Assembly: GCA_017469945.1 (NCBI GenBank)
Contig: JAFUFI010000015.1
Location: forward strand, 51,427 to 115,426
DNA from: Lachnospiraceae bacterium
GTDB taxonomy: Bacteria; Bacillota; Clostridia; Lachnospirales; Lachnospiraceae
Direction: 5' to 3'
Length of the DNA: 64,000 nucleotides
In this document: positions 1-64,000 of the stretch, one piece after another
How the letters are laid out: every line of letters starts with the position of its first letter
Numbering within the stretch: position 1 is the first letter of the stretch
Notes under the pieces: generated by a model
Seen by the model: the letters and a program-made list of their open reading frames with translations, nothing else
Told to the model about the DNA's origin: nothing
Databases searched by the model: none
Program-made: the position numbers and the translations under genes

Positions 1-1342
1 CTCCATAATAGGAATAATCATAACCGATCTGTTCTTTATCTTCTTAAACACCGGAAGGATAAGGCAGCAGGAGATACTCGAAGAGCAGGAACGCTCTACT
101 GATGAACTGATGAGGATCATCGAGGCAAAAGCCGATGAGGCGAGAGCCGCTACAAAGAGTAAGTCGGATTTCCTTGCGAGTATGTCCCATGAAATCCGTA
201 CTCCCATTAACTCCGTACTCGGTATGAACGAGATGATACTCAGAGAGACGGAGGAGGAAAACACGAGAAAATACGCCGAAGATATACAGCACGCGGGAAA
301 TATGCTGCTTTCTTTGGTCAATAATATTCTGGACTTTTCAAAGATCGAATCCGGTAAGATGGAGATAATCCCCGTTAAGTACGATATGGGGATCCTTATA
401 AGCGATATCAAGATAATCATCGCAAACCGTGCGATGCAAAAGGGGCTTAAGTTTTCCGTAAAGGTGGCTCCGGATATGCCGAGGGTCCTTTACGGCGATG
501 AGATACGTATAAAGCAGATAATCACAAATATCCTTACGAACGCGGTAAAGTATACCGAGACCGGAAGCGTCAATTTTAATGTAGATTTTGATAAGGCTGA
601 TGAGAGAAGCGTACTTTTAAAGGTATCAATCTCAGATACCGGAAGAGGTATGAAGGAAGACGATCTGAACAAGCTTTTCTCGCCATTCGAAAGGATTGAG
701 GAGCTGAGAAACCGCCATATCGAGGGAACGGGTCTTGGTATGAGCATCGTTCAGCAGCTTCTTGCTCTTATGGGAACAAGGCTTAACGTTAAGAGCGTCT
801 ACGGAAAGGGAAGCACCTTCGAGTTTGTTATAAGGCAGGAGGTTGTGGACTGGACTCAGGTCGGAGATATGGGAAGCGTCGTCTCCGTCAGCAGAACAAA
901 ACGGGTTGATACAGAGCAGTTTACGGCACCTCTTGCAAAGATCCTTGTTGTCGACGATATCAAGATGAATCTTAACGTTATAGTTGGACTTTTAAAGAGG
1001 ACGAAGATTCAGGTAGATACGGCGCTTTCCGGAGCGGAAGCCATCGATATGGCGAGGAAGAAAGAGTACGATATCTTATTTATCGATCATATGATGCCGG
1101 AGATGGACGGTATCGAAACTCTCGAAAAGATAAAAAAGGACAGATTCGCTCTTTGCAGGGAAAAGCCTATGATCGCCCTTACGGCAAACGCAATATCGGG
1201 GGCACGGGAGTTTTATTTAAAGAAGGGCTTTGTGGGATATCTTTCAAAGCCGGTAGACACCAAGCTTCTTGAGAAGATCATAATCGAATTCCTGCCCGAG
1301 GAGCTTATCGCAACCGGAGCCAAAAGGATAGAAGAAGACTAG
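1..1342 (+). CDS. Hybrid sensor histidine kinase/response regulator (HisKA-HATPase-REC), 5'-truncated by the window edge
   Basis: The frame is open from position 2 (SIIGIIITDLFFIFLN..., a TM helix), so the true start lies upstream. H-box FLASMSHEIRTP, N-box NILTNAVKYT, G-boxes DTGRGM/GTGLG, receiver ILVVDD...DHMMPEMDG...K. Confidence 0.93.
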   Translation, partial: SIIGIIITDLFFIFLNTGRIRQQEILEEQERSTDELMRIIEAKADEARAATKSKSDFLASMSHEIRTPINSVLGMNEMILRETEEENTRKYAEDIQHAGNMLLSLVNNILDFSKIESGKMEIIPVKYDMGILISDIKIIIANRAMQKGLKFSVKVAPDMPRVLYGDEIRIKQIITNILTNAVKYTETGSVNFNVDFDKADERSVLLKVSISDTGRGMKEDDLNKLFSPFERIEELRNRHIEGTGLGMSIVQQLLALMGTRLNVKSVYGKGSTFEFVIRQEVVDWTQVGDMGSVVSVSRTKRVDTEQFTAPLAKILVVDDIKMNLNVIVGLLKRTKIQVDTALSGAEAIDMARKKEYDILFIDHMMPEMDGIETLEKIKKDRFALCREKPMIALTANAISGAREFYLKKGFVGYLSKPVDTKLLEKIIIEFLPEELIATGAKRIEED

Positions 1343-1351
1343 GCGGCGGTG

Positions 1352-1380
1352 TTGAAAGATTCGGGTAAAGATAGTATAAT
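1352..1380 (+). promoter_or_regulatory. Sigma-A type promoter for purA
   Basis: TTGAAA (1352-1357), 17 bp spacer, TATAAT (1375-1380); RBS AAGGAG before ATG 1438. Confidence 0.75.
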
Positions 1381-1437
1381 GTTTATTGGTCTGTGCGATC
1401 AGACCGCTAATTACGAACTTACAAAAGGAGAAACAAA

Positions 1438-2727
1438 ATGGTAAAGGCAGTAGTGGGCGCCAACTGGGGAGATGAAGGAAAGGGAAAGATCACGGATATG
1501 CTTGCTGAGAATGCAGACATTATCATCCGTTTCCAGGGAGGAGCCAACGCAGGACATACCATAGTCAACAACTACGGCAAATTTGCACTTCACACACTTC
1601 CTTCGGGAGTATTCTATTCACATACTACAAGCATCATCGGAAACGGTGTTGCTCTTGATATTGAAAAGCTTTTTAACGAGATAAAATCCATCACGGATCA
1701 AAACGTTCCGATGCCTAAGATCCTGGTAAGCGACAGATGTCAGATCGTTATGCCTTACCATGTTCTTTTCGATGCATACGAAGAGGAGAGACTTGGCGGT
1801 AAGTCCTTCGGCTCTACCAAGTCGGGTATCGCTCCTTTCTATTCAGACAAGTACGCAAAGATCGGATTCCAGGTCAGCGAGCTTTTCGACGAGGAGCTTT
1901 TAAAAGAAAAGGTTAAGAGAGTCTGCGAGCTTAAGAATGTGCTCCTTGAGCATCTCTACCACAAGCCCGCTATCGATGAAAATGAGCTTCTTGAGACTTT
2001 ACATTCATACCGTGACAAGGTTGCTCCTTATGTTTGCGATGTATCTGCTTTCCTTGACAAAGCTATCAAGGAGGGAAAGACCATCCTTCTCGAGGGACAG
2101 CTCGGAACCTTAAAGGACCCCGATCACGGAATCTATCCGATGGTTACATCCTCATCTACTCTTGCAGGATACGGAGCTATCGGAGCGGGACTTCCTCCTT
2201 ACGAGATCAAGCAGATAATCACAGTCTGCAAGGCATATTCATCCGCAGTAGGTGCGGGAGCTTTTGTTTCCGAGATCTTCGGAGACGAAGCTAATGAGCT
2301 CAGAGAGCGCGGAGGAGACGGCGGAGAGTACGGTGCTACTACCCACAGACCCAGAAGAATGGGCTGGTTTGACTGCGTAGCTTCTAAATACGGATGCAGA
2401 CTTCAGGGAACTACCGATGTAGCGTTTACTGTTCTTGACGTACTCGGATATCTTGACGAGATTCCTGTTTGCGTAGGATATGAGCTTGACGGCGAGGTTA
2501 TCACAGACTTCCCCGTAACCGCAAAGCTTGAGAAGTGCAAGCCCGTACTTAAGAAGCTTCCCGGATGGAAGTGCGATATCCGCGGAATCAAGAAGTACGA
2601 GGATCTTCCCGAGAACTGCCGCGGATATATCGAGTTTATCGAGGGCCAGATCGGATATCCTATCACTATGATCTCCAACGGACCCGGAAGAGAAGACATC
2701 ATCTACAGAGAGTCTGCTTTAAAGTAA
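1438..2727 (+). CDS. purA: Adenylosuccinate synthetase
   Basis: GANWGDEGKGK, RFQGGANAGHT, EGQLG...DHGIYP, EYGATTHRPRR; 429 aa. Confidence 0.98.
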   Translation: MVKAVVGANWGDEGKGKITDMLAENADIIIRFQGGANAGHTIVNNYGKFALHTLPSGVFYSHTTSIIGNGVALDIEKLFNEIKSITDQNVPMPKILVSDRCQIVMPYHVLFDAYEEERLGGKSFGSTKSGIAPFYSDKYAKIGFQVSELFDEELLKEKVKRVCELKNVLLEHLYHKPAIDENELLETLHSYRDKVAPYVCDVSAFLDKAIKEGKTILLEGQLGTLKDPDHGIYPMVTSSSTLAGYGAIGAGLPPYEIKQIITVCKAYSSAVGAGAFVSEIFGDEANELRERGGDGGEYGATTHRPRRMGWFDCVASKYGCRLQGTTDVAFTVLDVLGYLDEIPVCVGYELDGEVITDFPVTAKLEKCKPVLKKLPGWKCDIRGIKKYEDLPENCRGYIEFIEGQIGYPITMISNGPGREDIIYRESALK

Positions 2728-2746
2728 TTCAAATAATTAATAAGGC

Positions 2747-5700
2747 TTGGTGGGGTTAATGAAGTTTTTTGAGATGGGCATACCAGGCGATCTGAATATT
2801 AAAAGATTATTTAAAACCGGAGCTGCTATGGCAGCTCTGGTTTTTATGCTGTATTTGGTATTGATCTTTAAGGGATTTTCCGCCGATCTGTACGCTACGG
2901 ATTACGCAGCGGAGTACAGCGGAATCGTCTATAATCTTGAAAATAAGCTGGGGAGCAGCGAAGTAAACTGTATAACGCAGGCGTATGAGGGCTATATCTG
3001 GGTAGGAACCTATTCCGGTCTTTACCAGTTTGACGGAAATTCCTTCAGTAAACTGGAACTGGACGAGAATATACACTCGGTTATGTGCCTTTTGCCCAAC
3101 GGAAGAGACGGAGTCTGGATCGGAACAAACGATTCGGGCCTTGTTTACTATTCCTTCAGAAGCGGTGAGACCAAGTACTATACCACAGAGGATGGACTAG
3201 GCTCAAACTCCGTAAGGAGCCTTTGTTACGGAAAGTCGGGAGAGCTTTATATCGGAACAAGCTCATATCTTTCGGTCCTCTCCGCAGACGGAGTCCTCAC
3301 AACATATACCGGAAGCAATGACCTTTACTATATCCGAAAGATCAGCTGCCGTGCCGATGGTACCATAGCTGTTGTTTCCAACGGCGGTACCGTATTTATC
3401 ATAAAGGACGGTGTTATAACCCAGTCTTTCACAAGAGAGGAAGTTGGAGAATCCTTTACTTCTGTAAGATATGTATCTAATGGCAATCTGCTTATCGGAA
3501 GCACCGACGGAAATATCTTTATCGGAGAGCTTAGGGGAAGCAAGGTGAGCGTCACCAAATACCGCGAGGCATCTGAAGTCGGATCCACAGCGGATATATT
3601 TGAAAATAAGAACGGAAGTATAATCATCGCCGGAGACAACGGACTCGGATATCTCGACAGACTCGGAAGACTTGTAAAGATAGACCGGGGAGATTTCAAC
3701 AACTCGGTATGCGATATTTTTGAAGATTATCAGGGTAACCTTTGGGTATCTTCATCCAGACAGGGAATCCTTAAGCTTTCCCAGAACCCCTTTAAGAATC
3801 TATTTTCCGCGGCGGGTGTTTCGGAGAGAGTAGTTAACTGCGTTTACAAAAAGGATGATCGTATCTACGCGGGGTGCGATGATGGACTTGTTATATTGAA
3901 TGCCGATACGGGAAGGCAGATTACTGACGAGAGATTTGCCGATTTATCCGAAGCCCGTATCAGACACATCTTGGAGGATTCTGAAGGTAACCTTTGGATA
4001 TCTACCTACAGCACATACGGCCTCGTGAAATTTGACGGAGAAGAGCTTACATATTTTAACGAGGCTGAGAACGGAACCAATGGCAATAAGATAAGACTTG
4101 CCATAGAACTTAAGGATAAATCTATTCTGGCGGCTTCCGCAACGGGACTGACATATATTAAAAACGGGGAAGTTACAAAGATACTTAAGGCTGAGGACGG
4201 ACTTGAGGTTGAACAGATCCTCTGTCTTTACGAGATGCCTGACGGAACCGTTATGGCGGGAAGCGACGGAGACGGTATTTACCTTATAAAGGATGGCAAG
4301 GTCGTAGGGAATATTGGAGAAAAGCAGGGACTTACGGGACTTGTTATTCTGAGAATAGTTCCCTATAAGGACAAGTTCTTTATTACGACGGGAAATGAAA
4401 TATTCCTCTACGACGGAGAAAAGGCTGTACCCTTGCACAATTTCCCCCAAAGCAACAACTACGATATCTGTATATCTTCAGACCAAAAGGCATGGGTTAC
4501 TTCAAGCGCAGGAGTTTATATCCTAAGCGCCGACGATCTTGCTCTTGATGACAACTACATCGCAGATCTTTTGAACAGTGCGAGAGGGCTTAATACAACT
4601 CTTGTTGCGAATTCCTGGAATTATATCGGAGAGGGAGATGAACTTTATCTTTGCTGCTCTACCGGCGTAAAGTCAATACAGATGCATGAATATGGCGTAG
4701 TAAACAATGACTTTGATGTTGATGTGCGTCTTGTTATGGCTGACGATAAAATGATAGTTCCCGACGAGGGAGGCATCTACGAGATACCCTCGGATGCAAA
4801 GAGGATAATCTTTACCCCCGCGGTACTTAACTATTCCCTTTCAAACCCTTATGTAAGAGTATATCTTGAGGGGTTTGAGGATGACGGAATAATCTTTGGA
4901 CAGTCGGAGCTTAAAGAGGTAAGCTATACAAACCTTGCCTACGGAAATTATGTTTTCCGTATTCAGGTACTTGATAATTATCAAAACGTTGTTAAGGAAA
5001 AGACTATAGTTCTTCACAAGGACGCAAGACTCTTTGAAAGGCCGCTTTTCTGGGTTGCGGCAGCCCTTGTGCTTATCGGAATTTTAATGGCTATAACCTG
5101 GGCTTTGGCAGAGCGCCGAAACGGAAAGATAATTAAAAGCCAGTACCTCCAGATCGAAAAAGCAAAGGAAGAAGCGGAGCGTACCAGCGAGTACAAGACA
5201 CTTTTCCTTGCAAATATGAGCCATGAGATCAGAACCCCCATAAATACGATCATGGGTATGGATGAGCTGATCCTAAGAGAGGATGTATCCAGTCAGGTAA
5301 GGCAGTACGCCAATGATATTTACATATCAAGCGACTCCCTTCTTAATATCGTTAATGATATCCTTGATCTGTCCAAGATCGAATCCGGAAAGATGAATAT
5401 TGTACCGGTTGAATACAGCTCCGCGGAGCTTTTCAGAGAGCTTGGAAACAATCTAAAGGTTAAGACTGACGAGGCGAAGCTTTCGGTTATTCTGGACTTT
5501 GACCCTGAGATTCCGGCAAGGCTTATCGGAGATAACAATCGTATTAAACAGGTTATCACAAATCTTCTTACAAACGCCGTTAAGTATACGAGGGAAGGAA
5601 ATGTCACCTTTAAGGCGCAGCTTGTCAGTCTTAATAACGGGAATGCGGAGATCGAGGTTTCGGTATCGGATACCGGTATCGGAATAAAGCCGGAAGATAT

Positions 5701-6739
5701 GTCCAGACTCTTTAAGGAATTTGAGAGGCTTGACGAGGAGAGAAACCACAGCGTAAAGGGAACGGGACTCGGGCTTGCGATCACAAAGCAGCTTCTTGAG
5801 CTTATGGGTTCAAGGCTTGAGGTTGAGAGTATATATGATGAGGGCTCCAATTTCCACTTTACGATCATCCAAAAGGCTGTATCCGGCGAGAAGATGGGAG
5901 AGATCGAAACCTTAGAAGGAAAGGAAGAGGAGTATGTGGCTTACGTTCCTTCCTTTGTTGCTCCGGATGCAAGTATTCTTGTGGTAGACGATACGCCTTT
6001 AAACCTTGCGGTTATCAGAGGGCTTTTGAGGTCCACAAAGGTTCATATAGATACAGGAGAGAGCGGACTTGTAGCCCTTGAAAGAGTTAAGCAAAGAAGG
6101 TACGACTTAATCCTCTTAGACCATATGATGCCTGAGATGGACGGTATAGAGACCCTTGAACAGCTTGGCAAGATAAGCCATAAGTGTATGGGGGTTCCTG
6201 TGATCGTACTTACGGCAAACGCCATAGCGGGAGCAAAGGAAAATTACTTAAAGATCGGCTTTACGGACTATATCTCAAAGCCTGTTTCCGGTAAGGATTT
6301 AGAGGCGATGCTTGTTAAATATCTGCCGCCATCTAAGGTCAGAATGCCGGAGAGCGACGAAGCGCCCAAGAAAAAGTCAGGGGATGAGGAGAGATTTGCG
6401 GGGCTTCATCTTATCGACCCTGAAAAGGGTAAGAACTACTGCGCAGGGGACAGCGAGCTCTACAAGAGCGTTCTTGAGATGTTTGTCGGCGAGTATGATG
6501 CGGAAACAGAGAATCTGCAAAAGTATTTAGACCTTAAGGATTCCAAGAAATTTGTTACTCATGCGCACAAGCTCAAGAGCTCTGCAAGAACCATCGGTGC
6601 GGACCATCTCTTTGAGAAGGCCAAGGAAATCGAGTCAGACGGCAAGGAAGAAAACTGGGATGCTATAAAGCGGAAACTCAGCGCCGTTATGGAACTCTAT
6701 CTTGATGTCGTAATGGAAATCAAAAATAAAATGCTTTAA
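2747..6739 (+). CDS. Hybrid sensor kinase: extracellular beta-propeller (Reg_prop/Y_Y_Y-like) + TM + HisKA + HATPase + REC + Hpt
   Basis: Repeated propeller motifs (GYIWVGT, GVWIGT, GNLWVSS, GNLWIST), YTNLAYGNYVFRI (Y_Y_Y-like), TM helix, SHEIRTP, NLLTNAVKYT, DHMMPEMDG, Hpt HAHKLKSSARTIGA. The start may be ATG 2759. Confidence 0.92.
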   Translation: MVGLMKFFEMGIPGDLNIKRLFKTGAAMAALVFMLYLVLIFKGFSADLYATDYAAEYSGIVYNLENKLGSSEVNCITQAYEGYIWVGTYSGLYQFDGNSFSKLELDENIHSVMCLLPNGRDGVWIGTNDSGLVYYSFRSGETKYYTTEDGLGSNSVRSLCYGKSGELYIGTSSYLSVLSADGVLTTYTGSNDLYYIRKISCRADGTIAVVSNGGTVFIIKDGVITQSFTREEVGESFTSVRYVSNGNLLIGSTDGNIFIGELRGSKVSVTKYREASEVGSTADIFENKNGSIIIAGDNGLGYLDRLGRLVKIDRGDFNNSVCDIFEDYQGNLWVSSSRQGILKLSQNPFKNLFSAAGVSERVVNCVYKKDDRIYAGCDDGLVILNADTGRQITDERFADLSEARIRHILEDSEGNLWISTYSTYGLVKFDGEELTYFNEAENGTNGNKIRLAIELKDKSILAASATGLTYIKNGEVTKILKAEDGLEVEQILCLYEMPDGTVMAGSDGDGIYLIKDGKVVGNIGEKQGLTGLVILRIVPYKDKFFITTGNEIFLYDGEKAVPLHNFPQSNNYDICISSDQKAWVTSSAGVYILSADDLALDDNYIADLLNSARGLNTTLVANSWNYIGEGDELYLCCSTGVKSIQMHEYGVVNNDFDVDVRLVMADDKMIVPDEGGIYEIPSDAKRIIFTPAVLNYSLSNPYVRVYLEGFEDDGIIFGQSELKEVSYTNLAYGNYVFRIQVLDNYQNVVKEKTIVLHKDARLFERPLFWVAAALVLIGILMAITWALAERRNGKIIKSQYLQIEKAKEEAERTSEYKTLFLANMSHEIRTPINTIMGMDELILREDVSSQVRQYANDIYISSDSLLNIVNDILDLSKIESGKMNIVPVEYSSAELFRELGNNLKVKTDEAKLSVILDFDPEIPARLIGDNNRIKQVITNLLTNAVKYTREGNVTFKAQLVSLNNGNAEIEVSVSDTGIGIKPEDMSRLFKEFERLDEERNHSVKGTGLGLAITKQLLELMGSRLEVESIYDEGSNFHFTIIQKAVSGEKMGEIETLEGKEEEYVAYVPSFVAPDASILVVDDTPLNLAVIRGLLRSTKVHIDTGESGLVALERVKQRRYDLILLDHMMPEMDGIETLEQLGKISHKCMGVPVIVLTANAIAGAKENYLKIGFTDYISKPVSGKDLEAMLVKYLPPSKVRMPESDEAPKKKSGDEERFAGLHLIDPEKGKNYCAGDSELYKSVLEMFVGEYDAETENLQKYLDLKDSKKFVTHAHKLKSSARTIGADHLFEKAKEIESDGKEENWDAIKRKLSAVMELYLDVVMEIKNKML

Positions 6740-6753
6740 AGCGGGATTTAGAG

Positions 6754-7923
6754 ATGACAGGTACTATACTTGATTATTTAATTGAATACGGTGATGTACC
6801 TTTTTCGGAGATGCGTTTTACGGAAGTTGACGCGGCAATCCTTTGCAAGTTCTCATACTTTAATTTTGAAAAGTTCGTGCCGGATCTTGATTCGGATATG
6901 CCTTCCGTTTCTTTAAGAAATATTATGCTGATGGAAAATGCGGAGGAGCTTTTGGAAAAGGGAAAGTACAGATCCGTCTCGAAGCAGATGGTCGAACTGA
7001 TGCTGAAAGGAAGAAGATTTCAGGGACTTCGGATAGCTTGCTTTACAAAATGCACCGACAGAGAGAGCCAGACTCAGTTTGCCGCAGTCACGTTCTTTAC
7101 CGGCCCCAGGAGGATGTATGTAGTCTTTAGAGGTACGGATTCATCTCTTATAGGGCTTAAGGAAGATTTCAATCTGCTTTATACGGACCATGCAAAATGT
7201 CATGATTACGCGGTTAATTACTTAATGACCGTAAGCAAAAAGTTCCCTCATAAAATGTATGTCGGAGGACATTCAAAGGGGGGACATCTTGCAGTTTATG
7301 CAAGTATGAATATGCCGCCGGAAATTCAAAACAGAATACACAGGATCTATAGCTGTGACGGGCTGGGACTGAGACCGGGACTGATGCAGGACGGAAAGTT
7401 TAAGGCCATAGAGAATAAGCTATACAAGCTTATACCCCAGTCTTCGCTTATCGGGATGATGCTTGAGGACGACGGCCATTACGAGGTTGTAAGAAGCAGC
7501 GGACTTTCTCTTATACAGCACAATATCTATACCTGGCAGGTGGACGGACGCAGGTTCATCCGGGAAAAGAAACTTGGAAACAATGCCATATTTGTAGAGC
7601 ATACCTTTAATGGCTGGGTTGAGAGCCAGGATGATGAGAACAGAAAGAAATTCATTGACGGGATCTACTCCATTATAGATGCATGCAGTGCGGAAAAGCT
7701 GAGCGATCTTATGAAGGACGGGGGAAAAAAGTTCAACATCATCGTAAACGAGATAAAGGACCTTGACGAGGAAAGCCGTGAGCAGCTTAGAAGCGTATTT
7801 AAGGCATTTACCGTAGTGGCGAGGTTTTATCTTAAAACGGATGTGGGCGGAAATATCAAAAAAACCATTAAACGCGGAGCCGGGAGAGTAAGGCTCCCTA
7901 TGGAAAAACTTAATCAAAAGTAG
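6754..7923 (+). CDS. DUF2974 (Mbeg1-like) alpha/beta hydrolase, putative lipase
   Basis: N-terminal DYL..YGD.PF...F.EVDA.IL, QFAAVTF, VFRGTD, nucleophile elbow GHSKGG. Confidence 0.85.
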   Translation: MTGTILDYLIEYGDVPFSEMRFTEVDAAILCKFSYFNFEKFVPDLDSDMPSVSLRNIMLMENAEELLEKGKYRSVSKQMVELMLKGRRFQGLRIACFTKCTDRESQTQFAAVTFFTGPRRMYVVFRGTDSSLIGLKEDFNLLYTDHAKCHDYAVNYLMTVSKKFPHKMYVGGHSKGGHLAVYASMNMPPEIQNRIHRIYSCDGLGLRPGLMQDGKFKAIENKLYKLIPQSSLIGMMLEDDGHYEVVRSSGLSLIQHNIYTWQVDGRRFIREKKLGNNAIFVEHTFNGWVESQDDENRKKFIDGIYSIIDACSAEKLSDLMKDGGKKFNIIVNEIKDLDEESREQLRSVFKAFTVVARFYLKTDVGGNIKKTIKRGAGRVRLPMEKLNQK

Positions 7924-7972
7924 TATAATTAGGGTTCGATGATTTATTTAAATCATGAAAGGAAGTGCCTAT

Positions 7973-8662
7973 ATGAACGATATTGCAGCCGAACTGCAAG
8001 AACAGCTTGAAATTCGGACTGTCTTTACGGTACCTGTCGGCAAGTGGGAAATACCAATCAGTGAGTCCACGGTAGTCACGTGGATCATTATCGGCGTGGT
8101 ACTTTTGATATGTCTGATACTCGGGACTAATCTTAAGGTTAAAAATATTTCAAAGCGCCAGGCTCTCTCCGAGTTTATAGTAACAAAGCTCGAAGGACTT
8201 GTGGCCGGGATGATAGGAGAGGAAGGAAAAGGATATGTGCCATATCTTTTGGCGGTATTTATCTTTTTGATGTTTTCAAACACCGTCGGAATCTTCGGGT
8301 TCAAGCCTCCTACCAAGGATTTAAACGTTACCGCCGCCCTGGCGATCATGAGTATAATCGTTGTGCAGATAGCAAACATCAAAGCGCGCAACCCATGGGG
8401 ATGGATAAAGAGCTTTGCAAAGCCCATCGCGGTCGTAACCCCCATAAATATACTCGAGCTTGTCATTAAGCCGCTTTCGCTTTGTATGCGACTATTCGGT
8501 AATGTATTGGGAGCGTTCATCATCATGGAACTTTTAAAGTCTGTTGTTCCCGTGGTGGTTCCCGCAGTTTTTTCACTTTACTTTGACCTTTTCGACGGTA
8601 TACTTCAGGCGTACGTTTTTGTATTCCTTACGTCTTTGTATATCAAGGAAGCTATAGAATAA
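7973..8662 (+). CDS. atpB: F1Fo ATP synthase subunit a
   Basis: [20 protein letters not shown] (conserved Arg), [10 protein letters not shown]. Start moved to ATG 7973, which follows RBS AAAGGAAG. Confidence 0.96.
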
Positions 8663-8685
8663 TTAATAAAACGGAGGATAAAGAT

Positions 8686-8901
8686 ATGTTAGCAATTGGA
8701 GCAGGAATCGCAGCACTTGCCTGCATCGGAGCAGGACTCGGAATAGGAATCGCAACCGGAAAGGCCGTTGATGCAACCGCACGTCAGCCCGAAGCAAACA
8801 GCAAGATCATGACAACCCTCATTCTCGGTGGTGCTCTTGCAGAGGCTACTGCTATTTATGGTTTCGTTATCGGAATTCTGATTATTTTCATGTTGAAGTG
8901 A
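8686..8901 (+). CDS. atpE: F1Fo ATP synthase subunit c
   Basis: GAGLGIG, RQPE loop, ion-binding E in ALAEATAIY; 71 aa. Confidence 0.97.
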
Positions 8902-8938
8902 TCTGCCTTAGAATAGGCATCTCTACAAGGAGAAAAAC

Positions 8939-9418
8939 ATGTTAAAGGTTGATATAAATTTACTTTTTACGGTGATTAATCTGTTCCTTCTTTTCTTTGT
9001 TATCTGGAAGTTTCTCTTTAAACCGGTTAAGAAGATAATCGCAAAGAGACAGGAAGAGGTTAATGCCGGATACGCTGAGGCGGAAAAGGCCAAGGCCGAT
9101 GCCGAGGCTGCGAAGGCATCCTATGAGGAGCAGCTTTTAAAGGCTGAAGAGGAAAAGAGCGAGATCTTAAAGGACAGCCGAATTCGCGCCGCAAAAGAAT
9201 ATGACAAGATAATCGCTGACGCCAAGCAGTCCGCCTCCGATCTTGTCGAGAAGGCAAAAAAGGATGCAACCGAGGAATCGGACCGCATCAGAAAAAAAGC
9301 AGGAGAGGAGCTTGGAGACCTTGTTTCTAAGGCAGCTGCCAAGATTGCTCTCACAAAGGAAGATCCTGAGGCAGACCTTCGTCTTTATGATGACTTTATA
9401 AGCAAATCGGGTGAGTAA
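8939..9418 (+). CDS. atpF: F1Fo ATP synthase subunit b
   Basis: N-terminal TM helix INLFLLFFVIWKFLFKP followed by an Ala/Glu/Lys coiled coil. Confidence 0.93.
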   Translation: MLKVDINLLFTVINLFLLFFVIWKFLFKPVKKIIAKRQEEVNAGYAEAEKAKADAEAAKASYEEQLLKAEEEKSEILKDSRIRAAKEYDKIIADAKQSASDLVEKAKKDATEESDRIRKKAGEELGDLVSKAAAKIALTKEDPEADLRLYDDFISKSGE

Positions 9419-9420
9419 AA

Positions 9421-11193
9421 GTGAGCAGGAAAAAGAACAGTTTTGAATGCACTCTCCGGTATGTTACAAAGCCTACTGACGAACAGCTGGAGAAGATTAA
9501 AAATTTTGTATATAAAAAGTACGTAAGCGAAGAAATCCCCGAGGAGATAATAAGCTTCGACCTTATCGAAGATAAGTCTTTGGGAGGCGGATTTATCTTA
9601 AAGTGCGGCAATGAACAGTACAATTGGAGTACTAAGGGCCGTACAGAACAGTTTACGGAAACTATCGAGAGACTTAAAAGGAACATGACGCCCGGGATGG
9701 ATGTCATGTCGATTTTGCGTACAACGGTAGAAGAGTTTGAGCTTGCCGCAGCCCACAGACATGTGGGTTACGTTACCTACGTAGGCGACGGTATCGCTAC
9801 CGTAGCGGGAATTCCCCACGCAGCCTACGGCGAGATACTGATTTTTGAATGCGGTATCAAGGGCATGGTTCAGGATATCAGACCTGACGAGATAGCCGCT
9901 ATCCTTTTCGGCTCCGACAGAGAGATAAGAGTCGGAAGCCGCGTTGCAAGAACTGTAAGAAGCGCCGGTGTACCCGTTGGTGAGGATTTCCTCGGAAGAG
10001 TTGTTAACGCTCTCGGCGAGCCTATTGACGGAGAGGGCCCTATTGATGAATCCGACTATCGCCCCGTTGAAAATGCCGCGCCTTCGATCGTAGACAGAAA
10101 ATCCGTTGATACACCTATGGAGACAGGTATCCTTGCAATCGACTCAATGTTCCCCATAGGAAGAGGACAGAGAGAGCTGATAATCGGAGACCGCCAGACG
10201 GGTAAAACTTCCATCGCTCTTGATACCATCATCAACCAAAAGGGCAAGGACGTTGTCTGCGTATATGTTGCTATCGGACAGAAGGCTTCTACCATAGCAA
10301 AATTAGTAGGAAATCTTAAGAAGCACGAGGCTATGGATTACACCGTAGTTGTTAACGCATCGGCTTCGGAGCCTGCACCTATGCAGTATATCGCTCCCTA
10401 TGCCGGCTGCGCTATCGCCGAGTACTTTATGTACAAGGGCAAGGATGTGCTAATAGTATATGACGATCTTTCAAAGCATGCGGTGGCCTACAGAGCACTG
10501 TCGCTACTGCTTGAGAGGCCTCCGGGAAGAGAAGCTTATCCCGGTGACGTTTTCTATCTCCATTCAAGACTGCTTGAGAGGAGTGCAAGATTAAACAAGG
10601 CAAACGGCGGAGGATCCATTACGGCTCTTCCTATTATCGAGACCCAGGCGGGAGACGTTTCGGCGTACATTCCTACTAACGTTATCTCGATAACCGATGG
10701 TCAGATTTATCTTGAGAGTACTTTATTTAATTTAGGTATGAGACCTGCGGTAAACGTAGGACTTTCCGTATCCCGTGTAGGCGGCGCGGCACAGACAAAG
10801 GCTATGAAAAAAGCGGCCGGCTCTATCCGTATCGACCTTGCGCAGTTCAGGGAGATGGAGGTGTTTACCCAGTTTTCTTCAGACCTTGATGCTACTACAA
10901 AGGCCCAGCTTCTCCACGGAAATATCCTGATGGAGCTTTTAAAGCAGCCTCTCGGAAAGCCTCTCAGTATGGCTGAACAGGTTATTACCCTCGTGGCGGC
11001 CAACTCCAGATCTATGGAGGATATTAAGCTTGATGAAGTGAAGCGGTTCCAGATGGCTTTGCTTGAGTTTATTAAGGCTGAGCATTCCGAGATACTTACC
11101 GGTCTTAATCAGTCCGGAAATCTCGATGATGAGATGAAGGGCATGATAATAGATGCCGTTAAGGAATTTAAAGAGGCCTTTAAAAAGGAGTAA
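9421..11193 (+). CDS. atpA: F1 subunit alpha with an N-terminally fused delta (OSCP C-terminal-like) domain
   Basis: Alpha core GDGIA, GRGQRELIIGDRQTGKT, PPGREAYPGDVFYLHSRLLER. An extra ~100 N-terminal aa (EDKSLGGGFILKCGNEQYNWSTKG) resemble the delta C-terminus. 590 aa. Confidence 0.95.
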   Translation: MSRKKNSFECTLRYVTKPTDEQLEKIKNFVYKKYVSEEIPEEIISFDLIEDKSLGGGFILKCGNEQYNWSTKGRTEQFTETIERLKRNMTPGMDVMSILRTTVEEFELAAAHRHVGYVTYVGDGIATVAGIPHAAYGEILIFECGIKGMVQDIRPDEIAAILFGSDREIRVGSRVARTVRSAGVPVGEDFLGRVVNALGEPIDGEGPIDESDYRPVENAAPSIVDRKSVDTPMETGILAIDSMFPIGRGQRELIIGDRQTGKTSIALDTIINQKGKDVVCVYVAIGQKASTIAKLVGNLKKHEAMDYTVVVNASASEPAPMQYIAPYAGCAIAEYFMYKGKDVLIVYDDLSKHAVAYRALSLLLERPPGREAYPGDVFYLHSRLLERSARLNKANGGGSITALPIIETQAGDVSAYIPTNVISITDGQIYLESTLFNLGMRPAVNVGLSVSRVGGAAQTKAMKKAAGSIRIDLAQFREMEVFTQFSSDLDATTKAQLLHGNILMELLKQPLGKPLSMAEQVITLVAANSRSMEDIKLDEVKRFQMALLEFIKAEHSEILTGLNQSGNLDDEMKGMIIDAVKEFKEAFKKE

Positions 11194-11195
11194 TT

Positions 11196-12131
11196 TTGGC
11201 AAATATACGTGAGATTAGCGGGCGTATTCGAAGCATCCGCGATACCATGAAAATTACAAATGCCATGTATATGATCTCCTCCACAAAGCTTCGCAAAGCT
11301 AAAAAAGGGCACGAGGGCAACAGCCCCTATTTTGAAGCTCTTAACAGGATGTATGCGAAGATAATCGAGTCCACCTCCGAGCTTGACAATGTTTATCTTG
11401 ATGAACGTTCGGAGAAAAAGGGCGATGACAGAACGATAGCTCTGATCGTTGTTACTGCGGACAAAGGACTGGCGGGATCTTATAACCATAATGTTATCAA
11501 GCTTGCAGAGCAGATAATGAAAGAATGCGGCTGTAAGACAAAGCTTTATGTGGTAGGAGAAGTAGGCAGGCAATCCTTTGCGGGTAAGAGTGTTAAGATG
11601 GCGGGACAGTTTAAGTACAGCGCTCAAAACCCTTCTCTTCACAGAGCCAGACTTATCAGCGAGGTTATACTCGATGAGTATTTAAAGGGTGAGATCGACG
11701 AGGCGCACATCGTCTTTACTCAGATGAAAAATACCATCTCCAGTGAAGCCGTGGCTATGAGAATTCTGCCTCTTATGTATGAATCTTTGGAGCCGGTTTA
11801 TCCGGCCGACGGAGAGATGATCCCGGAAAAGCCGACTATCAATTTCCTTCCTTCTGCGGAGGATGTGCTTAACAATATTGTGCCGGATATGGTGGTCGGG
11901 GATATTTACAGCGCTCTTGTGGAGTCATTTTGCAGCGAACAGAACGATCGTATGATGGCAATGGATACCGCCAACAAAAACGCGGCGGAGATGATAAGAG
12001 CCCTGTCTATCGAGTACAACAGAGAAAGACAGGCTATGATAACACAGGAGATAACCGAGGTTATAGCCGGTGCAAAGGCTCAAAAGAAAAAGAAAGCTAA
12101 AAGGAAACTTGCCGCTTTGGAAGGCAAGTAG
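11196..12131 (+). CDS. atpG: F1 subunit gamma
   Basis: I..RI.SI..T.KITNAM.MIS..KL, TADKGLAGSYN, RMMAMDTA..NA, YNRERQAMITQEITEVIAGA. Confidence 0.97.
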   Translation: MANIREISGRIRSIRDTMKITNAMYMISSTKLRKAKKGHEGNSPYFEALNRMYAKIIESTSELDNVYLDERSEKKGDDRTIALIVVTADKGLAGSYNHNVIKLAEQIMKECGCKTKLYVVGEVGRQSFAGKSVKMAGQFKYSAQNPSLHRARLISEVILDEYLKGEIDEAHIVFTQMKNTISSEAVAMRILPLMYESLEPVYPADGEMIPEKPTINFLPSAEDVLNNIVPDMVVGDIYSALVESFCSEQNDRMMAMDTANKNAAEMIRALSIEYNRERQAMITQEITEVIAGAKAQKKKKAKRKLAALEGK

Positions 12132-13559
<1,428 letters not shown>

Positions 13560-13562
13560 GAT

Positions 13563-13982
13563 ATGAGCAATTTTTTTTATATCAAGATCCTTGCTACGGA
13601 CAAAGTTTTGTACGAGGGAATGGCGGTCTCGCTCATCTTCCCTGCGCCGGACGGAGAGTTCCAGATAATGGCGCATCACGAAAACGTTGTTGTTGCCTGT
13701 TGCGAGGGCAGTATAAAATTAAAAACGGATGATGATAATAACTGGTACTCGGCTTTCATCGGAATCGGTTTTGTAAGCGTAGAAGACGGTATCGTCACGA
13801 TGCTTGTGGATTACGCAAACTGGCCGGATGAAGTAGAGGAAGCCCGCGCCCGCGAGGCTATGGAGAGAGCTAAGGAACAGCTCCGTCAGGACAAAAGCAT
13901 CCAAGAATATAACCTTTCGAGGGCAGCGCTTGCGCGCGCTATGGTCAGACTGTCACAGCCTGTCAACGCCCCGTTGGAGTAG
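13563..13982 (+). CDS. atpC: F1 subunit epsilon
   Basis: Beta-sandwich (P..DGEFQIMAHHE) plus a C-terminal helical hairpin; last gene of the atp block. Confidence 0.93.
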   Translation: MSNFFYIKILATDKVLYEGMAVSLIFPAPDGEFQIMAHHENVVVACCEGSIKLKTDDDNNWYSAFIGIGFVSVEDGIVTMLVDYANWPDEVEEARAREAMERAKEQLRQDKSIQEYNLSRAALARAMVRLSQPVNAPLE

Positions 13983-13983
13983 T

Positions 13984-15078
13984 ATGCCAACTATCAGTAA
14001 AACTCAAAAAACTATATATACATCGGTTATCAGTATCCTTTTTATCATAATGATCGGGTTTGTGTTTTATATGCAGACGAGGTTTCCTTATGTTTTGGAG
14101 GATTACGACTATTTAAAGAATCTTGCCACTGGAGAAAAGCTTTCTTCCGTTAAAGATATCTTTATGAGTATACCGGAGATAATGAGAGGCGGCGGAAGCA
14201 GTCTGTCTCTTGTTTTACTTCAGTTTATACTTTTGATCGGTGAGAGAGCGGCAGATTTTATCAATGTTTTGTTTTTGCTCATTATCTCGTATCTTATCGG
14301 AAGATGCAGCGGAGCAAAGAGAAAAAACATCCTGTTTACAGCACTTCCGTTTTTCCTTATGATCTCCCTTAATTCGGACTGGAGATATTCTTATCTTTGG
14401 GAGTTTGGCGTTGTTAATTATCTTTTGCCTGCCGTATCATTCCTTATCTTTATCTATATGATTATCTACGAGATGGCATCCGGGGATAAGGCAAAGGGAA
14501 ACCCTGCGGTCAGAGCAGTGCTTGCCTGCGTCTGTGCATTTGTCTGTGCCTGGTCAAATGCTGCCTACGGACTTATTGCTGTCTTTTCATGCATACTTAC
14601 CATCATACTTTCAAAGAAGGTTCTTGGGCTGTACGCAAAAAGATGGGTCTGGATCAGTCTCGGACTGTCTATCAGCGGTAATTTCTTTTACCTGCTTTCA
14701 AGCGGTAACTTTAAAAAGGTTTCCGTTATGAACAGTCAGTATATATCCTTCAGTATTTTTCCGGCCGTTGTTTTGGCCCTTTTAATACTTGCTATCGTAC
14801 TTAGGTGCGGAGGATGGCTTAACGCTGTGCACCTTTTCCTTATAGGGGATCTTTGCATTTGTGTAGCTCTAAGGTTTATTATCGGGTTTATCCCGGGAAT
14901 GTCCATAAACGGGATCCAGATCGCATCCCTTATAGTTTCCCTGGTTCTCTTTTGCAGTCTGCTAAGAAGCTTTATAAGGGAAAACCCTAAGGTTACAGTC
15001 TGGGCTTATCTTTTGGCTTTATGTTCATTTTTATATACCATAGGAAATATGCTTGAAGATATAGGAGGAATAAGCTGA
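13984..15078 (+). CDS. Polytopic membrane protein, DUF6056/GT-C-like
   Basis: About 10 hydrophobic segments; PYVLEDYDY after TM1; WEFGVVNYLLP. ATG 13984 directly follows the atpC stop, so it is preferred over the ORF-track start 13930. Confidence 0.6.
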   Translation: MPTISKTQKTIYTSVISILFIIMIGFVFYMQTRFPYVLEDYDYLKNLATGEKLSSVKDIFMSIPEIMRGGGSSLSLVLLQFILLIGERAADFINVLFLLIISYLIGRCSGAKRKNILFTALPFFLMISLNSDWRYSYLWEFGVVNYLLPAVSFLIFIYMIIYEMASGDKAKGNPAVRAVLACVCAFVCAWSNAAYGLIAVFSCILTIILSKKVLGLYAKRWVWISLGLSISGNFFYLLSSGNFKKVSVMNSQYISFSIFPAVVLALLILAIVLRCGGWLNAVHLFLIGDLCICVALRFIIGFIPGMSINGIQIASLIVSLVLFCSLLRSFIRENPKVTVWAYLLALCSFLYTIGNMLEDIGGIS

Positions 15079-15803
15079 TGAGAATTAAATTTCCTCCATT
15101 CTTAAAAAAGAATCCCTTCGAGCTTTTTGAAAGGGTTGAAAAACCTGTTTTTGCGATAATAATCATCGCGACGCTTTTGGTAAAAGCCTGGCTTTTCGGA
15201 AACAGTACGGGAGAAGGCTTTAATCTTACCGTAGCTCTCGGCGGGCTTTTCTTCCACGAGCTTTTGATCGGTGTTACATTTATGCTGATGGGGGGACAGA
15301 GACTGTCCCAGCTTGCAAGATATATGATCCTTTATCTTGCTTTTATGCCTAATCTAAAATATATGTATCTCACAAGAATACTTGATTTTAAGATTCTTTT
15401 TGAGATACGGGAGGATCTTACAAACGGAAAGACCAAAAACGCTGTAGCTTTCTGGTATCCGGAGCTTACGAAGTACCTTGTGCTTATCATCCCCTTTATA
15501 ATCGTCCTTATTATGGCTGTAAAGACTGAGTACGACAATATCGGAGAGATTAAGCTCTTTAGATTTAAGTATATGGTCTGGGTTGTATTGGCTGCCGTTA
15601 TCGGTGTGCTCATATTGCCCTTCGGTAACTTTGCAAACATCGGACATTTCATTATCACATTTATTATGATAAGCGGAATCTGGAAGCTCTGGGATGCGAT
15701 CCGAAAGAGAAAATCCCTTGAGCCGATGCCTGTTGTGGCATGGGCGGAGATACTACTGTTTTTGGCAATGTTTTTAAAAGGACTGGTGGAGAGTTTTAGC
15801 TGA
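15078..15803 (+). CDS. Hypothetical polytopic membrane protein
   Basis: Several TM segments; ATG overlaps the upstream TGA. Confidence 0.7.
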   Translation: MRIKFPPFLKKNPFELFERVEKPVFAIIIIATLLVKAWLFGNSTGEGFNLTVALGGLFFHELLIGVTFMLMGGQRLSQLARYMILYLAFMPNLKYMYLTRILDFKILFEIREDLTNGKTKNAVAFWYPELTKYLVLIIPFIIVLIMAVKTEYDNIGEIKLFRFKYMVWVVLAAVIGVLILPFGNFANIGHFIITFIMISGIWKLWDAIRKRKSLEPMPVVAWAEILLFLAMFLKGLVESFS

Positions 15804-17050
15804 TGAAGAGACTGATTTTACTTATTGGTTCTACTGAAACGCTGGAATATTTCTCACTCCAAATGGCGGAATACTTCCTTGCGGCAGGCAGGGAAGTTTT
15901 TTTGTGGGATATGGGAAAGCCGGCAGAGAGCATCGATGAATTTGAAAAGATACCCGATAAGGAAAACTCTGTGCTAATAACCTTTAACTTCATCGGCCTT
16001 GGGCGTGAAGGTCAGTTCCTTCGGGGTGGGGTGAGCATCTTTGATATGTACGATATCGAGAAGATATGTATTATGGTTGACTCACCCGTGTATTATTACC
16101 GCTTTTTAAGCCGTAATACCGAGAATCTTAAGCTGATCTGTATCGATAAAAACCACCAAAGATTTGTTGAAAAGTATTATCCTTTTTACGGTAAAGCGGG
16201 CTATATGCCTCTTGCGGGAAATCTTCCTCTTCAAAAGATCTGGGCAGAACCGGGGATACTGGGCAAGGGAGATATAACGGTTTTTGATACTCCGATGCCG
16301 TCTTTTGATAAATGGAAGAAGAGAAACTGCGATATTTTGTTTATTGGGAATTACGTTCCTTTGGAGAGCCTTAATCCTTCCATAAAGAATCTCAGCGATG
16401 ATTATAGGGATTTTATTATGGATATCGCGGGAGAGTTCCTTAAAAATCCAAGCCTTCCCCTGGAGGATGTTTTGATGGACAGGCTTAAGAAGGAATTTCC
16501 GGATTCTTCCGATGATGAATACCTTCAGGCCTGCTATCAGATGATATATATAGATCTTTACGTTCGTAATATGTATAGGGGAAAGCTGGTAACCGCTGTT
16601 GCAGACGCCGGAATAAAGATTCATTGTACCGGAAAGGACTGGGAGAAGGCGCCCTGCAAAAATCCGGAAAATATAATACATACGAAGGGCAGTATAACAA
16701 GTATTCAGTGTCTTGGAGCATTGCAGGATTCAAAGCTTTCTTTAAATATTATGCCCTGGTTTAAGGATGGGGCTCATGACAGGATCTTTAGCTCAATGCT
16801 TTCGGGCTGCACACTTATATCGGACTCGTCGAATTATCTGGATGAGGTGATTAAGGACGAAAAAGATTATTTTAAATTCGATCTAAAGGGGCCTGAAGAG
16901 ACGGCGGAAGAGGTCGTGGCCCTCAGTTTAGAAAAAATTTATAATTTGGAAAAAAGTTACGAAATTGCCGTAAACGGCTATAATACGGCACTTGCTGGAC
17001 ATTTATGGAAAATGAACGCTGAATATGTTCATAAACTGTTCATAAAATAA
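15803..17050 (+). CDS. Glycosyltransferase, CgeB/DUF3880-like (GT-B fold)
   Basis: DILFIGN, SKLSLNIMPWFKDGAHDRIFSSMLSGCTLISD, typical of the Glyco_trans_1_2 C-terminus. Confidence 0.85.
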   Translation: MKRLILLIGSTETLEYFSLQMAEYFLAAGREVFLWDMGKPAESIDEFEKIPDKENSVLITFNFIGLGREGQFLRGGVSIFDMYDIEKICIMVDSPVYYYRFLSRNTENLKLICIDKNHQRFVEKYYPFYGKAGYMPLAGNLPLQKIWAEPGILGKGDITVFDTPMPSFDKWKKRNCDILFIGNYVPLESLNPSIKNLSDDYRDFIMDIAGEFLKNPSLPLEDVLMDRLKKEFPDSSDDEYLQACYQMIYIDLYVRNMYRGKLVTAVADAGIKIHCTGKDWEKAPCKNPENIIHTKGSITSIQCLGALQDSKLSLNIMPWFKDGAHDRIFSSMLSGCTLISDSSNYLDEVIKDEKDYFKFDLKGPEETAEEVVALSLEKIYNLEKSYEIAVNGYNTALAGHLWKMNAEYVHKLFIK

Positions 17051-17088
17051 ACATAGTTTATTCACATTTATGCTATACAATACAGACA

Positions 17089-17167
17089 AATAGGTGATGC
17101 GAGTCACCTATTCTCCCCCCCTCATAAGAAGCATAGTAGGACTTCGGTTCTACTATGTTTTCTTTTT
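17089..17167 (+). ncRNA. Candidate small RNA (5' hairpin, C-rich single strand, cUUCGg terminator)
   Basis: 9-bp stem AATAGGTGA/TCACCTATT, then CTCCCCCCCTC, then a 12-bp stem with C(TTCG)G loop and T tract. A -10-like TACAAT lies at 17076-17081. Confidence 0.5.
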
Positions 17168-17233
17168 ATTCTAAATTCTTTATTTTATGATATAATTATC
17201 TCACTGCAATTATATGAAAGGAATAAGGGAGTT

Positions 17234-17971
17234 ATGAAAAAAAGATTTGTAGCGATTGCTCTTGCCACAGGACTTATGCTCTGCGGATGCGGCGCATCTT
17301 CCGGCGAAAGCCCTGAGGCTGAAAGTATCGAGGCTCCTTTGGAAGCATCAGATGAGTCTTTAGCCGGTGAGTCTTTAGCCGGTGAGCAAAAGGAAGACGA
17401 AGCTGCTTCTATAACTGAGGATGATAACAATAAAGCCGGAGAAGAGACAGAGCAGAAGGACGATACCGGGTTGCAGGATACACAGGATACACAGGATACA
17501 CAGGATACACAGGATACCCCGGAGGATCAAACGGCCATAAATAACGAAACGACACCTTCCGAGCCCGAAGAGCCTACAGAGGGTGCGCCTTTGGATTTTA
17601 TCTCACGTAACGGATATATCGAAGGGACGGAGATGGAGTCTGCTGATCTTGACAACACTCTTTGGGCAGCATTCGAGACTTATAATATTATTGATTATGA
17701 GTATAATGACTATACATCGGATACAGAAGGGTATTTCAGCAACACATATCTGCAGCTTGGAGATATGGGACAAGGCTCTGTAACCCGTGACGGAAAAACC
17801 GAAAACTTTACATACACATTGAATGAATATCCTGACAGTGCTGTGGGTAAAACGGATTCCGGAGAAGATATTTACATGTATTTCTATACTTTCCATTTTG
17901 GCGAAGAGGATTACGAAACCATTTGTTTCGAAATCGGAGCCTGGGCTATTTACTTTTGGCCTTTTGGGTGA
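17234..17971 (+). CDS. Putative lipoprotein with an acidic low-complexity linker
   Basis: MKKRF, hydrophobic core, LMLCGC lipobox; E/D/T-rich linker; aromatic-rich C-terminal domain. Confidence 0.8.
   Translation: MKKRFVAIALATGLMLCGCGASSGESPEAESIEAPLEASDESLAGESLAGEQKEDEAASITEDDNNKAGEETEQKDDTGLQDTQDTQDTQDTQDTPEDQTAINNETTPSEPEEPTEGAPLDFISRNGYIEGTEMESADLDNTLWAAFETYNIIDYEYNDYTSDTEGYFSNTYLQLGDMGQGSVTRDGKTENFTYTLNEYPDSAVGKTDSGEDIYMYFYTFHFGEEDYETICFEIGAWAIYFWPFG
17474..17518 (+). repeat. In-frame 9-bp tandem repeat (CAGGATACA x5, QDT)
   Basis: Read directly at 17474-17518. A 15-bp repeat GAGTCTTTAGCCGGT (ESLAG) x2 also occurs in the same gene near 17354-17383. Confidence 0.95.
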
Positions 17972-17998
17972 TAACGAGTATTTTTAGAGAGGTCGGAG

Positions 17999-18481
17999 AT
18001 GGGCAAAAAGTCAGTCAGAGAAAACAAAAACGAATACCAGTTGGCAAGGGAAAATCTCAATCTTACAAGGGAAGCGGCCAGCGAAATCATGAAATATGTT
18101 TCGGATGACCGTATCGAAAAGATAGAGTCGGAAAAATCGCTGCCCCATCCCGATGAGATTATGCTTATGGCGAAGGCGTACAAGGCACCTCACCTTTGCA
18201 ATTATTTCTGCTCCCATGAATGTCCCATAGGACAGGAAAATGTTCCGGAGCTGGAGTACAAGAGCCTTGCGGAGATCACTCTTGCTATGCTCTCATCCCT
18301 TAACTCAATGGACAAATACAAAAACCGCCTTATAGAGATTACTTCAAACGGAAGAGTTGATGAGGATGAGGTTGAGGATTTTGAGACTATCCGTGAGAAA
18401 TTAGAGCAGATATCCGTTATGACGCAGTCCTTAAAGCTTTGGGTTGATAAAGCAATAGCTGACGGTAAAATGAAATTGTGA
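17999..18481 (+). CDS. XRE-family helix-turn-helix protein with a CII-like C-terminal helical domain
   Basis: YQLARENLNLTREAASE...RIEKIESEKSLPHPDEIMLMAKAY, then LCNYFCSHECPIG. Confidence 0.75.
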   Translation: MGKKSVRENKNEYQLARENLNLTREAASEIMKYVSDDRIEKIESEKSLPHPDEIMLMAKAYKAPHLCNYFCSHECPIGQENVPELEYKSLAEITLAMLSSLNSMDKYKNRLIEITSNGRVDEDEVEDFETIREKLEQISVMTQSLKLWVDKAIADGKMKL

Positions 18482-18485
18482 TAAA

Positions 18486-18528
18486 ACGGCGGAAATTGTA
18501 TGTCTGTATGATTTCCGCCCATTTTTAT
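18486..18528 (+). terminator. Intrinsic terminator
   Basis: GGCGGAAAT...ATTTCCGCC stem followed by ATTTTTATT. Confidence 0.7.
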
Positions 18529-18556
18529 TGACTTTGAATTTGCATGGATATATAAT
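18528..18556 (+). promoter_or_regulatory. Sigma-A promoter of the preQ1/VUT locus
   Basis: TTGACT (18528-18533), 17 bp spacer, TATAAT (18551-18556). Confidence 0.85.
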
Positions 18557-18568
18557 ACTAAAGTTCTG

Positions 18569-18618
18569 CGAGGAGTTCGGCCTCTAAATCCTCCTCGTTA
18601 AATAATAAAACCAAGGAG
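18569..18618 (+). ncRNA. PreQ1 class I riboswitch
   Basis: Stem CGAGGAG/CTCCTCG, loop starting TTC, A-rich tail AAATAATAAAACCAAGGAG running into the RBS. It sits directly upstream of a queuosine-precursor transporter gene. Confidence 0.8.
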
Positions 18619-18625
18619 AAAAACA

Positions 18626-19441
18626 ATGAAATCAAGTATCAAATCGCTGGCTGAGGAGACTAAGATCCTTATGCGCAGCATCCCATCACTCGTCGTAGCG
18701 GCTTATATCGTCGCGCTCGTCACCATGAATCTGCTAGCAAACAAGCTTGTACCTATAAATACAGAATATCTGCTTTTAGATTGCGGATTTTTCGTATCCT
18801 GGGCAGTATTTCTTACAATGGATGTGGTAACAAGGCATTTTGGACCTCGTGCCGCAACTATTCTTTCTGTTGTAGGACTTATCTGCAATCTTTTTGTTGC
18901 GCTTTTACTGTTCTTTTGCGGTAAGTTACCCGGAAGCTGGGGAGAGGCCTATATACCCGGCTTTGAGTCAGTCATCAACACCGCTCTTGATAATACCATA
19001 AGCGGCAACTGGTTTGTCGTATTCGGAAGCAGCCTTGCTTTCCTAAGTTCCGCTGTCGTAAACAATTTCCTGAATTTCTTTATCGGAAGAAAGGTTGAGG
19101 GAAATGTTGTGGGAATGAAGGCCGGATCTTTAGCTTCCACCAAGAAGAAAAACTTCGGAACCTTTGCACTTAGAAGCTATGTTTCTACATTTATCGGCCA
19201 GTTCGTTGATAACCTTGTTTTTGCGCTCGTTGTAAGTCATACGCTTTTCGGGCTTTCACTCTTGCAGTGCATGATCTGTGCCGTAACGGGTGCGGCAGCG
19301 GAGCTTTTGTTCGAGGTTGTGTTCTCACCCATCGGATATAATGTAACTAAGGCTTGGGAGCGCGACGGAGTAGGAAGCGAGTATTTCCGGTTCGTATCTG
19401 AGGCATATTCAAAGAAAAGCGAAGAGCTCAAAGCAGTTTAA
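18626..19441 (+). CDS. VUT (Vut_1/YhhQ, DUF165) family queuosine-precursor transporter
   Basis: MNLLANK, CGFFVSWAVFLTMDVVTRHFGPRAA, RSYVSTFIGQFVDNLVF; multi-TM; preceded by a preQ1 riboswitch. Confidence 0.88.
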   Translation: MKSSIKSLAEETKILMRSIPSLVVAAYIVALVTMNLLANKLVPINTEYLLLDCGFFVSWAVFLTMDVVTRHFGPRAATILSVVGLICNLFVALLLFFCGKLPGSWGEAYIPGFESVINTALDNTISGNWFVVFGSSLAFLSSAVVNNFLNFFIGRKVEGNVVGMKAGSLASTKKKNFGTFALRSYVSTFIGQFVDNLVFALVVSHTLFGLSLLQCMICAVTGAAAELLFEVVFSPIGYNVTKAWERDGVGSEYFRFVSEAYSKKSEELKAV

Positions 19442-19477
19442 AGAACATACGCTTATGGATAAGTGATGTGTAACTAA

Positions 19478-19640
19478 GTGACGGCTGCGCGCTACGCAGC
19501 TATGTATCCGGCACCGCCTCGCGGCTATAGGGTCCTCGTGGCAGCGGTCCTAAGCTCGTACTGCGCATGGCTTGTACTCGCTAAGTACCGGCCTCGGACA
19601 TATTGCCGGATATCATAGCTTGCGCATCACGCAGCCTGAC
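19478..19640 (-). repeat. Structured repeat, copy 1 (resembles the Clostridiales-1 RNA motif family)
   Basis: Reverse complement of 19510-19607 = GGCAATATGTCCGAGGCC...CGAGGACCCTATAGCC-GCGA-GGCGGTGCC, enclosed by its own long outer stem (GGCTGCG...AGCTATG-TATCCGGCA / TGCCGGATA-CATAGCT...CGCAGCC). The family name is from memory and unverified. Confidence 0.7.
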
Positions 19641-19835
19641 TGGGATAGTTCTATTTTATATAATTAATGGCCTGCTCAAGCCGTTATTATAAATGTGCAG
19701 AATGCAGGTTATTAGATAGTTCATCAGTGCCTACAGACATTTAACCAACAATATGACAACACGACAAGAAATGCAAAAACCGATATAAAAACGAATCGGA
19801 AATGCGATTTAGATAGATATATGAGAATTTGGTGG

Positions 19836-19992
19836 TGCGGACGGTGATTGGTGGGTGCGTCTTGGGCAATGTGTCCGAGGCCGGTACTTAGCGAAGGCGA
19901 GCGATAGCGATGCCTGAGCTTAGAACCGCTGCAACGAGGACGTCATAGCCGGGAGGCGGTGCCAAAGATGCACCAAACAATCACCGCCCGCA
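19836..19992 (+). repeat. Structured repeat, copy 2 (inverted relative to copy 1)
   Basis: Core 19865-19963 GGCAATGTGTCCGAGGCC...CGAGGACGTCATAGCC-GGGA-GGCGGTGCC; outer stem TGCGG-ACGGTGATTG...GTGCGTCTTGG / CCAA-AGATGCACC...CAATCACCG-CCCGCA. Confidence 0.75.
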
Positions 19993-20016
19993 ATTACATA
20001 TTTACAGGAGCGTATC

Positions 20017-20667
20017 ATGCACATTTTAGTTACGGGCTCGAGCCGGGGAATCGGCAAAGCAATAGCTGAGAAGTTTCTTAAAGAAGGACATAAGGTATCG
20101 GGATTTGACGTAAATCCCGGAACGATAGATAACGTTTTCTACACACATTACATCGTAGATATTCGCAAAAAGAGCATGTATCCGAAGCTTGATACGGTAG
20201 ACATCCTTATCAATAACGCCGGAGTTCAGGGAGCGGACGATGTTAATGTCAATCTGCTTGGAACGATCGATATTACGGAAGAGTACGGAATACATCCGGA
20301 GATCAAGTCCGTGCTTATGATCGGATCGGCCTGTGTACATACGGGCTCGGAATTCCCCGTGTATGCCGCTAGTAAAGGCGGAGTAGTTACTTACGCTAAA
20401 AATGTAGCTTTAAGGATTGCGCCTTACGGAGCCACATGCAACAGTTTGGACTTCGGTGGCGTTATTACAGAGCTTAACGCACCGGTTATAGATGATTGTG
20501 AGCTTTGGAACAAGATCATGGATCTTACTCCGCTTAAGAGATGGATGAGCGTGGAAGAGACCGCAGATTGGGCATATTTTATGACTGTGACTAACAGATT
20601 CTGTACAGGTCAGAATATCCTTATCGACGGTTTAGAGGCAGGAAACGCAACATTCGTCTGGAAGTAG
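20017..20667 (+). CDS. Short-chain dehydrogenase/reductase (classical SDR)
   Basis: TGSSRGIG, INNAG, catalytic S (IGS) and YAASK, FCTGQNILIDG. Confidence 0.93.
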   Translation: MHILVTGSSRGIGKAIAEKFLKEGHKVSGFDVNPGTIDNVFYTHYIVDIRKKSMYPKLDTVDILINNAGVQGADDVNVNLLGTIDITEEYGIHPEIKSVLMIGSACVHTGSEFPVYAASKGGVVTYAKNVALRIAPYGATCNSLDFGGVITELNAPVIDDCELWNKIMDLTPLKRWMSVEETADWAYFMTVTNRFCTGQNILIDGLEAGNATFVWK

Positions 20668-20716
20668 GAAACTTTTTTAAACAATAAAAACAGGAGCTAT
20701 AAAGCTTTTTGAAACA

Positions 20717-20748
20717 AGAGGAAACTTGCTATGCAGGTTTCCTTTTTT
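20717..20748 (+). terminator. Intrinsic terminator after the SDR gene
   Basis: AGGAAACTTGC-TAT-GCAGGTTTCCT followed by TTTTT. Confidence 0.8.
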
Positions 20749-20783
20749 GATGAAAAAACTATTAAAATTTTTTCAATAAGTTG

Positions 20784-20842
20784 TTGACAACTATTTTCAG
20801 ATAGAGTAATCTATACAAGGTTAGAAAATACTAACTACCTAA
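20784..20842 (+). promoter_or_regulatory. feo promoter with a putative metal-repressor inverted repeat
   Basis: TTGACA (20784-20789), 17 bp spacer, TAATCT; then GTTAG-N6-CTAAC (20820-20835) followed by ACCTAA, similar to DtxR/MntR-type half-sites (GTTAG/CTAAC, ACCTAA). Confidence 0.55.
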
Positions 20843-20868
20843 TTACGCGTATATAAAGGAAAAGAAAA

Positions 20869-21084
20869 ATGATGCCACTTACATTAGCTGACCCCGGAGA
20901 AGAAAACATAATCAAAAAAGTAGGGGGATCCCCGGATGTTAAGAAACATCTTGAGGATTTAGGTTTCGTACCCGGCGGATTTGTTACCCTCGTAACAGCC
21001 GGCGGTGGAGGAAACGTTATCGTAAATGTTAAAGAATCCAGGATCGCCATAAGCCGAGAAATGGCTATGAAGATAATGGTTTAA
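20869..21084 (+). CDS. feoA: Ferrous iron transport protein A
   Basis: KHLEDLGFVPG, VIVNVKESRIAISREMAMKIMV; SH3-like FeoA. Confidence 0.93.
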   Translation: MMPLTLADPGEENIIKKVGGSPDVKKHLEDLGFVPGGFVTLVTAGGGGNVIVNVKESRIAISREMAMKIMV

Positions 21085-21106
21085 GGCAAGACAGGAGGAG
21101 ATTAAA

Positions 21107-21331
21107 ATGACACTTAGAGATGCTAAGGTCGGACAGACTGTTAAGGTTTTAAAGCTTAGCGGAGAGGGAGCTGTCAAAAGAAGGATCATGGACATGGGCA
21201 TTACAAAAGGTATCGAGGTTTATGTTCGTAAGGTTGCACCCCTTGGAGATCCAATAGAGGTAACCGTTCGCGGATATGAGCTTTCTCTTAGAAAAGCCGA
21301 TGGAGAGATGATTGAGGTTGAGCTTGTTTAA
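21107..21331 (+). CDS. feoA: Ferrous iron transport protein A (second copy)
   Basis: RRIMDMGITKG, APLGDPIEVTVRGYELSLRKADG. Confidence 0.95.
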   Translation: MTLRDAKVGQTVKVLKLSGEGAVKRRIMDMGITKGIEVYVRKVAPLGDPIEVTVRGYELSLRKADGEMIEVELV

Positions 21332-21378
21332 TACATGTAAACTGCGTTTAACCTAATGTTTTAATAGAGGAGTAGAAG

Positions 21379-23760
21379 ATGGAACTTAAAATTGCCCTTG
21401 CGGGTAACCCCAACTGTGGTAAAACCACTCTGTTTAATGCACTTACGGGTTCCAATCAGTTCGTTGGTAACTGGCCCGGAGTTACTGTAGAGAAAAAGGA
21501 AGGAAAGCTTAAAAGGCATGATGACGTTGTTATCACCGACCTTCCCGGAATCTATTCATTATCACCCTATACTCTTGAGGAGGTTGTGGCAAGAAACTAT
21601 CTTGTTAATGAACGCCCCGATGCGATCTTAAACCTCGTAGACGGAACAAACCTTGAGAGAAACCTTTATCTCACAACCCAGCTCATCGAGCTTGGAATTC
21701 CTGTTGTAATCGCCATCAATATGATGGATGTTGTCAGAAAAAATGGCGACAAGATCAATATTCCCGAACTTTCAAAAGAACTCGGATGCAAGATCATTGA
21801 GATCTCTGCGCTTAAGAACGAAGGAATCATGCAGGCAGCCGAAGCCGCTATCGAAGCAGCAAAGGCAAAGAAAGAGATTCCTCACCACAATTTCTCAGGC
21901 CCTGTTGAGCATGCACTTGCACATATCGAAGAGGCCTGCATCCACAACATGGATCCCGAGAAGCAAAGATGGTACGCCATCAAGATCTTCGAAAGAGACA
22001 AGAAGGTTATCGAGCAGCTCGGAATTGACAATAGCATTATCGAGCATGTAGAAGATGACATTCAGGCTACCGAGAGAGAGCTTGACGATGATGCGGAGTC
22101 GATCATCACCAATGAGAGATATATCTATATCGCTGAGCTGATGAAGGCCACCTACAAAAAGAAATCTAAAGGTAAACTTACCGTATCCGACAAGATCGAC
22201 AGAGTTGTAACCAACAGATGGGCAGCTCTCCCTATCTTCGGTGTAGTAATGTTTATTGTTTACTATATCTCCGTAACCACCGTGGGAACATGGGTTACGG
22301 ACTGGACCAATGACGGACTCTTCGGAGATGGCTTCCACCTCTTCGGAATCGGCGTCGGCCAGTACGAAGAAGCTATTACAGACTATGCAAATGAAAATGT
22401 ATGGACTGATGAAGTTGTAAGCACTGTAAGCGCTGCGGCAGACGCAGGTGTAATCGGTGCCGATGATATCCTCGGAGCTATCGAGGATGAGGATTTTGGC
22501 GCATTTGATGAGGCTATGGGTTCATATGCCGATTCTCTTGCTGAGGAAGGATATGATATTTCCGAGGCTGTTGATGCATCCCTTGAAGAAGCTCCCGATA
22601 CTTCAGAGTACGGAGTCTGGGTTCCCGGTGTTCCCGTACTTGTTGAAAGTCTCCTTGACAAGATCGGCTGCGCCGAGTGGCTTAAGAGCCTTATCTTAGA
22701 CGGTATTGTCGGTGGTGTTGGTGCGGTACTCGGATTCGTTCCTCAGATGCTTGTACTTTTCATATTCCTTGCATTCCTTGAGGCCTGCGGATATATGGCG
22801 AGAGTTGCCTTCGTTATGGACCGTATCTTCAGAAAGTTTGGTCTTTCAGGAAAGTCCTTCATCCCTATGCTTATCGGATCGGGATGCGGAGTTCCCGGCG
22901 TTATGGCTTCAAGAACAATTGAGAATGAGCGCGACCGTCGTATGACTATTATGACAACGACCTTCATTCCCTGCGGAGCTAAGCTTCCCATCATTGCACT
23001 TATTTCCGCAGCACTTTTCGGAAATTCGCCTTGGATCGCACCCGCAGCATACTTTATCGGAGTAGCGGCAATCGTTATCTCAGGTATCGTACTTAAAAAG
23101 ACCAAGATGTTCTCCGGTCAGCCCGCTCCTTTCGTTATGGAGCTTCCCGCATATCACTGGCCTACATTCGGCAACGTAATGCGTTCAATGTGGGAGAGAG
23201 GTTGGTCCTTCATCAAGAAGGCAGGAACCGTTATCCTCCTTTCATCTATCGTTATCTGGGCAGGAAGCTGCTTCGGTATGACAGAGAGTGGATTCGGATT
23301 CTCTACCGAGCTTGAGCTTGAGGCAAGCGTTTTAGGTATTGTAGGAAACGCTATCGCATTTATCTTCAAGCCTCTCGGATTTGGAAATATCCGTGCTACC
23401 GTTGCTACTATTATGGGACTTGTAGCTAAGGAAGAGGTTGTAGGCGTATTCGGAGTACTTGACTTCGAAGGCCTCACAAAGCTTGCCGGCTTCTCATTCC
23501 TCATCTTCAACCTTCTTTGCGCTCCCTGCTTCGCAGCTATCGGTGCAATCAAGAGAGAGATGAACAGCGCAAAGTGGACCTGGTTTGCAATCGGATATCA
23601 GTGCGTTTTTGCTTACGTGATATCACTTATCGTATTCCAGATCGGAAGCGCATTTACAGGCGGATTAAACGTAGTTGGACTTATCTTTGCCATCGCGTTT
23701 ATCGCATTTATCGGATTTATGCTCTTTAAGCCTTATAAGGAGGCTACAGAGCTTAAGTAA
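21379..23760 (+). CDS. feoB: Ferrous iron transport protein B
   Basis: G1 GNPNCGKT, GNWPGVTVE, DLPGIYSL, SGYMARVAFVMD-type motif, PCGAKLP, ELPAY, APCFAA. Confidence 0.98.
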   Translation: MELKIALAGNPNCGKTTLFNALTGSNQFVGNWPGVTVEKKEGKLKRHDDVVITDLPGIYSLSPYTLEEVVARNYLVNERPDAILNLVDGTNLERNLYLTTQLIELGIPVVIAINMMDVVRKNGDKINIPELSKELGCKIIEISALKNEGIMQAAEAAIEAAKAKKEIPHHNFSGPVEHALAHIEEACIHNMDPEKQRWYAIKIFERDKKVIEQLGIDNSIIEHVEDDIQATERELDDDAESIITNERYIYIAELMKATYKKKSKGKLTVSDKIDRVVTNRWAALPIFGVVMFIVYYISVTTVGTWVTDWTNDGLFGDGFHLFGIGVGQYEEAITDYANENVWTDEVVSTVSAAADAGVIGADDILGAIEDEDFGAFDEAMGSYADSLAEEGYDISEAVDASLEEAPDTSEYGVWVPGVPVLVESLLDKIGCAEWLKSLILDGIVGGVGAVLGFVPQMLVLFIFLAFLEACGYMARVAFVMDRIFRKFGLSGKSFIPMLIGSGCGVPGVMASRTIENERDRRMTIMTTTFIPCGAKLPIIALISAALFGNSPWIAPAAYFIGVAAIVISGIVLKKTKMFSGQPAPFVMELPAYHWPTFGNVMRSMWERGWSFIKKAGTVILLSSIVIWAGSCFGMTESGFGFSTELELEASVLGIVGNAIAFIFKPLGFGNIRATVATIMGLVAKEEVVGVFGVLDFEGLTKLAGFSFLIFNLLCAPCFAAIGAIKREMNSAKWTWFAIGYQCVFAYVISLIVFQIGSAFTGGLNVVGLIFAIAFIAFIGFMLFKPYKEATELK

Positions 23761-23771
23761 GAAGGTTTATA

Positions 23772-24206
23772 ATGAACGATTTTTTTGCTAACAATTTAGG
23801 AACGATCTTAGCAGGATGCGTAGTCCTTTTGATAGTCGGACTGGTCATAGGAAATATGATCAGAAAAAAGAAAAAGGGCGAAAAGATCATTGACTGCGGC
23901 GGACAGTGCTCATCATGCGGCGGAGGATGCAGCTCCGCGAAGAAGAGTAGTAGCGATAAAGAACTTAAATCCAAAAAAGGATACATAAGGACAGTTCTGG
24001 AAATTGATGGCATGATGTGCGGCATGTGCGAGTCACATATGAACGACTGCATAAGAAATAATTTTGACGTTAAGACCGTTATTTCTTCTCACAAAAGGGG
24101 GACGACTTCTATTTTGTCGAAGAAACCTCTTGATGAAGAGAAGGTAAGATCGGAAGTAGAAAAAATCGGATATAAAGTAACCGGCATTACGGTAGAAGAA
24201 GTCTAA
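23772..24206 (+). CDS. FeoB-associated Cys-rich membrane protein fused to an HMA (heavy-metal-associated) domain
   Basis: Single TM helix, KKKKG, CGGQCSSCGGGC, then VLEIDGMMCGMCESHM... HMA fold with CxxC. Confidence 0.85.
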   Translation: MNDFFANNLGTILAGCVVLLIVGLVIGNMIRKKKKGEKIIDCGGQCSSCGGGCSSAKKSSSDKELKSKKGYIRTVLEIDGMMCGMCESHMNDCIRNNFDVKTVISSHKRGTTSILSKKPLDEEKVRSEVEKIGYKVTGITVEEV

Positions 24207-24222
24207 AGAATTAAATTTATAT

Positions 24223-24260
24223 AAAAACGCTCTCCTCTGTCTCGGAGGAGGGCGCTTTTT
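24223..24260 (+). terminator. Intrinsic terminator of the feo operon
   Basis: CGCTCTCCTC...GGAGGAGGGCG stem flanked by A5 and T5. Confidence 0.75.
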
Positions 24261-24394
24261 GTGTTAGAATTAAAATGATCGCGGGGCCTGAAAGGATTTT
24301 AGAGAAAGCCGGAAAATCCTAAGCGGCCGGAAAATCCAAAGTAAGAAACGAAGGCCCAAAGATTAAAACGAACGAAAGAAAAGGAAAAAGGGGT

Positions 24395-24790
24395 ATGACA
24401 GAGGAACAAAAAAAGGCCCTTAGTGCGCTGTATCTGTTTTTGACGGATCTTTCCGAGAAGGCGGGAAAGGGTAAAGAGTACGCGAAGGAGCTATGGAACC
24501 GTTTAGTTCTAAACGAAGGTGCCTTAAGGGAAGTGGCTTACTACTACGATACTGGGAAGTTTTGGGACGGATATGAGGTGGCCGGATTTCATCTGACAGA
24601 TATTTTAGTCTGGCAGGTGGATCATTTTAAAGCCTATATGGACAGGCGCGAGGAAATGAACCGCTACAAGACGGAGAGACTCTTTTTGGAGTCTATTGAT
24701 ATTTTGATGAAAATGGAAGATGATCCGGAGCCATACATCAAAAAGATGAGGGACGAGAGCGGAACGGATTTTGACCAGAGAGTACTTTGA
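24395..24790 (+). CDS. Conserved hypothetical protein
   Basis: 131-aa ORF with a purine-rich RBS and host-like codon usage; no motif recognised. Confidence 0.7.
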   Translation: MTEEQKKALSALYLFLTDLSEKAGKGKEYAKELWNRLVLNEGALREVAYYYDTGKFWDGYEVAGFHLTDILVWQVDHFKAYMDRREEMNRYKTERLFLESIDILMKMEDDPEPYIKKMRDESGTDFDQRVL

Positions 24791-24821
24791 CAGATATTTT
24801 ACTAAAGAAAGAGAAGAAACT

Positions 24822-26000
24822 ATGCAGTATAGAAAAGACAAACACGGAAACGACGTATCGCTTTTGGGCTTTGGATGTATGAGATTTACAAGCAAGGCCG
24901 GAAAGATCGATTTTGATAAGGCCGAGAGCGAGATAATGCGCTCTATAGAGCTTGGGGTTAATTATTTTGACACCGCTTACGTATATTCGGGAAGCGAAGC
25001 ACTTATCGGCGAGATATTTGAGAAAAACGGAGTAAGGGATAAGGTTCGGATAGCGACAAAGCTTCCACACTACCTTATCAAGAACAGTACAGACCCCGAC
25101 AAGTATTTTGACGAGGAGTTAAGAAGACTTCGCACGGACCATGTCAATTATTATCTGATGCATATGCTTACGGATATAAAGACCTGGAACAGGCTGTGTG
25201 ACCTTGGGGTGAAGGACTGGCTGGAAGAAAAAAAGAAAAGCGGGCAGATCGAGCAGATAGGATTTTCTTACCACGGAAATTCCGATATGTTTATAGAGCT
25301 TCTTGACGCTTACGATTGGGACTTTTGCCAGATCCAGTACAACTATCTGGACGAGAATTCACAGGCGGGACGCACAGGACTTAACGCAGCGGCCGAGAGG
25401 GGAATCCCGGTTGTTATAATGGAGCCCTTAAGAGGCGGAAGGCTTGTAAACAATCTTCCAAAGCAGGCAAAGGCAGCTTTTGATAAACACCCGGTAAAGC
25501 GCTCTCCCGCAGAGTGGGCCTTAAGATGGCTCTGGGAGCAGCCGGAGGTTACCTGTGTCCTCTCGGGAATGAACTCCATTGAGATGGTGGAGGAGAACTG
25601 CCGTATAGCTTCGGAAGTAAAAGAGCATGAGCTCACCGAAAAGGACAGAGAGCTTTACAGCGCCGTGATAAAAGCCATAGAGAGCAAGATGAAGGTTGGA
25701 TGCACGGGATGCAGGTATTGCGTGCCATGCCCTAAAAATGTAGATATTCCCGGAGTCTTTGCGGCGTACAACAGACGCGCATCCGACGGTTATATCAACT
25801 CCTTCAGAGAGTACTATATGTGTACGGCTTTAAGAAAGGACTACACCGGGCCGGCCAACTGCGTACAGTGCGGACTTTGCGAAAAGCACTGTCCTCAGCA
25901 TATTGAGATAAGAAAAGAACTTAAAAACGCGAGAAGAGCTCTCGAGGATCCCGCATATCTTGTGGCCAAAAAATTCGCACCTATCTTTATGAAATACTAG
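24822..26000 (+). CDS. Aldo/keto reductase with a C-terminal 4Fe-4S dicluster domain
   Basis: SLLGFGCMR, GVNYFDTAY.Y, MEPLRGG, VLSGM, CTGCRYCVPCP, CVQCGLCEKHCP. Start set at ATG 24822 (MQYR). Confidence 0.93.
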   Translation: MQYRKDKHGNDVSLLGFGCMRFTSKAGKIDFDKAESEIMRSIELGVNYFDTAYVYSGSEALIGEIFEKNGVRDKVRIATKLPHYLIKNSTDPDKYFDEELRRLRTDHVNYYLMHMLTDIKTWNRLCDLGVKDWLEEKKKSGQIEQIGFSYHGNSDMFIELLDAYDWDFCQIQYNYLDENSQAGRTGLNAAAERGIPVVIMEPLRGGRLVNNLPKQAKAAFDKHPVKRSPAEWALRWLWEQPEVTCVLSGMNSIEMVEENCRIASEVKEHELTEKDRELYSAVIKAIESKMKVGCTGCRYCVPCPKNVDIPGVFAAYNRRASDGYINSFREYYMCTALRKDYTGPANCVQCGLCEKHCPQHIEIRKELKNARRALEDPAYLVAKKFAPIFMKY

Positions 26001-26053
26001 ATGATATGGTATAATGTTTTGCGGAAATAATAATAAATCAATGAGGTTGTTTT

Positions 26054-28051
26054 ATGAGCAGAAACACTATCGCGGTTTGCATTGTGAAAATGGATGAAAA
26101 TTTTCAGTCTGAATCGATCAAGGCAATCACGAAGCGTGCTGAGGAGAGGGGACTTAACGTAGAGATTTACAACTCTTTTGTTGAACTGGTAAATAGGGAT
26201 CTCCACGATAAGGGCGAAGAAAGTATCTTTGAACTGATAGATTACAGGCACCTTTGCGGTATTATTCTTTTCCCCGAAAAGATTAAAAGCTCAAAGGTAA
26301 ACGAACAGATAATCCGATACGGGAAAGAACACAATCTTCCCGTTGTTTCAATAGATAAAAAGATTCCCGAGTGCATCAGTATTACATTTGATTATGTACA
26401 CGCCTTCGAAGAAATCGTTGAGCATCTTATAAAGATTCACGATTGCAAGAGATTCTATGTTATGGCGGGAATGAGGAACAATTCCTTCTCGGATGAAAGA
26501 CTTAACGCCGCCCGCAGGATCATTGAAAGATATGGTCTTGAGCTTACGGACGACTATATCGGATACGGAGATTTTTGGGAGGGACCTACAAGAGAAAACA
26601 TAACCCGCTTTTTTGAGAGCGGAAAGCCTCTGCCTGACGCCTTTGTTGCGGCAAATGACACCATGGCCATGGTTATCTGCGATGAACTCGGAAAGAGAAA
26701 TATCCGTGTGCCGGAGGATGTCATTGTTACGGGATTTGACGGAATCGATATGGAGAAGTACGCCGTACCGAGGCTTACTACCGCAGAAACGGATATGGAA
26801 AGAAGCGGATTTATGGCTGTCGACGCCATACTTGCTTCATCGGCAGGCAGCAGCTCACCTCTTAAAAGCTTTGTTGTACCTTTTAACACAAGATACTCAC
26901 AGTCCTGCGGATGTGTAGGCAAGGACAGCCTTGGAAATAACGCCGGCGTACAGTATCTGTGCAATACATTAGGGCTTACCAGACAGCTTATAAATTTGAT
27001 GGCGTCAATGCTGACGAGAATGTCCTCCAAGAAGGATCTTTTCAGTATGATAAAAGAAGCGGACAGATTCAGACAGTATTTTTACGAATACAATGATCTT
27101 TATGTATGCCTAAGAAAAGAAGTCGTCCTCGAAGATGATATAACATCTGCCGGACTTGTCTGCAAGCCGGAAAGAATGGATGCTGTTTCGGAGCAATCCG
27201 GTGATAAGCAGATGGTCCTTATGTATGAAACTCATAACGGATTTAAACCCACGTACCCTCTTGAGGTGTTTATGGGGCGAGAGATGCTCCCAGGGCGCGG
27301 TGAGATTATCGATATGTGCCGTAACCTTTGCTTTATCCCGCTGCATGTACAGGATAAGGTTTACGGATATATAGCGGTCAGCGTTATGCCACATCAGAAA
27401 GATTACGATTATACGCAGCTTTCCTACTTTTCGAGAAGTCTGTCGCAGGCAATCTCTTTTGTACTCCAGATCATCAAGAACCAGAAAGCCAACGATAAGA
27501 TACAGGCGGCTAATGAGAAGCTTGAATCTTTGTATATTACGGATTATCTTACGGGTATCAACAACAGAAGAGGATTCTTCAAACGGATAGAAGAGCTTAA
27601 GCGCTGCGGAGATTATTCCGCATTTATGGTAGCCTCCATAGACTTAAACGGACTTAAACTTATAAACGATAAGTTCGGACACCATGAGGGCGACAGAGCT
27701 ATCTGCATGATCGCAGATATCCTCAAGGAACTTATGGACGAAAGATGCGTATGCGCAAGGTTCGGAGGAGACGAATTCTCGTTCTTTAAGTTTATCGAAA
27801 GCCCCGGCCCCTGCGAAGATGAGGAGTTTTGCAATTCGCTTAAAGGGCTTGTGGGCAAAAAGAACGCATCCGGAGATATGCCATATCTTTTCAGCGCAAG
27901 CTGTGGAGCGGTTGTCGTACCGATAAGCAGTATCGATATGCTTGATAAAGTAATCAGCCAGGCTGATGAAAAAATGTACGAGGAAAAAGCTTTATTCCAC
28001 CGTACACATAAAGAATACGAAAAAAGAAGGGCAGACAGAAACAATGAGTAA
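26054..28051 (+). CDS. Diguanylate cyclase with an N-terminal LacI/periplasmic-binding-protein-like sugar-sensing domain
   Basis: LPDAFVAANDTMA, VPEDVIVTGFDG, PRLTT (Peripla_BP_3); DYLTGINNRRGF, DLNGLKLINDKFGHHEGD, RFGGDEF. Confidence 0.92.
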   Translation: MSRNTIAVCIVKMDENFQSESIKAITKRAEERGLNVEIYNSFVELVNRDLHDKGEESIFELIDYRHLCGIILFPEKIKSSKVNEQIIRYGKEHNLPVVSIDKKIPECISITFDYVHAFEEIVEHLIKIHDCKRFYVMAGMRNNSFSDERLNAARRIIERYGLELTDDYIGYGDFWEGPTRENITRFFESGKPLPDAFVAANDTMAMVICDELGKRNIRVPEDVIVTGFDGIDMEKYAVPRLTTAETDMERSGFMAVDAILASSAGSSSPLKSFVVPFNTRYSQSCGCVGKDSLGNNAGVQYLCNTLGLTRQLINLMASMLTRMSSKKDLFSMIKEADRFRQYFYEYNDLYVCLRKEVVLEDDITSAGLVCKPERMDAVSEQSGDKQMVLMYETHNGFKPTYPLEVFMGREMLPGRGEIIDMCRNLCFIPLHVQDKVYGYIAVSVMPHQKDYDYTQLSYFSRSLSQAISFVLQIIKNQKANDKIQAANEKLESLYITDYLTGINNRRGFFKRIEELKRCGDYSAFMVASIDLNGLKLINDKFGHHEGDRAICMIADILKELMDERCVCARFGGDEFSFFKFIESPGPCEDEEFCNSLKGLVGKKNASGDMPYLFSASCGAVVVPISSIDMLDKVISQADEKMYEEKALFHRTHKEYEKRRADRNNE

Positions 28052-29387
28052 CATGTTTGACGATATAGCTTTTTCACCGGCGGATATTCTGCTTCCTAAG
28101 GATGCGGATATGTCCAAGTGGGCAGTGGTGGCCTGTGACCAGTTCACATCGGAACCCGATTACTGGGAGGAGGCGGCGGCGCTTGCCGGAAGCGAACCAT
28201 CGGCGCTTAATCTTATCCTTCCTGAGGTTTACTTAAACGGCAAGGATGTGGATGAAAGGATCGCCGCAATCAATTCAAACATGAAGGAGTATTTGGAATG
28301 CGGCGTATTTGAATGCCATGAGGATACTCTTATATACGTTGAAAGAACGCAGTCGGACGGAAAAGTAAGAAAAGGAATCGTAGGAAAGATAGATCTTGAC
28401 GATTACGAGTTTAAGCCGGGAAACAACGCTCTTATCAGAGCAACCGAAGGAACTGTTCTTTCAAGAATCCCTCCCAGAGTAAAGGTTAGGGAGAATGCTC
28501 CTATAGAACTCCCCCATGTTATGCTGCTTATCGATGATGAGACGAACAGTGTTATAGGCCCTCTTACCGAAAATGCATCAAAGATGGAGAAGCTTTACGA
28601 TTTCGACCTAATGCAGGATGGCGGTCATATAAAGGGATATAAGCTTGATGGTGAGCTTAAAAGAAGCGTCTCAGAAGCGCTTACCGCGCTTAAGGATCCT
28701 TCTCTTACGGAGCGCAAGTACGGCATAAAGGGCGCTTCGCCCATGCTCTTTGCAGTCGGCGACGGAAATCATTCCCTTGCTACCGCAAAGCAGTGCTATG
28801 AAAATGCGAAAAAAGGTGTTCCCGAATCCGAGTGGAAGAATCTTCCTTCAAGATATGCGCTTGTAGAGGTTGTCAATAACCACGATGATGCGCTTAAGTT
28901 TGAGCCCATCCACAGGACCCTTTTTGAAGTGGATGCAAAAGACGTTCTCAAAGCCTTTTTTGAGTATTATCCCGAAAGTTTTGAAGTAACCGTTGGAAAT
29001 TTGGGCGAAGACTTCAAAGAAAAGATGACGGAGCATCAGAAGACTCTCATTAAAAAAGAATCTCAGTTTATCAGGTATTGTTTTGGAAACGTGACGGGAG
29101 TGATCGCCATACCGAACCCCGAAAAGCAGCTGGCGGTCGGAACGCTTCAGGAGTTTCTTGATAAATATCTTGAGGGAAAGAGCAGTGAGATCGATTACAT
29201 CCACGGAGATGAGACTGCGGAGATCTTAGGACGCAAGCCCGGAAATATGTCATTTCTGCTTCCGGCTATGGGAAAGGAACAGCTCTTTAAGACAGTTATG
29301 GCAGACGGTGTGCTTCCGAGAAAGACTTTTTCTATGGGACACGCACAGGACAAGAGATACTATATTGAGGCAAGAAAGATCAGATAA
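28044..29387 (+). CDS. DUF1015 family protein
   Basis: WAVVACDQFTS, RATEGTVLSRIPPR, ELPHVMLL, AVGDGNHSLA, LPRKTFSMG. Start moved to ATG 28044. Confidence 0.88.
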   Translation: MSNMFDDIAFSPADILLPKDADMSKWAVVACDQFTSEPDYWEEAAALAGSEPSALNLILPEVYLNGKDVDERIAAINSNMKEYLECGVFECHEDTLIYVERTQSDGKVRKGIVGKIDLDDYEFKPGNNALIRATEGTVLSRIPPRVKVRENAPIELPHVMLLIDDETNSVIGPLTENASKMEKLYDFDLMQDGGHIKGYKLDGELKRSVSEALTALKDPSLTERKYGIKGASPMLFAVGDGNHSLATAKQCYENAKKGVPESEWKNLPSRYALVEVVNNHDDALKFEPIHRTLFEVDAKDVLKAFFEYYPESFEVTVGNLGEDFKEKMTEHQKTLIKKESQFIRYCFGNVTGVIAIPNPEKQLAVGTLQEFLDKYLEGKSSEIDYIHGDETAEILGRKPGNMSFLLPAMGKEQLFKTVMADGVLPRKTFSMGHAQDKRYYIEARKIR

Positions 29388-29402
29388 TACGGAGGTGTGA
29401 GG

Positions 29403-29747
29403 ATGATAAGCGATTTAAAAGACTTACTTAACCTTGAACTTGGACTTGAGTACTGCGGAGAAATGGAAGATCTCTATGAAGATATGCTTAGGGATTTCTA
29501 CAGAGATAATCATGTAGAGGAACTTAGAAACCAGTTTGCCGAGCAAAAATGGACGGAATATCGTGTTACTATCCACGGAGTTAAGAGTACTTCGCTTATG
29601 ATCGGCGGGGAGGATCTTTCGGCTAAGGCTAAAGAGCTTGAAATGGCTGCGGCTGCCGGAAATGCCGCTTATATTACGGAGCATCATGAAAATGTACTTA
29701 GGCAGTATATAGAACTGATCGACAGGATCGGGAAGGCTATCGGATAA
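29403..29747 (+). CDS. Stand-alone Hpt phosphotransfer protein
   Basis: IHGVKSTSLMIGGEDLSAKAKELE; RBS GGAGGTG 5 nt before ATG 29403. Confidence 0.88.
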   Translation: MISDLKDLLNLELGLEYCGEMEDLYEDMLRDFYRDNHVEELRNQFAEQKWTEYRVTIHGVKSTSLMIGGEDLSAKAKELEMAAAAGNAAYITEHHENVLRQYIELIDRIGKAIG

Positions 29748-29753
29748 AGATTT

Positions 29754-32471
29754 ATGGGCAACGTGATAAATACGGGACTTATTATATTTGGTGTACTGGG
29801 GCTTGTTATAGGCCTCAGTTACTTTATGAAGGAAAAACTGGTGGGTTCGATCCGCTGGTTTATCCTTTTTTTGGGCATTTTTACCTTTATCTGGTGCGCG
29901 TGCTACGGCGCTATGGGGTTTTGCGAGAATCTGACTCACGCCTACTATTACCGCAACGCAGGACTCTTTGGACTTTTGGGATTTTTGACTACAGAGGCTG
30001 TGCTCCTTCTGACGATCGATGATGTTGTCAAACCGGTAAGGGTTATCTGTTCATTCGTCTATTTACTTGCGTCTTTATCGGACTTTTTTATTTTCGGAAA
30101 GCCGAATGTAAATGTCTTTATAAGACTTGCGGACAGAACAACTTACTATTCCGTACCCTGCTTTGAAAGAGAATACCACTATGTTTATCTGGCAGTCATA
30201 TTTGTGACTTTTATTTTGCTGGATGTATTTTGGTTTATCAAGAAAAAGCCCAAAAGAGAACTGGCCTTTGAGATTGAAGCCACCATCGGAAATATGCTTC
30301 TTGTTGTTATGGCTATTCCCGATACGATCCTGCCCCAGGTTATCGATACAAGTATCCCGACTTCCGGTATCGGCGGATTTATCTGTCTGTTTATTATCTG
30401 GCGTGCCGCAAACGAGACAAATACTTTTAATATAACGATAAATAATTTAGGTACATACATTTATGAATCCGTTAATACTGCTGTGCTCTTGTTTGACCAA
30501 AACAGAAAGCTGGAGATGGCAAACCACTTTGCGACAAACCTTCTCGGGGAAAGCATAAAAAAAGGAACCGCGCTCACGGAGATCTTTGATGTCGATGAGG
30601 AGGCTACGATTCCCGCGGACGGGCAGGCGACCACATTCAGAGCAAACAGCATTGAGAGAAATATTGATTGCGAGATAGATGTTACTTACGTTTACGACGG
30701 TTACAGAGAGCCTTTCTGCATAATCTGCGTTATACATGATATGACGGAGACTAATAAGCTGATCGTCGAGGCAAACGAGGCAAACCGTGCAAAGAGTGAC
30801 TTCCTCGCCAATATGTCACACGAGATCCGTACACCTATCAACGCTATTTTAGGTCTCAACGAGATAATTATGAAGGAGACGGACGACAAGGAGGTTTTGT
30901 CCTATTCCAACCAGATTGTAAGCGCGGGAAGAGCGCTTCTGAGTATTGTGAACGATGTGCTCGATCTGTCGAGGATTGAGTCGGGTAAGATAGAGTTAAA
31001 TCCGGCCCCCTACAGGCTCGGTGTGCTTGTTAACGAATGTTATAATCTGATCTCGATTAAGGCATTTGATAAGAATCTCGATCTTAAGTTCGAGGTTGAT
31101 GAGACTTTGCCTTCCGGATATATCGGAGATGTTGTCAGAATAAGACAGATCCTTATCAATCTTCTCAGCAATGCCCTCAAGTATACGCCGAACGGCACGG
31201 TAAGGATGAAGACTACGGGCTTTACAAAGGATTCTGTTTTTTATCTGAAGATTTCTGTCAGCGATACCGGAATCGGTATCCGCAGCGAGGATCTTGCGGG
31301 AATCTTTGAAAGCTTTAAGAGAGTTGATGAAGGAAGAAACAAAAAGGTCGAGGGAACGGGACTGGGACTGTCAATCAGCAAGTATCTTGTTGATATGATG
31401 GGCGGTGAGATCGGCGTTACCAGCGTTTACGGGGAAGGATCCACATTTACCGTCACAATCCCTCAGCAGATAGAAGATATGACTCCCATCGGAGCCTACA
31501 AGCCTTCGGACATCAGCGACTCCGGCGTGATGCGGGTAAGCTCCTTTGAGGCGCCCGGGGCACATGTCCTTGCCGTTGATGATGTAGATACAAACCTTGT
31601 TGTATTTTGCGGACTTCTTAAAAAGACCAAGATAAAGATCGATATGGCTTCGGACGGTTTCGAGGCTATAAGGCTTGCCGAGAGGACTAAGTACGATATC
31701 ATCTTTATGGACCATATGATGCCTGAGATGGATGGCGTTGAAACTCTTCACAAGATCAAAAACGATCCTGTGGGACTCAATAAGGATACGCCGGTTGTTA
31801 TGCTTACTGCCAATGCAATCTACGGCGTAAAGGACGAGTATTTGAAGGAGGGATTTGACGATTATATCTCTAAGCCTCTTCGCGGAGAAGTTCTTGAGAA
31901 TATGGTCCGTAAATTCCTTGAGAAGGATGCCAACTCGGGACTTTTGAAAAAGTACGCTGACGAAAGACCGGGAACGGTAGAAGTAAATAGCATATTTTCC
32001 GGAACGGACAGATATTTCGGTGTAAATAAATTCCAGAGTAAAGAAGAAGCGATAGCGGAAGCGCAAAAGACAATAAGCGATAAGAAGACATCCGAGGAGT
32101 CCGAAGAGATAAAGCTGATCCGAAACAATTTCGGAGACTTCCTTGATATAGATACGGCGCTTATGTACAGCGGAAACGATCCCGAACTGTTTATGGAGAT
32201 AGCCGGCTCGTATCTTCATAACGACCTTACCGAGAAGCTTAAGGGATTCTACGAAAAGGGAGATTATGAGAACTACCGCATAAAGGTTCATTCGCTCAAG
32301 AGTTCATCTCTCAATATCGGAGCCATTGCTATGTCCAAGAAGGCAACCGATATGGATGCCGCCATCAAGAAAAACGATATTCAGTATGTGATCCTCAATA
32401 ACGATGATCTGATGGAGGAGTACGGCCGTATCATCGAAGGGCTTAAAAGGAATATTAAAGATGCAACTTGA
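29754..32471 (+). CDS. Hybrid sensor kinase: N-terminal multi-TM sensor + PAS-like + HisKA + HATPase + REC + Hpt
   Basis: About 7 TM helices, SHEIRTP, NLLSNALKYT, GTGLGL, DHMMPEMDG, VHSLKSSSLNIGA. Confidence 0.92.
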   Translation: MGNVINTGLIIFGVLGLVIGLSYFMKEKLVGSIRWFILFLGIFTFIWCACYGAMGFCENLTHAYYYRNAGLFGLLGFLTTEAVLLLTIDDVVKPVRVICSFVYLLASLSDFFIFGKPNVNVFIRLADRTTYYSVPCFEREYHYVYLAVIFVTFILLDVFWFIKKKPKRELAFEIEATIGNMLLVVMAIPDTILPQVIDTSIPTSGIGGFICLFIIWRAANETNTFNITINNLGTYIYESVNTAVLLFDQNRKLEMANHFATNLLGESIKKGTALTEIFDVDEEATIPADGQATTFRANSIERNIDCEIDVTYVYDGYREPFCIICVIHDMTETNKLIVEANEANRAKSDFLANMSHEIRTPINAILGLNEIIMKETDDKEVLSYSNQIVSAGRALLSIVNDVLDLSRIESGKIELNPAPYRLGVLVNECYNLISIKAFDKNLDLKFEVDETLPSGYIGDVVRIRQILINLLSNALKYTPNGTVRMKTTGFTKDSVFYLKISVSDTGIGIRSEDLAGIFESFKRVDEGRNKKVEGTGLGLSISKYLVDMMGGEIGVTSVYGEGSTFTVTIPQQIEDMTPIGAYKPSDISDSGVMRVSSFEAPGAHVLAVDDVDTNLVVFCGLLKKTKIKIDMASDGFEAIRLAERTKYDIIFMDHMMPEMDGVETLHKIKNDPVGLNKDTPVVMLTANAIYGVKDEYLKEGFDDYISKPLRGEVLENMVRKFLEKDANSGLLKKYADERPGTVEVNSIFSGTDRYFGVNKFQSKEEAIAEAQKTISDKKTSEESEEIKLIRNNFGDFLDIDTALMYSGNDPELFMEIAGSYLHNDLTEKLKGFYEKGDYENYRIKVHSLKSSSLNIGAIAMSKKATDMDAAIKKNDIQYVILNNDDLMEEYGRIIEGLKRNIKDAT

Positions 32472-33129
32472 GATAATAGCTAAAATGCACAGCCCGATGA
32501 AGGAAAAATTCGGGCTCCCCAGACAGAGCGGACTGGCAAATGAGCTTAAGGGAACCGTGGTCTTTGAGGGAAAGTATTCGGACAAAAGGGCGGTAGAGGG
32601 CCTTGAAGGATACGATTATATCTGGCTTCTCTGGGAATTTGAGGGGGTTAAGGATACTAAAGGCGAAGAGTTCAGAGCTATGGTACGCCCCCCGAGGCTG
32701 GGAGGCAATACTTATATGGGAGTATTTGCCACAAGATCTCCCTTCAGGCCAAATCCCATCGGAATGAGCTGCGTTAAGCTTGATCGCATAGAGATGACGG
32801 ATAAAGGTCCTGTACTCCATATTTCGGGAGCAGACCTTAGGGATGGAACGCCGATATTTGATATCAAGCCATACCTTCCTTACGCAGAGGCGCATCCGGA
32901 CGCACGGGGCGGATTTACTGACGAAACCAATATGAAAAGGCTTGAGGTCGTCTTTGAGGACGATTCCTATAAAGAGGATGAGGCGGCGCTTCGGGAGATA
33001 CTTTCTCAGGATCCGAGACCTGCCTACCAAAACGATCCCGAAAGAGTATACGGAATGAACTACAAGGATATGAATGTAAGATTCCGAGTAGAAGAGGGGA
33101 CAGTGTTTGTTATCGGAAATAAACTATAG
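32461..33129 (+). CDS. trmO: tRNA (N6-threonylcarbamoyladenosine(37)-N6)-methyltransferase TrmO
   Basis: KFGLPRQSG, VRPPRLGGN..MGVFATRSPFRPNPIGMS, GADL.DGTPIFDIKPY, QDPRPAY. Confidence 0.95.
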   Translation: MQLEIIAKMHSPMKEKFGLPRQSGLANELKGTVVFEGKYSDKRAVEGLEGYDYIWLLWEFEGVKDTKGEEFRAMVRPPRLGGNTYMGVFATRSPFRPNPIGMSCVKLDRIEMTDKGPVLHISGADLRDGTPIFDIKPYLPYAEAHPDARGGFTDETNMKRLEVVFEDDSYKEDEAALREILSQDPRPAYQNDPERVYGMNYKDMNVRFRVEEGTVFVIGNKL

Positions 33130-33131
33130 CG

Positions 33132-33170
33132 TAAAAGCTCTTATAAGTATTTTTGCTTATAAGGGCTTTT
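33132..33170 (+). terminator. Intrinsic terminator
   Basis: AAAAGCTCTTATAAG...CTTATAAGGGCTTTT. Confidence 0.8.
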
Positions 33171-33256
33171 GTCAGCGTAGTGCACAAAACCAATAGTCAG
33201 AATTGTACAAATATCACAATTGAAACCTCATGTACAATCATGATAATATGATTTTG

Positions 33257-33295
33257 TGCAAACGGTTGCGCAGATTTGCGCAACTTGTTGCAAAT
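33257..33295 (+). promoter_or_regulatory. Putative LacI-type operator upstream of the repressor gene
   Basis: TGCAAACGGTTGCGCA core with a central CG; a near copy lies at 34517-34553. Confidence 0.65.
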
Positions 33296-33326
33296 ATCGT
33301 AAAAACGCTGATAGGTGTATTTTTAA

Positions 33327-34349
33327 ATGGAAAGTTCTAACAAGGATCAGTTAAAAGAAAATCTTACAATCCACGACGTCGCCAAAGCGCTTGGCGTTTC
33401 AGCCAGCACGGTTTCACGCGCCATATCCGGAAAGGGAAGGATCGGCGAGGAGACCAGGCAGCGTGTTCTTGCATACATCAGCGAAAAATCCTTTTACCCC
33501 AATGCATCGGCCAGAAGCCTGGCACAGTCAAAGACATACAATATCGCGATCATCATGCCTGAGGTTAAAGACCTTGTAGACATGCCTTTTTTTCATACCT
33601 GTATGCACGGAGCCGAAGAAGTTGCGCAGGTAAATGACTACGACCTTTTGATAGTAACAACGGATGGTACTAATATCAAACCCTTAGAGAGAATGGTAAA
33701 CAACCGTAAGGTCGACGGTATGATCCTTACAAGACTTTACAAGGATGACGTTTTTGTTAAATATCTTAAGAGCACGGAGATCCCTTTTGTGGCTATCGGA
33801 AACAGCGACGACAAGGATCTTGTTACAATTGACCATGACAATTACGGCGGCTGCAGAGAACTTGTCAGTCTGCTTTTGTCAAAGGGTGTGGAAAAGGTGG
33901 CATATCTTGGCGGCGGAATGGACCAGACGGTCAATATCAGACGCTTTGCCGGGTATAAGGACGGCCTTGAAAATGCCGGCGTAAAGCTCGATAACGGTAT
34001 CATATATACAAATCTTGCCAATAAGATCCAGGTGGCAAAGGCGGTAGAAGAGCTTCTTAAAACAAATACCGACTGTATTCTTTGCCAGGACGATTATATC
34101 TGCGACGAGGTGGTTCATCATCTCGCCGAAAAAGGGATCAGCATCCCTAAGAGAATGAAGGTTGCTTCCTGCCACCACAGTAAGCTCCTCGACAATTTCC
34201 CCGTGACTATCACATCCTTAAAGTTTGACACTATGGAAATCGGCAGAAAGGCCTGCCAGGTGCTTCTTTCGATGATAGCGGGAGATGAGGTTCCCAAAGA
34301 GACTCTTCTCGAGTACGAGATCAATCTGAAAGAAAGCACAAAGATGTGA
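33327..34349 (+). CDS. LacI family transcriptional regulator (MalR-like)
   Basis: TIHDVAKALGVSASTVSRAISG, YPNASARSLA, sugar-binding C-terminal domain. Confidence 0.95.
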   Translation: MESSNKDQLKENLTIHDVAKALGVSASTVSRAISGKGRIGEETRQRVLAYISEKSFYPNASARSLAQSKTYNIAIIMPEVKDLVDMPFFHTCMHGAEEVAQVNDYDLLIVTTDGTNIKPLERMVNNRKVDGMILTRLYKDDVFVKYLKSTEIPFVAIGNSDDKDLVTIDHDNYGGCRELVSLLLSKGVEKVAYLGGGMDQTVNIRRFAGYKDGLENAGVKLDNGIIYTNLANKIQVAKAVEELLKTNTDCILCQDDYICDEVVHHLAEKGISIPKRMKVASCHHSKLLDNFPVTITSLKFDTMEIGRKACQVLLSMIAGDEVPKETLLEYEINLKESTKM

Positions 34350-34476
34350 GTGTGTAACCGATTCGCATTCTAATTGGGCGTTTATTCTATAAAATGGACC
34401 CGAAAAACGATTTCCAAAACATCAAAAATGTGCAAAGTGCACAAAATATTCCCTTAATCTTAAGTAATTTGTTTGA

Positions 34477-34553
34477 TTGACATACTAAAGCGCAATTGGT
34501 AATCTTATAACGTAGACAATCGGTTGCGCAGTTTGGGCAATTTGTTGCGCAAT
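34477..34553 (+). promoter_or_regulatory. Promoter and LacI-type operator of the sugar ABC operon
   Basis: TTGACA (34477-34482), 17 bp spacer, TG-G-TAATCT; operator CAATCGGTTGCGCAG...TTGTTGCGCAAT at 34517-34553. Confidence 0.7.
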
Positions 34554-34631
34554 CAGGTATCTGCATAAAATAGTCAGTAATCCGCGTATCGGCGGATTCA
34601 AATGCACATTTTGTGTAAGGAGGAAAATTTT

Positions 34632-35957
34632 ATGAAAAAGAAGTTAGTTGCAGTTCTTATGACTGCGGCAATGGCTGCTTCTCTTGCAGCTTGCGGAGCT
34701 AAGACAGAAACTCCCGCTCAGAACACAGACAACACTGTTACCGAGCAGACAACCGGCGACAAGACCGAAGAGCAGACCGGTACAGACGTTGTTATCAACC
34801 AGGGTTCTGATGATGCGATCGCAAACCTCGTTGCAGCTACCGAAGGTACAGTTGATCTTACTCTTTGGTGCTCAGAGCTTGAGAGCTATCAGAACACTAT
34901 GAAGGAACTCGCAGAAGAGTTCAAGACTACTTATCCCGATGTAGACTTTAACATCACCATTGGTGCTCAGTCAGAGTCAACCTGTAAGGATGAGATCTTA
35001 AAGGACGTTGAAGCAGCAGCTGACGTATTCGTATTTGCTGATGACCAGCTCAACGAGCTTGTTCAGGCGGGCGCTCTTCAGGCTGTAACAACAACCTACA
35101 CCTTCGATCCTATCGTAGCTAACGGTGCCGGAGCTGTTAACGCAGCTTCATTAAACGGAGTATGCTATGCATATCCTCTTACCGCATCCAACGGTTACTT
35201 CCTTATCTATGATAAGTCTCTTCTTTCAGAGGAAGATGTTTCATCTTGGGAAAACCTTGTAGCAGCTTGTGAAGCTCAGGGCAAGAAGTGCGGAATGGAC
35301 TTTGCAAACGGCTGGTATCTCTATGGATTCTTCAGCGGAGCAGGAAACGTAGCTACTCTTGCTGAGGACGGCGTAAACAATGTTTGCGACTGGAACAATG
35401 AAAGCGGACTTGCAGTAGCTCAGGCTGTTACAAATCTCTGCGCATCAGATGCAGTTATCTCAATCGGAGATGCAGACGCTCGTGCACAGGCTAAGGACGG
35501 AGACCTTATCGCTTATGTAGACGGTACATGGGCAATCGAAGACTTCACCGCAGCTTACGGCGACAACCTCGCTTGCGTAAAGCTTCCTACCTTCAATGTA
35601 AACGGTGCTCCCGTTCAGCAGGGTTCATTCGCAGGATACAAGCTTGTAGGTGTTAACTCTTACAGCGACAATATCGGATGGTCAATGCTCCTTGCTGAGT
35701 TCATTACCAACGAAGCAGCACAGCTTAAGATCGGTACCAACACTCAGGAAGGTCCCGCAAACATCAATGCGGCATCTCAGATTTCTTCACCTGCTCTTTC
35801 AGCACTCGGCGCTCAGTCAGCATATGCTGATCTTCAGAGAGTAGGCGGAAGCTACTGGACTCCCGCAGGAACTCTCGGACAGACTCTTTATGAGGGAACC
35901 GATGATGTTCAGAAGGCTCTTGACGACGCAGTAGCAGGAATCCTTGCTCCTCAGTAA
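34632..35957 (+). CDS. Sugar ABC transporter solute-binding lipoprotein (maltose/maltodextrin type)
   Basis: Lipobox SLAACG, T/Q-rich linker, AADVFVFADDQL, YAYPLTASNGYFL.YDK. Start set at ATG 34632 (MKKK). Confidence 0.9.
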   Translation: MKKKLVAVLMTAAMAASLAACGAKTETPAQNTDNTVTEQTTGDKTEEQTGTDVVINQGSDDAIANLVAATEGTVDLTLWCSELESYQNTMKELAEEFKTTYPDVDFNITIGAQSESTCKDEILKDVEAAADVFVFADDQLNELVQAGALQAVTTTYTFDPIVANGAGAVNAASLNGVCYAYPLTASNGYFLIYDKSLLSEEDVSSWENLVAACEAQGKKCGMDFANGWYLYGFFSGAGNVATLAEDGVNNVCDWNNESGLAVAQAVTNLCASDAVISIGDADARAQAKDGDLIAYVDGTWAIEDFTAAYGDNLACVKLPTFNVNGAPVQQGSFAGYKLVGVNSYSDNIGWSMLLAEFITNEAAQLKIGTNTQEGPANINAASQISSPALSALGAQSAYADLQRVGGSYWTPAGTLGQTLYEGTDDVQKALDDAVAGILAPQ

Positions 35958-35977
35958 ACTTTAAATAAAAAAATTCG

Positions 35978-36012
35978 GGCCCATATATCTTCAGGGTATA
36001 TGGGCCTTTCTT
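35978..36012 (+). terminator. Intercistronic hairpin/terminator between the SBP and permease genes
   Basis: GGCCCATATA...TATATGGGCC followed by TTTCTT. Confidence 0.65.
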
Positions 36013-36029
36013 AAAAAGGTGCATAAGGT

Positions 36030-37454
36030 ATGAAGAGATTTTTTAAAGCACTCGGAAAATACTTTGCTGATTTCGGAACAGCGGTTTCGAAGGGCGACAT
36101 ATGGGTAAAACTTTCTCTTTTTATAATGGGAATGGGATACATCGGCAGGGGCCAGGTTATCAAGGGACTCCTTGTGACTGCGCTGGAAGCCGGTTTTGCA
36201 TTGTTTACGATTAAAATCTCATGGCCATATATCACTAAACTCTCGACACTGGGAACAGTCCAGAGAGAAGAGGTATTTGACCCCTTAACTATGTCTAAAA
36301 CAGTGAACGATTACGACAACTCACTGCTCATACTTTTAATGGGTGTGCTGGGAATTGTTATAATAGCTGCGTTCATTTTCATATATATTGCAAATATTAA
36401 GGCGGCTTTCCGTACAATGCTTCTTAAAAAGGAAGGTAAGCATCTTAATAATTTCAGAGAAGATTTAAGGGAGCTTGTAAACGATAAGTTCCATATCACG
36501 CTTCTTTCCCTGCCGGCTCTTGGTGTTGTGTTCATGTGCATACTGCCCATAATCTTTATGGTATGTATCGCATTTACCAACTATGATGCGGCGCATCAGC
36601 CTCCGAGTCAGCTCTTTAGCTGGGTGGGATGGAAGAACTTCATCACGCTTTTTGCCAACAAGCAGGGAAGCACCTTTGGTTATGCATTTGCCAAGATCCT
36701 TATCTGGACTCTTATCTGGGCTGCCCTTGCTACGGTTACCACATACATCGGCGGAATCCTTCTTGCAATGCTGATAAATCATCAGGATACCAAGCTTAAG
36801 AAGATGTGGAGAACCCTTTTTGTAATCACTATTGCAATCCCTCAGTTTGTAACCTTGCTTCTTATCAGTAAGATGTTCGGAAACTACGGTATTGTAAACG
36901 GCATTCTCCAGAGAATGCATATTATAAGCTTTTTGCAGAATCTGGGATGGATATCTACAAGCTACGTACCCTTTATGACATCGAGCGGTCTTACCCATGT
37001 AATGATCATCCTTATAAATATCTGGGTCGGCGTTCCTTACCAGATGCTGATCGCAACGGGTATTCTGATGAATATTCCTTCGGATCAGCTTGAAAGTGCA
37101 AGAATCGACGGAGCGAACAAATTCCAGATCTTCTGGAAGATCACAATGCCCTATATGCTCTTTATTACAGGCCCTTCTCTTGTAACAAGCTTTATAGGAA
37201 ATATAAACAACTTTAACGTTATTTACCTTCTTACAGGCGACTTCGTCACATCGGACGGAAGCCTGGCGGCGGCCAATGCCAAGGACGTTGACCTGCTTAT
37301 CACGTGGCTCTTTAAGATCACATCAGAGTCTGTTACAAAGCAGTATTACATGGCATCCGTTATAGGTATAATCGTATTTATTATCTGCGCAACGCTTACT
37401 CTGGTTACTTACTCCAGAATGATCAAGGGCGACAATGAGGAGGTGTTCCAGTAA
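36030..37454 (+). CDS. Sugar ABC transporter permease (MalF/MalC-like)
   Basis: EAA-type motif SDQLESARIDGANKFQIFWKITMP; FIGNINNFNVIYLLT. Confidence 0.93.
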   Translation: MKRFFKALGKYFADFGTAVSKGDIWVKLSLFIMGMGYIGRGQVIKGLLVTALEAGFALFTIKISWPYITKLSTLGTVQREEVFDPLTMSKTVNDYDNSLLILLMGVLGIVIIAAFIFIYIANIKAAFRTMLLKKEGKHLNNFREDLRELVNDKFHITLLSLPALGVVFMCILPIIFMVCIAFTNYDAAHQPPSQLFSWVGWKNFITLFANKQGSTFGYAFAKILIWTLIWAALATVTTYIGGILLAMLINHQDTKLKKMWRTLFVITIAIPQFVTLLLISKMFGNYGIVNGILQRMHIISFLQNLGWISTSYVPFMTSSGLTHVMIILINIWVGVPYQMLIATGILMNIPSDQLESARIDGANKFQIFWKITMPYMLFITGPSLVTSFIGNINNFNVIYLLTGDFVTSDGSLAAANAKDVDLLITWLFKITSESVTKQYYMASVIGIIVFIICATLTLVTYSRMIKGDNEEVFQ

Positions 37455-38302
37455 TGAAAGCAAAGAGAGCAGTCGGAAGTATTTTCAGACATTTATTACT
37501 TGCCTTTTTGGCGGTAGTTTGGCTTATACCTATTTTGTGGCTATTTGTAACTTCCTTTTCATCGGATCCCGGAATCAGAACAACTCGCTTTTTCCCTGAG
37601 CAGTGGACGCTTGCCAATTACTCCAAGCTCTTGTTCCATCCGGATACTGTTGCAAACTTCCCGGCCTGGTTTAAGAATTCGATGATAATCGGTATCTTCA
37701 GCTGTATCATATCCAGCGCGTTTGTGCTTATGGTTTCGTATGCATTCAGCTGTATGAGATTCCCTTCAAGAAAGAGGCTGATGAGCTTTTCCATCATACT
37801 GGGAATGTTCCCCGGCGTTCTTTCAATGATCGCGATCTACTTCGTACTTAAGATGTTTAACTTAACGGATTCCCTTGCGGGACTTATCGTGGTTTACTCC
37901 GCGGGATCCGGACTGGGCTTCCTTATATGTAAGGGATTCTTCGACACTATACCGGCTTCCTTAAGAGAGTCGGCAAAGATAGAAGGCGCCTCGGAATTTA
38001 CAGTATTTACAAGGATCGTAATCCCTCTTTCAAGGCCTATGATCGTTTATACCGTTATCAATTCCTTCCTTGCACCCTGGATGGATTTCGTAATGGCAAG
38101 GCTGATGATCCGCTCTAAGGATCCCACAAACTGGACGGTTGCCATCGGACTTTACAATATCCTGCAAAAGACTCTTATCGGTCAGTATTTCTCAGTCTTT
38201 TGCGCGGGAGGCGTAGTTGTGGCGATACCGATCTCAATCCTTTTTGTAATAATGCAGAAGTTCTATGTAGAAGGAATTACAGGCGGAGCCGTAAAAGGAT
38301 AA
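37454..38302 (+). CDS. Sugar ABC transporter permease (MalG/MalD-like)
   Basis: KGFFDTIPASLRESAKIEGA, VIPLSRP, YVEGITGGAVKG. Confidence 0.93.
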   Translation: MKAKRAVGSIFRHLLLAFLAVVWLIPILWLFVTSFSSDPGIRTTRFFPEQWTLANYSKLLFHPDTVANFPAWFKNSMIIGIFSCIISSAFVLMVSYAFSCMRFPSRKRLMSFSIILGMFPGVLSMIAIYFVLKMFNLTDSLAGLIVVYSAGSGLGFLICKGFFDTIPASLRESAKIEGASEFTVFTRIVIPLSRPMIVYTVINSFLAPWMDFVMARLMIRSKDPTNWTVAIGLYNILQKTLIGQYFSVFCAGGVVVAIPISILFVIMQKFYVEGITGGAVKG

Positions 38303-38312
38303 AGGAAAACCA

Positions 38313-40124
38313 ATGGTTAATTTTATGAAAAGACTTAACAAATTGATATTAACCGCATTAATGACCGTGACTTTTGTCACGGCCATTTTGCTTACAGCGT
38401 GCGGAAAAAGCGGCGCTTTGGATATAAGCGAAGGAGCCGGAGAAAGCAGCGGGGAGCAGACTGCGGAAAGCGAAAAGGATGAACTAACCGCCGGTGATTA
38501 TACGGATCCGCTTCTTTCGAGTGGGAAAAAGAAAGAAGATAAAGAAAAGGTTCAAATCCCTGCCGATTATGAATACGCTCTTGATGATATGGGATTTCTG
38601 GACATCGGTGAAATCTATGAGCCTGTAGATGATAATTACAGAAACTATTATGAGATCTTTGTGCTTTCTTTTTATGATTCCGACGGAGACGGAGCCGGGG
38701 ACATAAACGGGGTTACAAAGAAGCTTGATTATATAAAGGAGATGGGCTTTAACGGAATCTGGCTGATGCCGGTTATGAGCTCTCCTTCATACCATAAATA
38801 CGATACCACAGATTACTACAGTATCGATCCTTTGTACGGAACGAATGAAGATTTTGAGAATCTTTTAAAAGAGGCTCATGCGCGGGGGATAAATGTTATC
38901 ATCGATCTTGTTATCAATCATTCGTCTTCGGAGCACCCTTGGTTTAAGGCTGCCTGCGAGTACTTAAGGAATCTACCGGAGAAAGAAGCGCCGGTAGAAA
39001 GCGACTGCCCATACTACGGATATTACAATTTTTCTAGAGAGTTAAAGAGCGGTTATTGCAAGGTAGAAGGTACGGATTCCTGGTACTACGAGGGAGTATT
39101 TAACTATACTCAGCCGGATTTAAACTTTGAAAATCCCGATCTTGTAAAAGAAATTGACGATGTGGCAAAGCTTTGGACAAAGATGGGAGTGGACGGATTC
39201 AGAGTTGATGCGGCGGCGCATTTCAAAGAAGGAAACAGAGAGTTTAATGAAGAAGTCCTGTCCCACATTTATGAGACCTGCAAAGAGATAAATCCGGATT
39301 TTTATATGGTTTCGGAGGTGTGGCTTGACGAGGTGACTATTGCAAACTACTACGAGAGTTTGACTCCGAGCTTCTTTAATTTTGATGCGGGGGATTCCTC
39401 GGGGCGCCTTATTAAGACCGCAGGCGGAACCGGAAAGATGAGTTCTTACGCCAATGCCTTAGTCAGATATCAAGAGGAATTCGGAAGCAGGAATCCGGAT
39501 TATATCGACGCACCCTTTATTACAAATCATGACCAGGCAAGAGTTGCGGGGGCGCTTAAAAACGATCCCGATGATATGAAAAAAGCCTGCGGACTTTTAA
39601 TGAGCATGCAGGGGGCACCTTTTGTGTATTACGGCGAAGAAATCGGAATGAAGAGCTCCGGAAGCTCTGACGAAAACAAAAGGATCGCTTTTTACTGGTC
39701 GGATGAAGATATGACCGGTATGACAAAAGGACCTGAGGGAGCGGAAACCATAAAGTCAAATTTCGAAGCCCTTGATAAGCAGGCTGCCGATCCGGATTCT
39801 ATCGTAAACTACTATAGAAGAGCTTTAAACTTTAGAAACAGGTATCCCGAGATAGCAAGGGGAGAGGTTTTTGCTCGGGAAGAGGACCTTACTGACGATA
39901 CAGCGGTCATAAAAAAGGAATATGAGGGAAGCGTAATCTATATGGCTTTTAATTCTTCGGATGAGGAAAGACAGATTGATCTTGAAAACGGCGCAAAGAT
40001 AGCAGAGGGCAACGCCTTGATCTTGGGCGGCTATCTTACGATACATCCCTGGGAGAGCATAAAGACGGAAAATGGAATGCTAATCCTGCCTCCGGGCGCA
40101 ATCGCTGTTTTAAGACAGCAGTAA
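38313..40124 (+). CDS. Lipoprotein-anchored GH13 alpha-amylase family hydrolase
   Basis: Lipobox LLTACG; SFYDSDGDGAGD, YHKYDTTDY, DLVINH, GVDGFRVDA (nucleophile), SEVW (acid/base), FITNHD. Confidence 0.93.
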   Translation: MVNFMKRLNKLILTALMTVTFVTAILLTACGKSGALDISEGAGESSGEQTAESEKDELTAGDYTDPLLSSGKKKEDKEKVQIPADYEYALDDMGFLDIGEIYEPVDDNYRNYYEIFVLSFYDSDGDGAGDINGVTKKLDYIKEMGFNGIWLMPVMSSPSYHKYDTTDYYSIDPLYGTNEDFENLLKEAHARGINVIIDLVINHSSSEHPWFKAACEYLRNLPEKEAPVESDCPYYGYYNFSRELKSGYCKVEGTDSWYYEGVFNYTQPDLNFENPDLVKEIDDVAKLWTKMGVDGFRVDAAAHFKEGNREFNEEVLSHIYETCKEINPDFYMVSEVWLDEVTIANYYESLTPSFFNFDAGDSSGRLIKTAGGTGKMSSYANALVRYQEEFGSRNPDYIDAPFITNHDQARVAGALKNDPDDMKKACGLLMSMQGAPFVYYGEEIGMKSSGSSDENKRIAFYWSDEDMTGMTKGPEGAETIKSNFEALDKQAADPDSIVNYYRRALNFRNRYPEIARGEVFAREEDLTDDTAVIKKEYEGSVIYMAFNSSDEERQIDLENGAKIAEGNALILGGYLTIHPWESIKTENGMLILPPGAIAVLRQQ

Positions 40125-40165
40125 GGATTGTTTACAAAAAATCAACATTTGATAAAAGACGATAA

Positions 40166-40198
40166 AAAAGCTGCCGTGGTAAAAACGCGGCAGCTTTT
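40166..40198. terminator. Bidirectional terminator between convergent genes
   Basis: AAAAGCTGCCGTG...CGCGGCAGCTTTT with A/T tracts on both sides. Confidence 0.8.
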
Positions 40199-40219
40199 GA
40201 TTTCTGAAATAATTACAAC

Positions 40220-40513
40220 CTAAAAAAGGTCGTCTCCTGCAGAGGAGTGTTTGATGAGAAAGCGAACCTGAAATCCGAGTTCTTCGCAAAGCGCTGTGAT
40301 TATGCCTTCGGCCTCCTCTATAACCGATTCGTTAACGCATATTGTGCACAGGCTTTTCTTGCGGGAGAAGAAAGATGATTTTGGCCACTTAATAAAGTAG
40401 GAGATGCGGTTTTCCAAAAGGGCTTTCTCTATTGCGGCTTTGGCTTCCTCGTCGGGAACCTCGCAAAGCTCATATTCGTTATTGACTTTTAATTGAGTAT
40501 ATAGTGTCTGCAT
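40220..40513 (-). CDS. Small conserved hypothetical protein (possibly DUF2007/P-II-like fold)
   Basis: MQTLYTQLKVNNEYELCEV...IEKALLENRISYFIKW; start set at ATG 40513. Confidence 0.6.
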   Translation of the reverse strand: MQTLYTQLKVNNEYELCEVPDEEAKAAIEKALLENRISYFIKWPKSSFFSRKKSLCTICVNESVIEEAEGIITALCEELGFQVRFLIKHSSAGDDLF

Positions 40514-40658
40514 GTGATAGATTATACATCTTTGAGGGCTTAGCTTGCAATAGGAAGTTTTGCTTTTCATTTGATTATTTTTTTGGTATAATCTTCATAT
40601 CTATGCGGATATGTATTTTTGTCAAATATCCTGAATTTATGCATAGCAGAGGCAGATT

Positions 40659-43361
40659 ATGAATTATGGTAAAAGAGGAATAAAAAGTATTAATAAAGAC
40701 ATTAATGCTTACGGCAGCAAGGTCAGCCGAAAGATAAGCCAGCTTATCTTAAAGCTTGTACTTGGCGCCATTGCATTTGTCATTGTTTGTGGTATAGCCG
40801 GAGGAATCGGACTTTTTAAAAGTATAATCGCAAACACACCCACGATACAGATCGCTAATATGATTGCTACCGGTCAGGCATCCATCGTTTACGATGCTGC
40901 GGGAAATGAGATTGACCAGTATGTCAGCATGAACTCAAACCGTATCGAGGTCGAGTGGGATGAGATAAGCGACGCTGCAAAGCTGGCTTTTGTCTGTGCC
41001 GAGGACGAGCGTTTCTACGAGCACAACGGAATTGACTTTAAAGGTATTTTCCGTGCCGGTTATCAGTTTATAAAGAGTGGCGGTAAGGAAACCCAGGGTG
41101 CCAGTACGATCACGCAGCAGCTCCTTAAGAACACCATCTTCACGGGATGGATGGATGAGGGAGACAATATGGTGCGCAAGATCAAGCGTAAGATCCAGGA
41201 GCAGTACCTCGCCATCGAAGTAACGAAAAAGACCGAAAAGGATGACGTCCTTTTAAGATATATGAATGCGGTTAACTGCGGTCAGAATACTCTCGGTATC
41301 GAGTCCGCATCACAGAGATATTTCGGAAAGTCGGCTATAGACTTAAATCTTTCCGAGGCTGTTGTAATCGCCTGCGTTACACAGAACCCTTCAAAGTACA
41401 ACCCCATCTATCACCCGGATAAAAACGCCGAGAGAAGGGAAAGGGTACTTAACAGAATGCTGCAGATCGGAAAGATCACGCAGGAAGAGTATGACGAGGC
41501 CAAAGCGGATACAAAGGATGTTTACGAGAGAATCGGATTCCACAATACCGAGCTTTTAAAGACTGACTCCGGAATTTCTTCATACTTCTCAGATGCTGTT
41601 TATGAGAAAGTCAGGGACGATCTTATAGCTATGGGTAATGAAAAGGCCGAGGCGGAGCGTATGCTCAACAGCGGAGGACTTCGTATCTATACTACTATGG
41701 ATCCCGAGATCCAGAAGATCATGAACGAGGAGTTTGCAAATCCCGACAACTACTCCAGCGAAGTACACTGGTATCTTAACTACGCTCTTACGATTACCGA
41801 CAAGGACGGAGAGCAGCATAACTATTCAAAAGAGATGATGACCAAGTGGTACAAGGAGGTTATGGGACAGTCGGGCTTTAACCTTATTTTCGCCGATCAG
41901 GATTCTGCCTATGCGGCGGCGGAAGCCTACAAGAACGCAAAGCTTGAAGAACTTGGCATTGTTGAGACTGAGGATAATGTCCTTGAGGCTATCTCCCTTA
42001 CCGCTCAGCCCCAGGTTGCTATGGTTATCGAGGATCCTCATACGGGATATGTCGTAGCGATGATGGGTGGCCGCGGAGCCAAGGAAGGACGCCGTACTCT
42101 TAACAGAGCTACAGGAGCGCTCCGTTCTCCCGGATCTACCTTTAAGGTACTTGGAAGCTTTGCGCCCGCAATCGATGCCGGCCTTAAGACTTTGGCTACA
42201 ACTTACAACGATGCGCCTTTTAACTATACAGGCGGACGTGCCGTTAAAAACTGGTATTCCGGATACGGACAGTACGGAACCGAATGTTCTATCAGAACCG
42301 GTATAATCCAATCCCTTAACATTATTGCGGTTAAGAACCTTACCGTAGTCGGACCTCAGCTCGGATATGATTACTGCTCACAGCTTGGATTCACATCAAT
42401 AACCGATGGTGTTGTTATTAACGGACAGATATTCTCCGATGTCAACCAGACGCTTGCTCTCGGAGGTCTTACCTACGGTGTATCTCCTTACGAGCTTAAT
42501 GCGGGATATGCGGCACTTGCAAACGGCGGTATCTACTGTGAGCCCAAGCTTTATACAAAGGTTACCGATGCAGACGGAAATGTTATTATCGACAATGAAG
42601 CTCCTGTAGAAAAGAGAGTATTTAAAGAAACGACGGCTTATCTTATGACAGATGCCATGAGGGAGGTTATGACAAGAGGTACCGGTACGGCGGCAGCCTT
42701 CAGCGGAATGACTCTTGCCGGAAAGACAGGAACATCCTCCAAGAACAAGGACTTCTGGTTTGTAGGATATTCACCTTACTATACTGCTGCAACATGGACA
42801 GGATATGATAACGCTATCGAGATGAGTACCGCTTCTTCAAACAGAGAGCAGGACATCTCAAAGAAGATGTGGAAAGCTATAATGTCCAGGGTACATGCAG
42901 ATCTTCCCAATAAAGGATTTGAAAGACCTGAAGGAATTGTTGAAAGAGAAGTTTGTACCATATCCGGAAAGCTTGCAACAGACCTTTGCAGACAGTTTGG
43001 AACAACAAGAGTGGAGCTTTTCTCTGAGGACAATGTTCCTACCGGTGAAAATCCCGAAGATTATTGTAATCTTCATTACTCAGGTACTGTTTGCGCATAC
43101 TGCAACCGTATTGCTACGCCTAGCTGTCCTTTCCAGACGGAAAGAGTCGTTCAGCTTCCTCTTCCCGAGGAACCTGAGCTTATAGAGGGATCCACACAGA
43201 TCATACAGGATGAAAATGGAAACGATGTTTATATCGAACCCATCACTTCCGTATACTGTGTACACGACGACGCTTTCTTTGCAGATCCCGATTACCAGAG
43301 TAAGATTCAGAATCAGATCTGGGAGATGGAGGCTGCAGCCGCGGCTGCGCAGGGTCAGTAA
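40659..43361 (+). CDS. Class A penicillin-binding protein (PBP1A: transglycosylase + transpeptidase)
   Basis: EDERFYEHNGID, GASTITQQLLKN, SPGSTFK (SxxK), SLN, KTG. Confidence 0.96.
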   Translation: MNYGKRGIKSINKDINAYGSKVSRKISQLILKLVLGAIAFVIVCGIAGGIGLFKSIIANTPTIQIANMIATGQASIVYDAAGNEIDQYVSMNSNRIEVEWDEISDAAKLAFVCAEDERFYEHNGIDFKGIFRAGYQFIKSGGKETQGASTITQQLLKNTIFTGWMDEGDNMVRKIKRKIQEQYLAIEVTKKTEKDDVLLRYMNAVNCGQNTLGIESASQRYFGKSAIDLNLSEAVVIACVTQNPSKYNPIYHPDKNAERRERVLNRMLQIGKITQEEYDEAKADTKDVYERIGFHNTELLKTDSGISSYFSDAVYEKVRDDLIAMGNEKAEAERMLNSGGLRIYTTMDPEIQKIMNEEFANPDNYSSEVHWYLNYALTITDKDGEQHNYSKEMMTKWYKEVMGQSGFNLIFADQDSAYAAAEAYKNAKLEELGIVETEDNVLEAISLTAQPQVAMVIEDPHTGYVVAMMGGRGAKEGRRTLNRATGALRSPGSTFKVLGSFAPAIDAGLKTLATTYNDAPFNYTGGRAVKNWYSGYGQYGTECSIRTGIIQSLNIIAVKNLTVVGPQLGYDYCSQLGFTSITDGVVINGQIFSDVNQTLALGGLTYGVSPYELNAGYAALANGGIYCEPKLYTKVTDADGNVIIDNEAPVEKRVFKETTAYLMTDAMREVMTRGTGTAAAFSGMTLAGKTGTSSKNKDFWFVGYSPYYTAATWTGYDNAIEMSTASSNREQDISKKMWKAIMSRVHADLPNKGFERPEGIVEREVCTISGKLATDLCRQFGTTRVELFSEDNVPTGENPEDYCNLHYSGTVCAYCNRIATPSCPFQTERVVQLPLPEEPELIEGSTQIIQDENGNDVYIEPITSVYCVHDDAFFADPDYQSKIQNQIWEMEAAAAAAQGQ

Positions 43362-43379
43362 TGTTTTCGGAGAGCGCAG

Positions 43380-44015
43380 ATGGCAGAAGAATATACAGTA
43401 CTGCTCGAGGGCGGAACGGGAGAGTATGAAGAAAAAAAATCCAGGTTTATCGCGTCCCTAAAGGCTGTTTCCTCCGAGGAAGAAGCCACGGAATTTATAG
43501 TTTCGATAAAAAAGAAGTATTGGGATGCCAGGCATAATTGCAGCGCGTACATCATAGGAAGCCGCGGAGAACTTACCCGATGCTCCGATGACGGCGAACC
43601 TTCCGGTACAGCAGGGCGGCCGATGCTTGAGGTGCTTTCCGGAAAAGGAGTAACGGATGTTTGCGCCGTTGTTACAAGATATTTCGGAGGCACGCTTCTC
43701 GGAACGGGGGGGCTTGTAAGAGCTTATAGCGCTGCTGTAAAGGACGCTCTTGAAAACAGCGTACTGGGCAGAGTATCCGAAGGCCTTTGCCTTGAGGTTA
43801 TACTGGATTATAATGATGTTAGCAGCGTAAGATATCTGCTTGAAAAAAGTAAAATCGATCTTTCCGATGCGGATTATGCTGCTGATGTTACATTCAGATT
43901 AAGAGTTTTGTCCGATATTTCGGATATAATAGAAAAAGAGATTACAGAAGCCACAGCCGGAAGATGCCTTATCACAAAGCTTGGCGAATGTAAGATCGTA
44001 GAAAGATTAAAATAG
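43380..44015 (+). CDS. yigZ: YigZ/IMPACT family protein
   Basis: EKKSRFIA, DARHNCSAY, SDDGEPSGTAGRPML, VVTRYFGGTLLGTGGL. Confidence 0.95.
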   Translation: MAEEYTVLLEGGTGEYEEKKSRFIASLKAVSSEEEATEFIVSIKKKYWDARHNCSAYIIGSRGELTRCSDDGEPSGTAGRPMLEVLSGKGVTDVCAVVTRYFGGTLLGTGGLVRAYSAAVKDALENSVLGRVSEGLCLEVILDYNDVSSVRYLLEKSKIDLSDADYAADVTFRLRVLSDISDIIEKEITEATAGRCLITKLGECKIVERLK

Positions 44016-44206
44016 TTGTAAATGGTTAAATAACTAAATAGCGGCCCATAAAGGCCGGAATTCTCTGAAAGGAGGTGGTTATATGATACGAACTGAAAAC
44101 AGCGACTCGTCAGTCCCCCGAAGTACTTATCGAAATGTACTTTCCGGTGACCCGTATGTGCATTTCGATTCTAAACATGTAACCAACTTTATAGAGGAGA
44201 ATTGCT

Positions 44207-45562
44207 ATGGAAGAGTTAGAAAAGGCTCATGAAGTTCTTGAGCTTCTAAGTACCAAGCAGTATACTAAGCTTCGCCAGCTCCTTTCCGAGCTGAACGATG
44301 CTGATATTGCTGCGATTTTGGAGGAATTGGACGAGAGGGATCTCCTTAAGTGTTTCCGTATTCTTCCCAAGGATTTAGCCGCTGATGTGTTTTCATACTT
44401 CGAGGTTGAAAACCAGCAGCTTATCATTACATCCCTTTCCGAAAAGGATGCCGCCAACATCATCGATAACCTGATGGCCGATGATGCTGCCGATCTTCTT
44501 GAGGAAATGCCTGCAAACATTGTCAAAAAGCTTTTGGCCAATGCCAGTCCCGAGACGAGGAGAGACATAAATCACCTTCTCAGATATCCCGAGGACTCCG
44601 CCGGAAGCATTATGACTGTGGAGTATGTCGATCTTAAGGAAAACCTTACGGTCAACGAGGCTATAGAACGTATTAAAAAAGTCGGAATCGACTCCGAGAC
44701 CATCAATATCTGTTATGTCCTTGATATGCAGAGAAAGCTTATAGGAACGGTTGCTTTAAGATATCTTCTTTTGTCGGACGGTGATGATGTTATAGGTGAC
44801 ATCATGCATGAAAATGTCATCTCTCTTACGACGATGATGGACCAGGAAGAGGTTGCGCATCAGTTCCAGAAATACGACTTTACCGCCATGCCCGTCGTTG
44901 ACAACGAGAACAGGCTCGTTGGAATCATCACGGTCGATGACGTTGTGGATATCCTCCAGGAAGAAACCACAGAGGATATGGAAAAAATGGCAGCTATCGT
45001 GCCTACCGACAAGCCTTATATGAGGACGTCGGTTTTTGAGACCTATAAAAAGCGTATCCCTTGGTTACTTTTACTGATGGTTTCGGCAACTTTTACCGGA
45101 GCGATAATCAGTTCCTTTGAAGAGGCGCTCAGCGTATATGCTGCGCTTATCGCTTACATCCCGATGCTGATGGATACCGGCGGAAATGCCGGCGGACAGG
45201 CTTCGGTTACTATTATCCGCGGACTCTCCTTAGGAGAGATTGAGTACAGAGATATTCCGAGAGTTATCTGGAAGGAAGTAAGAGTAGCCGTATTTTGCGG
45301 ACTTTCTCTAGCGGTTGCCAATTTTGCAAAGCTTATGCTTTTTGACAGAGTCGGGCTCCTTGTTGCTCTTACCGTATGTCTTACTCTTGTTTTTGCCGTA
45401 CTTGTTGCGATGCTGGTCGGATGTCTTTTGCCCATCGGAGCAAAGCGCATCGGCTTTGACCCTGCGGTTATGGCGAGTCCTTTTATCACGACTATCGTGG
45501 ACGCGCTTTCACTGCTTTTGTACTTCCGTATTGCCACAATAATCCTCGGCATCGGAGGTTAG
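44207..45562 (+). CDS. mgtE: Magnesium transporter MgtE
   Basis: N domain, CBS pair (YPEDSAGSIMT, MPVVD..NRLVGIITVDD), KRIPWL, GGNAGGQ, DPAVMASPFITTIVD. Confidence 0.97.
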   Translation: MEELEKAHEVLELLSTKQYTKLRQLLSELNDADIAAILEELDERDLLKCFRILPKDLAADVFSYFEVENQQLIITSLSEKDAANIIDNLMADDAADLLEEMPANIVKKLLANASPETRRDINHLLRYPEDSAGSIMTVEYVDLKENLTVNEAIERIKKVGIDSETINICYVLDMQRKLIGTVALRYLLLSDGDDVIGDIMHENVISLTTMMDQEEVAHQFQKYDFTAMPVVDNENRLVGIITVDDVVDILQEETTEDMEKMAAIVPTDKPYMRTSVFETYKKRIPWLLLLMVSATFTGAIISSFEEALSVYAALIAYIPMLMDTGGNAGGQASVTIIRGLSLGEIEYRDIPRVIWKEVRVAVFCGLSLAVANFAKLMLFDRVGLLVALTVCLTLVFAVLVAMLVGCLLPIGAKRIGFDPAVMASPFITTIVDALSLLLYFRIATIILGIGG

Positions 45563-45625
45563 ATCAGAGATCATTTTTACACTATTTTATATAGATTTAG
45601 AACTCAAATTTAGGAAGGAAGAAGT

Positions 45626-46297
45626 ATGAGGTACTTATTTGAAGCAGAATTACAAAAAAAGAACAGCGGATATGCCGTAAACATCCCTTTTAACGTTTGG
45701 GAGGTTGTTAAGCAGCGTGACGCATTTAAGGCTAACCTTGTAATCGAAAATGAGATTGTTCCCTGCGACCTCAATCCTCTTGAGAAGGGAAGATACGAGC
45801 TTTTCTTTGAAAACAGTGCAAACCTTGACCTTAAAGAAGGAACATCTTACGAGATGCTTCTGCATGTTCACGGATCTCTTGCACCTATGGACGGAGAGAG
45901 CCCTTACAGCGTAGAAAATCCCATCAGAAAGATTGACGGTATCGACATTCAGGTTCAGGACGGAGACGGACTTTGCGGACAGACCTGCGTTGCTATGCTT
46001 GCGGGCGTCAGCATCGAGGAGGTTTGCCGTGTTATGAACTGTCAGGAGTGGCAGGCTACTATGGGCAAGCTTATCTCTGCCCTCAACTACTACGGAATCG
46101 ACCATTCCGATATCATCGTTTACAAGAATGATTCGGAGAGCGTTGTTCTTCCCAAATGCGCACTTATGATCGAGAAGCTCGGAAGATTCGGACATTATCT
46201 CGTTGCCTATGACGGAAAGTTCTACGATCCTAACAAGGGAATCATGGAAGAGTACGATTTCTCCAAACTTGTAGGATATCTTGAGATCAAGTGCTGA
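45626..46297 (+). CDS. Two-domain protein: DUF1905-like N-terminus + papain-like (C39-type) cysteine peptidase
   Basis: C-terminal Q...GLCGQTCVAM (catalytic Cys), GHYLV (His), YDP (Asp). Confidence 0.6.
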   Translation: MRYLFEAELQKKNSGYAVNIPFNVWEVVKQRDAFKANLVIENEIVPCDLNPLEKGRYELFFENSANLDLKEGTSYEMLLHVHGSLAPMDGESPYSVENPIRKIDGIDIQVQDGDGLCGQTCVAMLAGVSIEEVCRVMNCQEWQATMGKLISALNYYGIDHSDIIVYKNDSESVVLPKCALMIEKLGRFGHYLVAYDGKFYDPNKGIMEEYDFSKLVGYLEIKC

Positions 46298-46377
46298 TAA
46301 AAATAATAAAAAAAATATAAAACACTTATAAACCACTTTACAAAATTTGTAGGGTGGTTTATATTATGTTTTAGTAA

Positions 46378-46404
46378 TTAGCACTCAAAAGAAAAGAGTG
46401 CTAA
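46378..46404 (+). promoter_or_regulatory. CIRCE element (HrcA operator)
   Basis: Exact TTAGCACTC-N9-GAGTGCTAA. Promoter TTTACA (46337)-17 bp-TATATT (46360) lies upstream inside an inverted repeat. Confidence 0.98.
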
Positions 46405-46423
46405 CAAGAAGGAGGCAAACATT

Positions 46424-46711
46424 ATGAAGTTAGTACCTTTGGGAGACAGAGTTGTTCTTAAACAGCTCGTTGCAGAGGAGACCACAAAATCAGGAATCGT
46501 TCTCCCCGGACAGAATAAAGAGAAACCTCAGCAGGCTGAAGTTATTGCAGTAGGCCCCGGAGGAATGGTAGACGGAAAAGAAGTTGCTATGCAGGTTAAG
46601 GTAGGAGATAAGGTAATCTTCTCCAAGTATTCCGGAACCGAAGTTAAGCTTGACAATGACGAGTATATCGTTGTAAGACAGAACGATATCGTTGCTGTTG
46701 TAGAAGACTAA
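46424..46711 (+). CDS. groES: Co-chaperonin GroES
   Basis: PLGDRVVL, TKSGIVLPG, KEKPQ, V.VGDKVIFSKYSGTEV. Confidence 0.99.
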   Translation: MKLVPLGDRVVLKQLVAEETTKSGIVLPGQNKEKPQQAEVIAVGPGGMVDGKEVAMQVKVGDKVIFSKYSGTEVKLDNDEYIVVRQNDIVAVVED

Positions 46712-46733
46712 TTAAAATTTTTTAAGGAGATGA

Positions 46734-48368
<1,635 letters not shown>

Positions 48369-48381
48369 AACAGGGAATCAT

Positions 48382-48427
48382 AAGAGCCGCTTTCTTCCTG
48401 CTTGCAGGAAAGAAAGCGGCTCTTTTT
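48382..48427 (+). terminator. Intrinsic terminator of groESL
   Basis: AAGAGCCGCTTTCTTCCTGC-TT-GCAGGAAAGAAAGCGGCTCTT followed by TTT. Confidence 0.9.
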
Positions 48428-48436
48428 GATGCCCGC

Positions 48437-48604
48437 ACATGTATAAGCATAAAAGCCAATTGCGTAGCAATGGCGATATGCGCATACATGTAGGATTTCG
48501 AGAGTTGCGAAGCAACGTAGAAATCCGCTGTTTTAGTAAGCAACAGCGATTTGCGAATACTTTTTGGCAGATTGCGAGAGTTGCGAAGCAAATTAAGAAA
48601 CTCT
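48437..48604. repeat. Cluster of irregular hairpins capped by GCGNAGC mini-hairpins (REP-like)
   Basis: ATTGC-GTA-GCAAT; GAGAGTTGC-GAA-GCAA twice (48500, 48577); enclosing stems ACATGTAT/ATACATGT and GGATTTC/GAAATCC. Confidence 0.6.
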
Positions 48605-48681
48605 TAACTATACATATGGATATCTTTCTGCATACTATGTTATAATTATAACGAATATAGTATTCAGAAAGTGAATTACCT

Positions 48682-50625
48682 ATGGAATCGATACTCTATT
48701 TTGATTATATGGCCGTACCGCTCTATCTGATCCTCTTATATTCATCTATAGCAAGGGGGATGACAAAAGGGCGTTCCAGCCGGATCTTCAATTGGATACT
48801 TCTTACTTCTGTCATAGCTACATTTTCGGATCTTGGTTTAGAACTTCTTGTCAGAACAACACCCGTTCCCGATACAAAGCTTGCTTTGGCAAAATTCTTT
48901 GCATACAGTTATTTCCTGTTCCATAATGGGACGGGCTTTTTGTATTTCCTTTTTATCTACTCGATTACAAATACCTGGTACGCTCTCAGAAAGAAGATTC
49001 ATTTTGTCATAGTCTGTGTTCCTTTTGCTGTATTTTTGGGAACGCTTGTTTCAAATCCTTTTACTCAGAAGTGTTTTACTGTTACGGCAGAAAGCGGATA
49101 TACCAGGGGCCCTTTGATGACTGTATTTTACGCGACAGCCTCTGTATACGCGCTTTTTGGACTTGCACATCTTATCTTTTGTATACGATTCCTTGATGTC
49201 AAAAAGTGGCTTGCGCTGGTTTCCATGTATGTCCTTACATATGCCGCTGTTCTTTTCCAGTTCTTTAACGGAGCTTATCTTGTAGAACTTGCCGCTTCAG
49301 CGCTTTCCCTTTTGTTTATTGAACTTGTGGTCCTTAGGCCGGATGAGGTTCTTGACTCAGTTGTAGGGCTTCAAAGCTGGAAAGCATATCTTGATACACT
49401 GCATAAAATAATGATCACAAAGCAGAACGTTCAAGTTCTTGCAATCAAGTTTATCAATGCCAGGGAGGTTAAGACATATCTTGGTGAAGACAGATATCGT
49501 AAGTATATAAGGCTGATCGCTGATAAAGCTCTCGACCTTGCTGCGGCAGAGCATCTCCACGCGGAGCTTTTCTTCGAGCATCCCGGATCGATTTATCTTA
49601 TCATTGATGAACATGACTTTGATTCTCAGAAGGCTATTCCTACTCTTATCGGAACGGTTGAAAAGTATACATACGATTTAAAGGGTACAGGTGCTAAGCT
49701 TAATCCGAAGGTTTGTGCTATAAAATATCCCGACGGCCTCGACAATATCAGAGAGATAAAGCACCTCGGGCACCACTTCCCGGAGCTTATGCCCAGAGAC
49801 CAGATATTTATTGATGCTTCCAATATCAGTAAAACCAAGGAATTCCAGATCATCAATAATATGAATGATATTCTGACGAGGGCTATCAGAGACGAGAAAT
49901 TTGAGGTATATTATCAGCCCATCTATTCAATATGGGATCATAAGTTTATTTCTGCAGAGGCGCTACTTCGTCTTGATGACGAAAGGTACGGACAGATATC
50001 TCCGGCTGACTTTATACCCGAGGCGGAAAGAAGAGGACTTATACTACCCATCGGTGATTTTGTTCTTGATGCGGTTCACAGATTTGCATCAGAGAATGAA
50101 CTTGAAAAGCTTGGTCTTTCTTACATAGAGATCAACCTTTCCGTTGCACAGTGCCTCGAGAGAGAACTCCCCAGCAAGATGGAAGCGCTTCGCAATAAAT
50201 ACAGTGTCGGACCGGATAAGGTTAATCTCGAAATAACCGAGACTTCATACGACAATATCGGAGATATCATGGACGAGAATCTGAAGATTCTCTCCGAACA
50301 GGGATACAGCTTCTCGCTTGACGATTACGGAGTCGGATATTCCAATATACAGAGAGTATCCAAGCTTCCGCTTAAGATTGTTAAGATTGATAAAAGTCTT
50401 GTTGATAATATGAATACGGTATCAGGAAAGTCTATCATGAACAATACCGTACGCATGATGAAGGACATCAATAAGGAACTCGTTATAGAAGGTGTAGAGA
50501 CAAAGGAAGATTTTGATGCGCTCAGGCAGATGGGATGTGACTTTATCCAGGGCTTTTATTTCTCGAAGCCTCTGCCCGCTAAGGATTTTATATCTTTCCT
50601 TAAAGAAAATAATCTTGGAGCTTAA
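48682..50625 (+). CDS. Membrane-bound EAL-domain c-di-GMP phosphodiesterase (multi-TM, degenerate GGDEF, EAL)
   Basis: About 7 TM helices; VYYQP, AEALLR, INLS, EITE, LDDYGVGYSN, KIDKS, IEGVE, IQGFYFSKP. Confidence 0.93.
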   Translation: MESILYFDYMAVPLYLILLYSSIARGMTKGRSSRIFNWILLTSVIATFSDLGLELLVRTTPVPDTKLALAKFFAYSYFLFHNGTGFLYFLFIYSITNTWYALRKKIHFVIVCVPFAVFLGTLVSNPFTQKCFTVTAESGYTRGPLMTVFYATASVYALFGLAHLIFCIRFLDVKKWLALVSMYVLTYAAVLFQFFNGAYLVELAASALSLLFIELVVLRPDEVLDSVVGLQSWKAYLDTLHKIMITKQNVQVLAIKFINAREVKTYLGEDRYRKYIRLIADKALDLAAAEHLHAELFFEHPGSIYLIIDEHDFDSQKAIPTLIGTVEKYTYDLKGTGAKLNPKVCAIKYPDGLDNIREIKHLGHHFPELMPRDQIFIDASNISKTKEFQIINNMNDILTRAIRDEKFEVYYQPIYSIWDHKFISAEALLRLDDERYGQISPADFIPEAERRGLILPIGDFVLDAVHRFASENELEKLGLSYIEINLSVAQCLERELPSKMEALRNKYSVGPDKVNLEITETSYDNIGDIMDENLKILSEQGYSFSLDDYGVGYSNIQRVSKLPLKIVKIDKSLVDNMNTVSGKSIMNNTVRMMKDINKELVIEGVETKEDFDALRQMGCDFIQGFYFSKPLPAKDFISFLKENNLGA

Positions 50626-50639
50626 AAGACCTTGGACTA

Positions 50640-51434
50640 TTACTCAAAAAATCCAAGGTCGGATAAAGCTTTTGCCAGGCCGTCTTCGCTTGCCTTACCG
50701 GCAAGGTGGGCGGCTTTTACTTTTAGTTCATGGGACTCGGTATTCCCCATAACGACGCTGTGTTTTACGTAGGAGAGCATAGCAAGGTCGTTGTTGCTGT
50801 CGCCGAAAGCGTAAGCCGAGTCCAAGGGGAGATTATAGTAGTCAAGAACTTTTTGAAGGCCGGTAGCTTTGCTGTAACCTTTGGGTACAAACTCTCTGAA
50901 GGTTCCGCCTCTGTCTATGCAGTCATAGTACTTATCTGTAAACTTTCTTATCTCATTAAGCTGAGATTCTTCTCTATACCAGATGACAAACTTATCACAG
51001 GTAAATGCGGGATTGTCAATATCCATCGCGATATCGTAGTTTCTGTCAAGAAACCTTTGGCACTGCCTTATAGCATCCGGGTGGGTTAATGTATGCTTCG
51101 GGTCGAAAGTAACGTAGTATCTGCACTCATAGAGGGTGTCGACATCTATTTTCCTTGATAAATCGATAAGCTCGTGAATTCGGTCTGCAGGCTGACTTTC
51201 ATAAGAAAGCGTTTCATTACCGATCATTATATGCGTACCGCAGCCGTTTACGTATCCGTCAAAGCCAACTTCCCTGAACCTTTCCTCAACGTTTTGAAAG
51301 CAACGCCCGGTGTTAATAAACATAAGGTTTCCGGCCTGCCTTGCTCTTTGGATGGCCGATTTGGCGCTGTCAGGCACAGAGCCGTCTTTTTCTGAAGTTA
51401 ATGTTCCGTCTATATCAAAAAATGCTATTTTCAT
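50640..51434 (-). CDS. Cof-type HAD-IIB hydrolase
   Basis: FFDIDGTL, INTGR, SKATG, AFGDSNNDLAML. Confidence 0.95.
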   Translation of the reverse strand: MKIAFFDIDGTLTSEKDGSVPDSAKSAIQRARQAGNLMFINTGRCFQNVEERFREVGFDGYVNGCGTHIMIGNETLSYESQPADRIHELIDLSRKIDVDTLYECRYYVTFDPKHTLTHPDAIRQCQRFLDRNYDIAMDIDNPAFTCDKFVIWYREESQLNEIRKFTDKYYDCIDRGGTFREFVPKGYSKATGLQKVLDYYNLPLDSAYAFGDSNNDLAMLSYVKHSVVMGNTESHELKVKAAHLAGKASEDGLAKALSDLGFFE

Positions 51435-51587
51435 AATTCTTGATTTCCAAATAAACTGTTAGTTTAACAACACTGGTATCTTAACAGATACTCTGATTGC
51501 TGTAAATACTGTTGGAAACAAGGTATTGGTAATGCTATAATAGTATCATTTGGAAATTACCAATCTATATATTGTAGGGGGACAGTT

Positions 51588-52406
51588 ATGGACAATAAAT
51601 TAATGAAAGTAAAATTAAAAACAGAAAAACTTCTGGCTGGATTGAATATATTGAAAAACGTAGTCGGAGAAGATGCGAGAGTTGTGATGCTTGCACTAAT
51701 TGGACCAAAGTATAATGAGCGGAACGAAGGTTATGTGAGAACTGCATTAAGAATGATAAGCGCTACGTTGGCGGATTTTTGCATAGAGTTGTACGAGGAT
51801 GACGTTGAAATCTGTGATCAAACTTGGGATAACTTCTATATTCCTAACATGAGTCTTTCTGAATTATTAATGATCATAGCGAAAGCAGATAAGTCGGGAG
51901 AGACAGAAATGATCTTTGAGAAAGGCGGAGACAATTTGACTGTTCACGCAAAATTCATGTCTGCAAGCAATGAAGGCGTAAGTATTTCTCATGATTTTTC
52001 TGCTACAGAAGAAAGAGGCAAACATGGAGTGATTTTAGATTCTATGGACAGTGAAAGGTTTAATCTTCTCAGCTATAAAAACGTTTTTTTGGGGGGCTAT
52101 GGAATTGTCCCCATCACACGGACACAACTCATCAGCGAGCTTTCAAAAGGTATACAGGATGGCAATGACACTATCGTTGTTTCAGCAGATATTTCAGCAT
52201 TCTGGCGCGCTTATACCGATCCTATCGTAACATTCACTTTTAATATACAGCAAGCAAAGATGATTTGTACTGTAATAAAGGAATATGAGGCTAAATATGT
52301 GTTGATTTGGGAAATTCGTGAAAAAACAAAGTTTATCAGTGATGACAAAAATAATTTCTACATGCAGTTTACTCCCGGATGCAACGATATTTTTGGAAGA
52401 GGATAA
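51588..52406 (+). CDS. Hypothetical protein, possible two-domain sliding-clamp (beta-clamp/PCNA-like) fold
   Basis: 272 aa; extended -10 TGCTATAAT (51532-51540) and RBS GGGGGA. The clamp similarity is by-eye pattern matching only. Confidence 0.45.
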   Translation: MDNKLMKVKLKTEKLLAGLNILKNVVGEDARVVMLALIGPKYNERNEGYVRTALRMISATLADFCIELYEDDVEICDQTWDNFYIPNMSLSELLMIIAKADKSGETEMIFEKGGDNLTVHAKFMSASNEGVSISHDFSATEERGKHGVILDSMDSERFNLLSYKNVFLGGYGIVPITRTQLISELSKGIQDGNDTIVVSADISAFWRAYTDPIVTFTFNIQQAKMICTVIKEYEAKYVLIWEIREKTKFISDDKNNFYMQFTPGCNDIFGRG

Positions 52407-52428
52407 ATAAGAACGGAGGAAAAATATT

Positions 52429-52725
52429 ATGAGCGCAATAGAAAAAAGTCAGTATCTTTCGCCGGAACATTATCCGGAGATTGGCGGAGATGATTGGATG
52501 TGGAATGATGAATATTATGACGGAGATCCCAATATTCCCCAAGAGGTAATGGATGAAGTTGAAAAAGAACTTGAGGAAATGTTTAAGGATTATCCGAGGG
52601 GGATGGGATTTTGCCATGTTTATTGGCATCATAAAAAACAGGCTCTGGCGGCGCGCGGATATAGATGGGAAAGCCCACAGGATATCGCAAATGCAGATCC
52701 GCATAACAGAATAATATATGACTAA
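52429..52725 (+). CDS. Small acidic hypothetical protein with a GMGFCHxYWxxKK...WxSP motif
   Basis: RBS GGAGG; 98 aa. Confidence 0.75.
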   Translation: MSAIEKSQYLSPEHYPEIGGDDWMWNDEYYDGDPNIPQEVMDEVEKELEEMFKDYPRGMGFCHVYWHHKKQALAARGYRWESPQDIANADPHNRIIYD

Positions 52726-52751
52726 AGAGAGACAGAAAGAGGAATGACAGG

Positions 52752-52976
52752 ATGGATGAAGTAATAATTGATAACTCCTTGTATGATAGGATTCTATCCG
52801 GAAAAAGAATCAATCCCGCTGATTATAAAGCAATACCATACTGGGCGCTTAGTGCTAACAGCGGATATTTTATTTTTGATGACAGACCGGACGAGAACGG
52901 GAAGTATACAGATAATGGCAGAATCCCTGAAAATGCGTGGGATGTTACTTGTATTTATGACGGAGTTTTAGGATGA
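52752..52976 (+). CDS. Small hypothetical protein
   Basis: 74 aa; RBS-like AGAGG/CAGGA; stop overlaps the next ATG (ATGA), suggesting translational coupling. Confidence 0.6.
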   Translation: MDEVIIDNSLYDRILSGKRINPADYKAIPYWALSANSGYFIFDDRPDENGKYTDNGRIPENAWDVTCIYDGVLG

Positions 52977-55426
52977 AAGAACTGGAGATTAAAAAGCCTT
53001 GGGCGGTTTGGCCAACGGGGCGCATCGAGGAGAGAGATGTATATCATCCCCTTGAATATGCGTGGGATTATGACGGTGCAGATGATCTACCGATTTGTTT
53101 TAGAAATTTGAGAGAGCAGCTTCAATCTGATCCAGAATCAGTCAGCACAGATACTAAGCTTTCTAAAAGTCTAAAAGGCGCATATTTATATGCATCCGAT
53201 GCATACACTAAGCAGATGGAGGGGGCTGAGCTTATTCTTGAAGCGGCTAAGGATGAATGCCCTATCGGCATGCGAGAGTATGCAGTTGTATTGCTTGAGG
53301 GACTTGTTTGTGATAGAAATCCTGAGATAGCTTGTAAATGGCTACATTTAGCTGCGAGATATGGAGATAAAAAGGCTTTACGCATTCTTGTTTATTCCAT
53401 GTTTGGAGTTGAGAAACTTGTTGCTGTACCAAGAAAGGAAACTCTGGCAGGAGATTCACAGGGGCGTACTATATTAATATCAGATCTGTTTAATGATATG
53501 GAAATTACTGATAAGGACAGGCTGGTATATTTAAAACTTCTGATTGAACTTTCTGGGGTGCGGAGACCAAGCGGAAAAATCGGCATTCGACACGCTCCTA
53601 CTAGTTTGGATCGCAGATTTATGGGACTATTATTTGGTTATATTTTGCTTGCTAAAAAGATTGACCCCGATTTATTGCTTGAAAAATGGTTTGTAGAATA
53701 TAGATTCGACAAAAAGTTTCTACTTGAGGCTATTGAAAAAGAGCCGCTATACGACGGAGTCGTTATCAAAAATAAAATGACTTCGGATGAGCAAATGAAG
53801 GTAGTTAACGACCTTTATGAACAGTTAGATAAAAAGAAAAAGGAACTGGAAAAGGCAAAGAAAAAAGCAGAAGAATTGAAAAAAGAAAATATTCATCCGG
53901 AAATTGTCGATGAAGAGACAGGGGAATTAACTGAATTTCCCCCTTTGTTTCAAGGAAGATATAATGATTACGACTTATATGATAGTTCTTCAATCTGTAA
54001 CGCATCCAGAGCGGAGTTGATTCATTGGACTTTAGCTAAGGGAAGCGGATGGCTAAGTTGTAACCACCGTGTAAATCCGCATAGTTTGGTATACTGTGCG
54101 AGAACCTTGGTTCGCAGGGCACTCAACAAGGGGCAAGACATTTGTAACATAAAAGAGCGTAATCGCTTGATCGAGGCGATAACGCTGATAATACAGATGA
54201 AGAATGTTAGGGAAAGTAAATTCAACTGTCTTGAAGGTTTTAGAGATAGTAATGATTACAAATATATTTTGAAAGAAGAGCAGGATATATTTGAATTAAT
54301 TGATTCATCGCCAAACAGAGATGAAATATACTATGATCTTTGCAAGCATTTTAATTATAGTCCTCTTAAAGAAAAAGCCGTGCATATTTTGATCGATAAA
54401 TATTGTGATAATTACAATGCTGATGAGATCGCCGGTTTAAAAGACGAGATTGAAAAGAATGCATTGCCCAGAGAGGCTTCATTTCTTCTTGGACTTCGTT
54501 ATGAAAGAGGACTTGGAACGGATCCGGACTGGGAAAACGCTGCGAAGTGTTTTAAGGATGGCAATGGTGGATTGTTTTCAGATCAGTGCAAGATCCATTT
54601 GGAAAAAATAGAGAGCAGCATGGAAGATTTTAACGACCTTAAGAATTCTCTTAATCTTCTACGTACTGATCAGGCTGCAACGGGAGGAGAAGAGATCGAC
54701 AAGCTTGTTAAAAAGGGATTCGATCTCGCAATGTATTTGGTTGCAAAGCAAAAGATGGAGCTTGATCCCGACATAGCTGAGCAGAATTATTATGATCTTG
54801 ATTTTGAGGGAGGAATAACGCTTCTGAAAAAAGCGGCAGAAAAGGGAAGCATTTCCGCTATCTGTGAATTGGTGAGATTATATAAGTATGGAGTTGCAAC
54901 CTCGAGGGGCGGTTATATCTACCTTGACAAAGTTGAGGCAAATAAATACCGGGATATTCTTCAAAGAATAATAAAAGAGGAACTCGGGGTAGTAGAGACA
55001 TCAAATAGGGCATATTCGATAGCCGAATTATTTCTTTCGATGGAGTGGAAGTACGATATAAAAGCGGGAGAGTTTAAATGGCAATCAGTTGAGCCCGGAT
55101 CAAAATATATTGAGGTGAATGATGGAGAGGATTACATCAGCAGTAGTAGCTCACTTTTAGATTTATTCGCATCATCAGGTGGTTCAAGTTCATACATTGA
55201 CGACGATGACTACCCATGTTCGAACAATAACTCTGATTACAATAGCTATGACGATGACCCCGGCTATGGAACCTATGAGGAAGATACCGGCGGTAGCTAT
55301 GGAAACAACAGTAATAGCAGCAATTCAGGTGAATATGACGATTTTTCTGATTACTGGCATGCTAATAATGGTTGGGAAAAGGGACTTTCCGGAAATGCAG
55401 AAGAAGATCAATGGCACTATCGGTGA
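52973..55426 (+). CDS. SEL1-like repeat protein with an acidic low-complexity C-terminal tail
   Basis: GMREYAVVLLEGLVCDRNPEIACKWLHLAARYGD, ASFLLGLRYERGLGTDPDWENAAKCF, LLKKAAEKGSISAICELVRLYKYG; D/S/N/Y-rich last ~90 aa; no signal peptide. Confidence 0.8.
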   Translation: MKELEIKKPWAVWPTGRIEERDVYHPLEYAWDYDGADDLPICFRNLREQLQSDPESVSTDTKLSKSLKGAYLYASDAYTKQMEGAELILEAAKDECPIGMREYAVVLLEGLVCDRNPEIACKWLHLAARYGDKKALRILVYSMFGVEKLVAVPRKETLAGDSQGRTILISDLFNDMEITDKDRLVYLKLLIELSGVRRPSGKIGIRHAPTSLDRRFMGLLFGYILLAKKIDPDLLLEKWFVEYRFDKKFLLEAIEKEPLYDGVVIKNKMTSDEQMKVVNDLYEQLDKKKKELEKAKKKAEELKKENIHPEIVDEETGELTEFPPLFQGRYNDYDLYDSSSICNASRAELIHWTLAKGSGWLSCNHRVNPHSLVYCARTLVRRALNKGQDICNIKERNRLIEAITLIIQMKNVRESKFNCLEGFRDSNDYKYILKEEQDIFELIDSSPNRDEIYYDLCKHFNYSPLKEKAVHILIDKYCDNYNADEIAGLKDEIEKNALPREASFLLGLRYERGLGTDPDWENAAKCFKDGNGGLFSDQCKIHLEKIESSMEDFNDLKNSLNLLRTDQAATGGEEIDKLVKKGFDLAMYLVAKQKMELDPDIAEQNYYDLDFEGGITLLKKAAEKGSISAICELVRLYKYGVATSRGGYIYLDKVEANKYRDILQRIIKEELGVVETSNRAYSIAELFLSMEWKYDIKAGEFKWQSVEPGSKYIEVNDGEDYISSSSSLLDLFASSGGSSSYIDDDDYPCSNNNSDYNSYDDDPGYGTYEEDTGGSYGNNSNSSNSGEYDDFSDYWHANNGWEKGLSGNAEEDQWHYR

Positions 55427-55483
55427 TATATTTTTCTGTTAAAAAATATCTAAACGGTGCGTAATGCATGCGGCATCTTCTTG

Positions 55484-55520
55484 ATACCTACGTCGAGACA
55501 ATCGACGTAGGTATTTTTTT
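55484..55520 (+). terminator. Intrinsic terminator closing the island operon
   Basis: 13-bp stem ATACCTACGTCGA/TCGACGTAGGTAT followed by a T tract. Confidence 0.85.
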
Positions 55521-55544
55521 ATAACGAGGAACAGAAAAAAAGTA

Positions 55545-55643
55545 TTGACAGAGGTGTTACATAGTGATATATTTACTACGACAGATGTAGTACGACAGTC
55601 GTTGGAACGACAGTAGAAGCAACGATAGACGTTATAACGACAG
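55545..55643 (+). promoter_or_regulatory. padR promoter and five-copy operator array
   Basis: TTGACA (55545)-17 bp-TATATT with TG extension; ACGA(C/T)AG at 55578, 55592, 55607, 55622, 55637. Confidence 0.75.
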
Positions 55644-55682
55644 GTAAAGTAAATATATGCAGCTTGAAAGGAGAGAAAAGCG

Positions 55683-56033
55683 ATGACAGAGATCAGCAGC
55701 GATGTTATTCGCGGATGCAATGACACGATCATCCTGTATTGCCTGCTTTCGGAACCGTCTTACGGATATGAAATTTCCAAGATGATCAAGACTAAGTCCG
55801 AAGGTAAGTACATTATCAAGGAGACAACTCTTTACTCCGCTTTTTCAAGAATGGAGAAAAACGGATATGTGGAATCTTATTCCGGCGAAGCGGAAGGAAC
55901 GGGGAAAAAACGTACGTATTACCGCATAACAGACGAAGGCAGAAAGTATTATTCGGAAAAATGCGAAGAGTGGACCCTTACCAAGGAAGTAATCGAGAGA
56001 TTTATAGAGGAGAACAGCAATGGAAACTATTAA
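55683..56033 (+). CDS. PadR family transcriptional regulator
   Basis: SYGYEISK, IKETTLYSAFSRMEKNG, RTYYRITDEGR, WTLTKEVI. Confidence 0.95.
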   Translation: MTEISSDVIRGCNDTIILYCLLSEPSYGYEISKMIKTKSEGKYIIKETTLYSAFSRMEKNGYVESYSGEAEGTGKKRTYYRITDEGRKYYSEKCEEWTLTKEVIERFIEENSNGNY

Positions 56034-57042
56034 AAACTATCTTGACGCTATGTTTGCAAATCTTCCCAACAAAACGTCGGTTAAAAAGGCCAAGGATGAA
56101 CTTTGGCAGATGATGGAAGATAAGTTTAATGAGCTTATTGCCGAAGGAAAGACAGAAAATGAAGCTGTGGGAACAGTTATCTCGGAGTTCGGTAACTTAA
56201 GCGAACTTGCGGAAGTCTTGGGACTTGAGGACGAAGTAGGCCGGGACGAAGCGGGGGACGAAACTGAAACAGAAGCCGAGAGATTTACTAAGGATGAGGC
56301 GCCTGCAATCATTATCGCAAGAGATGAGGCGGAGAATCTTCTTAAAGAAAGCGCGGAAAGATCAACGAAGATAAGTCTCGGAATCGCGCTTTGCGTTATG
56401 AGCCCCGTTCTTGGAATCATTTCAGAAGCCGTTTTAAACGGAAAGGGAAGCTTTATAAACTTCTTGCTTGTATGCCTTACGGTGGCGGCCGGCGTGATAA
56501 TGATCGTGCTTGGAGCAAACGCAGGCGAGAACTGGAAGAAGTATTCAAAGAAAAAATGCACCCTTTCTATGGATGCCACAAAGTTCGTTGCCGAAGAGAA
56601 AGCAATTTACGATAGGACCCATACTCTTATACTAACCGTTGGCATTTTGCTTTTTGTAGTAAGCTGGATCCCTGCTGTTATCATTTCGAATGTGATTCCG
56701 GCATTTGATGACCTTGGCGGTGCATTCTTCTTTATCTGCGTAGGCATCGGAGTACTTCTTGTTGTATACAGCAGCTTACGTTCAAGAGGATATGAAAGCC
56801 TTCTTAAGCTTAACGGAAGCGGTACGATCAAGTATTCATACGAGCCTGAGGAACAGGGTGAGTACAAATATATCAGCCCGATCGCAGACTTTTGCATGTC
56901 AATCTATTGGCCTTTTATGACCTGCCTCTATCTTATTTTAAGCTTTACGACAATGTACTGGGGACTTACCTGGATCATCTGGCCCGTAGCCGGTGTATTA
57001 CATAGGCCTTTAAAGAAGGCTCTCAGATACAAAGAACAGTAG
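56020..57042 (+). CDS. Membrane protein with an N-terminal permease-prefix (HAAS/DUF1700-like) domain
   Basis: IKNYLDAMFANLP...KDELWQMMEDKFNELIAEGKTENEAVGTVISEFG followed by about 6 TM helices. Confidence 0.8.
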   Translation: METIKNYLDAMFANLPNKTSVKKAKDELWQMMEDKFNELIAEGKTENEAVGTVISEFGNLSELAEVLGLEDEVGRDEAGDETETEAERFTKDEAPAIIIARDEAENLLKESAERSTKISLGIALCVMSPVLGIISEAVLNGKGSFINFLLVCLTVAAGVIMIVLGANAGENWKKYSKKKCTLSMDATKFVAEEKAIYDRTHTLILTVGILLFVVSWIPAVIISNVIPAFDDLGGAFFFICVGIGVLLVVYSSLRSRGYESLLKLNGSGTIKYSYEPEEQGEYKYISPIADFCMSIYWPFMTCLYLILSFTTMYWGLTWIIWPVAGVLHRPLKKALRYKEQ

Positions 57043-57081
57043 ATAGGCAACTGATATACAGATTAAATAAGGAGTAAGGAT

Positions 57082-57957
57082 ATGAAAGCACTCAAAACAA
57101 TAGCAATTGTTATAATGTTTACGTTAACCGCAATCGTCATCGCTTTGGTTATCGGAAGAAGATTTAACGGATTTAAAAGCGGAAGGTTTGATATTGCGGC
57201 CATGAATAAAGAATTTGAAGAAGTAGAGGGAAAACTGGAGAGCTTTAAGGACATAGAGGTTAACTCGGATGTGGTTTCTCTTAGGATAGAGAAGGGAAAC
57301 GATTTTGGATACATGTATAAGTTCCCCGAAAATGTAAATGTTGATTTTAATGTTGAGGATGAGAAATTAAAAGTAACAGTTAAATTCCCTGTTAATTTTA
57401 TAGGAAACGCCGGACTCAGATTCCCTAAGGACGGATACCAGATGGTTATTTATGTTCCCGAAGGAACAAAGCTCGGTGATCTTGAGACCAATTTTGACGC
57501 AGGTGATATGAGGGTTTCAGGTTTTACTTTTGAAAAGATTAATATTGACGGGGACGCGGGGAATGTTATTTTCGACAATATTAAATCCGAAAAGTTAAGT
57601 ATAAAGACTGATGCCGGCAATGTAGAGATCAGCGATTCAAAGGTAGGAGATACCAATATTTCTTCCGACGCAGGTAACATCGAACTGACAGATGTTACGG
57701 CAAAAGATATTAACGCCGATACCGATATGGGTAATATTGAACTTAAAAATACCGACTTCGAGGAAGGAGAGTTTACTTCCGAACTCGGAAATATAGAGGT
57801 CTTCGGAGACTTTAAAAAGATCACCGCAAAGTGCAGCCTCGGAAACGTTGAGATTGATTCCGATACCATCGAAAGCGCTAAGATAAGTGCCAAAGTATCA
57901 ATGGGAGCTCTGAAAATCGGAGGAAAGCATATAAAAGGTACTGAGTATAATCAGTAA
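57082..57957 (+). CDS. DUF4097 family beta-strand repeat protein
   Basis: N-terminal TM helix; repeats D.DAGN.E, DTDMGNIE, SELGNIE, CSLGNVE. Confidence 0.88.
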   Translation: MKALKTIAIVIMFTLTAIVIALVIGRRFNGFKSGRFDIAAMNKEFEEVEGKLESFKDIEVNSDVVSLRIEKGNDFGYMYKFPENVNVDFNVEDEKLKVTVKFPVNFIGNAGLRFPKDGYQMVIYVPEGTKLGDLETNFDAGDMRVSGFTFEKINIDGDAGNVIFDNIKSEKLSIKTDAGNVEISDSKVGDTNISSDAGNIELTDVTAKDINADTDMGNIELKNTDFEEGEFTSELGNIEVFGDFKKITAKCSLGNVEIDSDTIESAKISAKVSMGALKIGGKHIKGTEYNQ

Positions 57958-58060
57958 AGATCTGTAAAAAGGCTTGAAAAAACTGAAAAAATCCATATTT
58001 TATGTTGACTTTTGTATATTTAAAGCGTAATATAAGTTATGTAAATTATGGTAACTATTG

Positions 58061-58087
58061 AGAGTGGCTTGCGAGCCACTCTTTTTT
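58061..58087 (+). promoter_or_regulatory. Leader hairpin/attenuator upstream of the rimP-nusA-infB operon
   Basis: AGAGTGGC-TTGCGA-GCCACTCT plus T5, downstream of TTGACT (58005)-17 bp-TAATAT. Such terminator-like leaders are typical of Firmicutes rimP operons. Confidence 0.65.
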
Positions 58088-58132
58088 AGCGCAGAAGCCA
58101 AATCGCCGGGTTTCGGCAAAAAGGAAGACTAA

Positions 58133-58597
58133 ATGAGTAAAAGCAGTGATTATGAAGCAAAGACAGAAGAGCTCCTTCGCCCTATTGCAGAGCAGTACGG
58201 AGTCAGGATCTACGATGTCGAGTATGTAAAAGAAGGAAGCGATTATTACCTTCGTTCATACATAGACAAAGACGGCGGCGTTAATATCGAAGATTGCGAG
58301 AACGTCAGCAGAGCTCTTTCGGACGCGCTGGACAAAGATGACTTCATAGATGAAGCCTACATCATGGAAGTATCCAGCCCCGGCCTCGGCCGCACCCTTA
58401 AAAAGGATCGCCACTTAGAGTACTCTATCGGTGAAGAAGTCGAGATCAAACTTTACAAACCCATAGACGGTTGCAAGGACTTCGAAGGAACCCTCAAATC
58501 CTTTGACAAGGATAACATAGTTATTTCTGTTGACGACGTTGAGAAAATATTCTCACGTAAGGACATAGCTATAATAAGATTGAAACTTGACTTCTAA
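58133..58597 (+). CDS. rimP: Ribosome maturation factor RimP
   Basis: YDVEYVKEG, IDKDGGVNIEDCENVSR, MEVSSPGLGR.LK. Confidence 0.97.
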   Translation: MSKSSDYEAKTEELLRPIAEQYGVRIYDVEYVKEGSDYYLRSYIDKDGGVNIEDCENVSRALSDALDKDDFIDEAYIMEVSSPGLGRTLKKDRHLEYSIGEEVEIKLYKPIDGCKDFEGTLKSFDKDNIVISVDDVEKIFSRKDIAIIRLKLDF

Positions 58598-58615
58598 TTA
58601 AAATTATTAATTACA

Positions 58616-58767
58616 GCGGGAGAGCGTAGTGAGCTGTTCTGAGAGCAATGTGTCCGAGGCCAGCACTTGTTGAGTGCGAGTACTACGAAGCACGAAACTA
58701 GTACTGCTGCTTCGAGGACCCATAGCTGAGAAGCGATGCTCGAAGAACACTCACGAGCTAGGCCCGC
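58616..58767 (+). repeat. Structured repeat, copy 3 (same family as 19478-19640 and 19836-19992)
   Basis: Core AGCAATGTGTCCGAGGCC...CGAGGACCCATAGCT-GAGA-AGCGATGCT; outer stem GCGGG...GTGAG-TGTTC / GAACA-CTCAC...CCCGC. Confidence 0.75.
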
Positions 58768-58837
58768 GTCACTAGGACAATTTATTTTAGGATACATAAA
58801 AACTGAATATATTTAACGGAGGAAAAAAGAAAAAACT

Positions 58838-59971
58838 ATGAACACAGAACTGATGGAAGCACTTAACCTGCTTGAGAGAGAGAAAGGCATTAGCCGCGAC
58901 GTACTTCTCGATGCTATCGAGAATTCACTTATGCAGGCTTGCGAGAAGAACTTCGGATCAAGCGAGAATGTGCACGTTGAGATAGACCGTGAGACCTGCG
59001 ATTATCTCGTATATGCTGAGAAAGAGGTCGTTGAAACCTGCGCTGACGTTGCGGACAAGAATACTCAGATCAGCCTCGAGGATGCAAAGAAGATCTCCAA
59101 GAAGGCTAAGGTCGGAGACGTTATCAATGTTGAGATCAAGTCCAAGGAATTCGGACGTATCGCTGCACAGAACGCTAAGCAGGTTATCGTTCAGAAGATC
59201 AGAGAAGAAGAGAGAAACGTAATCTTCAATCAGTACTTTGAAAAGGAGAAGAACGTTGTTACCGGTATCGTACAGAGAATCATCGGAAAGAACGTATCTT
59301 TAAACCTCGGAAAGGCAGACGCTATCCTCGCTGAAGGTGAGATGGCAGAGGGCGAGACTTTCCGTATCGGCCAGAGAGTAAAGGTTTATGTACTTGATGT
59401 AAAGAGCTCAACAAAGGGACCTCGCATCAACGTAAGCCGCACTCATCCGGAACTCGTTAAGAGACTTTTCGAAGAGGAAGTTACCGAGATCGCTGACGGA
59501 ACAGTTGAGATAAAGAGCATTGCCCGTGAGGCCGGAAGCCGTACCAAGATCGCTGTATGGAGCAACAATGAAAATGTTGATCCCGTTGGTGCCTGCGTAG
59601 GTATGAACGGCGCGAGAGTAAATGCAATCGTTGATGAACTCGGCGGAGAGAAGATCGATATCGTTAACTGGGATGAGGATCCCGGAAGACTTGTTCAGAA
59701 TGCGCTTTCACCTGCTACCGTTGTAGCGGTATTTGCGGATCCTGATGAAAAGTCTGCTAAGGTTGTAGTTCCCGACGATCAGCTTTCACTTGCCATCGGT
59801 AAGGAAGGCCAGAACGCAAGACTTGCAGCAAAGCTTACCAACTATAAGATTGATATCAAGTCTGAGTCACAGGCTCAGGATGCTCCCGGATTCCGTTATG
59901 AAGATTATCTTTATGATGATGAGGAGGAGTACGATGAGGAGTACTCTGAAGAGAATCCTGACGAAGTATAA
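58838..59971 (+). CDS. nusA: Transcription termination factor NusA
   Basis: FGRIAAQNAKQVI, SRTHPELVKRLFEEEV.EI, AREAGSRTKIAV, AIGKEGQNARLAA. Confidence 0.99.
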   Translation: MNTELMEALNLLEREKGISRDVLLDAIENSLMQACEKNFGSSENVHVEIDRETCDYLVYAEKEVVETCADVADKNTQISLEDAKKISKKAKVGDVINVEIKSKEFGRIAAQNAKQVIVQKIREEERNVIFNQYFEKEKNVVTGIVQRIIGKNVSLNLGKADAILAEGEMAEGETFRIGQRVKVYVLDVKSSTKGPRINVSRTHPELVKRLFEEEVTEIADGTVEIKSIAREAGSRTKIAVWSNNENVDPVGACVGMNGARVNAIVDELGGEKIDIVNWDEDPGRLVQNALSPATVVAVFADPDEKSAKVVVPDDQLSLAIGKEGQNARLAAKLTNYKIDIKSESQAQDAPGFRYEDYLYDDEEEYDEEYSEENPDEV

Positions 59972-59986
59972 AGTAAGAGGAAATAA

Positions 59987-60256
59987 ATGGCAAAACAGAT
60001 TCCTGCCAGAGTATGTATAGGCTGTGGCGAAAAAAAGGAAAAGAATAAACTGATCCGGATAGTAAGAAGCAGCGAAGGTGTGTACGAACTCGACGAAAGC
60101 GGAAAGAAAAACGGAAGAGGCGCTTATATCTGTAAAAATGAGGAGTGCCTTAATCTCGCTTTCAAGAGAAAAGGTCTGGATAGGTCTTTTAAGGAAAGCG
60201 TACCTGAGGAAACGGTTTTAAAACTGAAAGGAGAGCTTGAAAATCTTGAACAATGA
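59987..60256 (+). CDS. ylxR: YlxR (RnpM) family RNA-binding protein
   Basis: P.RVCIGCGEKKEK..LIRIVR, GRGAYIC...C. Confidence 0.93.
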   Translation: MAKQIPARVCIGCGEKKEKNKLIRIVRSSEGVYELDESGKKNGRGAYICKNEECLNLAFKRKGLDRSFKESVPEETVLKLKGELENLEQ

Positions 60257-60554
60257 AGAAAAAGCTCTTTCCCTGCTGGGCCTCGCCTACAGAGGAAGAA
60301 ATCTTACAAGCGGTGAAGATCAGGTTTTGGACGCCATACGAAGCGGTAAGGCTAAACTTGTTATTGTGGCAAAAGATGCCTCGGACGGAACCAGAAAGCT
60401 TTTTAACGACAAATGTACATATTACGGAGTCGATATTAAGATCTGGGGAACAAAGGCGGGCATCGGACACGCCATCGGCAAGGAAACGAGAGCTTCTATC
60501 GCCGTTACGGAATCGGGGTTTGCCGGAAAACTTGTTACTTTAATGGAAAAATGA
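60237..60554 (+). CDS. ylxQ: L7Ae/L30e-like protein
   Basis: [35 protein letters not shown]. Confidence 0.9.
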
Positions 60555-60573
60555 TCGAAAGGATGTTTTGAAT

Positions 60574-63483
60574 ATGGCAAAAAAAAGGATACATGAAATA
60601 GCAAAGGATCTCGGAGTAGAAAGCAAAGATGTACTTGCTGTGTGCGCTCAGAAGGGCTTTAACGCAACAACATCATCAAGCGGACTCGATGAAGATCAGA
60701 TAGCAGAAATAAAAAAGTATTTTTCTAAGGCATCTGACAAGGCTGAAAGTGAAAAGAAGGCCGATAATAAGAGCGAAAAGAAGCCTGAAAAGACTGAAAA
60801 TGCTCCCAAGGCAGAAAACAAGGCAGAGGAAAAGGCACCTGCAAAGCAGCCTCAGACTGAGGAAAAGGCGCCCGCAAAGCAGTCCCAGCCTCAGGCAAAG
60901 CAGGCTCAGCCCCAGCAGGCTTCTCAGGAACAGCCCAAGAAAAAGAGAATCAGTATTGTACTTAATGACAAGGCACGTCCCGGAAACGGCGGTGGAAGAC
61001 CTCAGAATCAGCAGGGCGGAGGAAGACCCGGCGGACAGGGAGGCTATAATCAGTCAAGACCTCAGCAGCCTGTGGGAAGGATCAAGCCCCTTACCCCTCC
61101 TTCACCTACTCCCAGCGTAGCTATGGTTCCCGAGAATAAGGGATTCCAGCCTAAGAAGCCTCATGAGAGTGCTCCAGCTGTAAAGGAAGCTGCTCCTGCA
61201 GCAAATATCGCACAGGCACCTGTTAAGGAAAATACTGCTCCGATTAAGGAAAACGTTCAGAAGGGATTCGTAAATGGCGGTGATGCACAGGCTGCCGGCA
61301 GAGGCGCAGACCGCCAGGGAGCCGGCAATCGTCCCGCATCAGACAGATTTGCAAACAACAGAGGAGGTGCTGTTAATGGCAAAGTTAAAAACGATGGTCA
61401 AAAACCTCTCAGGCCGCAAGGGGAAGGCTTTAAGGGGAATAACAGGAACGGCAATAGCAATCCAGGCCCTGGCCGTGGCTTTAATAATAGTGGTCGAGAT
61501 GGCAGACCTAATGAAAGACAGGGAGCTGGATTTGGAGAAAATAGGAATCAAAAAGGCTTCCAGAATCAGGCAGCGCCCGCTGAAGGCGGCGACAAGTCCC
61601 GCGGAGGAAGAAGAGACAAGGGCAAAGACAGAGACAGACGCAAGGATATAGCCTTTGAGGAAGAGAACGAGGTTAAGCGCGCAGGAAGATTCATCAAGCC
61701 CGAGAAGAAGGTTGAAGTTGTAGAGGAAGTTATCAAGGTTATCACCCTTCCCGATACCATCACCATCAAAGATCTCGCTGAGAAGATGAAGCAGCGTCCC
61801 GCTGACATCGTTAAGAAGCTTTTCCTTGCAGGAAAGATGGTTACCTTAAACGATGAGCTCTCATTTGAGGATGCCGAGACTATCGCAATGGAGTACGAAA
61901 TCCTTTGCGAGCATGAAGTTAAGGTCGATATCATCGAAGAGCTTCTTAAAGAGGACGAAGAGGATGCAGCCCTTCTCAAGGACAGACCTCCCGTTGTCTG
62001 CGTTATGGGTCACGTTGACCATGGTAAGACTTCACTCCTTGACGCTATCAGAAAGACAAAGGTTACCGATAAAGAGGCCGGCGGTATTACCCAGGCTATC
62101 GGTGCGTATACAGTTGATGTACAGGGAAGAACAATCACTTTCCTCGATACTCCCGGACACGAAGCATTCACGGCGATGCGTATGAGAGGTGCGAACTCTA
62201 CAGATATCGCAATCCTCGTTGTAGCTGCTGATGACGGTGTTATGCCTCAGACCGTAGAAGCTATCAACCATGCAAAGGCAGCAGGCGTTGAGATCATCGT
62301 TGCTGTTAACAAGATCGATAAGCCCTCAGCTAATATCGACAGAGTAAAGCAGGAGCTTTCAGAGTACGAGCTCATTTCAGAGGACTGGGGCGGAAGTACA
62401 GTATTTGCCCCTGTTTCCGCTAAGACAGGAGAAGGAATCGACAATCTCCTTGATATGATCCTTCTTACCGCTGACGTACTTGAACTCAAGGCTAACCCCG
62501 ACAGAACCGCAAGAGGTCTTGTTATCGAGGCAGAGCTTGACAAGGGACGCGGACCGGTTGCTACCGTACTTGTACAGAAGGGTACACTTCACGTTGGAGA
62601 CTTTATCTCCGCAGGAGCTGCTTACGGTAAGGTAAGAGCTATGATCGACGATAAGGGACGCCGCGTAAAGGAAGCAACTCCTTCGACTCCCGTTGAGATC
62701 CTCGGACTTTCCGATGTTCCCGAGGCAGGTGAGGTATTCCTCGCACACGAGAACGACAAGACTGCAAGACAGTTTGCAGAGACCTATAAGGCTGAAAACA
62801 AGGCTAAGAAGCTTGAGGAGATCAAGGGTCGCATGAGCCTTGAGGACCTCTTCTCAAAGATCAAGGAAGGCAACCTTAAGGAACTCAACATCATTGTTAA
62901 GGCTGATGTTCAGGGATCCGTTGAGGCAGTTAAGGAATCCCTTACAAAGCTTTCCAATGACGAAGTAGTAGTTAAGTGCATCCACGGTGGTGTTGGTGCT
63001 ATCAACGAGTCCGACGTTTCGCTTGCAAGCGCTTCAAATGCGATCATCATCGGATTTAATGTACGTCCAGATGCTACCGCAAAGGCAACTGCTGAGGAAG
63101 AGAACGTAGACTTAAGACTTTATGATGTTATTTACAAGGCAATCGAAGATATCGAGCTTGCTATGAAGGGTATGCTTGATCCCGTATTCGAGGAGAAGGT
63201 TATCGGACATGCCGAGATCCGCCAGATCTTCAAGGCATCCGCAATCGGTAATATTTCCGGTTCCTACGTTCTTGACGGTGAGATCCAGAGAGGATGTAAG
63301 GTTCGTATTACCCGTGAAGGCGAGCAGATTTTCGAGGGTGATCTTGCTTCACTTAAGAGATTCAAGGATGATGTCAAGGAAGTTAAGGCCGGATTTGAGT
63401 GCGGACTTGTCTTTGACGGATTCGATAAGGTACAGGAACTCGATCAGGTAGAAGCATACATTATGGTAGAGGTACCCAGGTAA
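60574..63483 (+). CDS. infB: Translation initiation factor IF-2
   Basis: [55 protein letters not shown]. The ORF track starts at TTG 60568. Confidence 0.99.
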
Positions 63484-63484
63484 T

Positions 63485-63895
63485 ATGCGTAAAAACAGTA
63501 TTAAAAATACCCGTGTTAACGGAGAGGTTCAAAAAGAGCTCTCCGTTATCATAAGGGATGAAATTAAAGACCCGCGCATCAGCCCTTGGACAAGCGTTGT
63601 GGACGTTCAGGTAGCGCCCGACTTAAAGACTTGTAAGGTTTGGATCTCTGTTCTCGGAAGCGAAGAGGACAGAGACAATACCGCTAAGGGACTTAAGAGC
63701 GCAGCGCCCTATATAAGACGCGAACTGGCCCACAGACTTAATTTAAGGAATACACCGGAGATTAATTTCGTGATGGACCAGTCAATCGAGTATGGTGTCA
63801 ATATGACCCACAAGATCGATGAAGTTATCGCAAAAGATGAGAACGCTGCTAAAGAGCGGGGAGATGAGTCCGACGAAAATATTTCCGAGGATTAG
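63485..63895 (+). CDS. rbfA: Ribosome-binding factor A
   Basis: EIKDPRI, DLKTCKVWIS, LRNTPEINFVMDQSIEYG. Confidence 0.97.
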   Translation: MRKNSIKNTRVNGEVQKELSVIIRDEIKDPRISPWTSVVDVQVAPDLKTCKVWISVLGSEEDRDNTAKGLKSAAPYIRRELAHRLNLRNTPEINFVMDQSIEYGVNMTHKIDEVIAKDENAAKERGDESDENISED

Positions 63896-63924
63896 GTTAT
63901 TTTGTTTGAACAGAGAGTGGATAT

Positions 63925-64000
63925 ATGGCAGAGTGTTTTGATATTTTAAAAGAGTGCGAAGGCGCTAAGAGAATCGGTATCAGCGGTCATATCAGGCCTG
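63925..64000 (+). CDS. DHH family phosphoesterase (NrnA-like), 3'-truncated by the window edge
   Basis: MAECFDILKECEGAKRIGISGHIRP(D), the DHH motif-I start; the usual position after rbfA. Confidence 0.7.
   Translation, partial: MAECFDILKECEGAKRIGISGHIRP

Follow-up and report, generated by a model that had tools for sequence, protein, structure and literature searches.

A preQ1-I-like leader, a VUT transporter and a short SDR form a conserved candidate queuosine-salvage operon in gut and rumen bacteria

We analysed a 64-kb stretch of DNA, referred to here as the window, from a rumen Lachnospiraceae bacterium. Within it, the gene for a membrane transporter of the VUT family and the gene for a short SDR lie behind a promoter and a structured leader. 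The features of the locus, all on the + strand, are as follows.

18488–18519, + strand: intrinsic terminator of the upstream HTH_3 gene, a 14-pair stem followed by a T run
18528–18556, + strand: sigma-70-type promoter, TTGACT-17-TATAAT, with 11 of 12 consensus matches, directly after the HTH_3 terminator
18566–18622, + strand: putative variant preQ1-I (type-I-like) aptamer with a translational expression platform, from a sub-gathering RF00522 match, P1 covariation and signature
18626–19441, + strand: VUT/COG1738 (QPTR-family) membrane transporter of 271 aa, start ATG at 18626 (PF02592)
19442–20016, + strand: inserted element of 575 nt made of inverted repeat copies (inverted repeats 82–88%)
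20006–20010, + strand: Shine-Dalgarno (SD) sequence of the SDR gene, AGGAG, 6 nt before the ATG, read directly from the sequence
20017–20667, + strand: short classical SDR of 216 aa, a candidate Q-salvage enzyme (PF13561, PF00106)
20716–20752, + strand: operon-ending intrinsic terminator, a 14-bp stem (20716–20746) and a U run, z = -3.6

The terminator of the HTH_3 gene shields the operon from upstream read-through, and transcription is expected to start near 18563–18565. The promoter is also kept in loci L001–L003. A preliminary description of this DNA had read off the promoter, the transporter, a short classical SDR with its own ribosome-binding site and a first clear terminator behind the SDR, and all of these stood; a scan for terminators on the + strand found none between the two genes. 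Searches across the 64-kb window for tgt, queA, queK and ECF S-component genes found none.

The association of the two genes extends well beyond the window. The preliminary description had proposed to check VUT+SDR adjacency and preQ1 leaders in other genomes, and the check came out in its favour: of 55 VUT-anchored loci, 53 have the SDR gene immediately after VUT (53 of the 54 that could be tested), one locus being untestable and one carrying an amidase gene. These loci span Lachnospiraceae, Oscillospirales, Erysipelotrichaceae, Christensenellales and Coriobacteriia, and the adjacency is kept across phyla down to 36–42% protein identity. The junction is usually a 4-nt stop/start overlap (ATGA), and in one locus (L033) the two reading frames are fused in frame. 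VUT-SDR is the sole conserved module of the loci, with no third conserved gene, and their leaders are preQ1-I-like throughout. One contig (L136) carries queA-tgt together with VUT-SDR, so that preQ1 is the form inserted there. Elsewhere the same VUT subfamily is found with an amidase (L049) or with a GDSL hydrolase and the SDR (L045), which suggests that the imported molecule needs processing.

Close orthologues of the SDR (~72% identical) also occur as solitary genes, with neither a riboswitch nor any Q gene beside them; four or more species-level contexts show this. Such copies, which have their own promoters in several gut species, together with the generic annotation and fold of the protein, would suit a housekeeping SDR that is unrelated to queuosine and merely hitch-hikes downstream of a transporter. 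We regard this as very unlikely, given an adjacency that persists to 36–42% identity, the translational coupling and the fusion; moreover, independent recruitment to a second preQ1-controlled operon, described below, would hardly be expected of an unrelated gene. Near one solitary SDR gene (L142), at a distance of 4 kb, lies a radical-SAM gene that belongs to the TatD-linked rSAM family TIGR04038/TIGR04100.

In the window itself the two genes are set apart by a gap that the preliminary description had called repeat-filled. The repeats are real, and the gap consists of a dispersed, GC-rich repeat of ~100 nt present twice in inverted orientation, with arms at ~19475–19640 and ~19831–19995 around an AT-rich centre; a third copy of the repeat lies at 58645–58739. 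The gap folds with a dG of -255 kcal/mol (z -11.3), and an Rfam scan of it matched no family. It is a recent, strain-variable repeat insertion, absent or variable at orthologous loci, and orthologous operons occur without the gap. These 575 nt break the translational coupling of VUT and SDR in the window, so that the riboswitch may have lost part of its hold on the window SDR. A promoter-like site with 10 of 12 matches lies in the centre of the gap (19636–19664), and the element may give the window SDR an independent promoter, which the preliminary description had named among the findings that would count against its reading. Public RNA runs yielded no contig across VUT, gap and SDR; the contigs were short, of mixed strains and partly of doubtful RNA origin.

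We next turn to the leader, whose parts, again on the + strand, are given below.

18569–18575 and 18591–18597, + strand: P1 hairpin, CGAGGAG / CUCCUCG
18576–18578, + strand: L1, UUC
18579–18580, + strand: GG
18581–18590, + strand: L2, CCUCUAAAUC, invariant, with a putative specificity C at 18590
18598–18610, + strand: A-rich L3
18611–18612, + strand: tail, CC
18615–18618, + strand: SD sequence of VUT, GGAG

On Rfam alone, the leader does not earn a preQ1-I call: RF00522 matches 18566–18620 at 14.5 bits (E 1.4 in 241 nt), far short of its gathering score of 39, and at the gathering threshold the leader is not reported. The same scan of the window and 18 loci returned no PreQ1 family even at leaders of canonical appearance, so this threshold is uninformative for short leader variants, and we took the evidence from bit scores, covariation and signature statistics instead. 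For comparison, RF00522 scores the leader of Jingyaoa at 49.3 bits, type B leaders at 25–27 bits, which makes them the top matches in 41 kb, and the type C leader at 15.9 bits. Across 23 distinct homologues P1 is 99.4% paired, with double-sided changes in 4 of its 7 pairs; none of 500 shuffles reached its covariation score, and slid registers were ~50% paired. The type-I signature pattern matches the window once against an expectation of 0.005. Set against published type-I preQ1-I ligand contacts (PMC8752633 and PMC11625349), the window leader has G5, U6, U7, C8, U16, C17, C18, the L3 adenines and C31, and the sole replacement in 18575–18612 is that of U32 by C. The candidate P2 pairings, GG/CC and CUCU/GGAG, are essentially invariant in the homologue alignment and so give no covariation signal. 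We also built a CM from window-type leaders and searched it against leaders of other types. It matched VUT leaders only and recovered types B and C, but it did not match the canonical Jingyaoa aptamer, and direct statistical homology between the window type and canonical preQ1-I is thus not established.

A preQ1-I-type aptamer at the ribosome-binding site, as first proposed, is supported by a pseudoknot-like leader that abuts the SD sequence, by the covariation of P1 and by the type-I signature, despite a score so low that current models miss the leader. Judged by these features, the leader is very probably a preQ1-family riboswitch, with preQ1 as its putative ligand. A leader that does not sense preQ1, because it simply masks the SD sequence as a hairpin or because it is a variant aptamer whose specificity has shifted to, for example, queuine, would account for the poor RF00522 score, for an L2 loop (CCUCUAAAU) that is enlarged and nearly invariant, unlike that of canonical preQ1-I, for a tail of CC in place of the type-I CUA, and for a P2 that is putative and whose GG/CC never varies. 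It would leave unexplained why every alpha- and beta-site contact base of the solved type-I aptamer is kept, and why orthologous operons carry better-scoring or canonical preQ1-I aptamers. Furthermore, loop and tail are invariant where the operon proteins are only ~40% identical, which favours a ligand pocket over a simple hairpin. We therefore find it improbable that the leader senses something other than preQ1.

The transporter matches PF02592 (Vut_1) at 69.3 bits against a cutoff of 27.2, in agreement with its first assignment. It reaches only 28.1 bits, over residues 25–98, against the cutoff of 50.95 of TIGR00697, the ‘queuosine precursor transporter’ equivalog, and NCBI names its homologues ‘VUT family protein’ only. 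By these profiles the window VUT belongs to a subfamily distinct from the YhhQ equivalog. Its substrate would most likely be queuine.

The SDR matches PF13561 at 70 bits and PF00106 at 67 bits. It carries the motifs TGxxxGIG (G7/G11/G13) and NNAG (N66–G69), Asp31 and the catalytic residues N79, S104, Y116 and K120; Asp31 and this tetrad are invariant in 58 orthologues, among which there is no invariant Cys. Further invariant residues of the family are Y42, H44, E112, F113, W176, F213 and W215. The NAD-type Asp31 predicts NAD(H) as cofactor. An AlphaFold2 model (pLDDT 84) matches SDR folds at TM ~0.8. Its nearest folds are generic SDRs such as FabG and EntA, at no more than 28% identity, and give no clue to the substrate. 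Among profile and fold neighbours we found no characterised close relative, and the family is compact: of 1.84 billion representatives, 84 match at E≤1e-30. A pterin reductase (a PTR1-, FolM- or QDPR-like SDR with a pterin-importing VUT) was considered and set aside, the neighbours being FabG, EntA and generic SDRs and the leaders preQ1-type. Longer members of the SDR family were inspected for Rosetta-stone fusions, and proved to have unannotated N-terminal extensions or to be assembly chimeras (P0248).

A second architecture places the same SDR in a different company. In two species, Jingyaoa (L139) and one from the Hadza gut (L147), a canonical PreQ1-I aptamer (the 49.3-bit RF00522 match) and a terminator precede genes for a QueK-like hydrolase (IU_nuc_hydro), an ECF S-component of the CD3073 family and an SDR that is 72% identical to that of the window. 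Clostridioides difficile has a salvage operon in which a PreQ1-I riboswitch precedes queK-qrtT-queL (Yuan et al., 2019, as related in PMC11477304), and by analogy with it the Jingyaoa-type SDR occupies the position of QueL. The SDR contains SDR domains only, with no radical-SAM domain or CxxxCxxC motif; it is not a QueL homologue, and the functional analogy that we propose comes from operon position. A role for the SDR in queuosine salvage, which the preliminary description had suggested, thus gains support from both the VUT linkage and the QueL position behind a QueK-like hydrolase. We hold it likely that the SDR acts in the salvage of Q precursors, and give the particular reaction, queuine to preQ1, a tentative place as a plausible guess at the chemistry.

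These observations suggest a model in which VUT-SDR is a two-gene queuosine-precursor salvage operon repressed by preQ1, and on balance we favour it. Transcribed from the promoter at 18528–18556, the leader would fold as a variant preQ1-I (type-I-like) H-type pseudoknot. When preQ1 suffices, the ligand would dock the A-rich tail and the CC at 18611–18612 on the hairpin and occlude the SD sequence; translation of VUT would then stop, and in most relatives that of the coupled SDR as well. When made, the VUT subfamily would import a base of the Q family, most likely queuine, which is not a direct substrate for a preQ1-type TGT. The SDR, preferring NAD+, may oxidise the cyclopentenyl side chain of queuine at the allylic C-N or at a neighbouring hydroxyl, and the resulting imine or alpha-amino-ketone would hydrolyse to free preQ1, which could proceed to Q-tRNA via TGT, QueA and QueG/H. 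The SDR would accordingly be a functional counterpart of the radical-SAM queuine lyase QueL, to which it is unrelated. In its fullest form, a family of ~217-aa SDRs acting as NAD+-dependent ‘queuine dehydrogenases’ in place of QueL, with a VUT queuine importer and a fourth preQ1-I subtype, the proposal is more speculative still, and we put it forward as a possibility that is somewhat less likely than otherwise.

Two other roles within the pathway deserve consideration. The SDR could be a non-orthologous QueF, reducing to preQ1 the nitrile of preQ0 that is imported by VUT or the ECF S-component or freed from a nucleoside by the hydrolase. Such a preQ1-making reductase would suit end-product control by a preQ1 riboswitch and both operon architectures, and E. 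coli YhhQ carries preQ0 as well as preQ1 (PMC5372724). Against this, QueF chemistry requires a catalytic Cys, none of which is invariant in the 58 orthologues; Asp31 predicts NAD(H) where QueF uses NADPH; and the positional analogy, downstream of a QueK-like hydrolase, is with QueL. To our knowledge, a four-electron nitrile reduction by an SDR is also without precedent in the SDR and QueF families. We judge a QueF-like role unlikely.

Alternatively, the SDR may be an accessory to salvage, detoxifying or recycling a cyclopentenone by-product or acting on epoxy-, glutamyl- or glycosyl-Q, with the C-N bond cleaved by QueL or another enzyme encoded elsewhere. The linkage to VUT and to QueK/ECF-S fits this equally well, the GDSL hydrolase of L045 and the amidase swap of L049 suggest varied conjugates, and the solitary copies point to a function that is sometimes independent of the transporter. 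That the pair stands by itself in more than 50 loci, no third gene being conserved, is hard to square with an accessory step, and the validated C. difficile operon, as far as it is described in the source cited above, works without an SDR. An accessory role is a minority reading, slightly ahead of the QueF-like one; direct action of the SDR on queuine is the reading that we retain.

Queuosine is a micronutrient that gut microbes share with their hosts and that most Firmicutes of the gut have to obtain by salvage. The only route from queuine to preQ1 that we know of is the radical-SAM lyase QueL. The preliminary description knew of no SDR in Q salvage, and our literature search likewise gave no mention of one. 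Organisms with QueK, a preQ1-type TGT and QueA but without QueL have been noted, and an undiscovered, non-orthologous replacement of QueL has been postulated for them (bioRxiv 10.1101/2025.10.13.681863). The SDR, paired with VUT in many gut bacteria, is a candidate for this missing salvage enzyme that is specific and cheap to test, since it is small and soluble, its cofactor is evident, and complementation in E. coli and APB-gel assays are already established. If the proposal is true, many gut and rumen Firmicutes, Coriobacteriia and Mollicutes would have a replacement for QueL that is independent of radical SAM, under a preQ1-I subtype that currently goes undetected. The present Rfam model fails to see a widespread variant of the preQ1-I aptamer, and a COG1738 subfamily is not covered by the annotation ‘queuosine precursor transporter’ as it stands; both gaps affect metabolic reconstructions of how microbiomes exchange Q.

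Each part of the operon resembles a known system and departs from it. Like the type-I preQ1-I riboswitch (RF00522; Carnobacterium antarcticum structure, PMC8752633), the window leader has a hairpin followed by UUC, with UC preceding the second P1 strand; L3 is rich in A, the tail keeps a conserved C, the SD sequence comes immediately 3' of it, and control is predicted to be translational and OFF. It differs in a P1 of 7 bp rather than 5, an invariant L2 of 10 nt, an L3 of 13 nt and a tail of CC rather than CU(A). QPTR/YhhQ transporters (COG1738, PF02592) are known from E. coli (preQ0/preQ1) and Chlamydia trachomatis (queuine), their genes often under preQ1 riboswitches (PMC5372724, PMC11570991). 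The window VUT shares their Pfam family, yet falls below the TIGR00697 cutoff and is nearly always co-encoded with an SDR, an association undescribed for QPTR. With EntA (2,3-dihydro-2,3-dihydroxybenzoate dehydrogenase) and the cis-dihydrodiol dehydrogenases, the SDR has in common the classical fold and catalytic tetrad; EntA is among its top fold and profile matches, and its chemistry is analogous to an oxidation of queuine's cyclopentenediol, but at 22–28% identity and with the SDR ~30 residues shorter the likeness is generic to the SDR fold. QueF and the SDR would both give preQ1 with a nicotinamide cofactor, QueF through a T-fold, a catalytic Cys thioimide and NADPH, whereas the SDR has neither T-fold nor invariant Cys and carries the NAD-type Asp. 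The closest parallel for the whole is queK-qrtT-queL of C. difficile, which, as described in that source, likewise sets a transporter and one or more preQ1-regenerating enzymes under preQ1-I control. The Jingyaoa-type operons repeat its QueK-like hydrolase and ECF S-component in the same order, while the window has a VUT/COG1738 transporter and no hydrolase; the last gene encodes not the radical-SAM QueL but an NAD-type SDR, of 216 aa in the window.

The preliminary description had proposed a promoter and a preQ1-I-type aptamer overlapping the ribosome-binding site of a VUT transporter gene, then a repeat-filled gap, a short classical SDR gene with its own ribosome-binding site, and only then the first clear terminator. 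Each of these elements was recovered:

17999-18481, + strand: HTH_3 ORF, 160 aa, upstream neighbour of the operon
18488-18519, + strand: strong terminator at the 3' end of the HTH_3 gene
18528-18556, + strand: near-consensus promoter directly after that terminator, TTGACT-17-TATAAT, 11/12 matches
18569-18575/18591-18597, + strand: leader hairpin CGAGGAG/CUCCUCG with loop UUCGGCCUCUAAAUC; leader about 60 nt
to 18626, + strand: 3' part of the leader, comprising A-rich UUAAAUAAUAAAA, CC (18611-18612), AA, Shine-Dalgarno GGAG (18615-18618) and ATG (18626)
18626-19441, + strand: VUT/COG1738 transporter ORF (PF02592, 69 bits)
20017-20667, + strand: classical SDR, 216 aa, with its own AGGAG, 575 nt after the VUT gene
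20716-20746, + strand: 14-bp stem of the operon terminator, followed by a U run (z = -3.6)

On TIGR00697, the 'queuosine precursor transporter' equivalog, the VUT protein reaches 28 bits against a cutoff of 51. The operon is followed by feoA-feoA-feoB; these genes and the remaining neighbours (ATP synthase, glycosyltransferases, an aldo-keto reductase, a GGDEF protein) have no relation to queuosine (Q), and a search of the 64-kb window for tgt, queA, queK and ECF-S genes found none. The HTH_3 protein carries a Cys-rich motif, CNYFCSHECPIG, and is kept directly upstream of the VUT-SDR operon in other loci (L001-L009 and L145-146). An ORF at 17234-17971, predicted to be lipoprotein-like, contains a tandem QDT repeat, QDTQDTQDTQDT, and has no Pfam match; a full-length Clostridiales-1 RNA (RF01699, 113.6 bits) lies at 48365-48536 on the + strand.

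Judged by Rfam alone, the leader would not be a preQ1 riboswitch, as RF00522 (PreQ1-I), whose gathering score is 39, gives it only 14.5 bits over 18566-18620, but four further lines of evidence say otherwise. The low score is due to a hairpin stem (P1) of 7 bp and loops L2 and L3 of 10 and 13 nt. Across 23 distinct homologous leaders, from loci with VUT identity down to ~40%, loops and tails are near-invariant while P1 varies by paired substitutions (CGAGGAG/CUCCUCG, CGAGAAG/CUUCUCG, AGCGAAG/CUUCGCU, CAAGCAG/CUGCUUG, AACGGAG/CUCCGUU), with 99.4% of cells paired and double-sided changes in four of the seven pairs. None of 500 shuffles equalled the P1 covariation score, and shifted registers were ~50% paired. 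For the putative pseudoknot helix P2, the GG/CC pairing and the alternative CUCU/GGAG pairing are both invariant and so give no covariation signal. Using consensus rules for type-I preQ1-I aptamers (PMC11625349), we found the ligand-contact bases of the solved aptamer (PMC8752633) kept in order (G5, U6, U7, C8, U16, C17, C18, the L3 adenines and C31); C17 among them sets specificity and C31 belongs to the beta site. The single departure is a C in place of U32. The type-I signature pattern matches once in the window (both strands; 0.005 expected from dinucleotide shuffles), and its matches in all loci examined lie exclusively upstream of VUT or QueK-like operons.

Both preQ1 leaders and VUT-SDR adjacency, which the preliminary description had proposed checking in other genomes, recur there. 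Orthologous VUT-SDR operons also carry other preQ1-I versions: type B (GACAGUUCG..CCAUCCUGUC..AAAACUAGG plus a terminator), which scores 25-27 bits on RF00522, the best matches in 41 kb, and types C and D, which bear the type-II 'AC' signature (type C, 15.9 bits). When trained on window-type leaders alone, a covariance model gave 11 further matches in 365 kb, all 11 of them VUT leaders; the same model did not reach the canonical preQ1-I aptamer. We conclude that the window leader is a preQ1-I aptamer variant whose expression platform acts as a translational OFF switch, and infer preQ1 as its ligand.

Adjacency was followed in 55 VUT-anchored loci, one genome per species and mostly from rumen and gut MAGs, spanning Lachnospiraceae, other Clostridia, Oscillospirales, Erysipelotrichaceae, Christensenellales, Bacilli and Coriobacteriia. 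A full-length SDR orthologue (42-99% identical) directly follows VUT in the same orientation in 53 loci, mostly joined to it by a 4-nt ATGA overlap, and VUT+SDR is the sole conserved module. One exception, L026, stops 124 nt beyond VUT. In the other, L049 (57-2440), the leader is preQ1-I-like (25.3 bits) and the VUT belongs to the same subfamily, but the gene coupled to it in translation, in the SDR's place, encodes an amidase-signature enzyme (PF01425, 253 bits), suggesting a different imported conjugate of preQ1 or queuine. L045 (3956-6076) is a three-gene variant with a GDSL/SGNH hydrolase (PF13472) between VUT and SDR, and L033 (112-1692) holds an in-frame VUT-SDR ORF of 526 aa that has lost the ATGA overlap; the fusion may be genuine or stem from a sequencing error in the MAG. 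At L136 (1-9402), the contig that carries VUT-SDR also has queA-tgt-yajC, 6 kb further upstream; as queA-tgt is present, this organism inserts preQ1 rather than queuine. The VUT leader of L136 comes directly after the 3' end (7860-7886) of a tmRNA gene, and the sister contigs L137 and L138 have, instead of the queA-tgt side, a run of small ORFs that lack annotation and may be prophage.

The window's 575-nt gap breaks VUT-SDR translational coupling. It contains two inverted ~100-nt GC-rich copies (19510-19607 and 19865-19963, 82% identical) around an AT-rich centre, inside longer arms (19475-19995 overall) that pair as one long hairpin (z = -11.3). The window has a third, diverged copy at a distance of 39 kb (58645-58739), and contigs from RNA runs show the arms linked to unrelated sequence, which marks the repeat as dispersed; no Rfam family matched it. 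The insert occurs solely in the window's own lineage and differs among close strains, with forms of 602, 556, 430 (right arm missing) and 219 nt (centre missing); in a relative whose VUT is 79% identical, the spacer is just 10 nt. We found no + strand terminator within it, and one promoter-like site, CTGACT-17-TATAAT (19636-19664, 10/12 matches).

Every source names the SDR just 'SDR family oxidoreductase'. AlphaFold2 predicts an SDR fold with confidence (pLDDT 84), searches of the PDB by sequence and with Foldseek returned only generic relatives at ≤28% identity (FabG, EntA, uncharacterised SDRs), and no NCBIfam equivalog was approached. This compact family numbers 84 representatives out of 1.84 billion at E ≤ 1e-30 and reaches Olsenella, other Atopobiaceae and Mollicutes including Ca. 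Enteromonas. Two distant members, P0311 and P0354, have ~70-110-aa N-terminal extensions with a zinc-ribbon-like CxxC...CPxCG and no Pfam match. All 58 orthologues that are linked to a riboswitch (43-99% identical) share the tetrad N79/S104/Y116/K120 and Asp31 at the end of beta-2, and the family-specific residues Y42, H44, E112, F113, W176, E181, F213 and W215 are invariant or nearly so. An Asp at this position is the classical marker of NAD(H) preference in SDRs. That NAD-type Asp, and the lack of any invariant Cys among the 58, argue against a QueF-like nitrile reductase; that the two genes form a self-sufficient module speaks against a merely accessory role in Q salvage.

Read most economically, this VUT subfamily would import a Q-family base and the SDR would oxidise it, with release of preQ1. 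The imported base would be one that a preQ1-type TGT cannot use, queuine being the obvious candidate; queuine transport is already known for the C. trachomatis QPTR, a COG1738 transporter (PMC11570991). NAD+-type oxidation of the cyclopentenyl substituent, at the allylic C-N or an adjacent hydroxyl, could yield a labile imine or amino-ketone that hydrolyses to preQ1, an end product that would feed back on the riboswitch. The operon's practical testability is high. Full-text searches of the available literature found no SDR linked to QPTR/YhhQ, preQ1 riboswitches or queuine salvage, in agreement with the preliminary description, which lists no SDR among the known components of the pathway. PreQ1-controlled Q-salvage operons are already known as a type of system; the SDR enzyme, its pairing with this VUT subfamily and the aptamer variant are undescribed so far.

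The proposed linkage of the SDR to VUT held in the VUT-anchored loci, and a second operon places the SDR behind a PreQ1-I leader; solitary copies have neither VUT nor riboswitch. In a highly redundant set of 80 SDR-anchored metagenome loci, VUT lies upstream in 14, and 60 testable loci are without it; part of these VUT-less SDRs are solitary, with their own promoter and no riboswitch, adjoining MATE, DinB, suf or defence genes. Four kilobases from one solitary orthologue, L142 (388-1047) encodes a TatD-associated radical-SAM protein (TIGR04038, 181 bits; TIGR04100, 227 bits), adjoining a pyridoxamine kinase and a xanthine/uracil permease.

The second architecture occurs in Jingyaoa shaoxingensis (L139-141), in L072 and in a species from the Hadza gut (L147-148). 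It opens with a canonical PreQ1-I leader (49.3 bits, E = 3e-9), followed by a terminator hairpin. The first gene encodes a QueK-family IU_nuc_hydro nucleoside hydrolase (300 bits), and the second an ECF S-component of 186 aa that matches the CD3073 family at 92 bits, less than the cutoff. The third and last gene, whose start overlaps the S-component stop, encodes an SDR 72% identical to the window's. The C. difficile operon has the order PreQ1-I / queK-qrtT-queL, in which QueK converts queuosine to queuine and the radical-SAM lyase QueL converts queuine to preQ1 (PMC11477304), and a 2025 preprint considers an undiscovered non-orthologous QueL replacement possible in QueK+, QueL- bacteria (bioRxiv 10.1101/2025.10.13.681863). 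Given the C. difficile gene order, the SDR of the Jingyaoa-type operon holds the position of QueL.

Follow-up and report, generated by a model that had tools for sequence, protein, structure and literature searches.

What occupies the gap between the VUT and SDR genes of this Lachnospiraceae genome, and how did it get there? In the window, by which we mean the whole stretch of 64,000 nucleotides that was analysed, the initial annotation had placed at this point two inverted copies of a structured element, head to head around an AT-rich spacer of about 195 bp, and had read them as either divergently transcribed non-coding RNAs or a non-autonomous mobile unit inserted between the two genes. We found that the doublet consists of two members of an undescribed multicopy intergenic family, about 165 to 280 bp in length, that is present in roughly one in three of the Lachnospiraceae genera sampled. 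The features of the locus, together with two others in the window, are listed here; strands given for the element are functional strands, R1 is the covariance model that we built from the element in this analysis, and P1 is its closing stem.

18626..19441, plus strand: left flanking gene, the VUT transporter of the initial annotation; orthologues adjoin SDR across the genus
19472..19640, minus strand: copy 1, subfamily A; MFE -84.3 kcal/mol, z -5.6; R1 score 121.4 bits
19472-19484, minus strand: 3' tail of copy 1, CCGUCACUUAGUU
about 19483-19509, minus strand: P1 3' arm of copy 1
19510-19606, minus strand: core of copy 1
19607-19638, minus strand: P1 5' arm of copy 1, starting with CAGG at 19635-19638
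19641..19835, no strand: AT-rich spacer between the facing 5' ends, 195 nt, 33.8% G+C
19836..19993, plus strand: copy 2, subfamily A; MFE -85.2 kcal/mol, z -6.28; R1 score 110.7 bits
19836-19865, plus strand: P1 5' arm of copy 2
19866-19963, plus strand: core of copy 2
19964-19993, plus strand: P1 3' arm of copy 2
20017..20667, plus strand: right flanking gene, the SDR of the initial annotation; start codon 24 nt past P1 of copy 2
48365-48536, strand not given: a genuine Clostridiales-1 RNA (RF01699), 113.6 bits against a gathering threshold of 48 bits
58613..58778, plus strand: copy 3, subfamily A, a single copy oriented like rimP and nusA, between which it lies; core 58645-58740; tail GCGUCACUAGGAC; z -4.25

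The doublet is divergent, with the 5' ends of its copies facing each other, and the folding strand is the minus strand for copy 1 and the plus strand for copies 2 and 3. Two pairs of inverted arms (19510-19557 with 19916-19963, 48 nt, 88% complementary; 19567-19607 with 19865-19905, 41 nt, 85% complementary) represent a shared core of about 97 nt, which is 82% identical between copies 1 and 2 and corresponds to the core of about 98 nt originally described. Folding pairs 19481-19510 with 19607-19638 to close copy 1, and an inverted-repeat search gives copy 2 an outer stem of 33 nt (19836-19868 with 19960-19992). Each outer stem therefore closes on itself, as had been claimed; the accompanying claim that these stems are wholly unrelated does not hold across the family, in which the stem base is found again in paralogues, as is a UAUG/CAUA box. 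The copies have a G+C content of 59-60%, against 44% for the window as a whole and 33.8% for the spacer, and all three copies in the window fold better than chance (z of -5.6, -6.3, and -4.25), with none of 200 shuffles folding as well. About 30 nt separate the VUT stop codon from the tail of copy 1. Copy 2, which is without the canonical GUCACUAGGA tail, joins the SDR ribosome-binding site directly. The 195-nt spacer is present only in the window's own genome (G000, a 2.6-Mb draft) and in its relative G008, in both at the VUT-SDR locus only, and a search by sequence for a donor locus returned no other site. Small open reading frames were considered and rejected, as neither a 25-codon frame in the spacer nor short frames within the element are conserved between G000 and G008, and all are without ribosome-binding sites.

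The element is built on a simple plan, in which the closing stem P1 (25-32 bp), differing in sequence between copies, surrounds a conserved three-way junction with one long arm carrying a U.U mismatch and tandem G.A pairs and one short GNRA hairpin. In the consensus for the window's clade, an AT-rich flank is followed by CAG and a P1 5' arm of about 30 nt, of which the base (GCGG-GAGA) and the UAUG box recur and the middle is variable. Next come junction segment J1/2 and the long arm P2 (GUCC-GA-GGC-CGG-Y-ACU-U-AGC-GA-[variable hairpin]-GA-GCU-U-AGU-A-CCG-CU-GCC-AC-GA-GGAC), and then junction segment J2/3, the hairpin P3 (GCC-GNRA-GGC), the P1 3' arm, and the tail CGUNACUAGGA. Within P2 it is the module ACUUAGC-GA...GA-GCUUAGU that carries the conserved U.U mismatch and the tandem G.A pairs; its CUUAG/CUUAG helix has two-fold symmetry around the U.U mismatch, which may point to a dimer. 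The GNRA hairpins of the initial annotation reappear in the alignment as GCC-GCGA-GGC in copy 1, GCC-GGGA-GGC in copy 2, and GCU-GAGA-AGC in copy 3. Its GUCC/GGAC helix beside the GA motifs is invariant in the three window copies, and indeed throughout subfamily A, but neither subfamily B nor the more distant members have it.

The proposal that selection acts on structure rather than on sequence is borne out by a MAFFT alignment of 45 copies that was fitted to no structure. Compensatory changes are present in 15 of the 20 consensus pairs, and 98.1% of cells are paired, compared with 25-39% when the partners are slid. Double-change cells number 142 against 36.8 in shuffles, and none of 500 shuffles reaches 142. 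The secondary structure is thus conserved with covariation, in the sense that Rfam uses for structured RNAs, and the same fold is recovered in distant genera. The U.U and tandem G.A positions are kept as mismatches while the adjoining pairs covary, which speaks for a single strand that folds and against a palindrome in double-stranded DNA.

One strand of the element is selected to fold. The loop of the small hairpin is GNRA (GAGA, GCGA, GGGA, GCAA, or GAAA) on one strand and UCNC on the other, and the GNRA strand is the more stable in 20 of the 24 genomic copies, with a summed energy of -1781 kcal/mol against -1574 kcal/mol for the other strand. P1 was also folded with G.U pairs forbidden and the isolated 1x1 mismatches were then classified; G.U combinations outnumber A.C by 46 to 16 (p = 1.8e-4), and this preference for G.U over A.C indicates that a single strand folds. 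The favoured strand is independent of the direction of the flanking genes. A role for P1 as a guide or spacer was considered and rejected, because a search with its variable arms found, apart from the conserved stem base, no similar sequence elsewhere in the genome.

About 24 copies are found by nhmmer in the 2.6-Mb genome, all of them intergenic and distributed over 21 loci, three of which are doublets; relative to neighbouring genes, 11 are co-oriented, 8 are opposed, and 5 are mixed. R1 has matches in 31 of 33 congeneric species, with 1 to 28 copies in the carriers (0 to 28 over all congeners), and in 133 of 400 Lachnospiraceae genera (one genome per genus, E<=1e-5), and no match was found in single genomes from 24 other families of the same order. 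In distant genera, too, members have a long P1 of variable sequence together with the junction and the GNRA hairpin, with ends that differ between clades. In low-copy genomes the flanking genes are unrelated housekeeping genes, and there is no conserved gene neighbourhood. Searches of Rfam 15 with cmscan, run at gathering and at more permissive cut-offs, gave no match for the doublet even at E<=10 and none for 20 diverse members at E<=5, a full-text literature search found no description of the element, and a sequence search for a phage or plasmid origin was without match. If confirmed, a covarying multi-helix element present in up to about 30 copies per genome and lacking an Rfam entry would be a sizeable annotation gap in a family that dominates among gut and rumen bacteria, and with the covariance model, hundreds of loci that now pass for unexplained intergenic hairpins could be masked or labelled in annotation.

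The history of the VUT-SDR locus can be followed in relatives. VUT and SDR are neighbours throughout the genus, and because they lie only 0-92 nt apart in nine congeneric species that are without the element, the doublet is an insertion, in keeping with the initial annotation. The gap is filled only in G000, G008, and G004, the SDR genes of the latter two being 99% and 97% identical, respectively, to that of G000. The comparison shows that the divergent pair and its spacer were gained in the common ancestor of these three species, and that the pair later collapsed to a single chimeric hairpin in one of them: in G004, copy 1 is joined to copy 2 within the palindromic ACUUAG/CUUAGU helix, with about 340 nt deleted. 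The same junction, from 19586 to 19925, is seen as a joint in a metagenome run, and four sequencing runs that were compared with the locus show presence and strain variants as well as the collapsed form. The doublets of G000 and G008 are about 96-97% identical, and a single group of clustered differences within the 3' arm of copy 2, adjoining a 44-nt indel, looks like one event.

Similar gains and losses are evident elsewhere. When the joined flanks of all 21 loci were searched in five congeners, several loci proved to be empty there, so that both of the things that the initial annotation had looked to for its reading, further copies and empty sites, are present. Clean empty sites correspond to C16:8475 (in G004 and G031) and C15:75795 (in G011), and no target duplication was found at these two. 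Other empty sites keep the last 25 nt of the element or the tail alone (C17:74325 in G011; rimP-nusA in G008), and these leftovers are deletion remnants. Copy 3, at rimP-nusA, is present in G004, reduced to the tail remnant in G008, and absent from G031, G007, and G011. Solo tails are also present in G000 itself, as is a collapsed partner beside C19:56958, and GTCACTAG occurs 10 times in this genome, compared with about 75 expected, mostly at or beside elements. Decay products of the family include solo tails, collapsed copies, and the chimera.

Mosaic orthologues show that paralogues exchange segments by gene conversion. Orthologues that are otherwise identical differ by wholesale swap of the apical P2 module, as in copy 3 of G000 and G004 and in C17:30718 and its orthologue, and the apical hairpin of the latter recurs at another locus of that relative. 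In five subfamily-A copies from two species, 135 nt comprising the core and proximal P1 are 100% identical and distal P1 differs, with its changes compensated. This pattern could result either from homogenisation of the core among paralogues, or from rapid compensated change of the distal stem. Template switching at quasi-palindromes may provide a non-selective route to such rapid change, and could yield the compensated P1 changes without selection on an RNA.

Features of DNA mobility were found in G035, a genome of another genus (g3) that is 100% complete. Seven near-identical copies extend over about 215 bp with sharp edges, and their 5' end (GACAATTGCGAAACTC) and 3' end (GAGTTTCGCAATTGTC) form a perfect 16-bp terminal inverted repeat; six of the seven have TA at either side (filled sites only). 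The terminal-repeat word occurs 65 times in this genome, compared with zero or one for a control, and its pairs are 194, 264, or 67 nt apart. These distances mark three size classes: the standard element at 194 nt, a class at 264 nt in which two additional copies of the ACUUAGCGA...GAGCUUAGU hairpin module are nested, and an internally collapsed form at 67 nt. Elements of the IS630/Tc1 type and their MITEs, RUP and Correia among them, are recognised by terminal repeats flanked by TA. With MITEs the family as a whole also shares small size, lack of coding capacity, multiple copies, and insertion polymorphism between relatives, to which G035 adds the terminal inverted repeats. In the window's own genus, terminal repeats and target duplication were sought and neither was found; element ends there are asymmetric (CAG... 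/ ...CGUNAC-UA), and in the clade of G000 a TA follows GUNAC in 20 of 44 copies and precedes CAG in 5 of 49.

No enzyme could be linked to these ends. The IS630-type domain DDE_3 (PF13358) is absent from G035, from G000, and from 12 of 13 other genomes, the one match being in G015. No autonomous partner bounded by the same terminal repeats was found in a screen that consisted of PF13358 and included draft genomes, which can lose insertion sequences. Solo terminal repeats have housekeeping genes beside them.

We consider it probable, at roughly 0.6, that the doublet belongs to an undescribed small non-coding family that is both a MITE-like non-autonomous mobile element and a sequence of which one strand folds into a conserved structure. 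The elements would spread as DNA by means of an enzyme acting in trans, and the folding molecule would be RNA. Transcription of the strand could begin in the element's AT-rich 5' flank or reach it by read-through, giving an extremely stable RNA in which P1 would act as a sequence-free double-stranded clamp or processing stalk, and the junction head would serve as a platform to which a protein or a second RNA binds. A more speculative extension, which we hold to be doubtful, is that the three-way-junction head is a functional cargo and represents a new Lachnospiraceae-wide class of RNA. It might aid its own mobilisation, either by recruiting or guiding a host or trans-acting enzyme or by self-processing from read-through transcripts at the P1 stalk, or it might have been domesticated as a multicopy regulatory or scaffold RNA. 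Such a cargo would explain the conservation of the interior, the replacement of the transposon-like ends from one clade to the next, and the divergent orientation of pairs. The family reverses the usual logic of MITEs, in that the interior is conserved and the ends vary, and it offers a test case for the question of whether a functional RNA can travel in small mobile elements or drive them. The same is true for the effects of insertions on operons, with copies at thl-crt and rimP-nusA, beside nusG, and on the SDR ribosome-binding site, and for the contributions of gene conversion and compensated change to the evolution of long hairpins.

A possible but unlikely alternative is that these are sibling small-RNA genes of the host, each with its own promoter, with divergent pairs sharing a bidirectional promoter, ordinary duplication and loss changing the numbers, and the mobile features being incidental. 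The orientation of pairs is well suited to this explanation. The head-to-head arrangement of the initial annotation is real and recurs at at least 13 independent loci: three in G000, at least seven in congeners, where flank synteny assigns twelve divergent pairs to seven or more further loci, and three in other genera. Under random orientation of insertion, 13 divergent pairs of 13 would have a probability of about 1.5e-8. No convergent pair is among the pairs found, and the exception to the rule is the triple L123, which reads -,-,+ and includes one tandem pair. Doublets persist in low-copy species, and pairs mixing subfamilies A and B occur. Direction would matter for two transcription units without terminators, and of the hints that it does matter here the divergent rule is the strongest, although it is only a hint. 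Also in keeping with small-RNA genes are the favouring of one strand whatever the orientation of flanking genes, and a core conserved across 133 genera with ends differing by clade. In addition, A+T makes up about 80% of the 20 nt on the 5' side of the element, and one gain event brought in about 90 nt of 5' flank along with the element itself.

Other observations count against such genes, and those on promoters, terminators, coverage, and operon gaps weigh also against the transcription supposed in our preferred reading. Hexamers resembling -10 motifs are enriched 5' of the element, but equally so on both strands and without a positional peak, and so were rejected as evidence for a promoter; no positioned -10/-35 motif emerges. 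The doublet spacer contains one promoter-like match, which is not above chance. No U-tract follows P1 on the favoured strand, and a scan for intrinsic terminators found nothing above chance. One possible RNA run has even coverage across the genes and the spacer. Although the spacers between paired 5' ends range up to 195 nt, some are as short as 14-23 nt. Several copies reside in tight operon gaps in either orientation (antisense at thl-crt, sense at rimP-nusA), where there is little room for a promoter of the element's own. The terminal repeats, TA flanks, and near-identical burst in G035, the frequency of decay remnants, and the lack of a conserved gene neighbourhood likewise count against a family of host genes.

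Several of these observations bear also on whether the element acts in cis on adjacent genes, as a riboswitch, leader, intrinsic terminator, or 3'-UTR stabiliser. Its tail side adjoins the neighbouring open reading frame within about 0-20 nt, several copies lie inside operons, and on the strand opposite to the favoured one the big hairpin is followed by CCUGUUU in some copies only. We nonetheless find a cis-acting role improbable, since the flanking genes are unrelated housekeeping genes, copies occur in both orientations relative to them, and the favoured strand ignores gene direction. Furthermore, there is no consistent U-tract on either strand, and copies are gained and lost at orthologous loci.

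The likeness to REPINs raised by the initial annotation would make the fold a single-stranded DNA substrate of a Y1 (HUH) transposase, whether RAYT or the TnpA of IS200/IS605, with the inverted doublet as the mobile unit. Inverted doublets do recur, a single-stranded DNA intermediate could equally give strand asymmetry, and loops of the GNA/GNRA type and sheared G.A pairs are also stable in DNA. The search for a linked HUH/RAYT transposase that had been suggested argues otherwise. Only 11 of 33 congeners have Y1_Tnp (PF01797), or 12 of 34 when G000, with a single weak match, is included, and Y1 genes are missing from most carrier genomes. They are absent from G033 (26 copies, 99% complete) and G035 (21 copies, 100% complete), as well as from G004 and G022. 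Neither Y1/RAYT nor IS630-type transposases track the element. Most copies are single 170-nt three-way junctions, doublets accounting for only 3 of the 21 loci in G000, and the P1 stems of the two copies in the doublet are unrelated, so that each copy folds on itself. The TA-flanked repeats of G035 point to cut-and-paste DNA transposition, whereas Y1 chemistry leaves no duplication, and taking gene direction as a proxy for replication direction reveals no orientation bias (11 co-oriented, 8 opposed). A REPIN-like mechanism is thus very improbable. We can give practically no credence to the idea that the element is a member or close variant of Clostridiales-1, the family to which the initial annotation had likened it; the likeness is superficial (function unknown, Clostridia, an outer stem enclosing hairpins), the covariance-model searches reported above found no match to it, and the genuine copy in the same window has three hairpins inside its P1 and no sequence similarity to the element.

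Comparison with known systems places the element more exactly. Clostridiales-1 (RF01699) is likewise about 170 nt long, present in Clostridia, closed by an outer stem, and without a fixed gene neighbourhood, but it has three internal hairpins and other conserved nucleotides, where the element encloses two arms. REP sequences and REPINs with RAYT are also intergenic repeats, partly in inverted doublets; they are short palindromes (about 20-40 nt), however, whereas the element is about 165-215 nt with a junction, is mostly single, and has no link to RAYT. Integron attC sites were rejected because their centre is variable and their ends are conserved, with sites in arrays, and invertons because it is their inverted repeats that are conserved; the anatomy of the element differs from both. 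Type I toxin-antitoxin systems were rejected for want of a peptide frame, and retrons, omega-RNA, and bridge RNA for want of an adjacent partner-protein gene.

In kind, the element stands nearest to MITEs of the RUP and Correia type and to structured repeats, of which ERIC and bcr are examples. Both RUP, from Streptococcus pneumoniae, and the Correia elements (CREE/NEMIS) of Neisseria are small (about 100-280 bp), non-coding, multicopy, and intergenic, and have terminal inverted repeats with TA at their ends, a feature shown here in the G035 subfamily. They too are inserted beside or between housekeeping genes, would form a very stable hairpin if transcribed, and have internally deleted size classes; for Correia there is also no cognate transposase in the host genome. 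The element differs from RUP and Correia in that its interior is conserved with covariation and its ends vary by clade, in favouring one strand, in forming pairs that are almost always divergent, and in having yielded no terminal repeats or target duplication in the window's genus. ERIC/IRU of enterobacteria and bcr1-bcr18 of the Bacillus cereus group are dispersed intergenic sequences of 100-170 nt with an RNA-like structure maintained by compensatory changes and copy numbers that vary between close relatives. The element shares these properties without similarity to them in sequence or model, and is distinguished by its multi-helix junction, its closing stem with a variable middle, and its restriction to the Lachnospiraceae.

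In the congener G004, the locus orthologous to window 19472-19993 (L044, on contig G004:C97) carries a single chimeric hairpin in place of the doublet. The joint between copy 1 and copy 2 lies inside a near-palindromic ACUUAG/CUUAGU helix, with ~340 nt deleted, and a joint from 19586 to 19925 in metagenome run X5 is the same junction as that of the L044 collapse. The window's own genome, G000, also contains coreless sequences, which appear to be scars left by element deletion:

C19:56790, C2:40751, C22:15637 (outside the window) and C21:1020: isolated GTNACTAGGA tails, and remnants of the stem base

The sequence GTCACTAG is ~7-fold rarer than expected in this genome, and the majority of its occurrences are at or beside elements. 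One G000 copy sits between two genes, here named thiolase-like and crotonase-like by sequence reading alone, within a 150-nt gap that leaves ~50 nt free on either side:

C8:33166-33261 (outside the window), antisense to both neighbors: element copy

Variant forms occur in other genomes, including a larger size class of the MITE-like copies in G035, a member of another genus:

L154 (G035:C1:329200-329560): 278-bp size class of the G035 MITE

At the P2 apex of L154 the ACUUAGCGA...GAGCUUAGU hairpin is present in two additional, nested copies, suggesting that it is a binding module that can be repeated. At G015 loci L135 and L137, a conserved 85-nt stretch lies 3' of the element tail, contains GCGGAGAC twice, and has another CCGUCACUAAG tail at its end. 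This stretch resembles a second element, in tandem with the first, that has collapsed internally. In genome G029, a sub-threshold match lies ~1.3 kb from an element copy and is unrelated to the element:

L068 2913-3074 (G029:C6): T-box leader match, 47.7 bits, E = 2e-7

The spacer of the doublet includes a short reading frame:

19668-19745, + strand: ATG frame of 25 codons (MACSSRYYKCAECRLLDSSSVPTDI)

This is probably not a gene, because the version in the congener G008 has non-synonymous changes and has lost the stop codon, and the window frame has no ribosome-binding site.

No element copy adjoins the sole Y1_Tnp match of G000, a weak one within a 322-amino-acid open frame:

C8:124753-125085 (outside the window): Y1_Tnp (PF01797), E = 2.7e-14

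The window also encodes a known structured RNA:

48365-48536, + strand: full-length Clostridiales-1 RNA (RF01699), 113.6 bits (threshold, 48 bits), E = 4.6e-25

Its sequence and that of the doublet are unrelated, and Clostridiales-1 is probably the family meant in the initial annotation.

Follow-up and report, generated by a model that had tools for sequence, protein, structure and literature searches.

A strain-variable islet in a ruminant-gut Clostridia species may pair an orphan gene with an ATPase-less protein-binding sub-module of an undescribed AAA+ system

The window (the whole 64-kb stretch of DNA that was analyzed) carries, between padR and the gene for a Cof-type HAD phosphatase, four co-oriented open reading frames on the + strand, encoding proteins of 272, 98, 74, and 817 aa: w272 (51588..52406), w98 (52429..52725), w74 (52752..52976), and w817 (52973-55426). 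Each is preceded by a GGAGG-like ribosome-binding site, and the w74 and w817 genes share four bases, ATGA; these coordinates agree with the gene sizes and overlap given in the initial annotation of this DNA. We also located the two transcription signals that it had proposed. The first is a sigma-70-type promoter with an extended -10 (TTGGAA-N18-TGcTATAAT, 51512..51541, + strand), which was predicted from consensus alone and has 10 of 12 consensus matches plus the TG extension. We treat it as a consensus match only, because promoter-like sites as a class were not enriched in the window (16 found vs. 15.1 expected). The second is a strong intrinsic terminator (55483..55525, + strand) with a 14-bp stem, a 5-nt loop, and T7, shortly before the padR promoter (TTGACA-17-TATATT, 55545-55573). 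The padR promoter lies outside the variable segment described below and is kept in strains that lack it. None of the four proteins has a hydrophobic segment (maximum KD19 1.3) or a signal peptide, and all are acidic, with pI values of 5.0, 4.6, 4.2, and 4.9 for w272, w98, w74, and w817, in line with the earlier description of w98 and w74 as two small acidic proteins.

We scored the presence or absence of these genes among contigs encoding an identical PadR protein. Three contigs (L018, L021, and L022) carry them, and in L019, L020, L023, and L025-L027 Cof directly adjoins padR. In the latter contigs, homology to the window stops at 51491/51498 and restarts at 55535/55542, with ~39 nt of unrelated filler in between. 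The flanks of conspecific contigs are ~97% identical to the window over at least 16 kb, and most conspecific contigs lack the insert. This delimits a strain-variable islet of ~4.04 kb (51499..55534), with boundaries near 51499 and 55535 that closely match the 51500-55520 estimated earlier. The AT-rich, TTA/TTG-rich character that had been noted was also borne out. GC content is 38.9% in the islet vs. 44.3% in the window, and GC3 is 0.357 in both large genes (w272 and w817), the lowest among 44 ORFs (0.395-0.58 in the rest). TTA and TTG make up 0.59 and 0.40 of the Leu codons in the two large islet genes vs. mostly 0.02-0.30 elsewhere in the window, where four other ORFs reach 0.40-0.46.

A Pfam search found no integrase or transposase domain in the islet, in line with the earlier remark on the integrase, and we found no terminal direct or inverted repeats at its ends; similarity at the junctions amounts to a few bases only. 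Among the features by which genomic islands are recognized, the islet shows presence/absence polymorphism with conserved flanks as well as deviant base composition and codon usage, and it has no mobility genes, no tRNA target, and no direct repeats at its flanks. Because conspecific strains have an empty site, codon usage is deviant, and the genes have their own promoter and terminator, the comparison supports the view that the islet is horizontally acquired, cytoplasmic, self-transcribed accessory DNA of a ruminant-gut Clostridia species, a mode of acquisition that the initial annotation had already suggested. Its surroundings are a core region of the chromosome, without recognizable defense genes on either side.

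Both small proteins have homologs elsewhere. After a disordered N-terminus, w98 consists of a conserved ~60-aa domain with the motif PRGMGFCHVYW...W.SP and ends in an invariant ...[FY]D-COOH. Its homologs (P0005-P0007) share 59-64% identity by BLASTP, and the family comprises four clusters, the window's own included, among 5.8 billion clustered proteins. The domain is also found at the C-terminus of Bacteroidales proteins. An AF2 model of w98 has three helices at moderate confidence (pLDDT 60-80), and a Foldseek search with this model returned no structural match. The w74 protein is 46-53% identical to the C-termini of a 591-aa protein of L005 and a 701-aa protein of L014 and to a 78-aa protein of L016, so its domain occurs either free-standing (78 aa, L016/L008) or at the end of these larger proteins, and it closes with an invariant ...YDGVLG-COOH. 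We define these as two new small protein domains, the PRGMGFCHVYW domain (also in Bacteroidales) and the ...DDRPD...YDGVLG domain.

The w817 protein belongs to a Sel1-repeat family and has an added tail. Its core (residues 1-675, 52973..54997, + strand), as delimited by Pfam, a family profile, and alignment A4, has a conserved N-module (~60-285) followed by a linker rich in Lys/Glu, a middle part that varies, and, at the C-terminus, a Sel1 module (~495-675). Against Pfam Sel1 (PF08238), w817 scored 29.4 bits vs. a cut-off of 30.7, and its ortholog P0002 reached 42.3 bits with two repeats. An exhaustive search of 1.84 billion representatives with the w817 family profile recovered only three other members; the other 312 matches were generic Sel1 proteins aligning to the two modules. 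By these profiles, the w817 family is a Sel1-like repeat (SLR) family of which the window protein alone falls just below threshold, and the SEL1 scaffold proposed for the 817-aa protein is supported at the family level. Since w817 has Sel1 repeats and no catalytic motif, a protein-binding scaffold role is to be expected. The remaining residues, 676-817 (54998..55426, + strand), form a Ser/Asp/Asn/Tyr-rich low-complexity tail that is absent from all homologs, which stop at ~residue 675 in alignment A4. Contigs of runs X5, X6, and X14 carry just 55151-55460 (~96% identity) amid otherwise different sequence, and the tail is probably of separate origin.

The three genes w98, w74, and w817 (hereafter, the triad) recur together. 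The order of w98-like gene, w74 domain, and Sel1 protein is common to three other lineages (L005, L014, and L016), in each of which the w98-like gene lies immediately upstream of the w74-domain gene, and the ATGA overlap of the w74-domain and Sel1 genes is kept in all four lineages. The window thus has the syntenic, overlapping gene set by which the full system is recognized. In the other lineages, this set is part of full loci of 8-10 genes, with two ClpX-like ATPases upstream of the triad and, downstream, a conserved ~235-290-aa protein and a tandem CbbX/EccA-like ATPase. Full loci also encode a second Sel1 protein and, in two of the three lineages, a STAND NTPase (NB-ARC/NACHT). The first ATPase, AAA1, matches ClpX (E 5e-46) and has Walker A, Walker B, and the IGF tripeptide; neither Walker B nor IGF is present in AAA2. 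In both ClpX paralogs, novel N-domains of 200-310 aa replace the zinc-binding domain. The 962-1010-aa downstream ATPase has two CbbX/EccA1-like AAA modules with AAA_lid_6, and its 1010-aa version matches CbbX/EccA1 (E 1e-40) with a weak match to the Hsp70 substrate-binding domain at the N-terminus. The neighbors of full loci are housekeeping genes.

None of this machinery accompanies the triad in the window. When all L005 and L014 proteins were compared with the 64-kb window by tblastn, only the triad was matched and no ATPase homolog was found; the two ClpX-like ATPases, the 235-290-aa protein, and the tandem CbbX-like ATPase are all absent from it. Still, the triad ORFs in the window are intact, none of the residues invariant in the family has been lost, and the proteins have diverged from the other members no further than those have from each other. 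Judged by sequence, the triad is not obviously decayed.

The first gene of the islet has a different history. The sole relative of w272, an orphan cytoplasmic protein, was P0003 (94% identical), and we found no match to any family, PDB entry, phage, plasmid, or IMG/VR sequence. The protein is missing from all three full loci, and its gene recurs (97% nucleotide identity) with at least two different left contexts, where w98 has two distinct internal deletions and w74-w817 has been replaced. Homology in these variant contigs begins at 51498/51512, indicating that the promoter travels with the w272 gene. Because w272 is absent from the full loci and present elsewhere with the triad destroyed, we read it as an independent accretion that is unrelated to the triad. 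The proposal of a single four-gene module therefore stands only for the triad, which co-occurs in L005, L014, and L016, and not for w272, which is never there. The suggestion that w272 is clamp-like also found no backing. Neither Pfam (E up to 0.1) nor NCBIfam assigned w272 to a family, and a phmmer search of all PDB sequences (E up to 10) returned only chance matches to azurin and L17. For a sliding clamp of the DnaN/PCNA type, these searches thus yielded no DNA_pol3_beta, PCNA, or solved-clamp sequence match. A single-sequence AF2 model (mean pLDDT 39.7) was too weak to use; it shows the first 100 residues as mostly helical, unlike a clamp domain.

Taken together, these results lead us to think it somewhat probable that the islet is a horizontally acquired mosaic of w272 and the ATPase-less, protein-binding sub-module of an undescribed AAA+ system. 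The islet, located between the Cof-type gene and the padR promoter, would be transcribed from the promoter and up to the terminator that it carries, and it joins two unrelated parts: w272 with the promoter, and the triad w98-w74-w817. The triad would be a non-enzymatic, protein-binding sub-module of a very rare multi-gene system, in which the Sel1 solenoid of w817 serves as a scaffold binding w98 and w74, probably via their invariant free C-termini (...IYD and ...YDGVLG). For w98, this binding role is a guess, given a moderate-confidence model with no structural relative. Translational coupling could hold w74 and w817 in fixed proportion. In the full system, the triad complex might present or withhold a client for a ClpX-like/ClpP machinery, as an adaptor or sensor, with one ClpX-like paralog bearing the ClpP-docking IGF tripeptide. 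The window copy has either lost the ATPases or never had them, though partner ATPases could be encoded elsewhere in the genome; it has also lost the LWEEE repeats from the Sel1-protein N-terminus and gained a probably foreign low-complexity tail. Because of these differences, the window triad could be a stand-alone binding module, possibly working with housekeeping ClpXP, or an early-stage remnant, and without the ATPases it may do nothing.

The strongest rival takes that last idea further: the islet would be a decaying remnant of a full ClpX-like/CbbX-like system that lost its ATPase genes and had its Sel1 gene fused by recombination to a foreign tail, leaving genes that are open, functionless, and being lost. 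Besides all of the ATPases and the LWEEE repeats, the 235-290-aa protein and the first ~520 aa of the 591/701-aa protein are missing from the window, and the w817 tail appears chimeric. Moreover, conspecific or related strains readily lose w98, w74, and w817, as in the contigs with two independent w98 deletions and a replaced w74-w817; the islet is missing from most conspecific contigs; and dN/dS for w272 against L015 is 0.57. However, the 817-codon ORF has no frameshift or stop, the small ORFs are likewise intact and preceded by ribosome-binding sites, and translational coupling is preserved; promoter and terminator are undamaged, and the window branch shows no acceleration and preserves all family-invariant residues. 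In addition, the full system of L016 has a w74 that stands alone and a Sel1 protein of just 340 aa, so that small forms count as ordinary variation and not as debris. We consider outright decay unlikely.

A bolder reading makes the triad the sensor/adaptor core of an undescribed, probably anti-phage conflict system, in which dedicated ClpX paralogs docking ClpP would carry out targeted unfolding and proteolysis, helped by the CbbX-like double AAA+ ATPase and the STAND NTPase, and the window islet would be a functional minimal form using housekeeping ClpXP, or a decoy. The only pointer to an anti-phage role, and a weak one, is the company that the triad keeps elsewhere, namely AAA+ ATPases and a STAND NTPase, and we hold this reading to be quite doubtful. 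In PADLOC-DB v2, w98, w74, and w817 had no match, w272 matched only Drt3a at chance level (E 0.0034, 14.9 bits), and the full-system ATPases had no more than a generic AAA+ resemblance to DolB and IetA. The defense-system check proposed earlier thus yielded no model for the islet proteins, in which we also found no effector domain. The statement that no described system has this composition agrees with the lack of matches to known defense families, and neither PADLOC and Pfam nor the searchable literature yielded a description of the full set of genes.

The initial hypothesis of a self-contained four-gene anti-phage or replication-surveillance system, built from a clamp-like w272, two small acidic proteins, and a Sel1 scaffold, fared worse. 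Its genes are tightly spaced between one promoter and one terminator, strain variability is often seen with defense genes, and triad relatives adjoin STAND and AAA+ NTPases. Yet w272 is never beside the triad elsewhere and persists where the triad is destroyed, no clamp signal emerged from the Pfam, NCBIfam, and PDB searches, the chance-level Drt3a match was all that PADLOC gave, and neither an effector domain nor flanking defense genes were recognized. Nothing was found in support of a DNA-replication-surveillance role. We hold this hypothesis to be very improbable. Hardly credible is the purely speculative idea that the triad is a decoy or counter-measure that mimics or dominantly inhibits either the full system or housekeeping ClpXP, for example as cargo of a mobile element that blunts ClpX-paralog-based immunity: the presumed binding parts are all retained and the motors are not, the islet is mobile and mosaic, and its proteins are acidic like many inhibitors, but no relatives turned up in phage, plasmid, or IMG/VR collections, mobility genes are absent, and the islet lies in a chromosomal core region.

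The islet's own importance is modest, and its main value is as a pointer to a very rare gene cluster. Found via the triad in three lineages among billions of proteins, this cluster brings together a pair of ClpX paralogs, of which one can apparently dock ClpP, a CbbX/EccA-like double ATPase, Sel1 scaffolds, and two small domains that are new; a STAND NTPase is often present as well. If it is an immunity or regulated-proteolysis system, the ATPase-less window version and the natural deletion variants could reveal which parts stand alone.

Parts of this cluster resemble known systems. The 962-1010-aa protein shares CbbX/EccA1-like AAA modules with EccA/CbbX/SpoVK ATPases, among which EccA pairs its module with TPR-type repeats; it differs in an Hsp70-SBD-like N-terminus in place of TPR and in the lack of secretion-system genes, and the window encodes no such protein. 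In the NTPase-centered conflict systems of Kaur, Burroughs, Iyer, and Aravind (2020, PMC7159879), the core ATPases are MoxR-vWA or GTPases, and Sel1 is mentioned only as a peptidoglycan-associated effector domain. Full loci are similar in that they bring a STAND NTPase together with repeat proteins and AAA+ ATPases of the chaperone type, at variable genomic positions, but their ATPases are ClpX-like and CbbX-like and they have no effector-associated domains or recognizable effectors; the window differs further in having no NTPase.

For the triad itself, one parallel is with ClpX adaptors and anti-adaptors (SspB, RssB/Ira type logic). The full-system triad lies beside ClpX paralogs and comprises small acidic proteins with invariant termini and a scaffold, much as sets of adaptors or substrates do. 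This likeness is a working analogy; the triad has no sequence or fold kinship to any known adaptor, and the window copy is without any ClpX paralog. The closest likeness of w817 is to SLR proteins (PF08238) such as Helicobacter Hcp, Legionella LpnE/EnhC, and eukaryotic Sel1L/Hrd3, with which it and its relatives share Sel1 repeats, here in two modules. Unlike bacterial SLR proteins, which are mostly secreted or periplasmic, w817 is cytoplasmic; its regions outside the repeats are related only to the three family members found among the 1.84 billion representatives, and translational coupling links its gene to one for a small domain. Sel1L/Hrd3 works with the AAA+ unfoldase Cdc48 in substrate selection, which offers an analogy, and only that, for a Sel1 scaffold encoded beside ClpX-like ATPases.

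Contigs encoding an identical PadR protein fell into two classes, with and without the islet. All four islet genes were present in L018, L021, and L022, while the Cof-type HAD gene directly adjoined padR in L019, L020, L023, L025, L026, L027, and four similar places. Because the flanks of the filled and empty classes are ~97% identical across at least 16 kb, these contigs represent the same species, and the presence/absence check between Cof and padR proposed in the initial annotation recovered both states in conspecific contigs. Homology to the empty-site contigs stops at window position 51491/51498 and restarts at 55535/55542, with ~39 nt of unrelated filler in place of the islet. The islet is therefore ~4.04 kb long, nearly exactly the extent first assigned to it. 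No terminal direct or inverted repeats were found at its ends, nor did tandem repeats mark them. The padR promoter (TTGACA-17-TATATT, 55545-55573), just downstream of the islet, is retained in both classes. Between this promoter and the padR start codon lies an imperfect tandem array of a 15-nt unit (~3.5 copies, ACGACAGTCGTTGCA-like, 55592-55643), which is common to island-bearing and empty-site strains and may represent PadR operator sites. On the Cof side, ~0.9 kb of left flank that spans the Cof gene (50578-51491) is ~87% identical to the window in the empty-site contigs L019, L020, L025, and L027 and 92% identical in L023 and L026, compared with ~97% in the right flank (55535-64000). This contrast suggests that a recombination event at the islet exchanged some of the left flank as well.

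The four co-oriented genes were confirmed on the + strand as w272 (51588-52406), w98 (52429-52725), w74 (52752-52976), and w817 (52973-55426), named for product lengths of 272, 98, 74, and 817 aa. A GGAGG-type ribosome-binding site precedes each ORF, and an ATGA overlap joins w74 to w817. As first described, the genes lie between their own promoter, sigma-70-type with an extended -10 box (TTGGAA-N18-TGcTATAAT, 51512-51541, + strand), and a strong terminator with a 14-bp stem and a T7 run (55483-55525, + strand). Because promoter-like matches as a class were not enriched in the region (16 observed vs. 15.1 expected), the islet promoter is best regarded as a good match to consensus, short of proof. 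None of the RNA-seq runs searched contained the islet sequence.

The reported AT-richness and TTA/TTG-rich codon use were also borne out. GC content is 38.9% in the island vs. 44.3% in the window, and both large islet genes have a GC3 of 0.357, the lowest among 44 window ORFs (the rest span 0.395-0.58). TTA and TTG together make up 59% and 40% of leucine codons in these two genes, against mostly 2-30% elsewhere, with four other window ORFs at 40-46%. Acidity extends beyond the two small proteins singled out for it to all four (pI 5.0, 4.6, 4.2, and 4.9 for w272, w98, w74, and w817). No hydrophobic segment was found in any of them and no integrase or transposase domain in the islet, in keeping with the stated lack of signal peptides and integrase. 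Thus, two of three island hallmarks, polymorphism and deviant composition, were observed, and the third, mobility genes, was not. The empty Cof-padR site in ~97% identical conspecifics and the deviant composition point to horizontal acquisition, and we rate the segment as a genuine accessory islet, mosaic in make-up and with new protein families. The islet is dispensable, as shown by its frequent loss in conspecifics and the existence of deletion variants. Searches of phage and plasmid records with w272 and w98, and of IMG/VR with w272, the w817 family, and the w98 motif, returned no relatives, which argues against phage or plasmid cargo. Elsewhere in the window, a Clostridiales-1 sRNA (Rfam RF01699, 113.6 bits) at 48365-48536 (+ strand), directly downstream of groEL, supports a Clostridia host.

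In contrast to the initial description of a single four-gene module, w272 is absent from L005, L014, and L016, the contigs with full multi-gene loci, where neither BLAST nor profile comparison found a counterpart. Its profile was likewise unrelated to the 235-290-aa family and the 253-aa protein of those full systems. The sole relative of w272, P0003 on contig L015, is 94% identical and belongs to a variant allele that persists without an intact triad of w98, w74, and w817 (L015:1-1249 and runs X5, X6, and X14, compared with window 51350-52850 and 54900-55600). In these contigs, the promoter and w272 are intact, but only a stub of w98 is left, produced by two different internal deletions, one in-frame (225 nt lost, with ATCCG microhomology) and the other with 295 nt lost and GATC inserted. 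The contigs then part completely from the window at the w74 ATG, entering another ORF, and their left flank is also unlike that of the window, changing at 51498 or 51512 (the -35 box). This combination indicates that w272 and its promoter move independently of the triad. Taking co-occurrence elsewhere as the measure of a module, as the initial annotation did, the unit is one plus three genes, not four. The left flanks of the variant contigs also differ from one another, and the variant ORF beginning at the w74 start codon has a hydrophobic start (MFYYLWDLLYKVGEF...).

Between the window and L015 copies of w272, 16 nonsynonymous changes against 7 synonymous ones give a dN/dS of 0.57, a sign of weak constraint, though the numbers are small. 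The suggestion that w272 is clamp-like found no support in Pfam, NCBIfam, or PDB sequence searches, the last of which returned no match, and its single-sequence AF2 model (pLDDT 39.7) is too weak to judge the fold. Pfam, NCBIfam, PHROGs, and PADLOC scans of all four proteins yielded only a sub-threshold Sel1 match, and the proposed comparison with known defence systems in PADLOC placed no islet protein in any of them.

The w98-like, w74-domain, and Sel1 genes follow one another in the same order in L005, L014, and L016, and the 4-base overlap between the last two is retained in all three. This shared order identifies w98, w74, and w817 as a conserved syntenic triad. Identity to the window proteins is 56-76% for w98, 46-53% for w74, and 41-52% for the w817 N-module. 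Because the window proteins retain all invariant residues and diverge no more than other family members do from each other, the window triad appears free of long-standing decay. Across the three loci, the w74-like domain occurs in two forms, either ending a longer protein (591 aa or 701 aa) or standing alone as a 78-aa protein. We considered w74 as a pseudogene cut down from the 591/701-aa protein and rejected this reading, since the free-standing form occurs within the complete system of L016; the invariant residues and coupling to the Sel1 gene, all kept in w74, also speak against it.

The Sel1 label given to w817 is supported at the family level: the Pfam score was 29.4 bits for w817 alone (cut-off 30.7) and 42.3 bits for its ortholog P0002. 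A word-indexed search over 5.8 billion proteins turned up a single relative, P0002 (35% identity), and an exhaustive HMMER search with the family profile across 1.84 billion cluster representatives put the family at four members, including the window's own; beyond these, the profile drew 312 hits, generic Sel1-repeat matches that fell on two of its parts. The protein consists of a highly conserved N-module (~residues 60-285) that includes the Pfam-detected repeat, a Lys/Glu-rich linker, a variable middle that is absent in P0009, and a C-terminal Sel1 module (~residues 495-675). The [LI][ST]LWEEE motifs repeated at the start of its relatives are degenerate in the window protein. Moreover, the relatives all end near residue 675, whereas the window protein runs on for 142 low-complexity residues rich in Ser, Asp, Asn, and Tyr. 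Other runs carry only the last 91 codons of this tail plus 34 nt (55151-55460, ~96% identity) in different surroundings. Because the tail is absent from relatives and part of it is shared within different sequence, it looks like a recombination-derived addition. The residues ahead of the shared part are similar (DDEDNYITIS in the variant gene, NDGEDYISSS in w817). The gene sharing these codons lies on other contigs of the same runs as the variant allele and need not be the ORF of that allele.

The w98 protein comprises a disordered acidic N-terminus and a ~60-residue domain with an invariant GMGFCH[VI]YW and the terminus ...[FY]D-COOH. This domain is predicted as three helices (AF2 with a four-sequence alignment; pLDDT 60-80, whole model 58). 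Foldseek of the model against PDB gave no match below E 4, and neither the family profile against PDB sequences nor a scan of the genome collection with the w98 alignment gave any match. The GMGFCHVYW DNA pattern was found in genomes only in Bacteroidales C-terminal domains and in metagenomes in one rumen contig and one Bacteroidales contig. A PRGMGFCHVYW...W.SP..MNP...FD domain ends otherwise unrelated 234-aa and 330-aa proteins of Bacteroidales MAGs from goat and buffalo gut (L010:646-1350, L011:2374-3366, and L013:6461-7453), whose genes have no Sel1 or AAA+ neighbours. Since it also ends these proteins, its sequence marks the w98 domain as a wider, unnamed domain common to different phyla of the same habitat. 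In w74, the invariant pattern is W..S.N.GYF..DDRPD..G...D..R....A......YDGVLG-COOH. No catalytic motif was present in the triad proteins.

Each full locus (L005:3108-17824, L014:3457-17760, and L016:3800-19832) embeds the triad in 8-10 genes of conserved order, and orthologs shared between L005 and L014 show 45-59% identity. Two ClpX-like ATPases come first, followed by the w98-like protein, the w74-domain protein (itself a Sel1 protein), a second Sel1 protein, a conserved 235-290-aa protein, and a 962-1010-aa ATPase. A STAND NTPase of ~1010-1020 aa with NB-ARC/NACHT signals comes last in two of the three loci (L005 and L016); L014 has a 719-aa protein with faint kinase-like hits in this position. 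ATPase 1 matches the ClpX AAA+ module (E 5e-46) and carries Walker A, Walker B, and an IGF tripeptide ~84 residues past Walker B, which we take to be the position of ClpX's ClpP-docking loop. ATPase 2 is without Walker B and IGF, and each of the two paralogs begins with 200-310 residues of novel sequence. In the large ATPase, an N-terminus weakly similar to the Hsp70 substrate-binding domain accompanies two CbbX/EccA1-like modules with AAA_lid_6 (E ~1e-40). L016 has extra small genes between ATPase 2 and the w98-like gene. In L016 (8309-9748), and also in L008 and L012, two tandem copies of the w98-like gene (113 aa, 96% identical) have between them a 94-aa acidic protein and a small 98-aa Sel1-like ORF, and a 253-aa protein consisting of two internal repeats lies upstream.

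Four features underlie our proposal for the triad: the Sel1 solenoid, the free and invariant C-termini of the two small acidic proteins, the conservation of translational coupling, and the dedicated ClpX paralogs that neighbour the triad in the full systems. We propose that w817 would scaffold w98 and w74 into an assembly that, in the full system, would be the adaptor, sensor, or substrate in ClpX-paralog/ClpP-dependent unfolding or proteolysis, with the CbbX-like ATPase assisting. The presence of a STAND NTPase points to a possible role in conflict or immunity. The islet has the triad of this system and lacks its ATPases: no homologs of the full-locus ATPases or other non-triad proteins lie within the 64-kb window, and w817 has lost its LWEEE repeats and gained a foreign tail. 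From this gene content, we rate the islet as a probable reduced variant of an undescribed AAA+/STAND-type cluster. Such a copy may work alone, possibly with housekeeping ClpXP, or it may act as a decoy; it may also be a young remnant.

Unrelated housekeeping genes flank each full locus, as would be expected of mobile accessory clusters, and no recognisable defence islands surround the three. PADLOC returned only generic AAA+ similarity for them. In the literature searched, we found no described system with the islet's composition, as the initial annotation had held, and no description of a Sel1 architecture with ClpX-like, CbbX, or defence components; a paper on conflict systems does not cover the Sel1/ClpX-like/CbbX-like arrangement (PMC7159879). 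The cluster, which is rare and was found in ruminant-gut Firmicutes, appears to be undescribed. Of the system's forms, the islet is the least informative, yet following it uncovered this rare and perhaps new system built on ClpX paralogs, along with two new small domains.

Follow-up and report, generated by a model that had tools for sequence, protein, structure and literature searches.

A plausible, divergent two-domain DNA-clamp-fold protein heads an unstable accessory cassette in Lachnospiraceae

The bacterial sliding clamp DnaN (Pfam DNA_pol3_beta, _2 and _3) is a protein of ~366-380 aa with three domains, found in a dnaA-dnaN-recF setting, whereas PCNA of eukaryotes and archaea and T4-type gp45 have a two-domain layout and form trimers; in either case six domains, each made of two beta-alpha-beta-beta-beta units, close the ring. 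The herpesvirus factors UL42 and UL44 have two clamp domains whose fold can no longer be recognised from sequence; they occur as a monomer or a C-shaped dimer, form no closed ring, and bind their cognate polymerase. That mobile elements can carry clamp-domain genes of less than full length is known from the short DnaN-derived ORFs of temperate phages, such as the 224-aa 'central domain' protein of Pseudomonas phage vB_PaeS-D14E and the 178-aa protein of Hafnia phage yong1, which are recognisable by BLAST (~30% identity to DnaN domain II) and lie in phage replication/immunity regions. Functional coupling of PCNA with Mre11/Rad50 has been documented in the archaeon Pyrococcus furiosus (PMC6009593), and in large phages SbcCD is nearly universal, certain phage groups having no detectable clamp (PMC7824862). 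Client proteins bind the bacterial clamp through the consensus QL[S/D]LF, in which Gln1 is among the three most important positions (bioRxiv 10.64898/2026.05.27.728225); the motif is usually displayed in flexible tails. Toxins that target the clamp (DnaN) exist in Firmicutes, as exemplified by RipA of S. pneumoniae (PMC12795458).

The gene described here encodes 272 aa and was confirmed at 51588-52406 (+) of the window (the whole 64,000-nucleotide stretch of Lachnospiraceae DNA that was analysed), exactly where the original prediction had placed it. A ribosome-binding site was read from the sequence 5 nt upstream of the ATG (AGGGGGA, 51576-51582, +), and a promoter-like site (TTGGAA-18-TATAAT with a TG extension, 51512-51541, +) lies within the segment that was co-transferred with the gene. 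The ORF call, the relatives and the structure models together describe the product as an orphan, probably a two-domain protein of DNA-clamp fold, with a pI of 5.0; overall acidity is a property of known clamps as well, DnaN included. Downstream are a 98-aa acidic ORF without a family (52429-52725, +), a 74-aa acidic ORF without a family (52752-52976, +) and, overlapping the preceding stop by 4 nt, an 817-aa Sel1-repeat protein as the last gene (52973-55426, +), in which the Sel1 repeats were detected at E=1.1e-6, just under the Pfam cut-off. An intrinsic-terminator-like hairpin with a 14-bp stem and a T-run (55483-55515, +) marks the 3' end. Given the short spacing, the shared plus strand and the terminator that follows, the 272-aa gene appears to head a four-gene operon. 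In two gut metatranscriptomes small contigs cover ~51904-52088 at 95-99% identity, a weak indication that the gene is transcribed.

The G+C content of the cassette is 0.37-0.41 vs. 0.43-0.50 in its flanks. The surroundings are a housekeeping chromosomal region, with mgtE, groES/groEL, a gene for an EAL protein and a minus-strand HAD hydrolase upstream, and with PadR, a DUF4097 protein and rimP-nusA-infB after the cassette. The immediate order, HAD hydrolase, cassette, PadR, is not that of a replication locus (dnaA-dnaN-recF or a phage replication module), in which respect the gene differs from dnaN. The window's operon has no gene for a clamp loader, a polymerase or any other protein of DNA metabolism. 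An AAA+ clamp loader (RFC or gp44/62-type) was absent from the operon and from L006 and L007, two loci that encode longer relatives; the sole ATPase type in this set is SbcC/ABC-type. The three partner proteins had no match among known anti-phage defence systems (PADLOC-DB 2.0), and the cassette proteins showed no similarity to RipA/RipB or to Rosmer components.

Short-form sequence was found in gut and bovine-gut metagenomes, and a second chromosomal context was recovered in a Lachnospiraceae MAG contig (L008, also present as L022/L023). This contig has only three pieces in common with the window, namely 51498-52476 (97% identity; promoter, clamp-like gene and first part of the 98-aa ORF), 52697-52754, and 55119-55465 (93% identity). 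Its flanks are unrelated to those of the window, with an EamA transporter upstream and a sugar-binding protein and two-component system downstream, a setting that is likewise unlike dnaN loci; no integrase or transposase was found at this cassette locus. In L008 the 98-aa ORF has an in-frame deletion (52476/52697) that leaves 23 codons, the 74-aa gene is missing, and where the Sel1 protein has its first ~715 residues the 374-aa partner has an unrelated N-terminal region of ~270 residues with a hydrophobic segment. Nothing is constant in both contexts except the clamp-like gene and the partner's last ~100 residues. An allele with an empty site, in which the two flanks meet directly, was found in none of four metagenomes. 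The setting of the 272-aa gene is a small, mobile and unstable accessory cassette rather than a replication locus.

The one part of the partner common to both contexts is a conserved C-terminal acidic tail rich in S/N/D/Y (residues ~715-817, 55115-55423, +; pI 4.05), which starts SSSLLDLFASSGG in the window and SSPLDLFASSGG in L008, and which looks disordered. It contains LLDLF in the window (55154-55168, +) and PLDLF in L008. As compared with clamp-binding clients that carry QL[S/D]LF, the LDLF corresponds to consensus positions 2-5, and Gln1 is missing. Among the ~19,000 residues that the window encodes there are just two L[SD]LF motifs, the second of which lies within a membrane helix. LDLF is a suggestive candidate for a clamp-binding motif, found post hoc and with a chance of roughly 0.05-0.1 of arising by accident. 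For the idea that the clamp-like protein might serve as a decoy, also part of the original prediction, a clamp-binding-like motif in the tail of a co-transferred partner gives a hint.

Standard searches returned no match to the 272-aa protein in Pfam, PHROG, NCBIfam, PADLOC or PDB sequences, and nothing in Pfam, PHROGs, PADLOC or PDB for any of its relatives, whether single sequences or the family profile were used. The Pfam DNA_pol3_beta domains were matched by none of the five family members even at E<=10, and the family profile did not find DnaN among PDB sequences. Matches to azurin (E 0.33), Cas12f (E 0.55) and Chordopox_A35R (E 0.005-0.06) were at chance level, and a PADLOC match to Drt3a (E=0.0034, 14.9 bits) was taken as chance. 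A search of 5.8 billion clusters, with exhaustive phmmer on 1.84 billion representatives, gave a family of five members, i.e. four relatives of the 272-aa protein. One relative (P0001) also has 272 aa and is 94% identical to the window protein; the others (P0002, P0003 and P0004) have 390-409 aa and ~30% identity to it. Scans of viral, genome and metagenome DNA, and tblastn on phage and plasmid records, added no further member, the DNA scans re-finding only the same two short-form loci. As an orphan family of five clusters, it differs from DnaN, and it differs from the D14E and yong1 ORFs in being unrecognisable by sequence and in lying in a chromosomal cassette.

Residues 6-262 of the window protein are collinear with residues 1-252 of the long forms (alignment A1), which carry a further C-terminal block of ~135 residues absent from the window protein. 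By alignment the window protein is therefore equivalent to domains 1+2 in a three-domain architecture, without the C-terminal domain; a third-domain remnant was sought downstream in the window and none was found. With a length of 390 aa and three blocks the long relatives resemble DnaN, from which the 272-aa protein differs in having two domains, not three. Family-invariant positions include K23, R31, N219, K224, F249-I-S-D-D-x-N255, Y258, Q260 and P263. Predicted domain 1 (residues ~5-138; 51600-52001, +), delimited by predicted secondary structure and by in-register hhalign to the start of DnaN domain I, has the elements E4-11, H12-26, E31-38, E80-89, H90-98, E105-113, E116-124 and E135-138, and residues 39-73 form a low-confidence insert relative to the long forms (alignment A1). 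An inter-domain segment (residues ~139-171; 52002-52100, +) has conserved L150, L161, Y163 and N165, and accounts for 4 of the 14 residues at which the two short-form variants differ. Predicted domain 2 (residues ~172-263; 52101-52376, +) follows a beta-alpha-beta-beta-alpha-beta-beta-beta order and holds the invariant N219, K224, FISDD.N block (249-255) and P263. With ~92 residues this domain is ~20 shorter than a canonical clamp domain, a further difference from DnaN.

The long forms were examined in L006 and L007, where a conserved block has the order SbcC-like N-half, 222-aa ORF, Mre11/SbcD-like phosphoesterase, 137-aa ORF, clamp-like gene, variable gene, SbcC-like C-half. The clamp-like gene is the most divergent of the block (72% identity vs. 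76-97% for the other genes). The SbcD-like, SbcC-like and 1386-aa proteins had no match in 50,697 phage records or in IMG/VR, and the rest of L006 had none in phage, IMG/VR, NCBIfam and PDB collections; with no match in phage records or IMG/VR, an assignment of L006 and L007 as phage was not supported. The trailing small ORFs and the 1386-aa ORF had prompted the idea that the 390-aa relatives are phage major capsid proteins, which was rejected because the neighbours are SbcC-like halves, an Mre11/SbcD-like phosphoesterase and a weak NT5C-like match, and structural-protein matches are absent. CBM-like motifs were sought in the neighbours of the long forms and none were found. By neighbourhood association only, the block supports a role of the long forms in DNA transactions. 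Their context resembles that of T4 gene 45, which adjoins genes 46/47 (Rad50/Mre11), and their gene order suggests a coupling similar to that of PCNA with Mre11/Rad50 in P. furiosus, a likeness that concerns gene neighbourhood only and the long forms, not the window operon. The long forms would most likely act as the clamp partner of an SbcC/SbcD-like nuclease or of replication machinery, and the DNA that hosts them may be described as unclassified elements, probably phage or other mobile DNA.

For the 272-aa protein the DNA-clamp fold is the best-supported hypothesis and, judged on predicted structures, a fairly probable one, its main support being Foldseek on low-confidence AlphaFold models. 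The single-sequence model had a mean pLDDT of 40; the model from the five-sequence alignment, which contained no clamp sequence, had a mean pLDDT of 45 and a pTM of 0.33, and its predicted secondary structure consists of beta-alpha-beta-beta-beta units in two blocks. When the alignment-based model was compared with the PDB, PCNA accounted for all top 50 matches (E 1.2e-5 to 6e-4, probability ~1.0); the PCNA matches span ~300 aligned columns, and there were 83 hits at E<=1e-3. In the viral library BFVD, viral PCNAs, the Pol III beta of an Arthrobacter phage and herpesvirus processivity factors led, one match superposing in part, over 184 columns with an rmsd of 4.7 A. The single-sequence model had only PCNA, 9-1-1, UL42 and DnaN at the top, at weaker scores (E>=3e-3). 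Foldseek TM-scores were 0.2-0.3 with an rmsd of ~14 A, and models of such low confidence can yield meaningless matches. In sliding clamps the inner helices present basic residues to the DNA; here the invariant K23, R31, K187 and K224 lie on or beside the four predicted helices, giving 1-2 basic residues per helix in what is a low-confidence model. Length and two-block layout are compatible with two clamp domains in ~230-270 aa, domain 2 being short and the model poor.

The alternative that survives best is that the protein does not have the clamp fold and is instead an orphan alpha/beta protein whose fold is new or of another kind, the Foldseek matches reflecting a generic beta-alpha-beta pattern and poor models. 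The pLDDT, TM-scores and rmsd just given favour this reading, as does the lack of internal repeat similarity among the family domains by hhalign, a similarity that DnaN domains do show. It is harder to reconcile with three comparisons, from two models and two libraries, that place the clamp fold exclusively on top, near full length and at a Foldseek probability of ~1, when the input alignment was free of clamp sequences, or with relatives that are as long as DnaN, are built of three blocks and are encoded among genes for DNA-end processing. The remaining evidence on both sides comes from profile comparison, in which the family domains were compared by hhalign with those of a 13-sequence DnaN alignment (E. 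coli and annotated phage clamps).

All domain-pair scores in this comparison were weak (P 0.002-0.2), with alignments mostly in register, and the hhalign probability for the family vs. DnaN was 1.6%. Residues 1-25 of family domain 1 fell on residues 1-25 of DnaN domain I (P=0.065), family domain 2 aligned with DnaN domain III over 77 columns (P=0.007), and domain 3 of the long forms aligned in register with the start of DnaN domain III (P=0.0018). N219 fell on the near-invariant DnaN N320 ('GFN') and P263 on P363 ('MP'), N320 and P363 being residues of subsite II of the DnaN pocket; that an in-register alignment meets these two landmarks at a spacing of 44 residues vs. 43 in DnaN argues against an unrelated fold. 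In five of the nine domain pairs the observed score was higher than with any of 60 column shuffles, and in every pair it was higher than with the reversed profile. When single sequences were ranked among 71 decoy segments taken from real proteins, domain 1 of either form and domain 3 of P0002 came 2-4 of 71, and domain 2 gave no signal. Because the decoy-based ranks are marginal and standard searches were empty, the sequence-level likeness to the beta clamp is itself marginal, more than nothing and not significant alone, and the absence of any significant sequence or profile match counts on the side of another fold.

Taken over both lines of evidence, the reading as another or new fold is unlikely, with a sizeable residual chance, and the protein is probably, on these models, a plausible and divergent two-domain clamp-fold protein. 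Of the original prediction, the beta-clamp motifs recognised by eye gained an in-register alignment and the N219/P263 landmarks, and were held back by the marginal decoy ranks and empty searches. The proposal of a two-domain, PCNA-sized clamp-like protein drew support from the Foldseek matches, all of clamp fold at the top, and from the two-block secondary structure, and is qualified by a pLDDT of 40-45; these matches are the outcome of the suggested check by AlphaFold monomer and Foldseek, obtained at that pLDDT and at TM-scores of 0.2-0.3.

A second alternative concerns function rather than fold, i.e. that the gene is a functionless, decaying remnant, a truncated copy of a three-domain mobile-element clamp left in the chromosome. 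The lack of the third domain that its relatives have would agree with this, and dN/dS between the two short-form variants was 0.57-0.75 (16 non-synonymous vs. 7 synonymous), not significantly below 1 (P = 0.17) and indistinguishable from neutrality. The cassette is also unstable. The adjacent 98-aa ORF has two independent deletions in other metagenomes (joints 52471>52697 and 52370>52666). A third variant of the locus, known from a bovine-gut metagenome, has lost 295 nt and gained GATC at the joint, so that the last 11 codons of the clamp-like gene, P263 among them, are replaced and most of the 98-aa ORF is gone. Fast evolution is seen in the long forms as well, at 72% identity. However, in both sequenced short-form variants the 272-codon frame is intact and the stop, ribosome-binding site and promoter are the same; the frame has survived ~70% divergence from the long forms, and any truncation must be old because a domain-3 remnant is absent downstream. 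Transfer of the gene between genomes, at 97% identity, took along its promoter and the partner that bears the tail, transcript fragments exist, and conflict genes typically evolve fast as well. Relaxed constraint (decay) or fast, conflict-type evolution would each fit the dN/dS and the deletions, and on balance a decaying remnant is rather unlikely.

A DnaN derivative that has lost domain II, keeping domains I+III, and could form a PCNA-like trimeric ring, as originally predicted, is very improbable: the DnaN domain III-type N..P of domain 2 at the right spacing, the N-terminus aligned with the start of domain I and a size equal to that of PCNA speak for it, but no similarity to DnaN sequence, that of the host included, was measurable, which excludes recent derivation from DnaN, and the protein is collinear with the contiguous domains 1+2 of the 390-409 aa homologs, whose following third domain itself aligns to DnaN domain III.

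Among the described systems, the 272-aa protein stands outside DnaN by sequence, by the number of domains and by context; what it shares with DnaN is the probable fold and the weak in-register profiles. It is alike to PCNA and T4-type gp45 in size and two-domain layout, and PCNA gave its best structural matches in the PDB, as viral PCNAs did in BFVD. It differs from them by ~10% identity in structural alignments, a TM-score of ~0.3, the absence of a loader nearby, a bacterial host and an accessory operon. UL42 and UL44, which are among the structural matches, offer the likeness of two clamp domains diverged past recognition by sequence, and differ in that the 272-aa gene has no linked polymerase. 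By analogy, the protein may work most like a PCNA/gp45-sized clamp or a UL42-type clamp-fold factor that forms no ring; any ring formation or loading onto DNA is inferred.

The reading we prefer, at about even probability, is that the 272-aa protein is a highly diverged two-domain clamp-fold protein of mobile-element origin which acts as a tail-docking platform or clamp mimic. The short form would have been captured with its own promoter and would now head a small, horizontally moving cassette in gut and rumen Lachnospiraceae, always followed by a partner that combines a variable body with the same acidic [L/P]LDLF tail. The body varies from Sel1 repeats in the window to a membrane-anchored protein elsewhere. 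The clamp-like protein would be a docking platform, or a mimic of the host clamp, that binds the LDLF tail, for which domain 2 (N219, P263) and the inter-domain segment are the proposed pocket; from the sequences such binding of the partner's tail can be put forward weakly. The variable body, as a Sel1 scaffold or a membrane anchor, would then supply the output.

A wider, joint reading is speculative and on the whole improbable. In it the cassette would be a self-contained 'clamp plus client' module that moves horizontally, the stand-alone two-domain mimic serving as decoy, antitoxin or adaptor that controls a variable effector whose LDLF tail would otherwise engage the replication clamp of the host; the long forms, for their part, would provide an unclassified group of mobile elements or phages with the sliding clamp that these are missing, and would work with a split SbcCD nuclease.

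Should the fold not be confirmed, the gene would be one more orphan in an unstable cassette. If the fold is true, the family is a branch of sliding clamps that is orphan by sequence and has both DnaN-like three-domain and PCNA-like two-domain forms, and it would bear on the interconversion of clamp architectures. The long forms could then explain the apparent absence of a clamp in some mobile elements with Rad50/Mre11-like nucleases. The short form and its partner, whose tail resembles a clamp-binding one, would offer a tractable example of clamp mimicry away from replication, and perhaps a new route by which accessory genes contact or imitate the replisome of their host.

In other metagenomes, the 98-aa ORF that follows the clamp-like gene in the four-gene cassette (window 52429-52725) is struck by two independent deletions. 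The first (52471/6>52697) is in frame and lies at an ATCCG microhomology; the second (52370>52666, with GATC inserted) also alters the C-terminus of the clamp-like protein. Within the Sel1-repeat gene of the same cassette, a short A/G-rich stretch coding for Lys and Glu (window 53831-53865) draws contig fragments of high depth, which come from unrelated metagenomes and metatranscriptomes and probably represent low-complexity cross-mapping, not expression. Elsewhere in the window, a 223-aa ORF between mgtE and groES (45626-46297) is kept in metagenome copies of the locus. No family scored above threshold for this ORF; a match to the DUF1905 N-terminus was weak (E=0.009).

In L008, the Lachnospiraceae contig that holds the second chromosomal context of the short-form cassette, an imperfect, G-rich palindrome of ~115 nt (GGCACCTGGGGACGGGGTTAGGGGGACATTTTC ... 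GAAAATGTCCCCCTAACCCCGTCCCCAGGTGCC; L008:9726-9839) precedes the left end of the shared cassette by about 70 nt. The window has no counterpart of this palindrome.

For the long-form contigs L006 and L007, an SbcC/Rad50-like ATPase was found as separate N- and C-terminal halves (L006:1665-3083 and 7421-8170; L007:3-863 and 5897-6388). The halves are separated by about 4.3 kb, a stretch that also encodes the SbcD-like and clamp-like proteins, and the gene immediately 5' of the C-terminal half is not the same in the two contigs (180 aa vs. 433 aa). Two orphan proteins are also encoded in L006. The first (401 aa, L006:276-1481) carries a C...CPCC zinc-finger-like motif following an 'RFYIP' stretch and has a long, P/Q/A-rich C-terminal tail; viewed by eye, its sequence is reminiscent of T4 gp32-type ssDNA-binding proteins, a likeness for which the libraries searched returned no supporting match. 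The second (1386 aa, L006:10520-14680) contains a P-loop-like GSGAGKG motif and a hydrophobic-DE stretch (VWVFDE), and was without a match in Pfam, PHROGs, NCBIfam, PADLOC, the PDB and phage genomes. A short tandem repeat, 'DSDI[PLS]V', was noted near residue 1030.

Short, stand-alone DnaN-derived genes were found in two temperate phages, Pseudomonas phage vB_PaeS-D14E (224 aa, L024:1564-2238) and Hafnia phage yong1 (178 aa, L026:1588-2124), and we know of no reported function for either. The match of both proteins to E. coli DnaN is confined to its central part, and their genes are neighbored by regulatory and replication genes.
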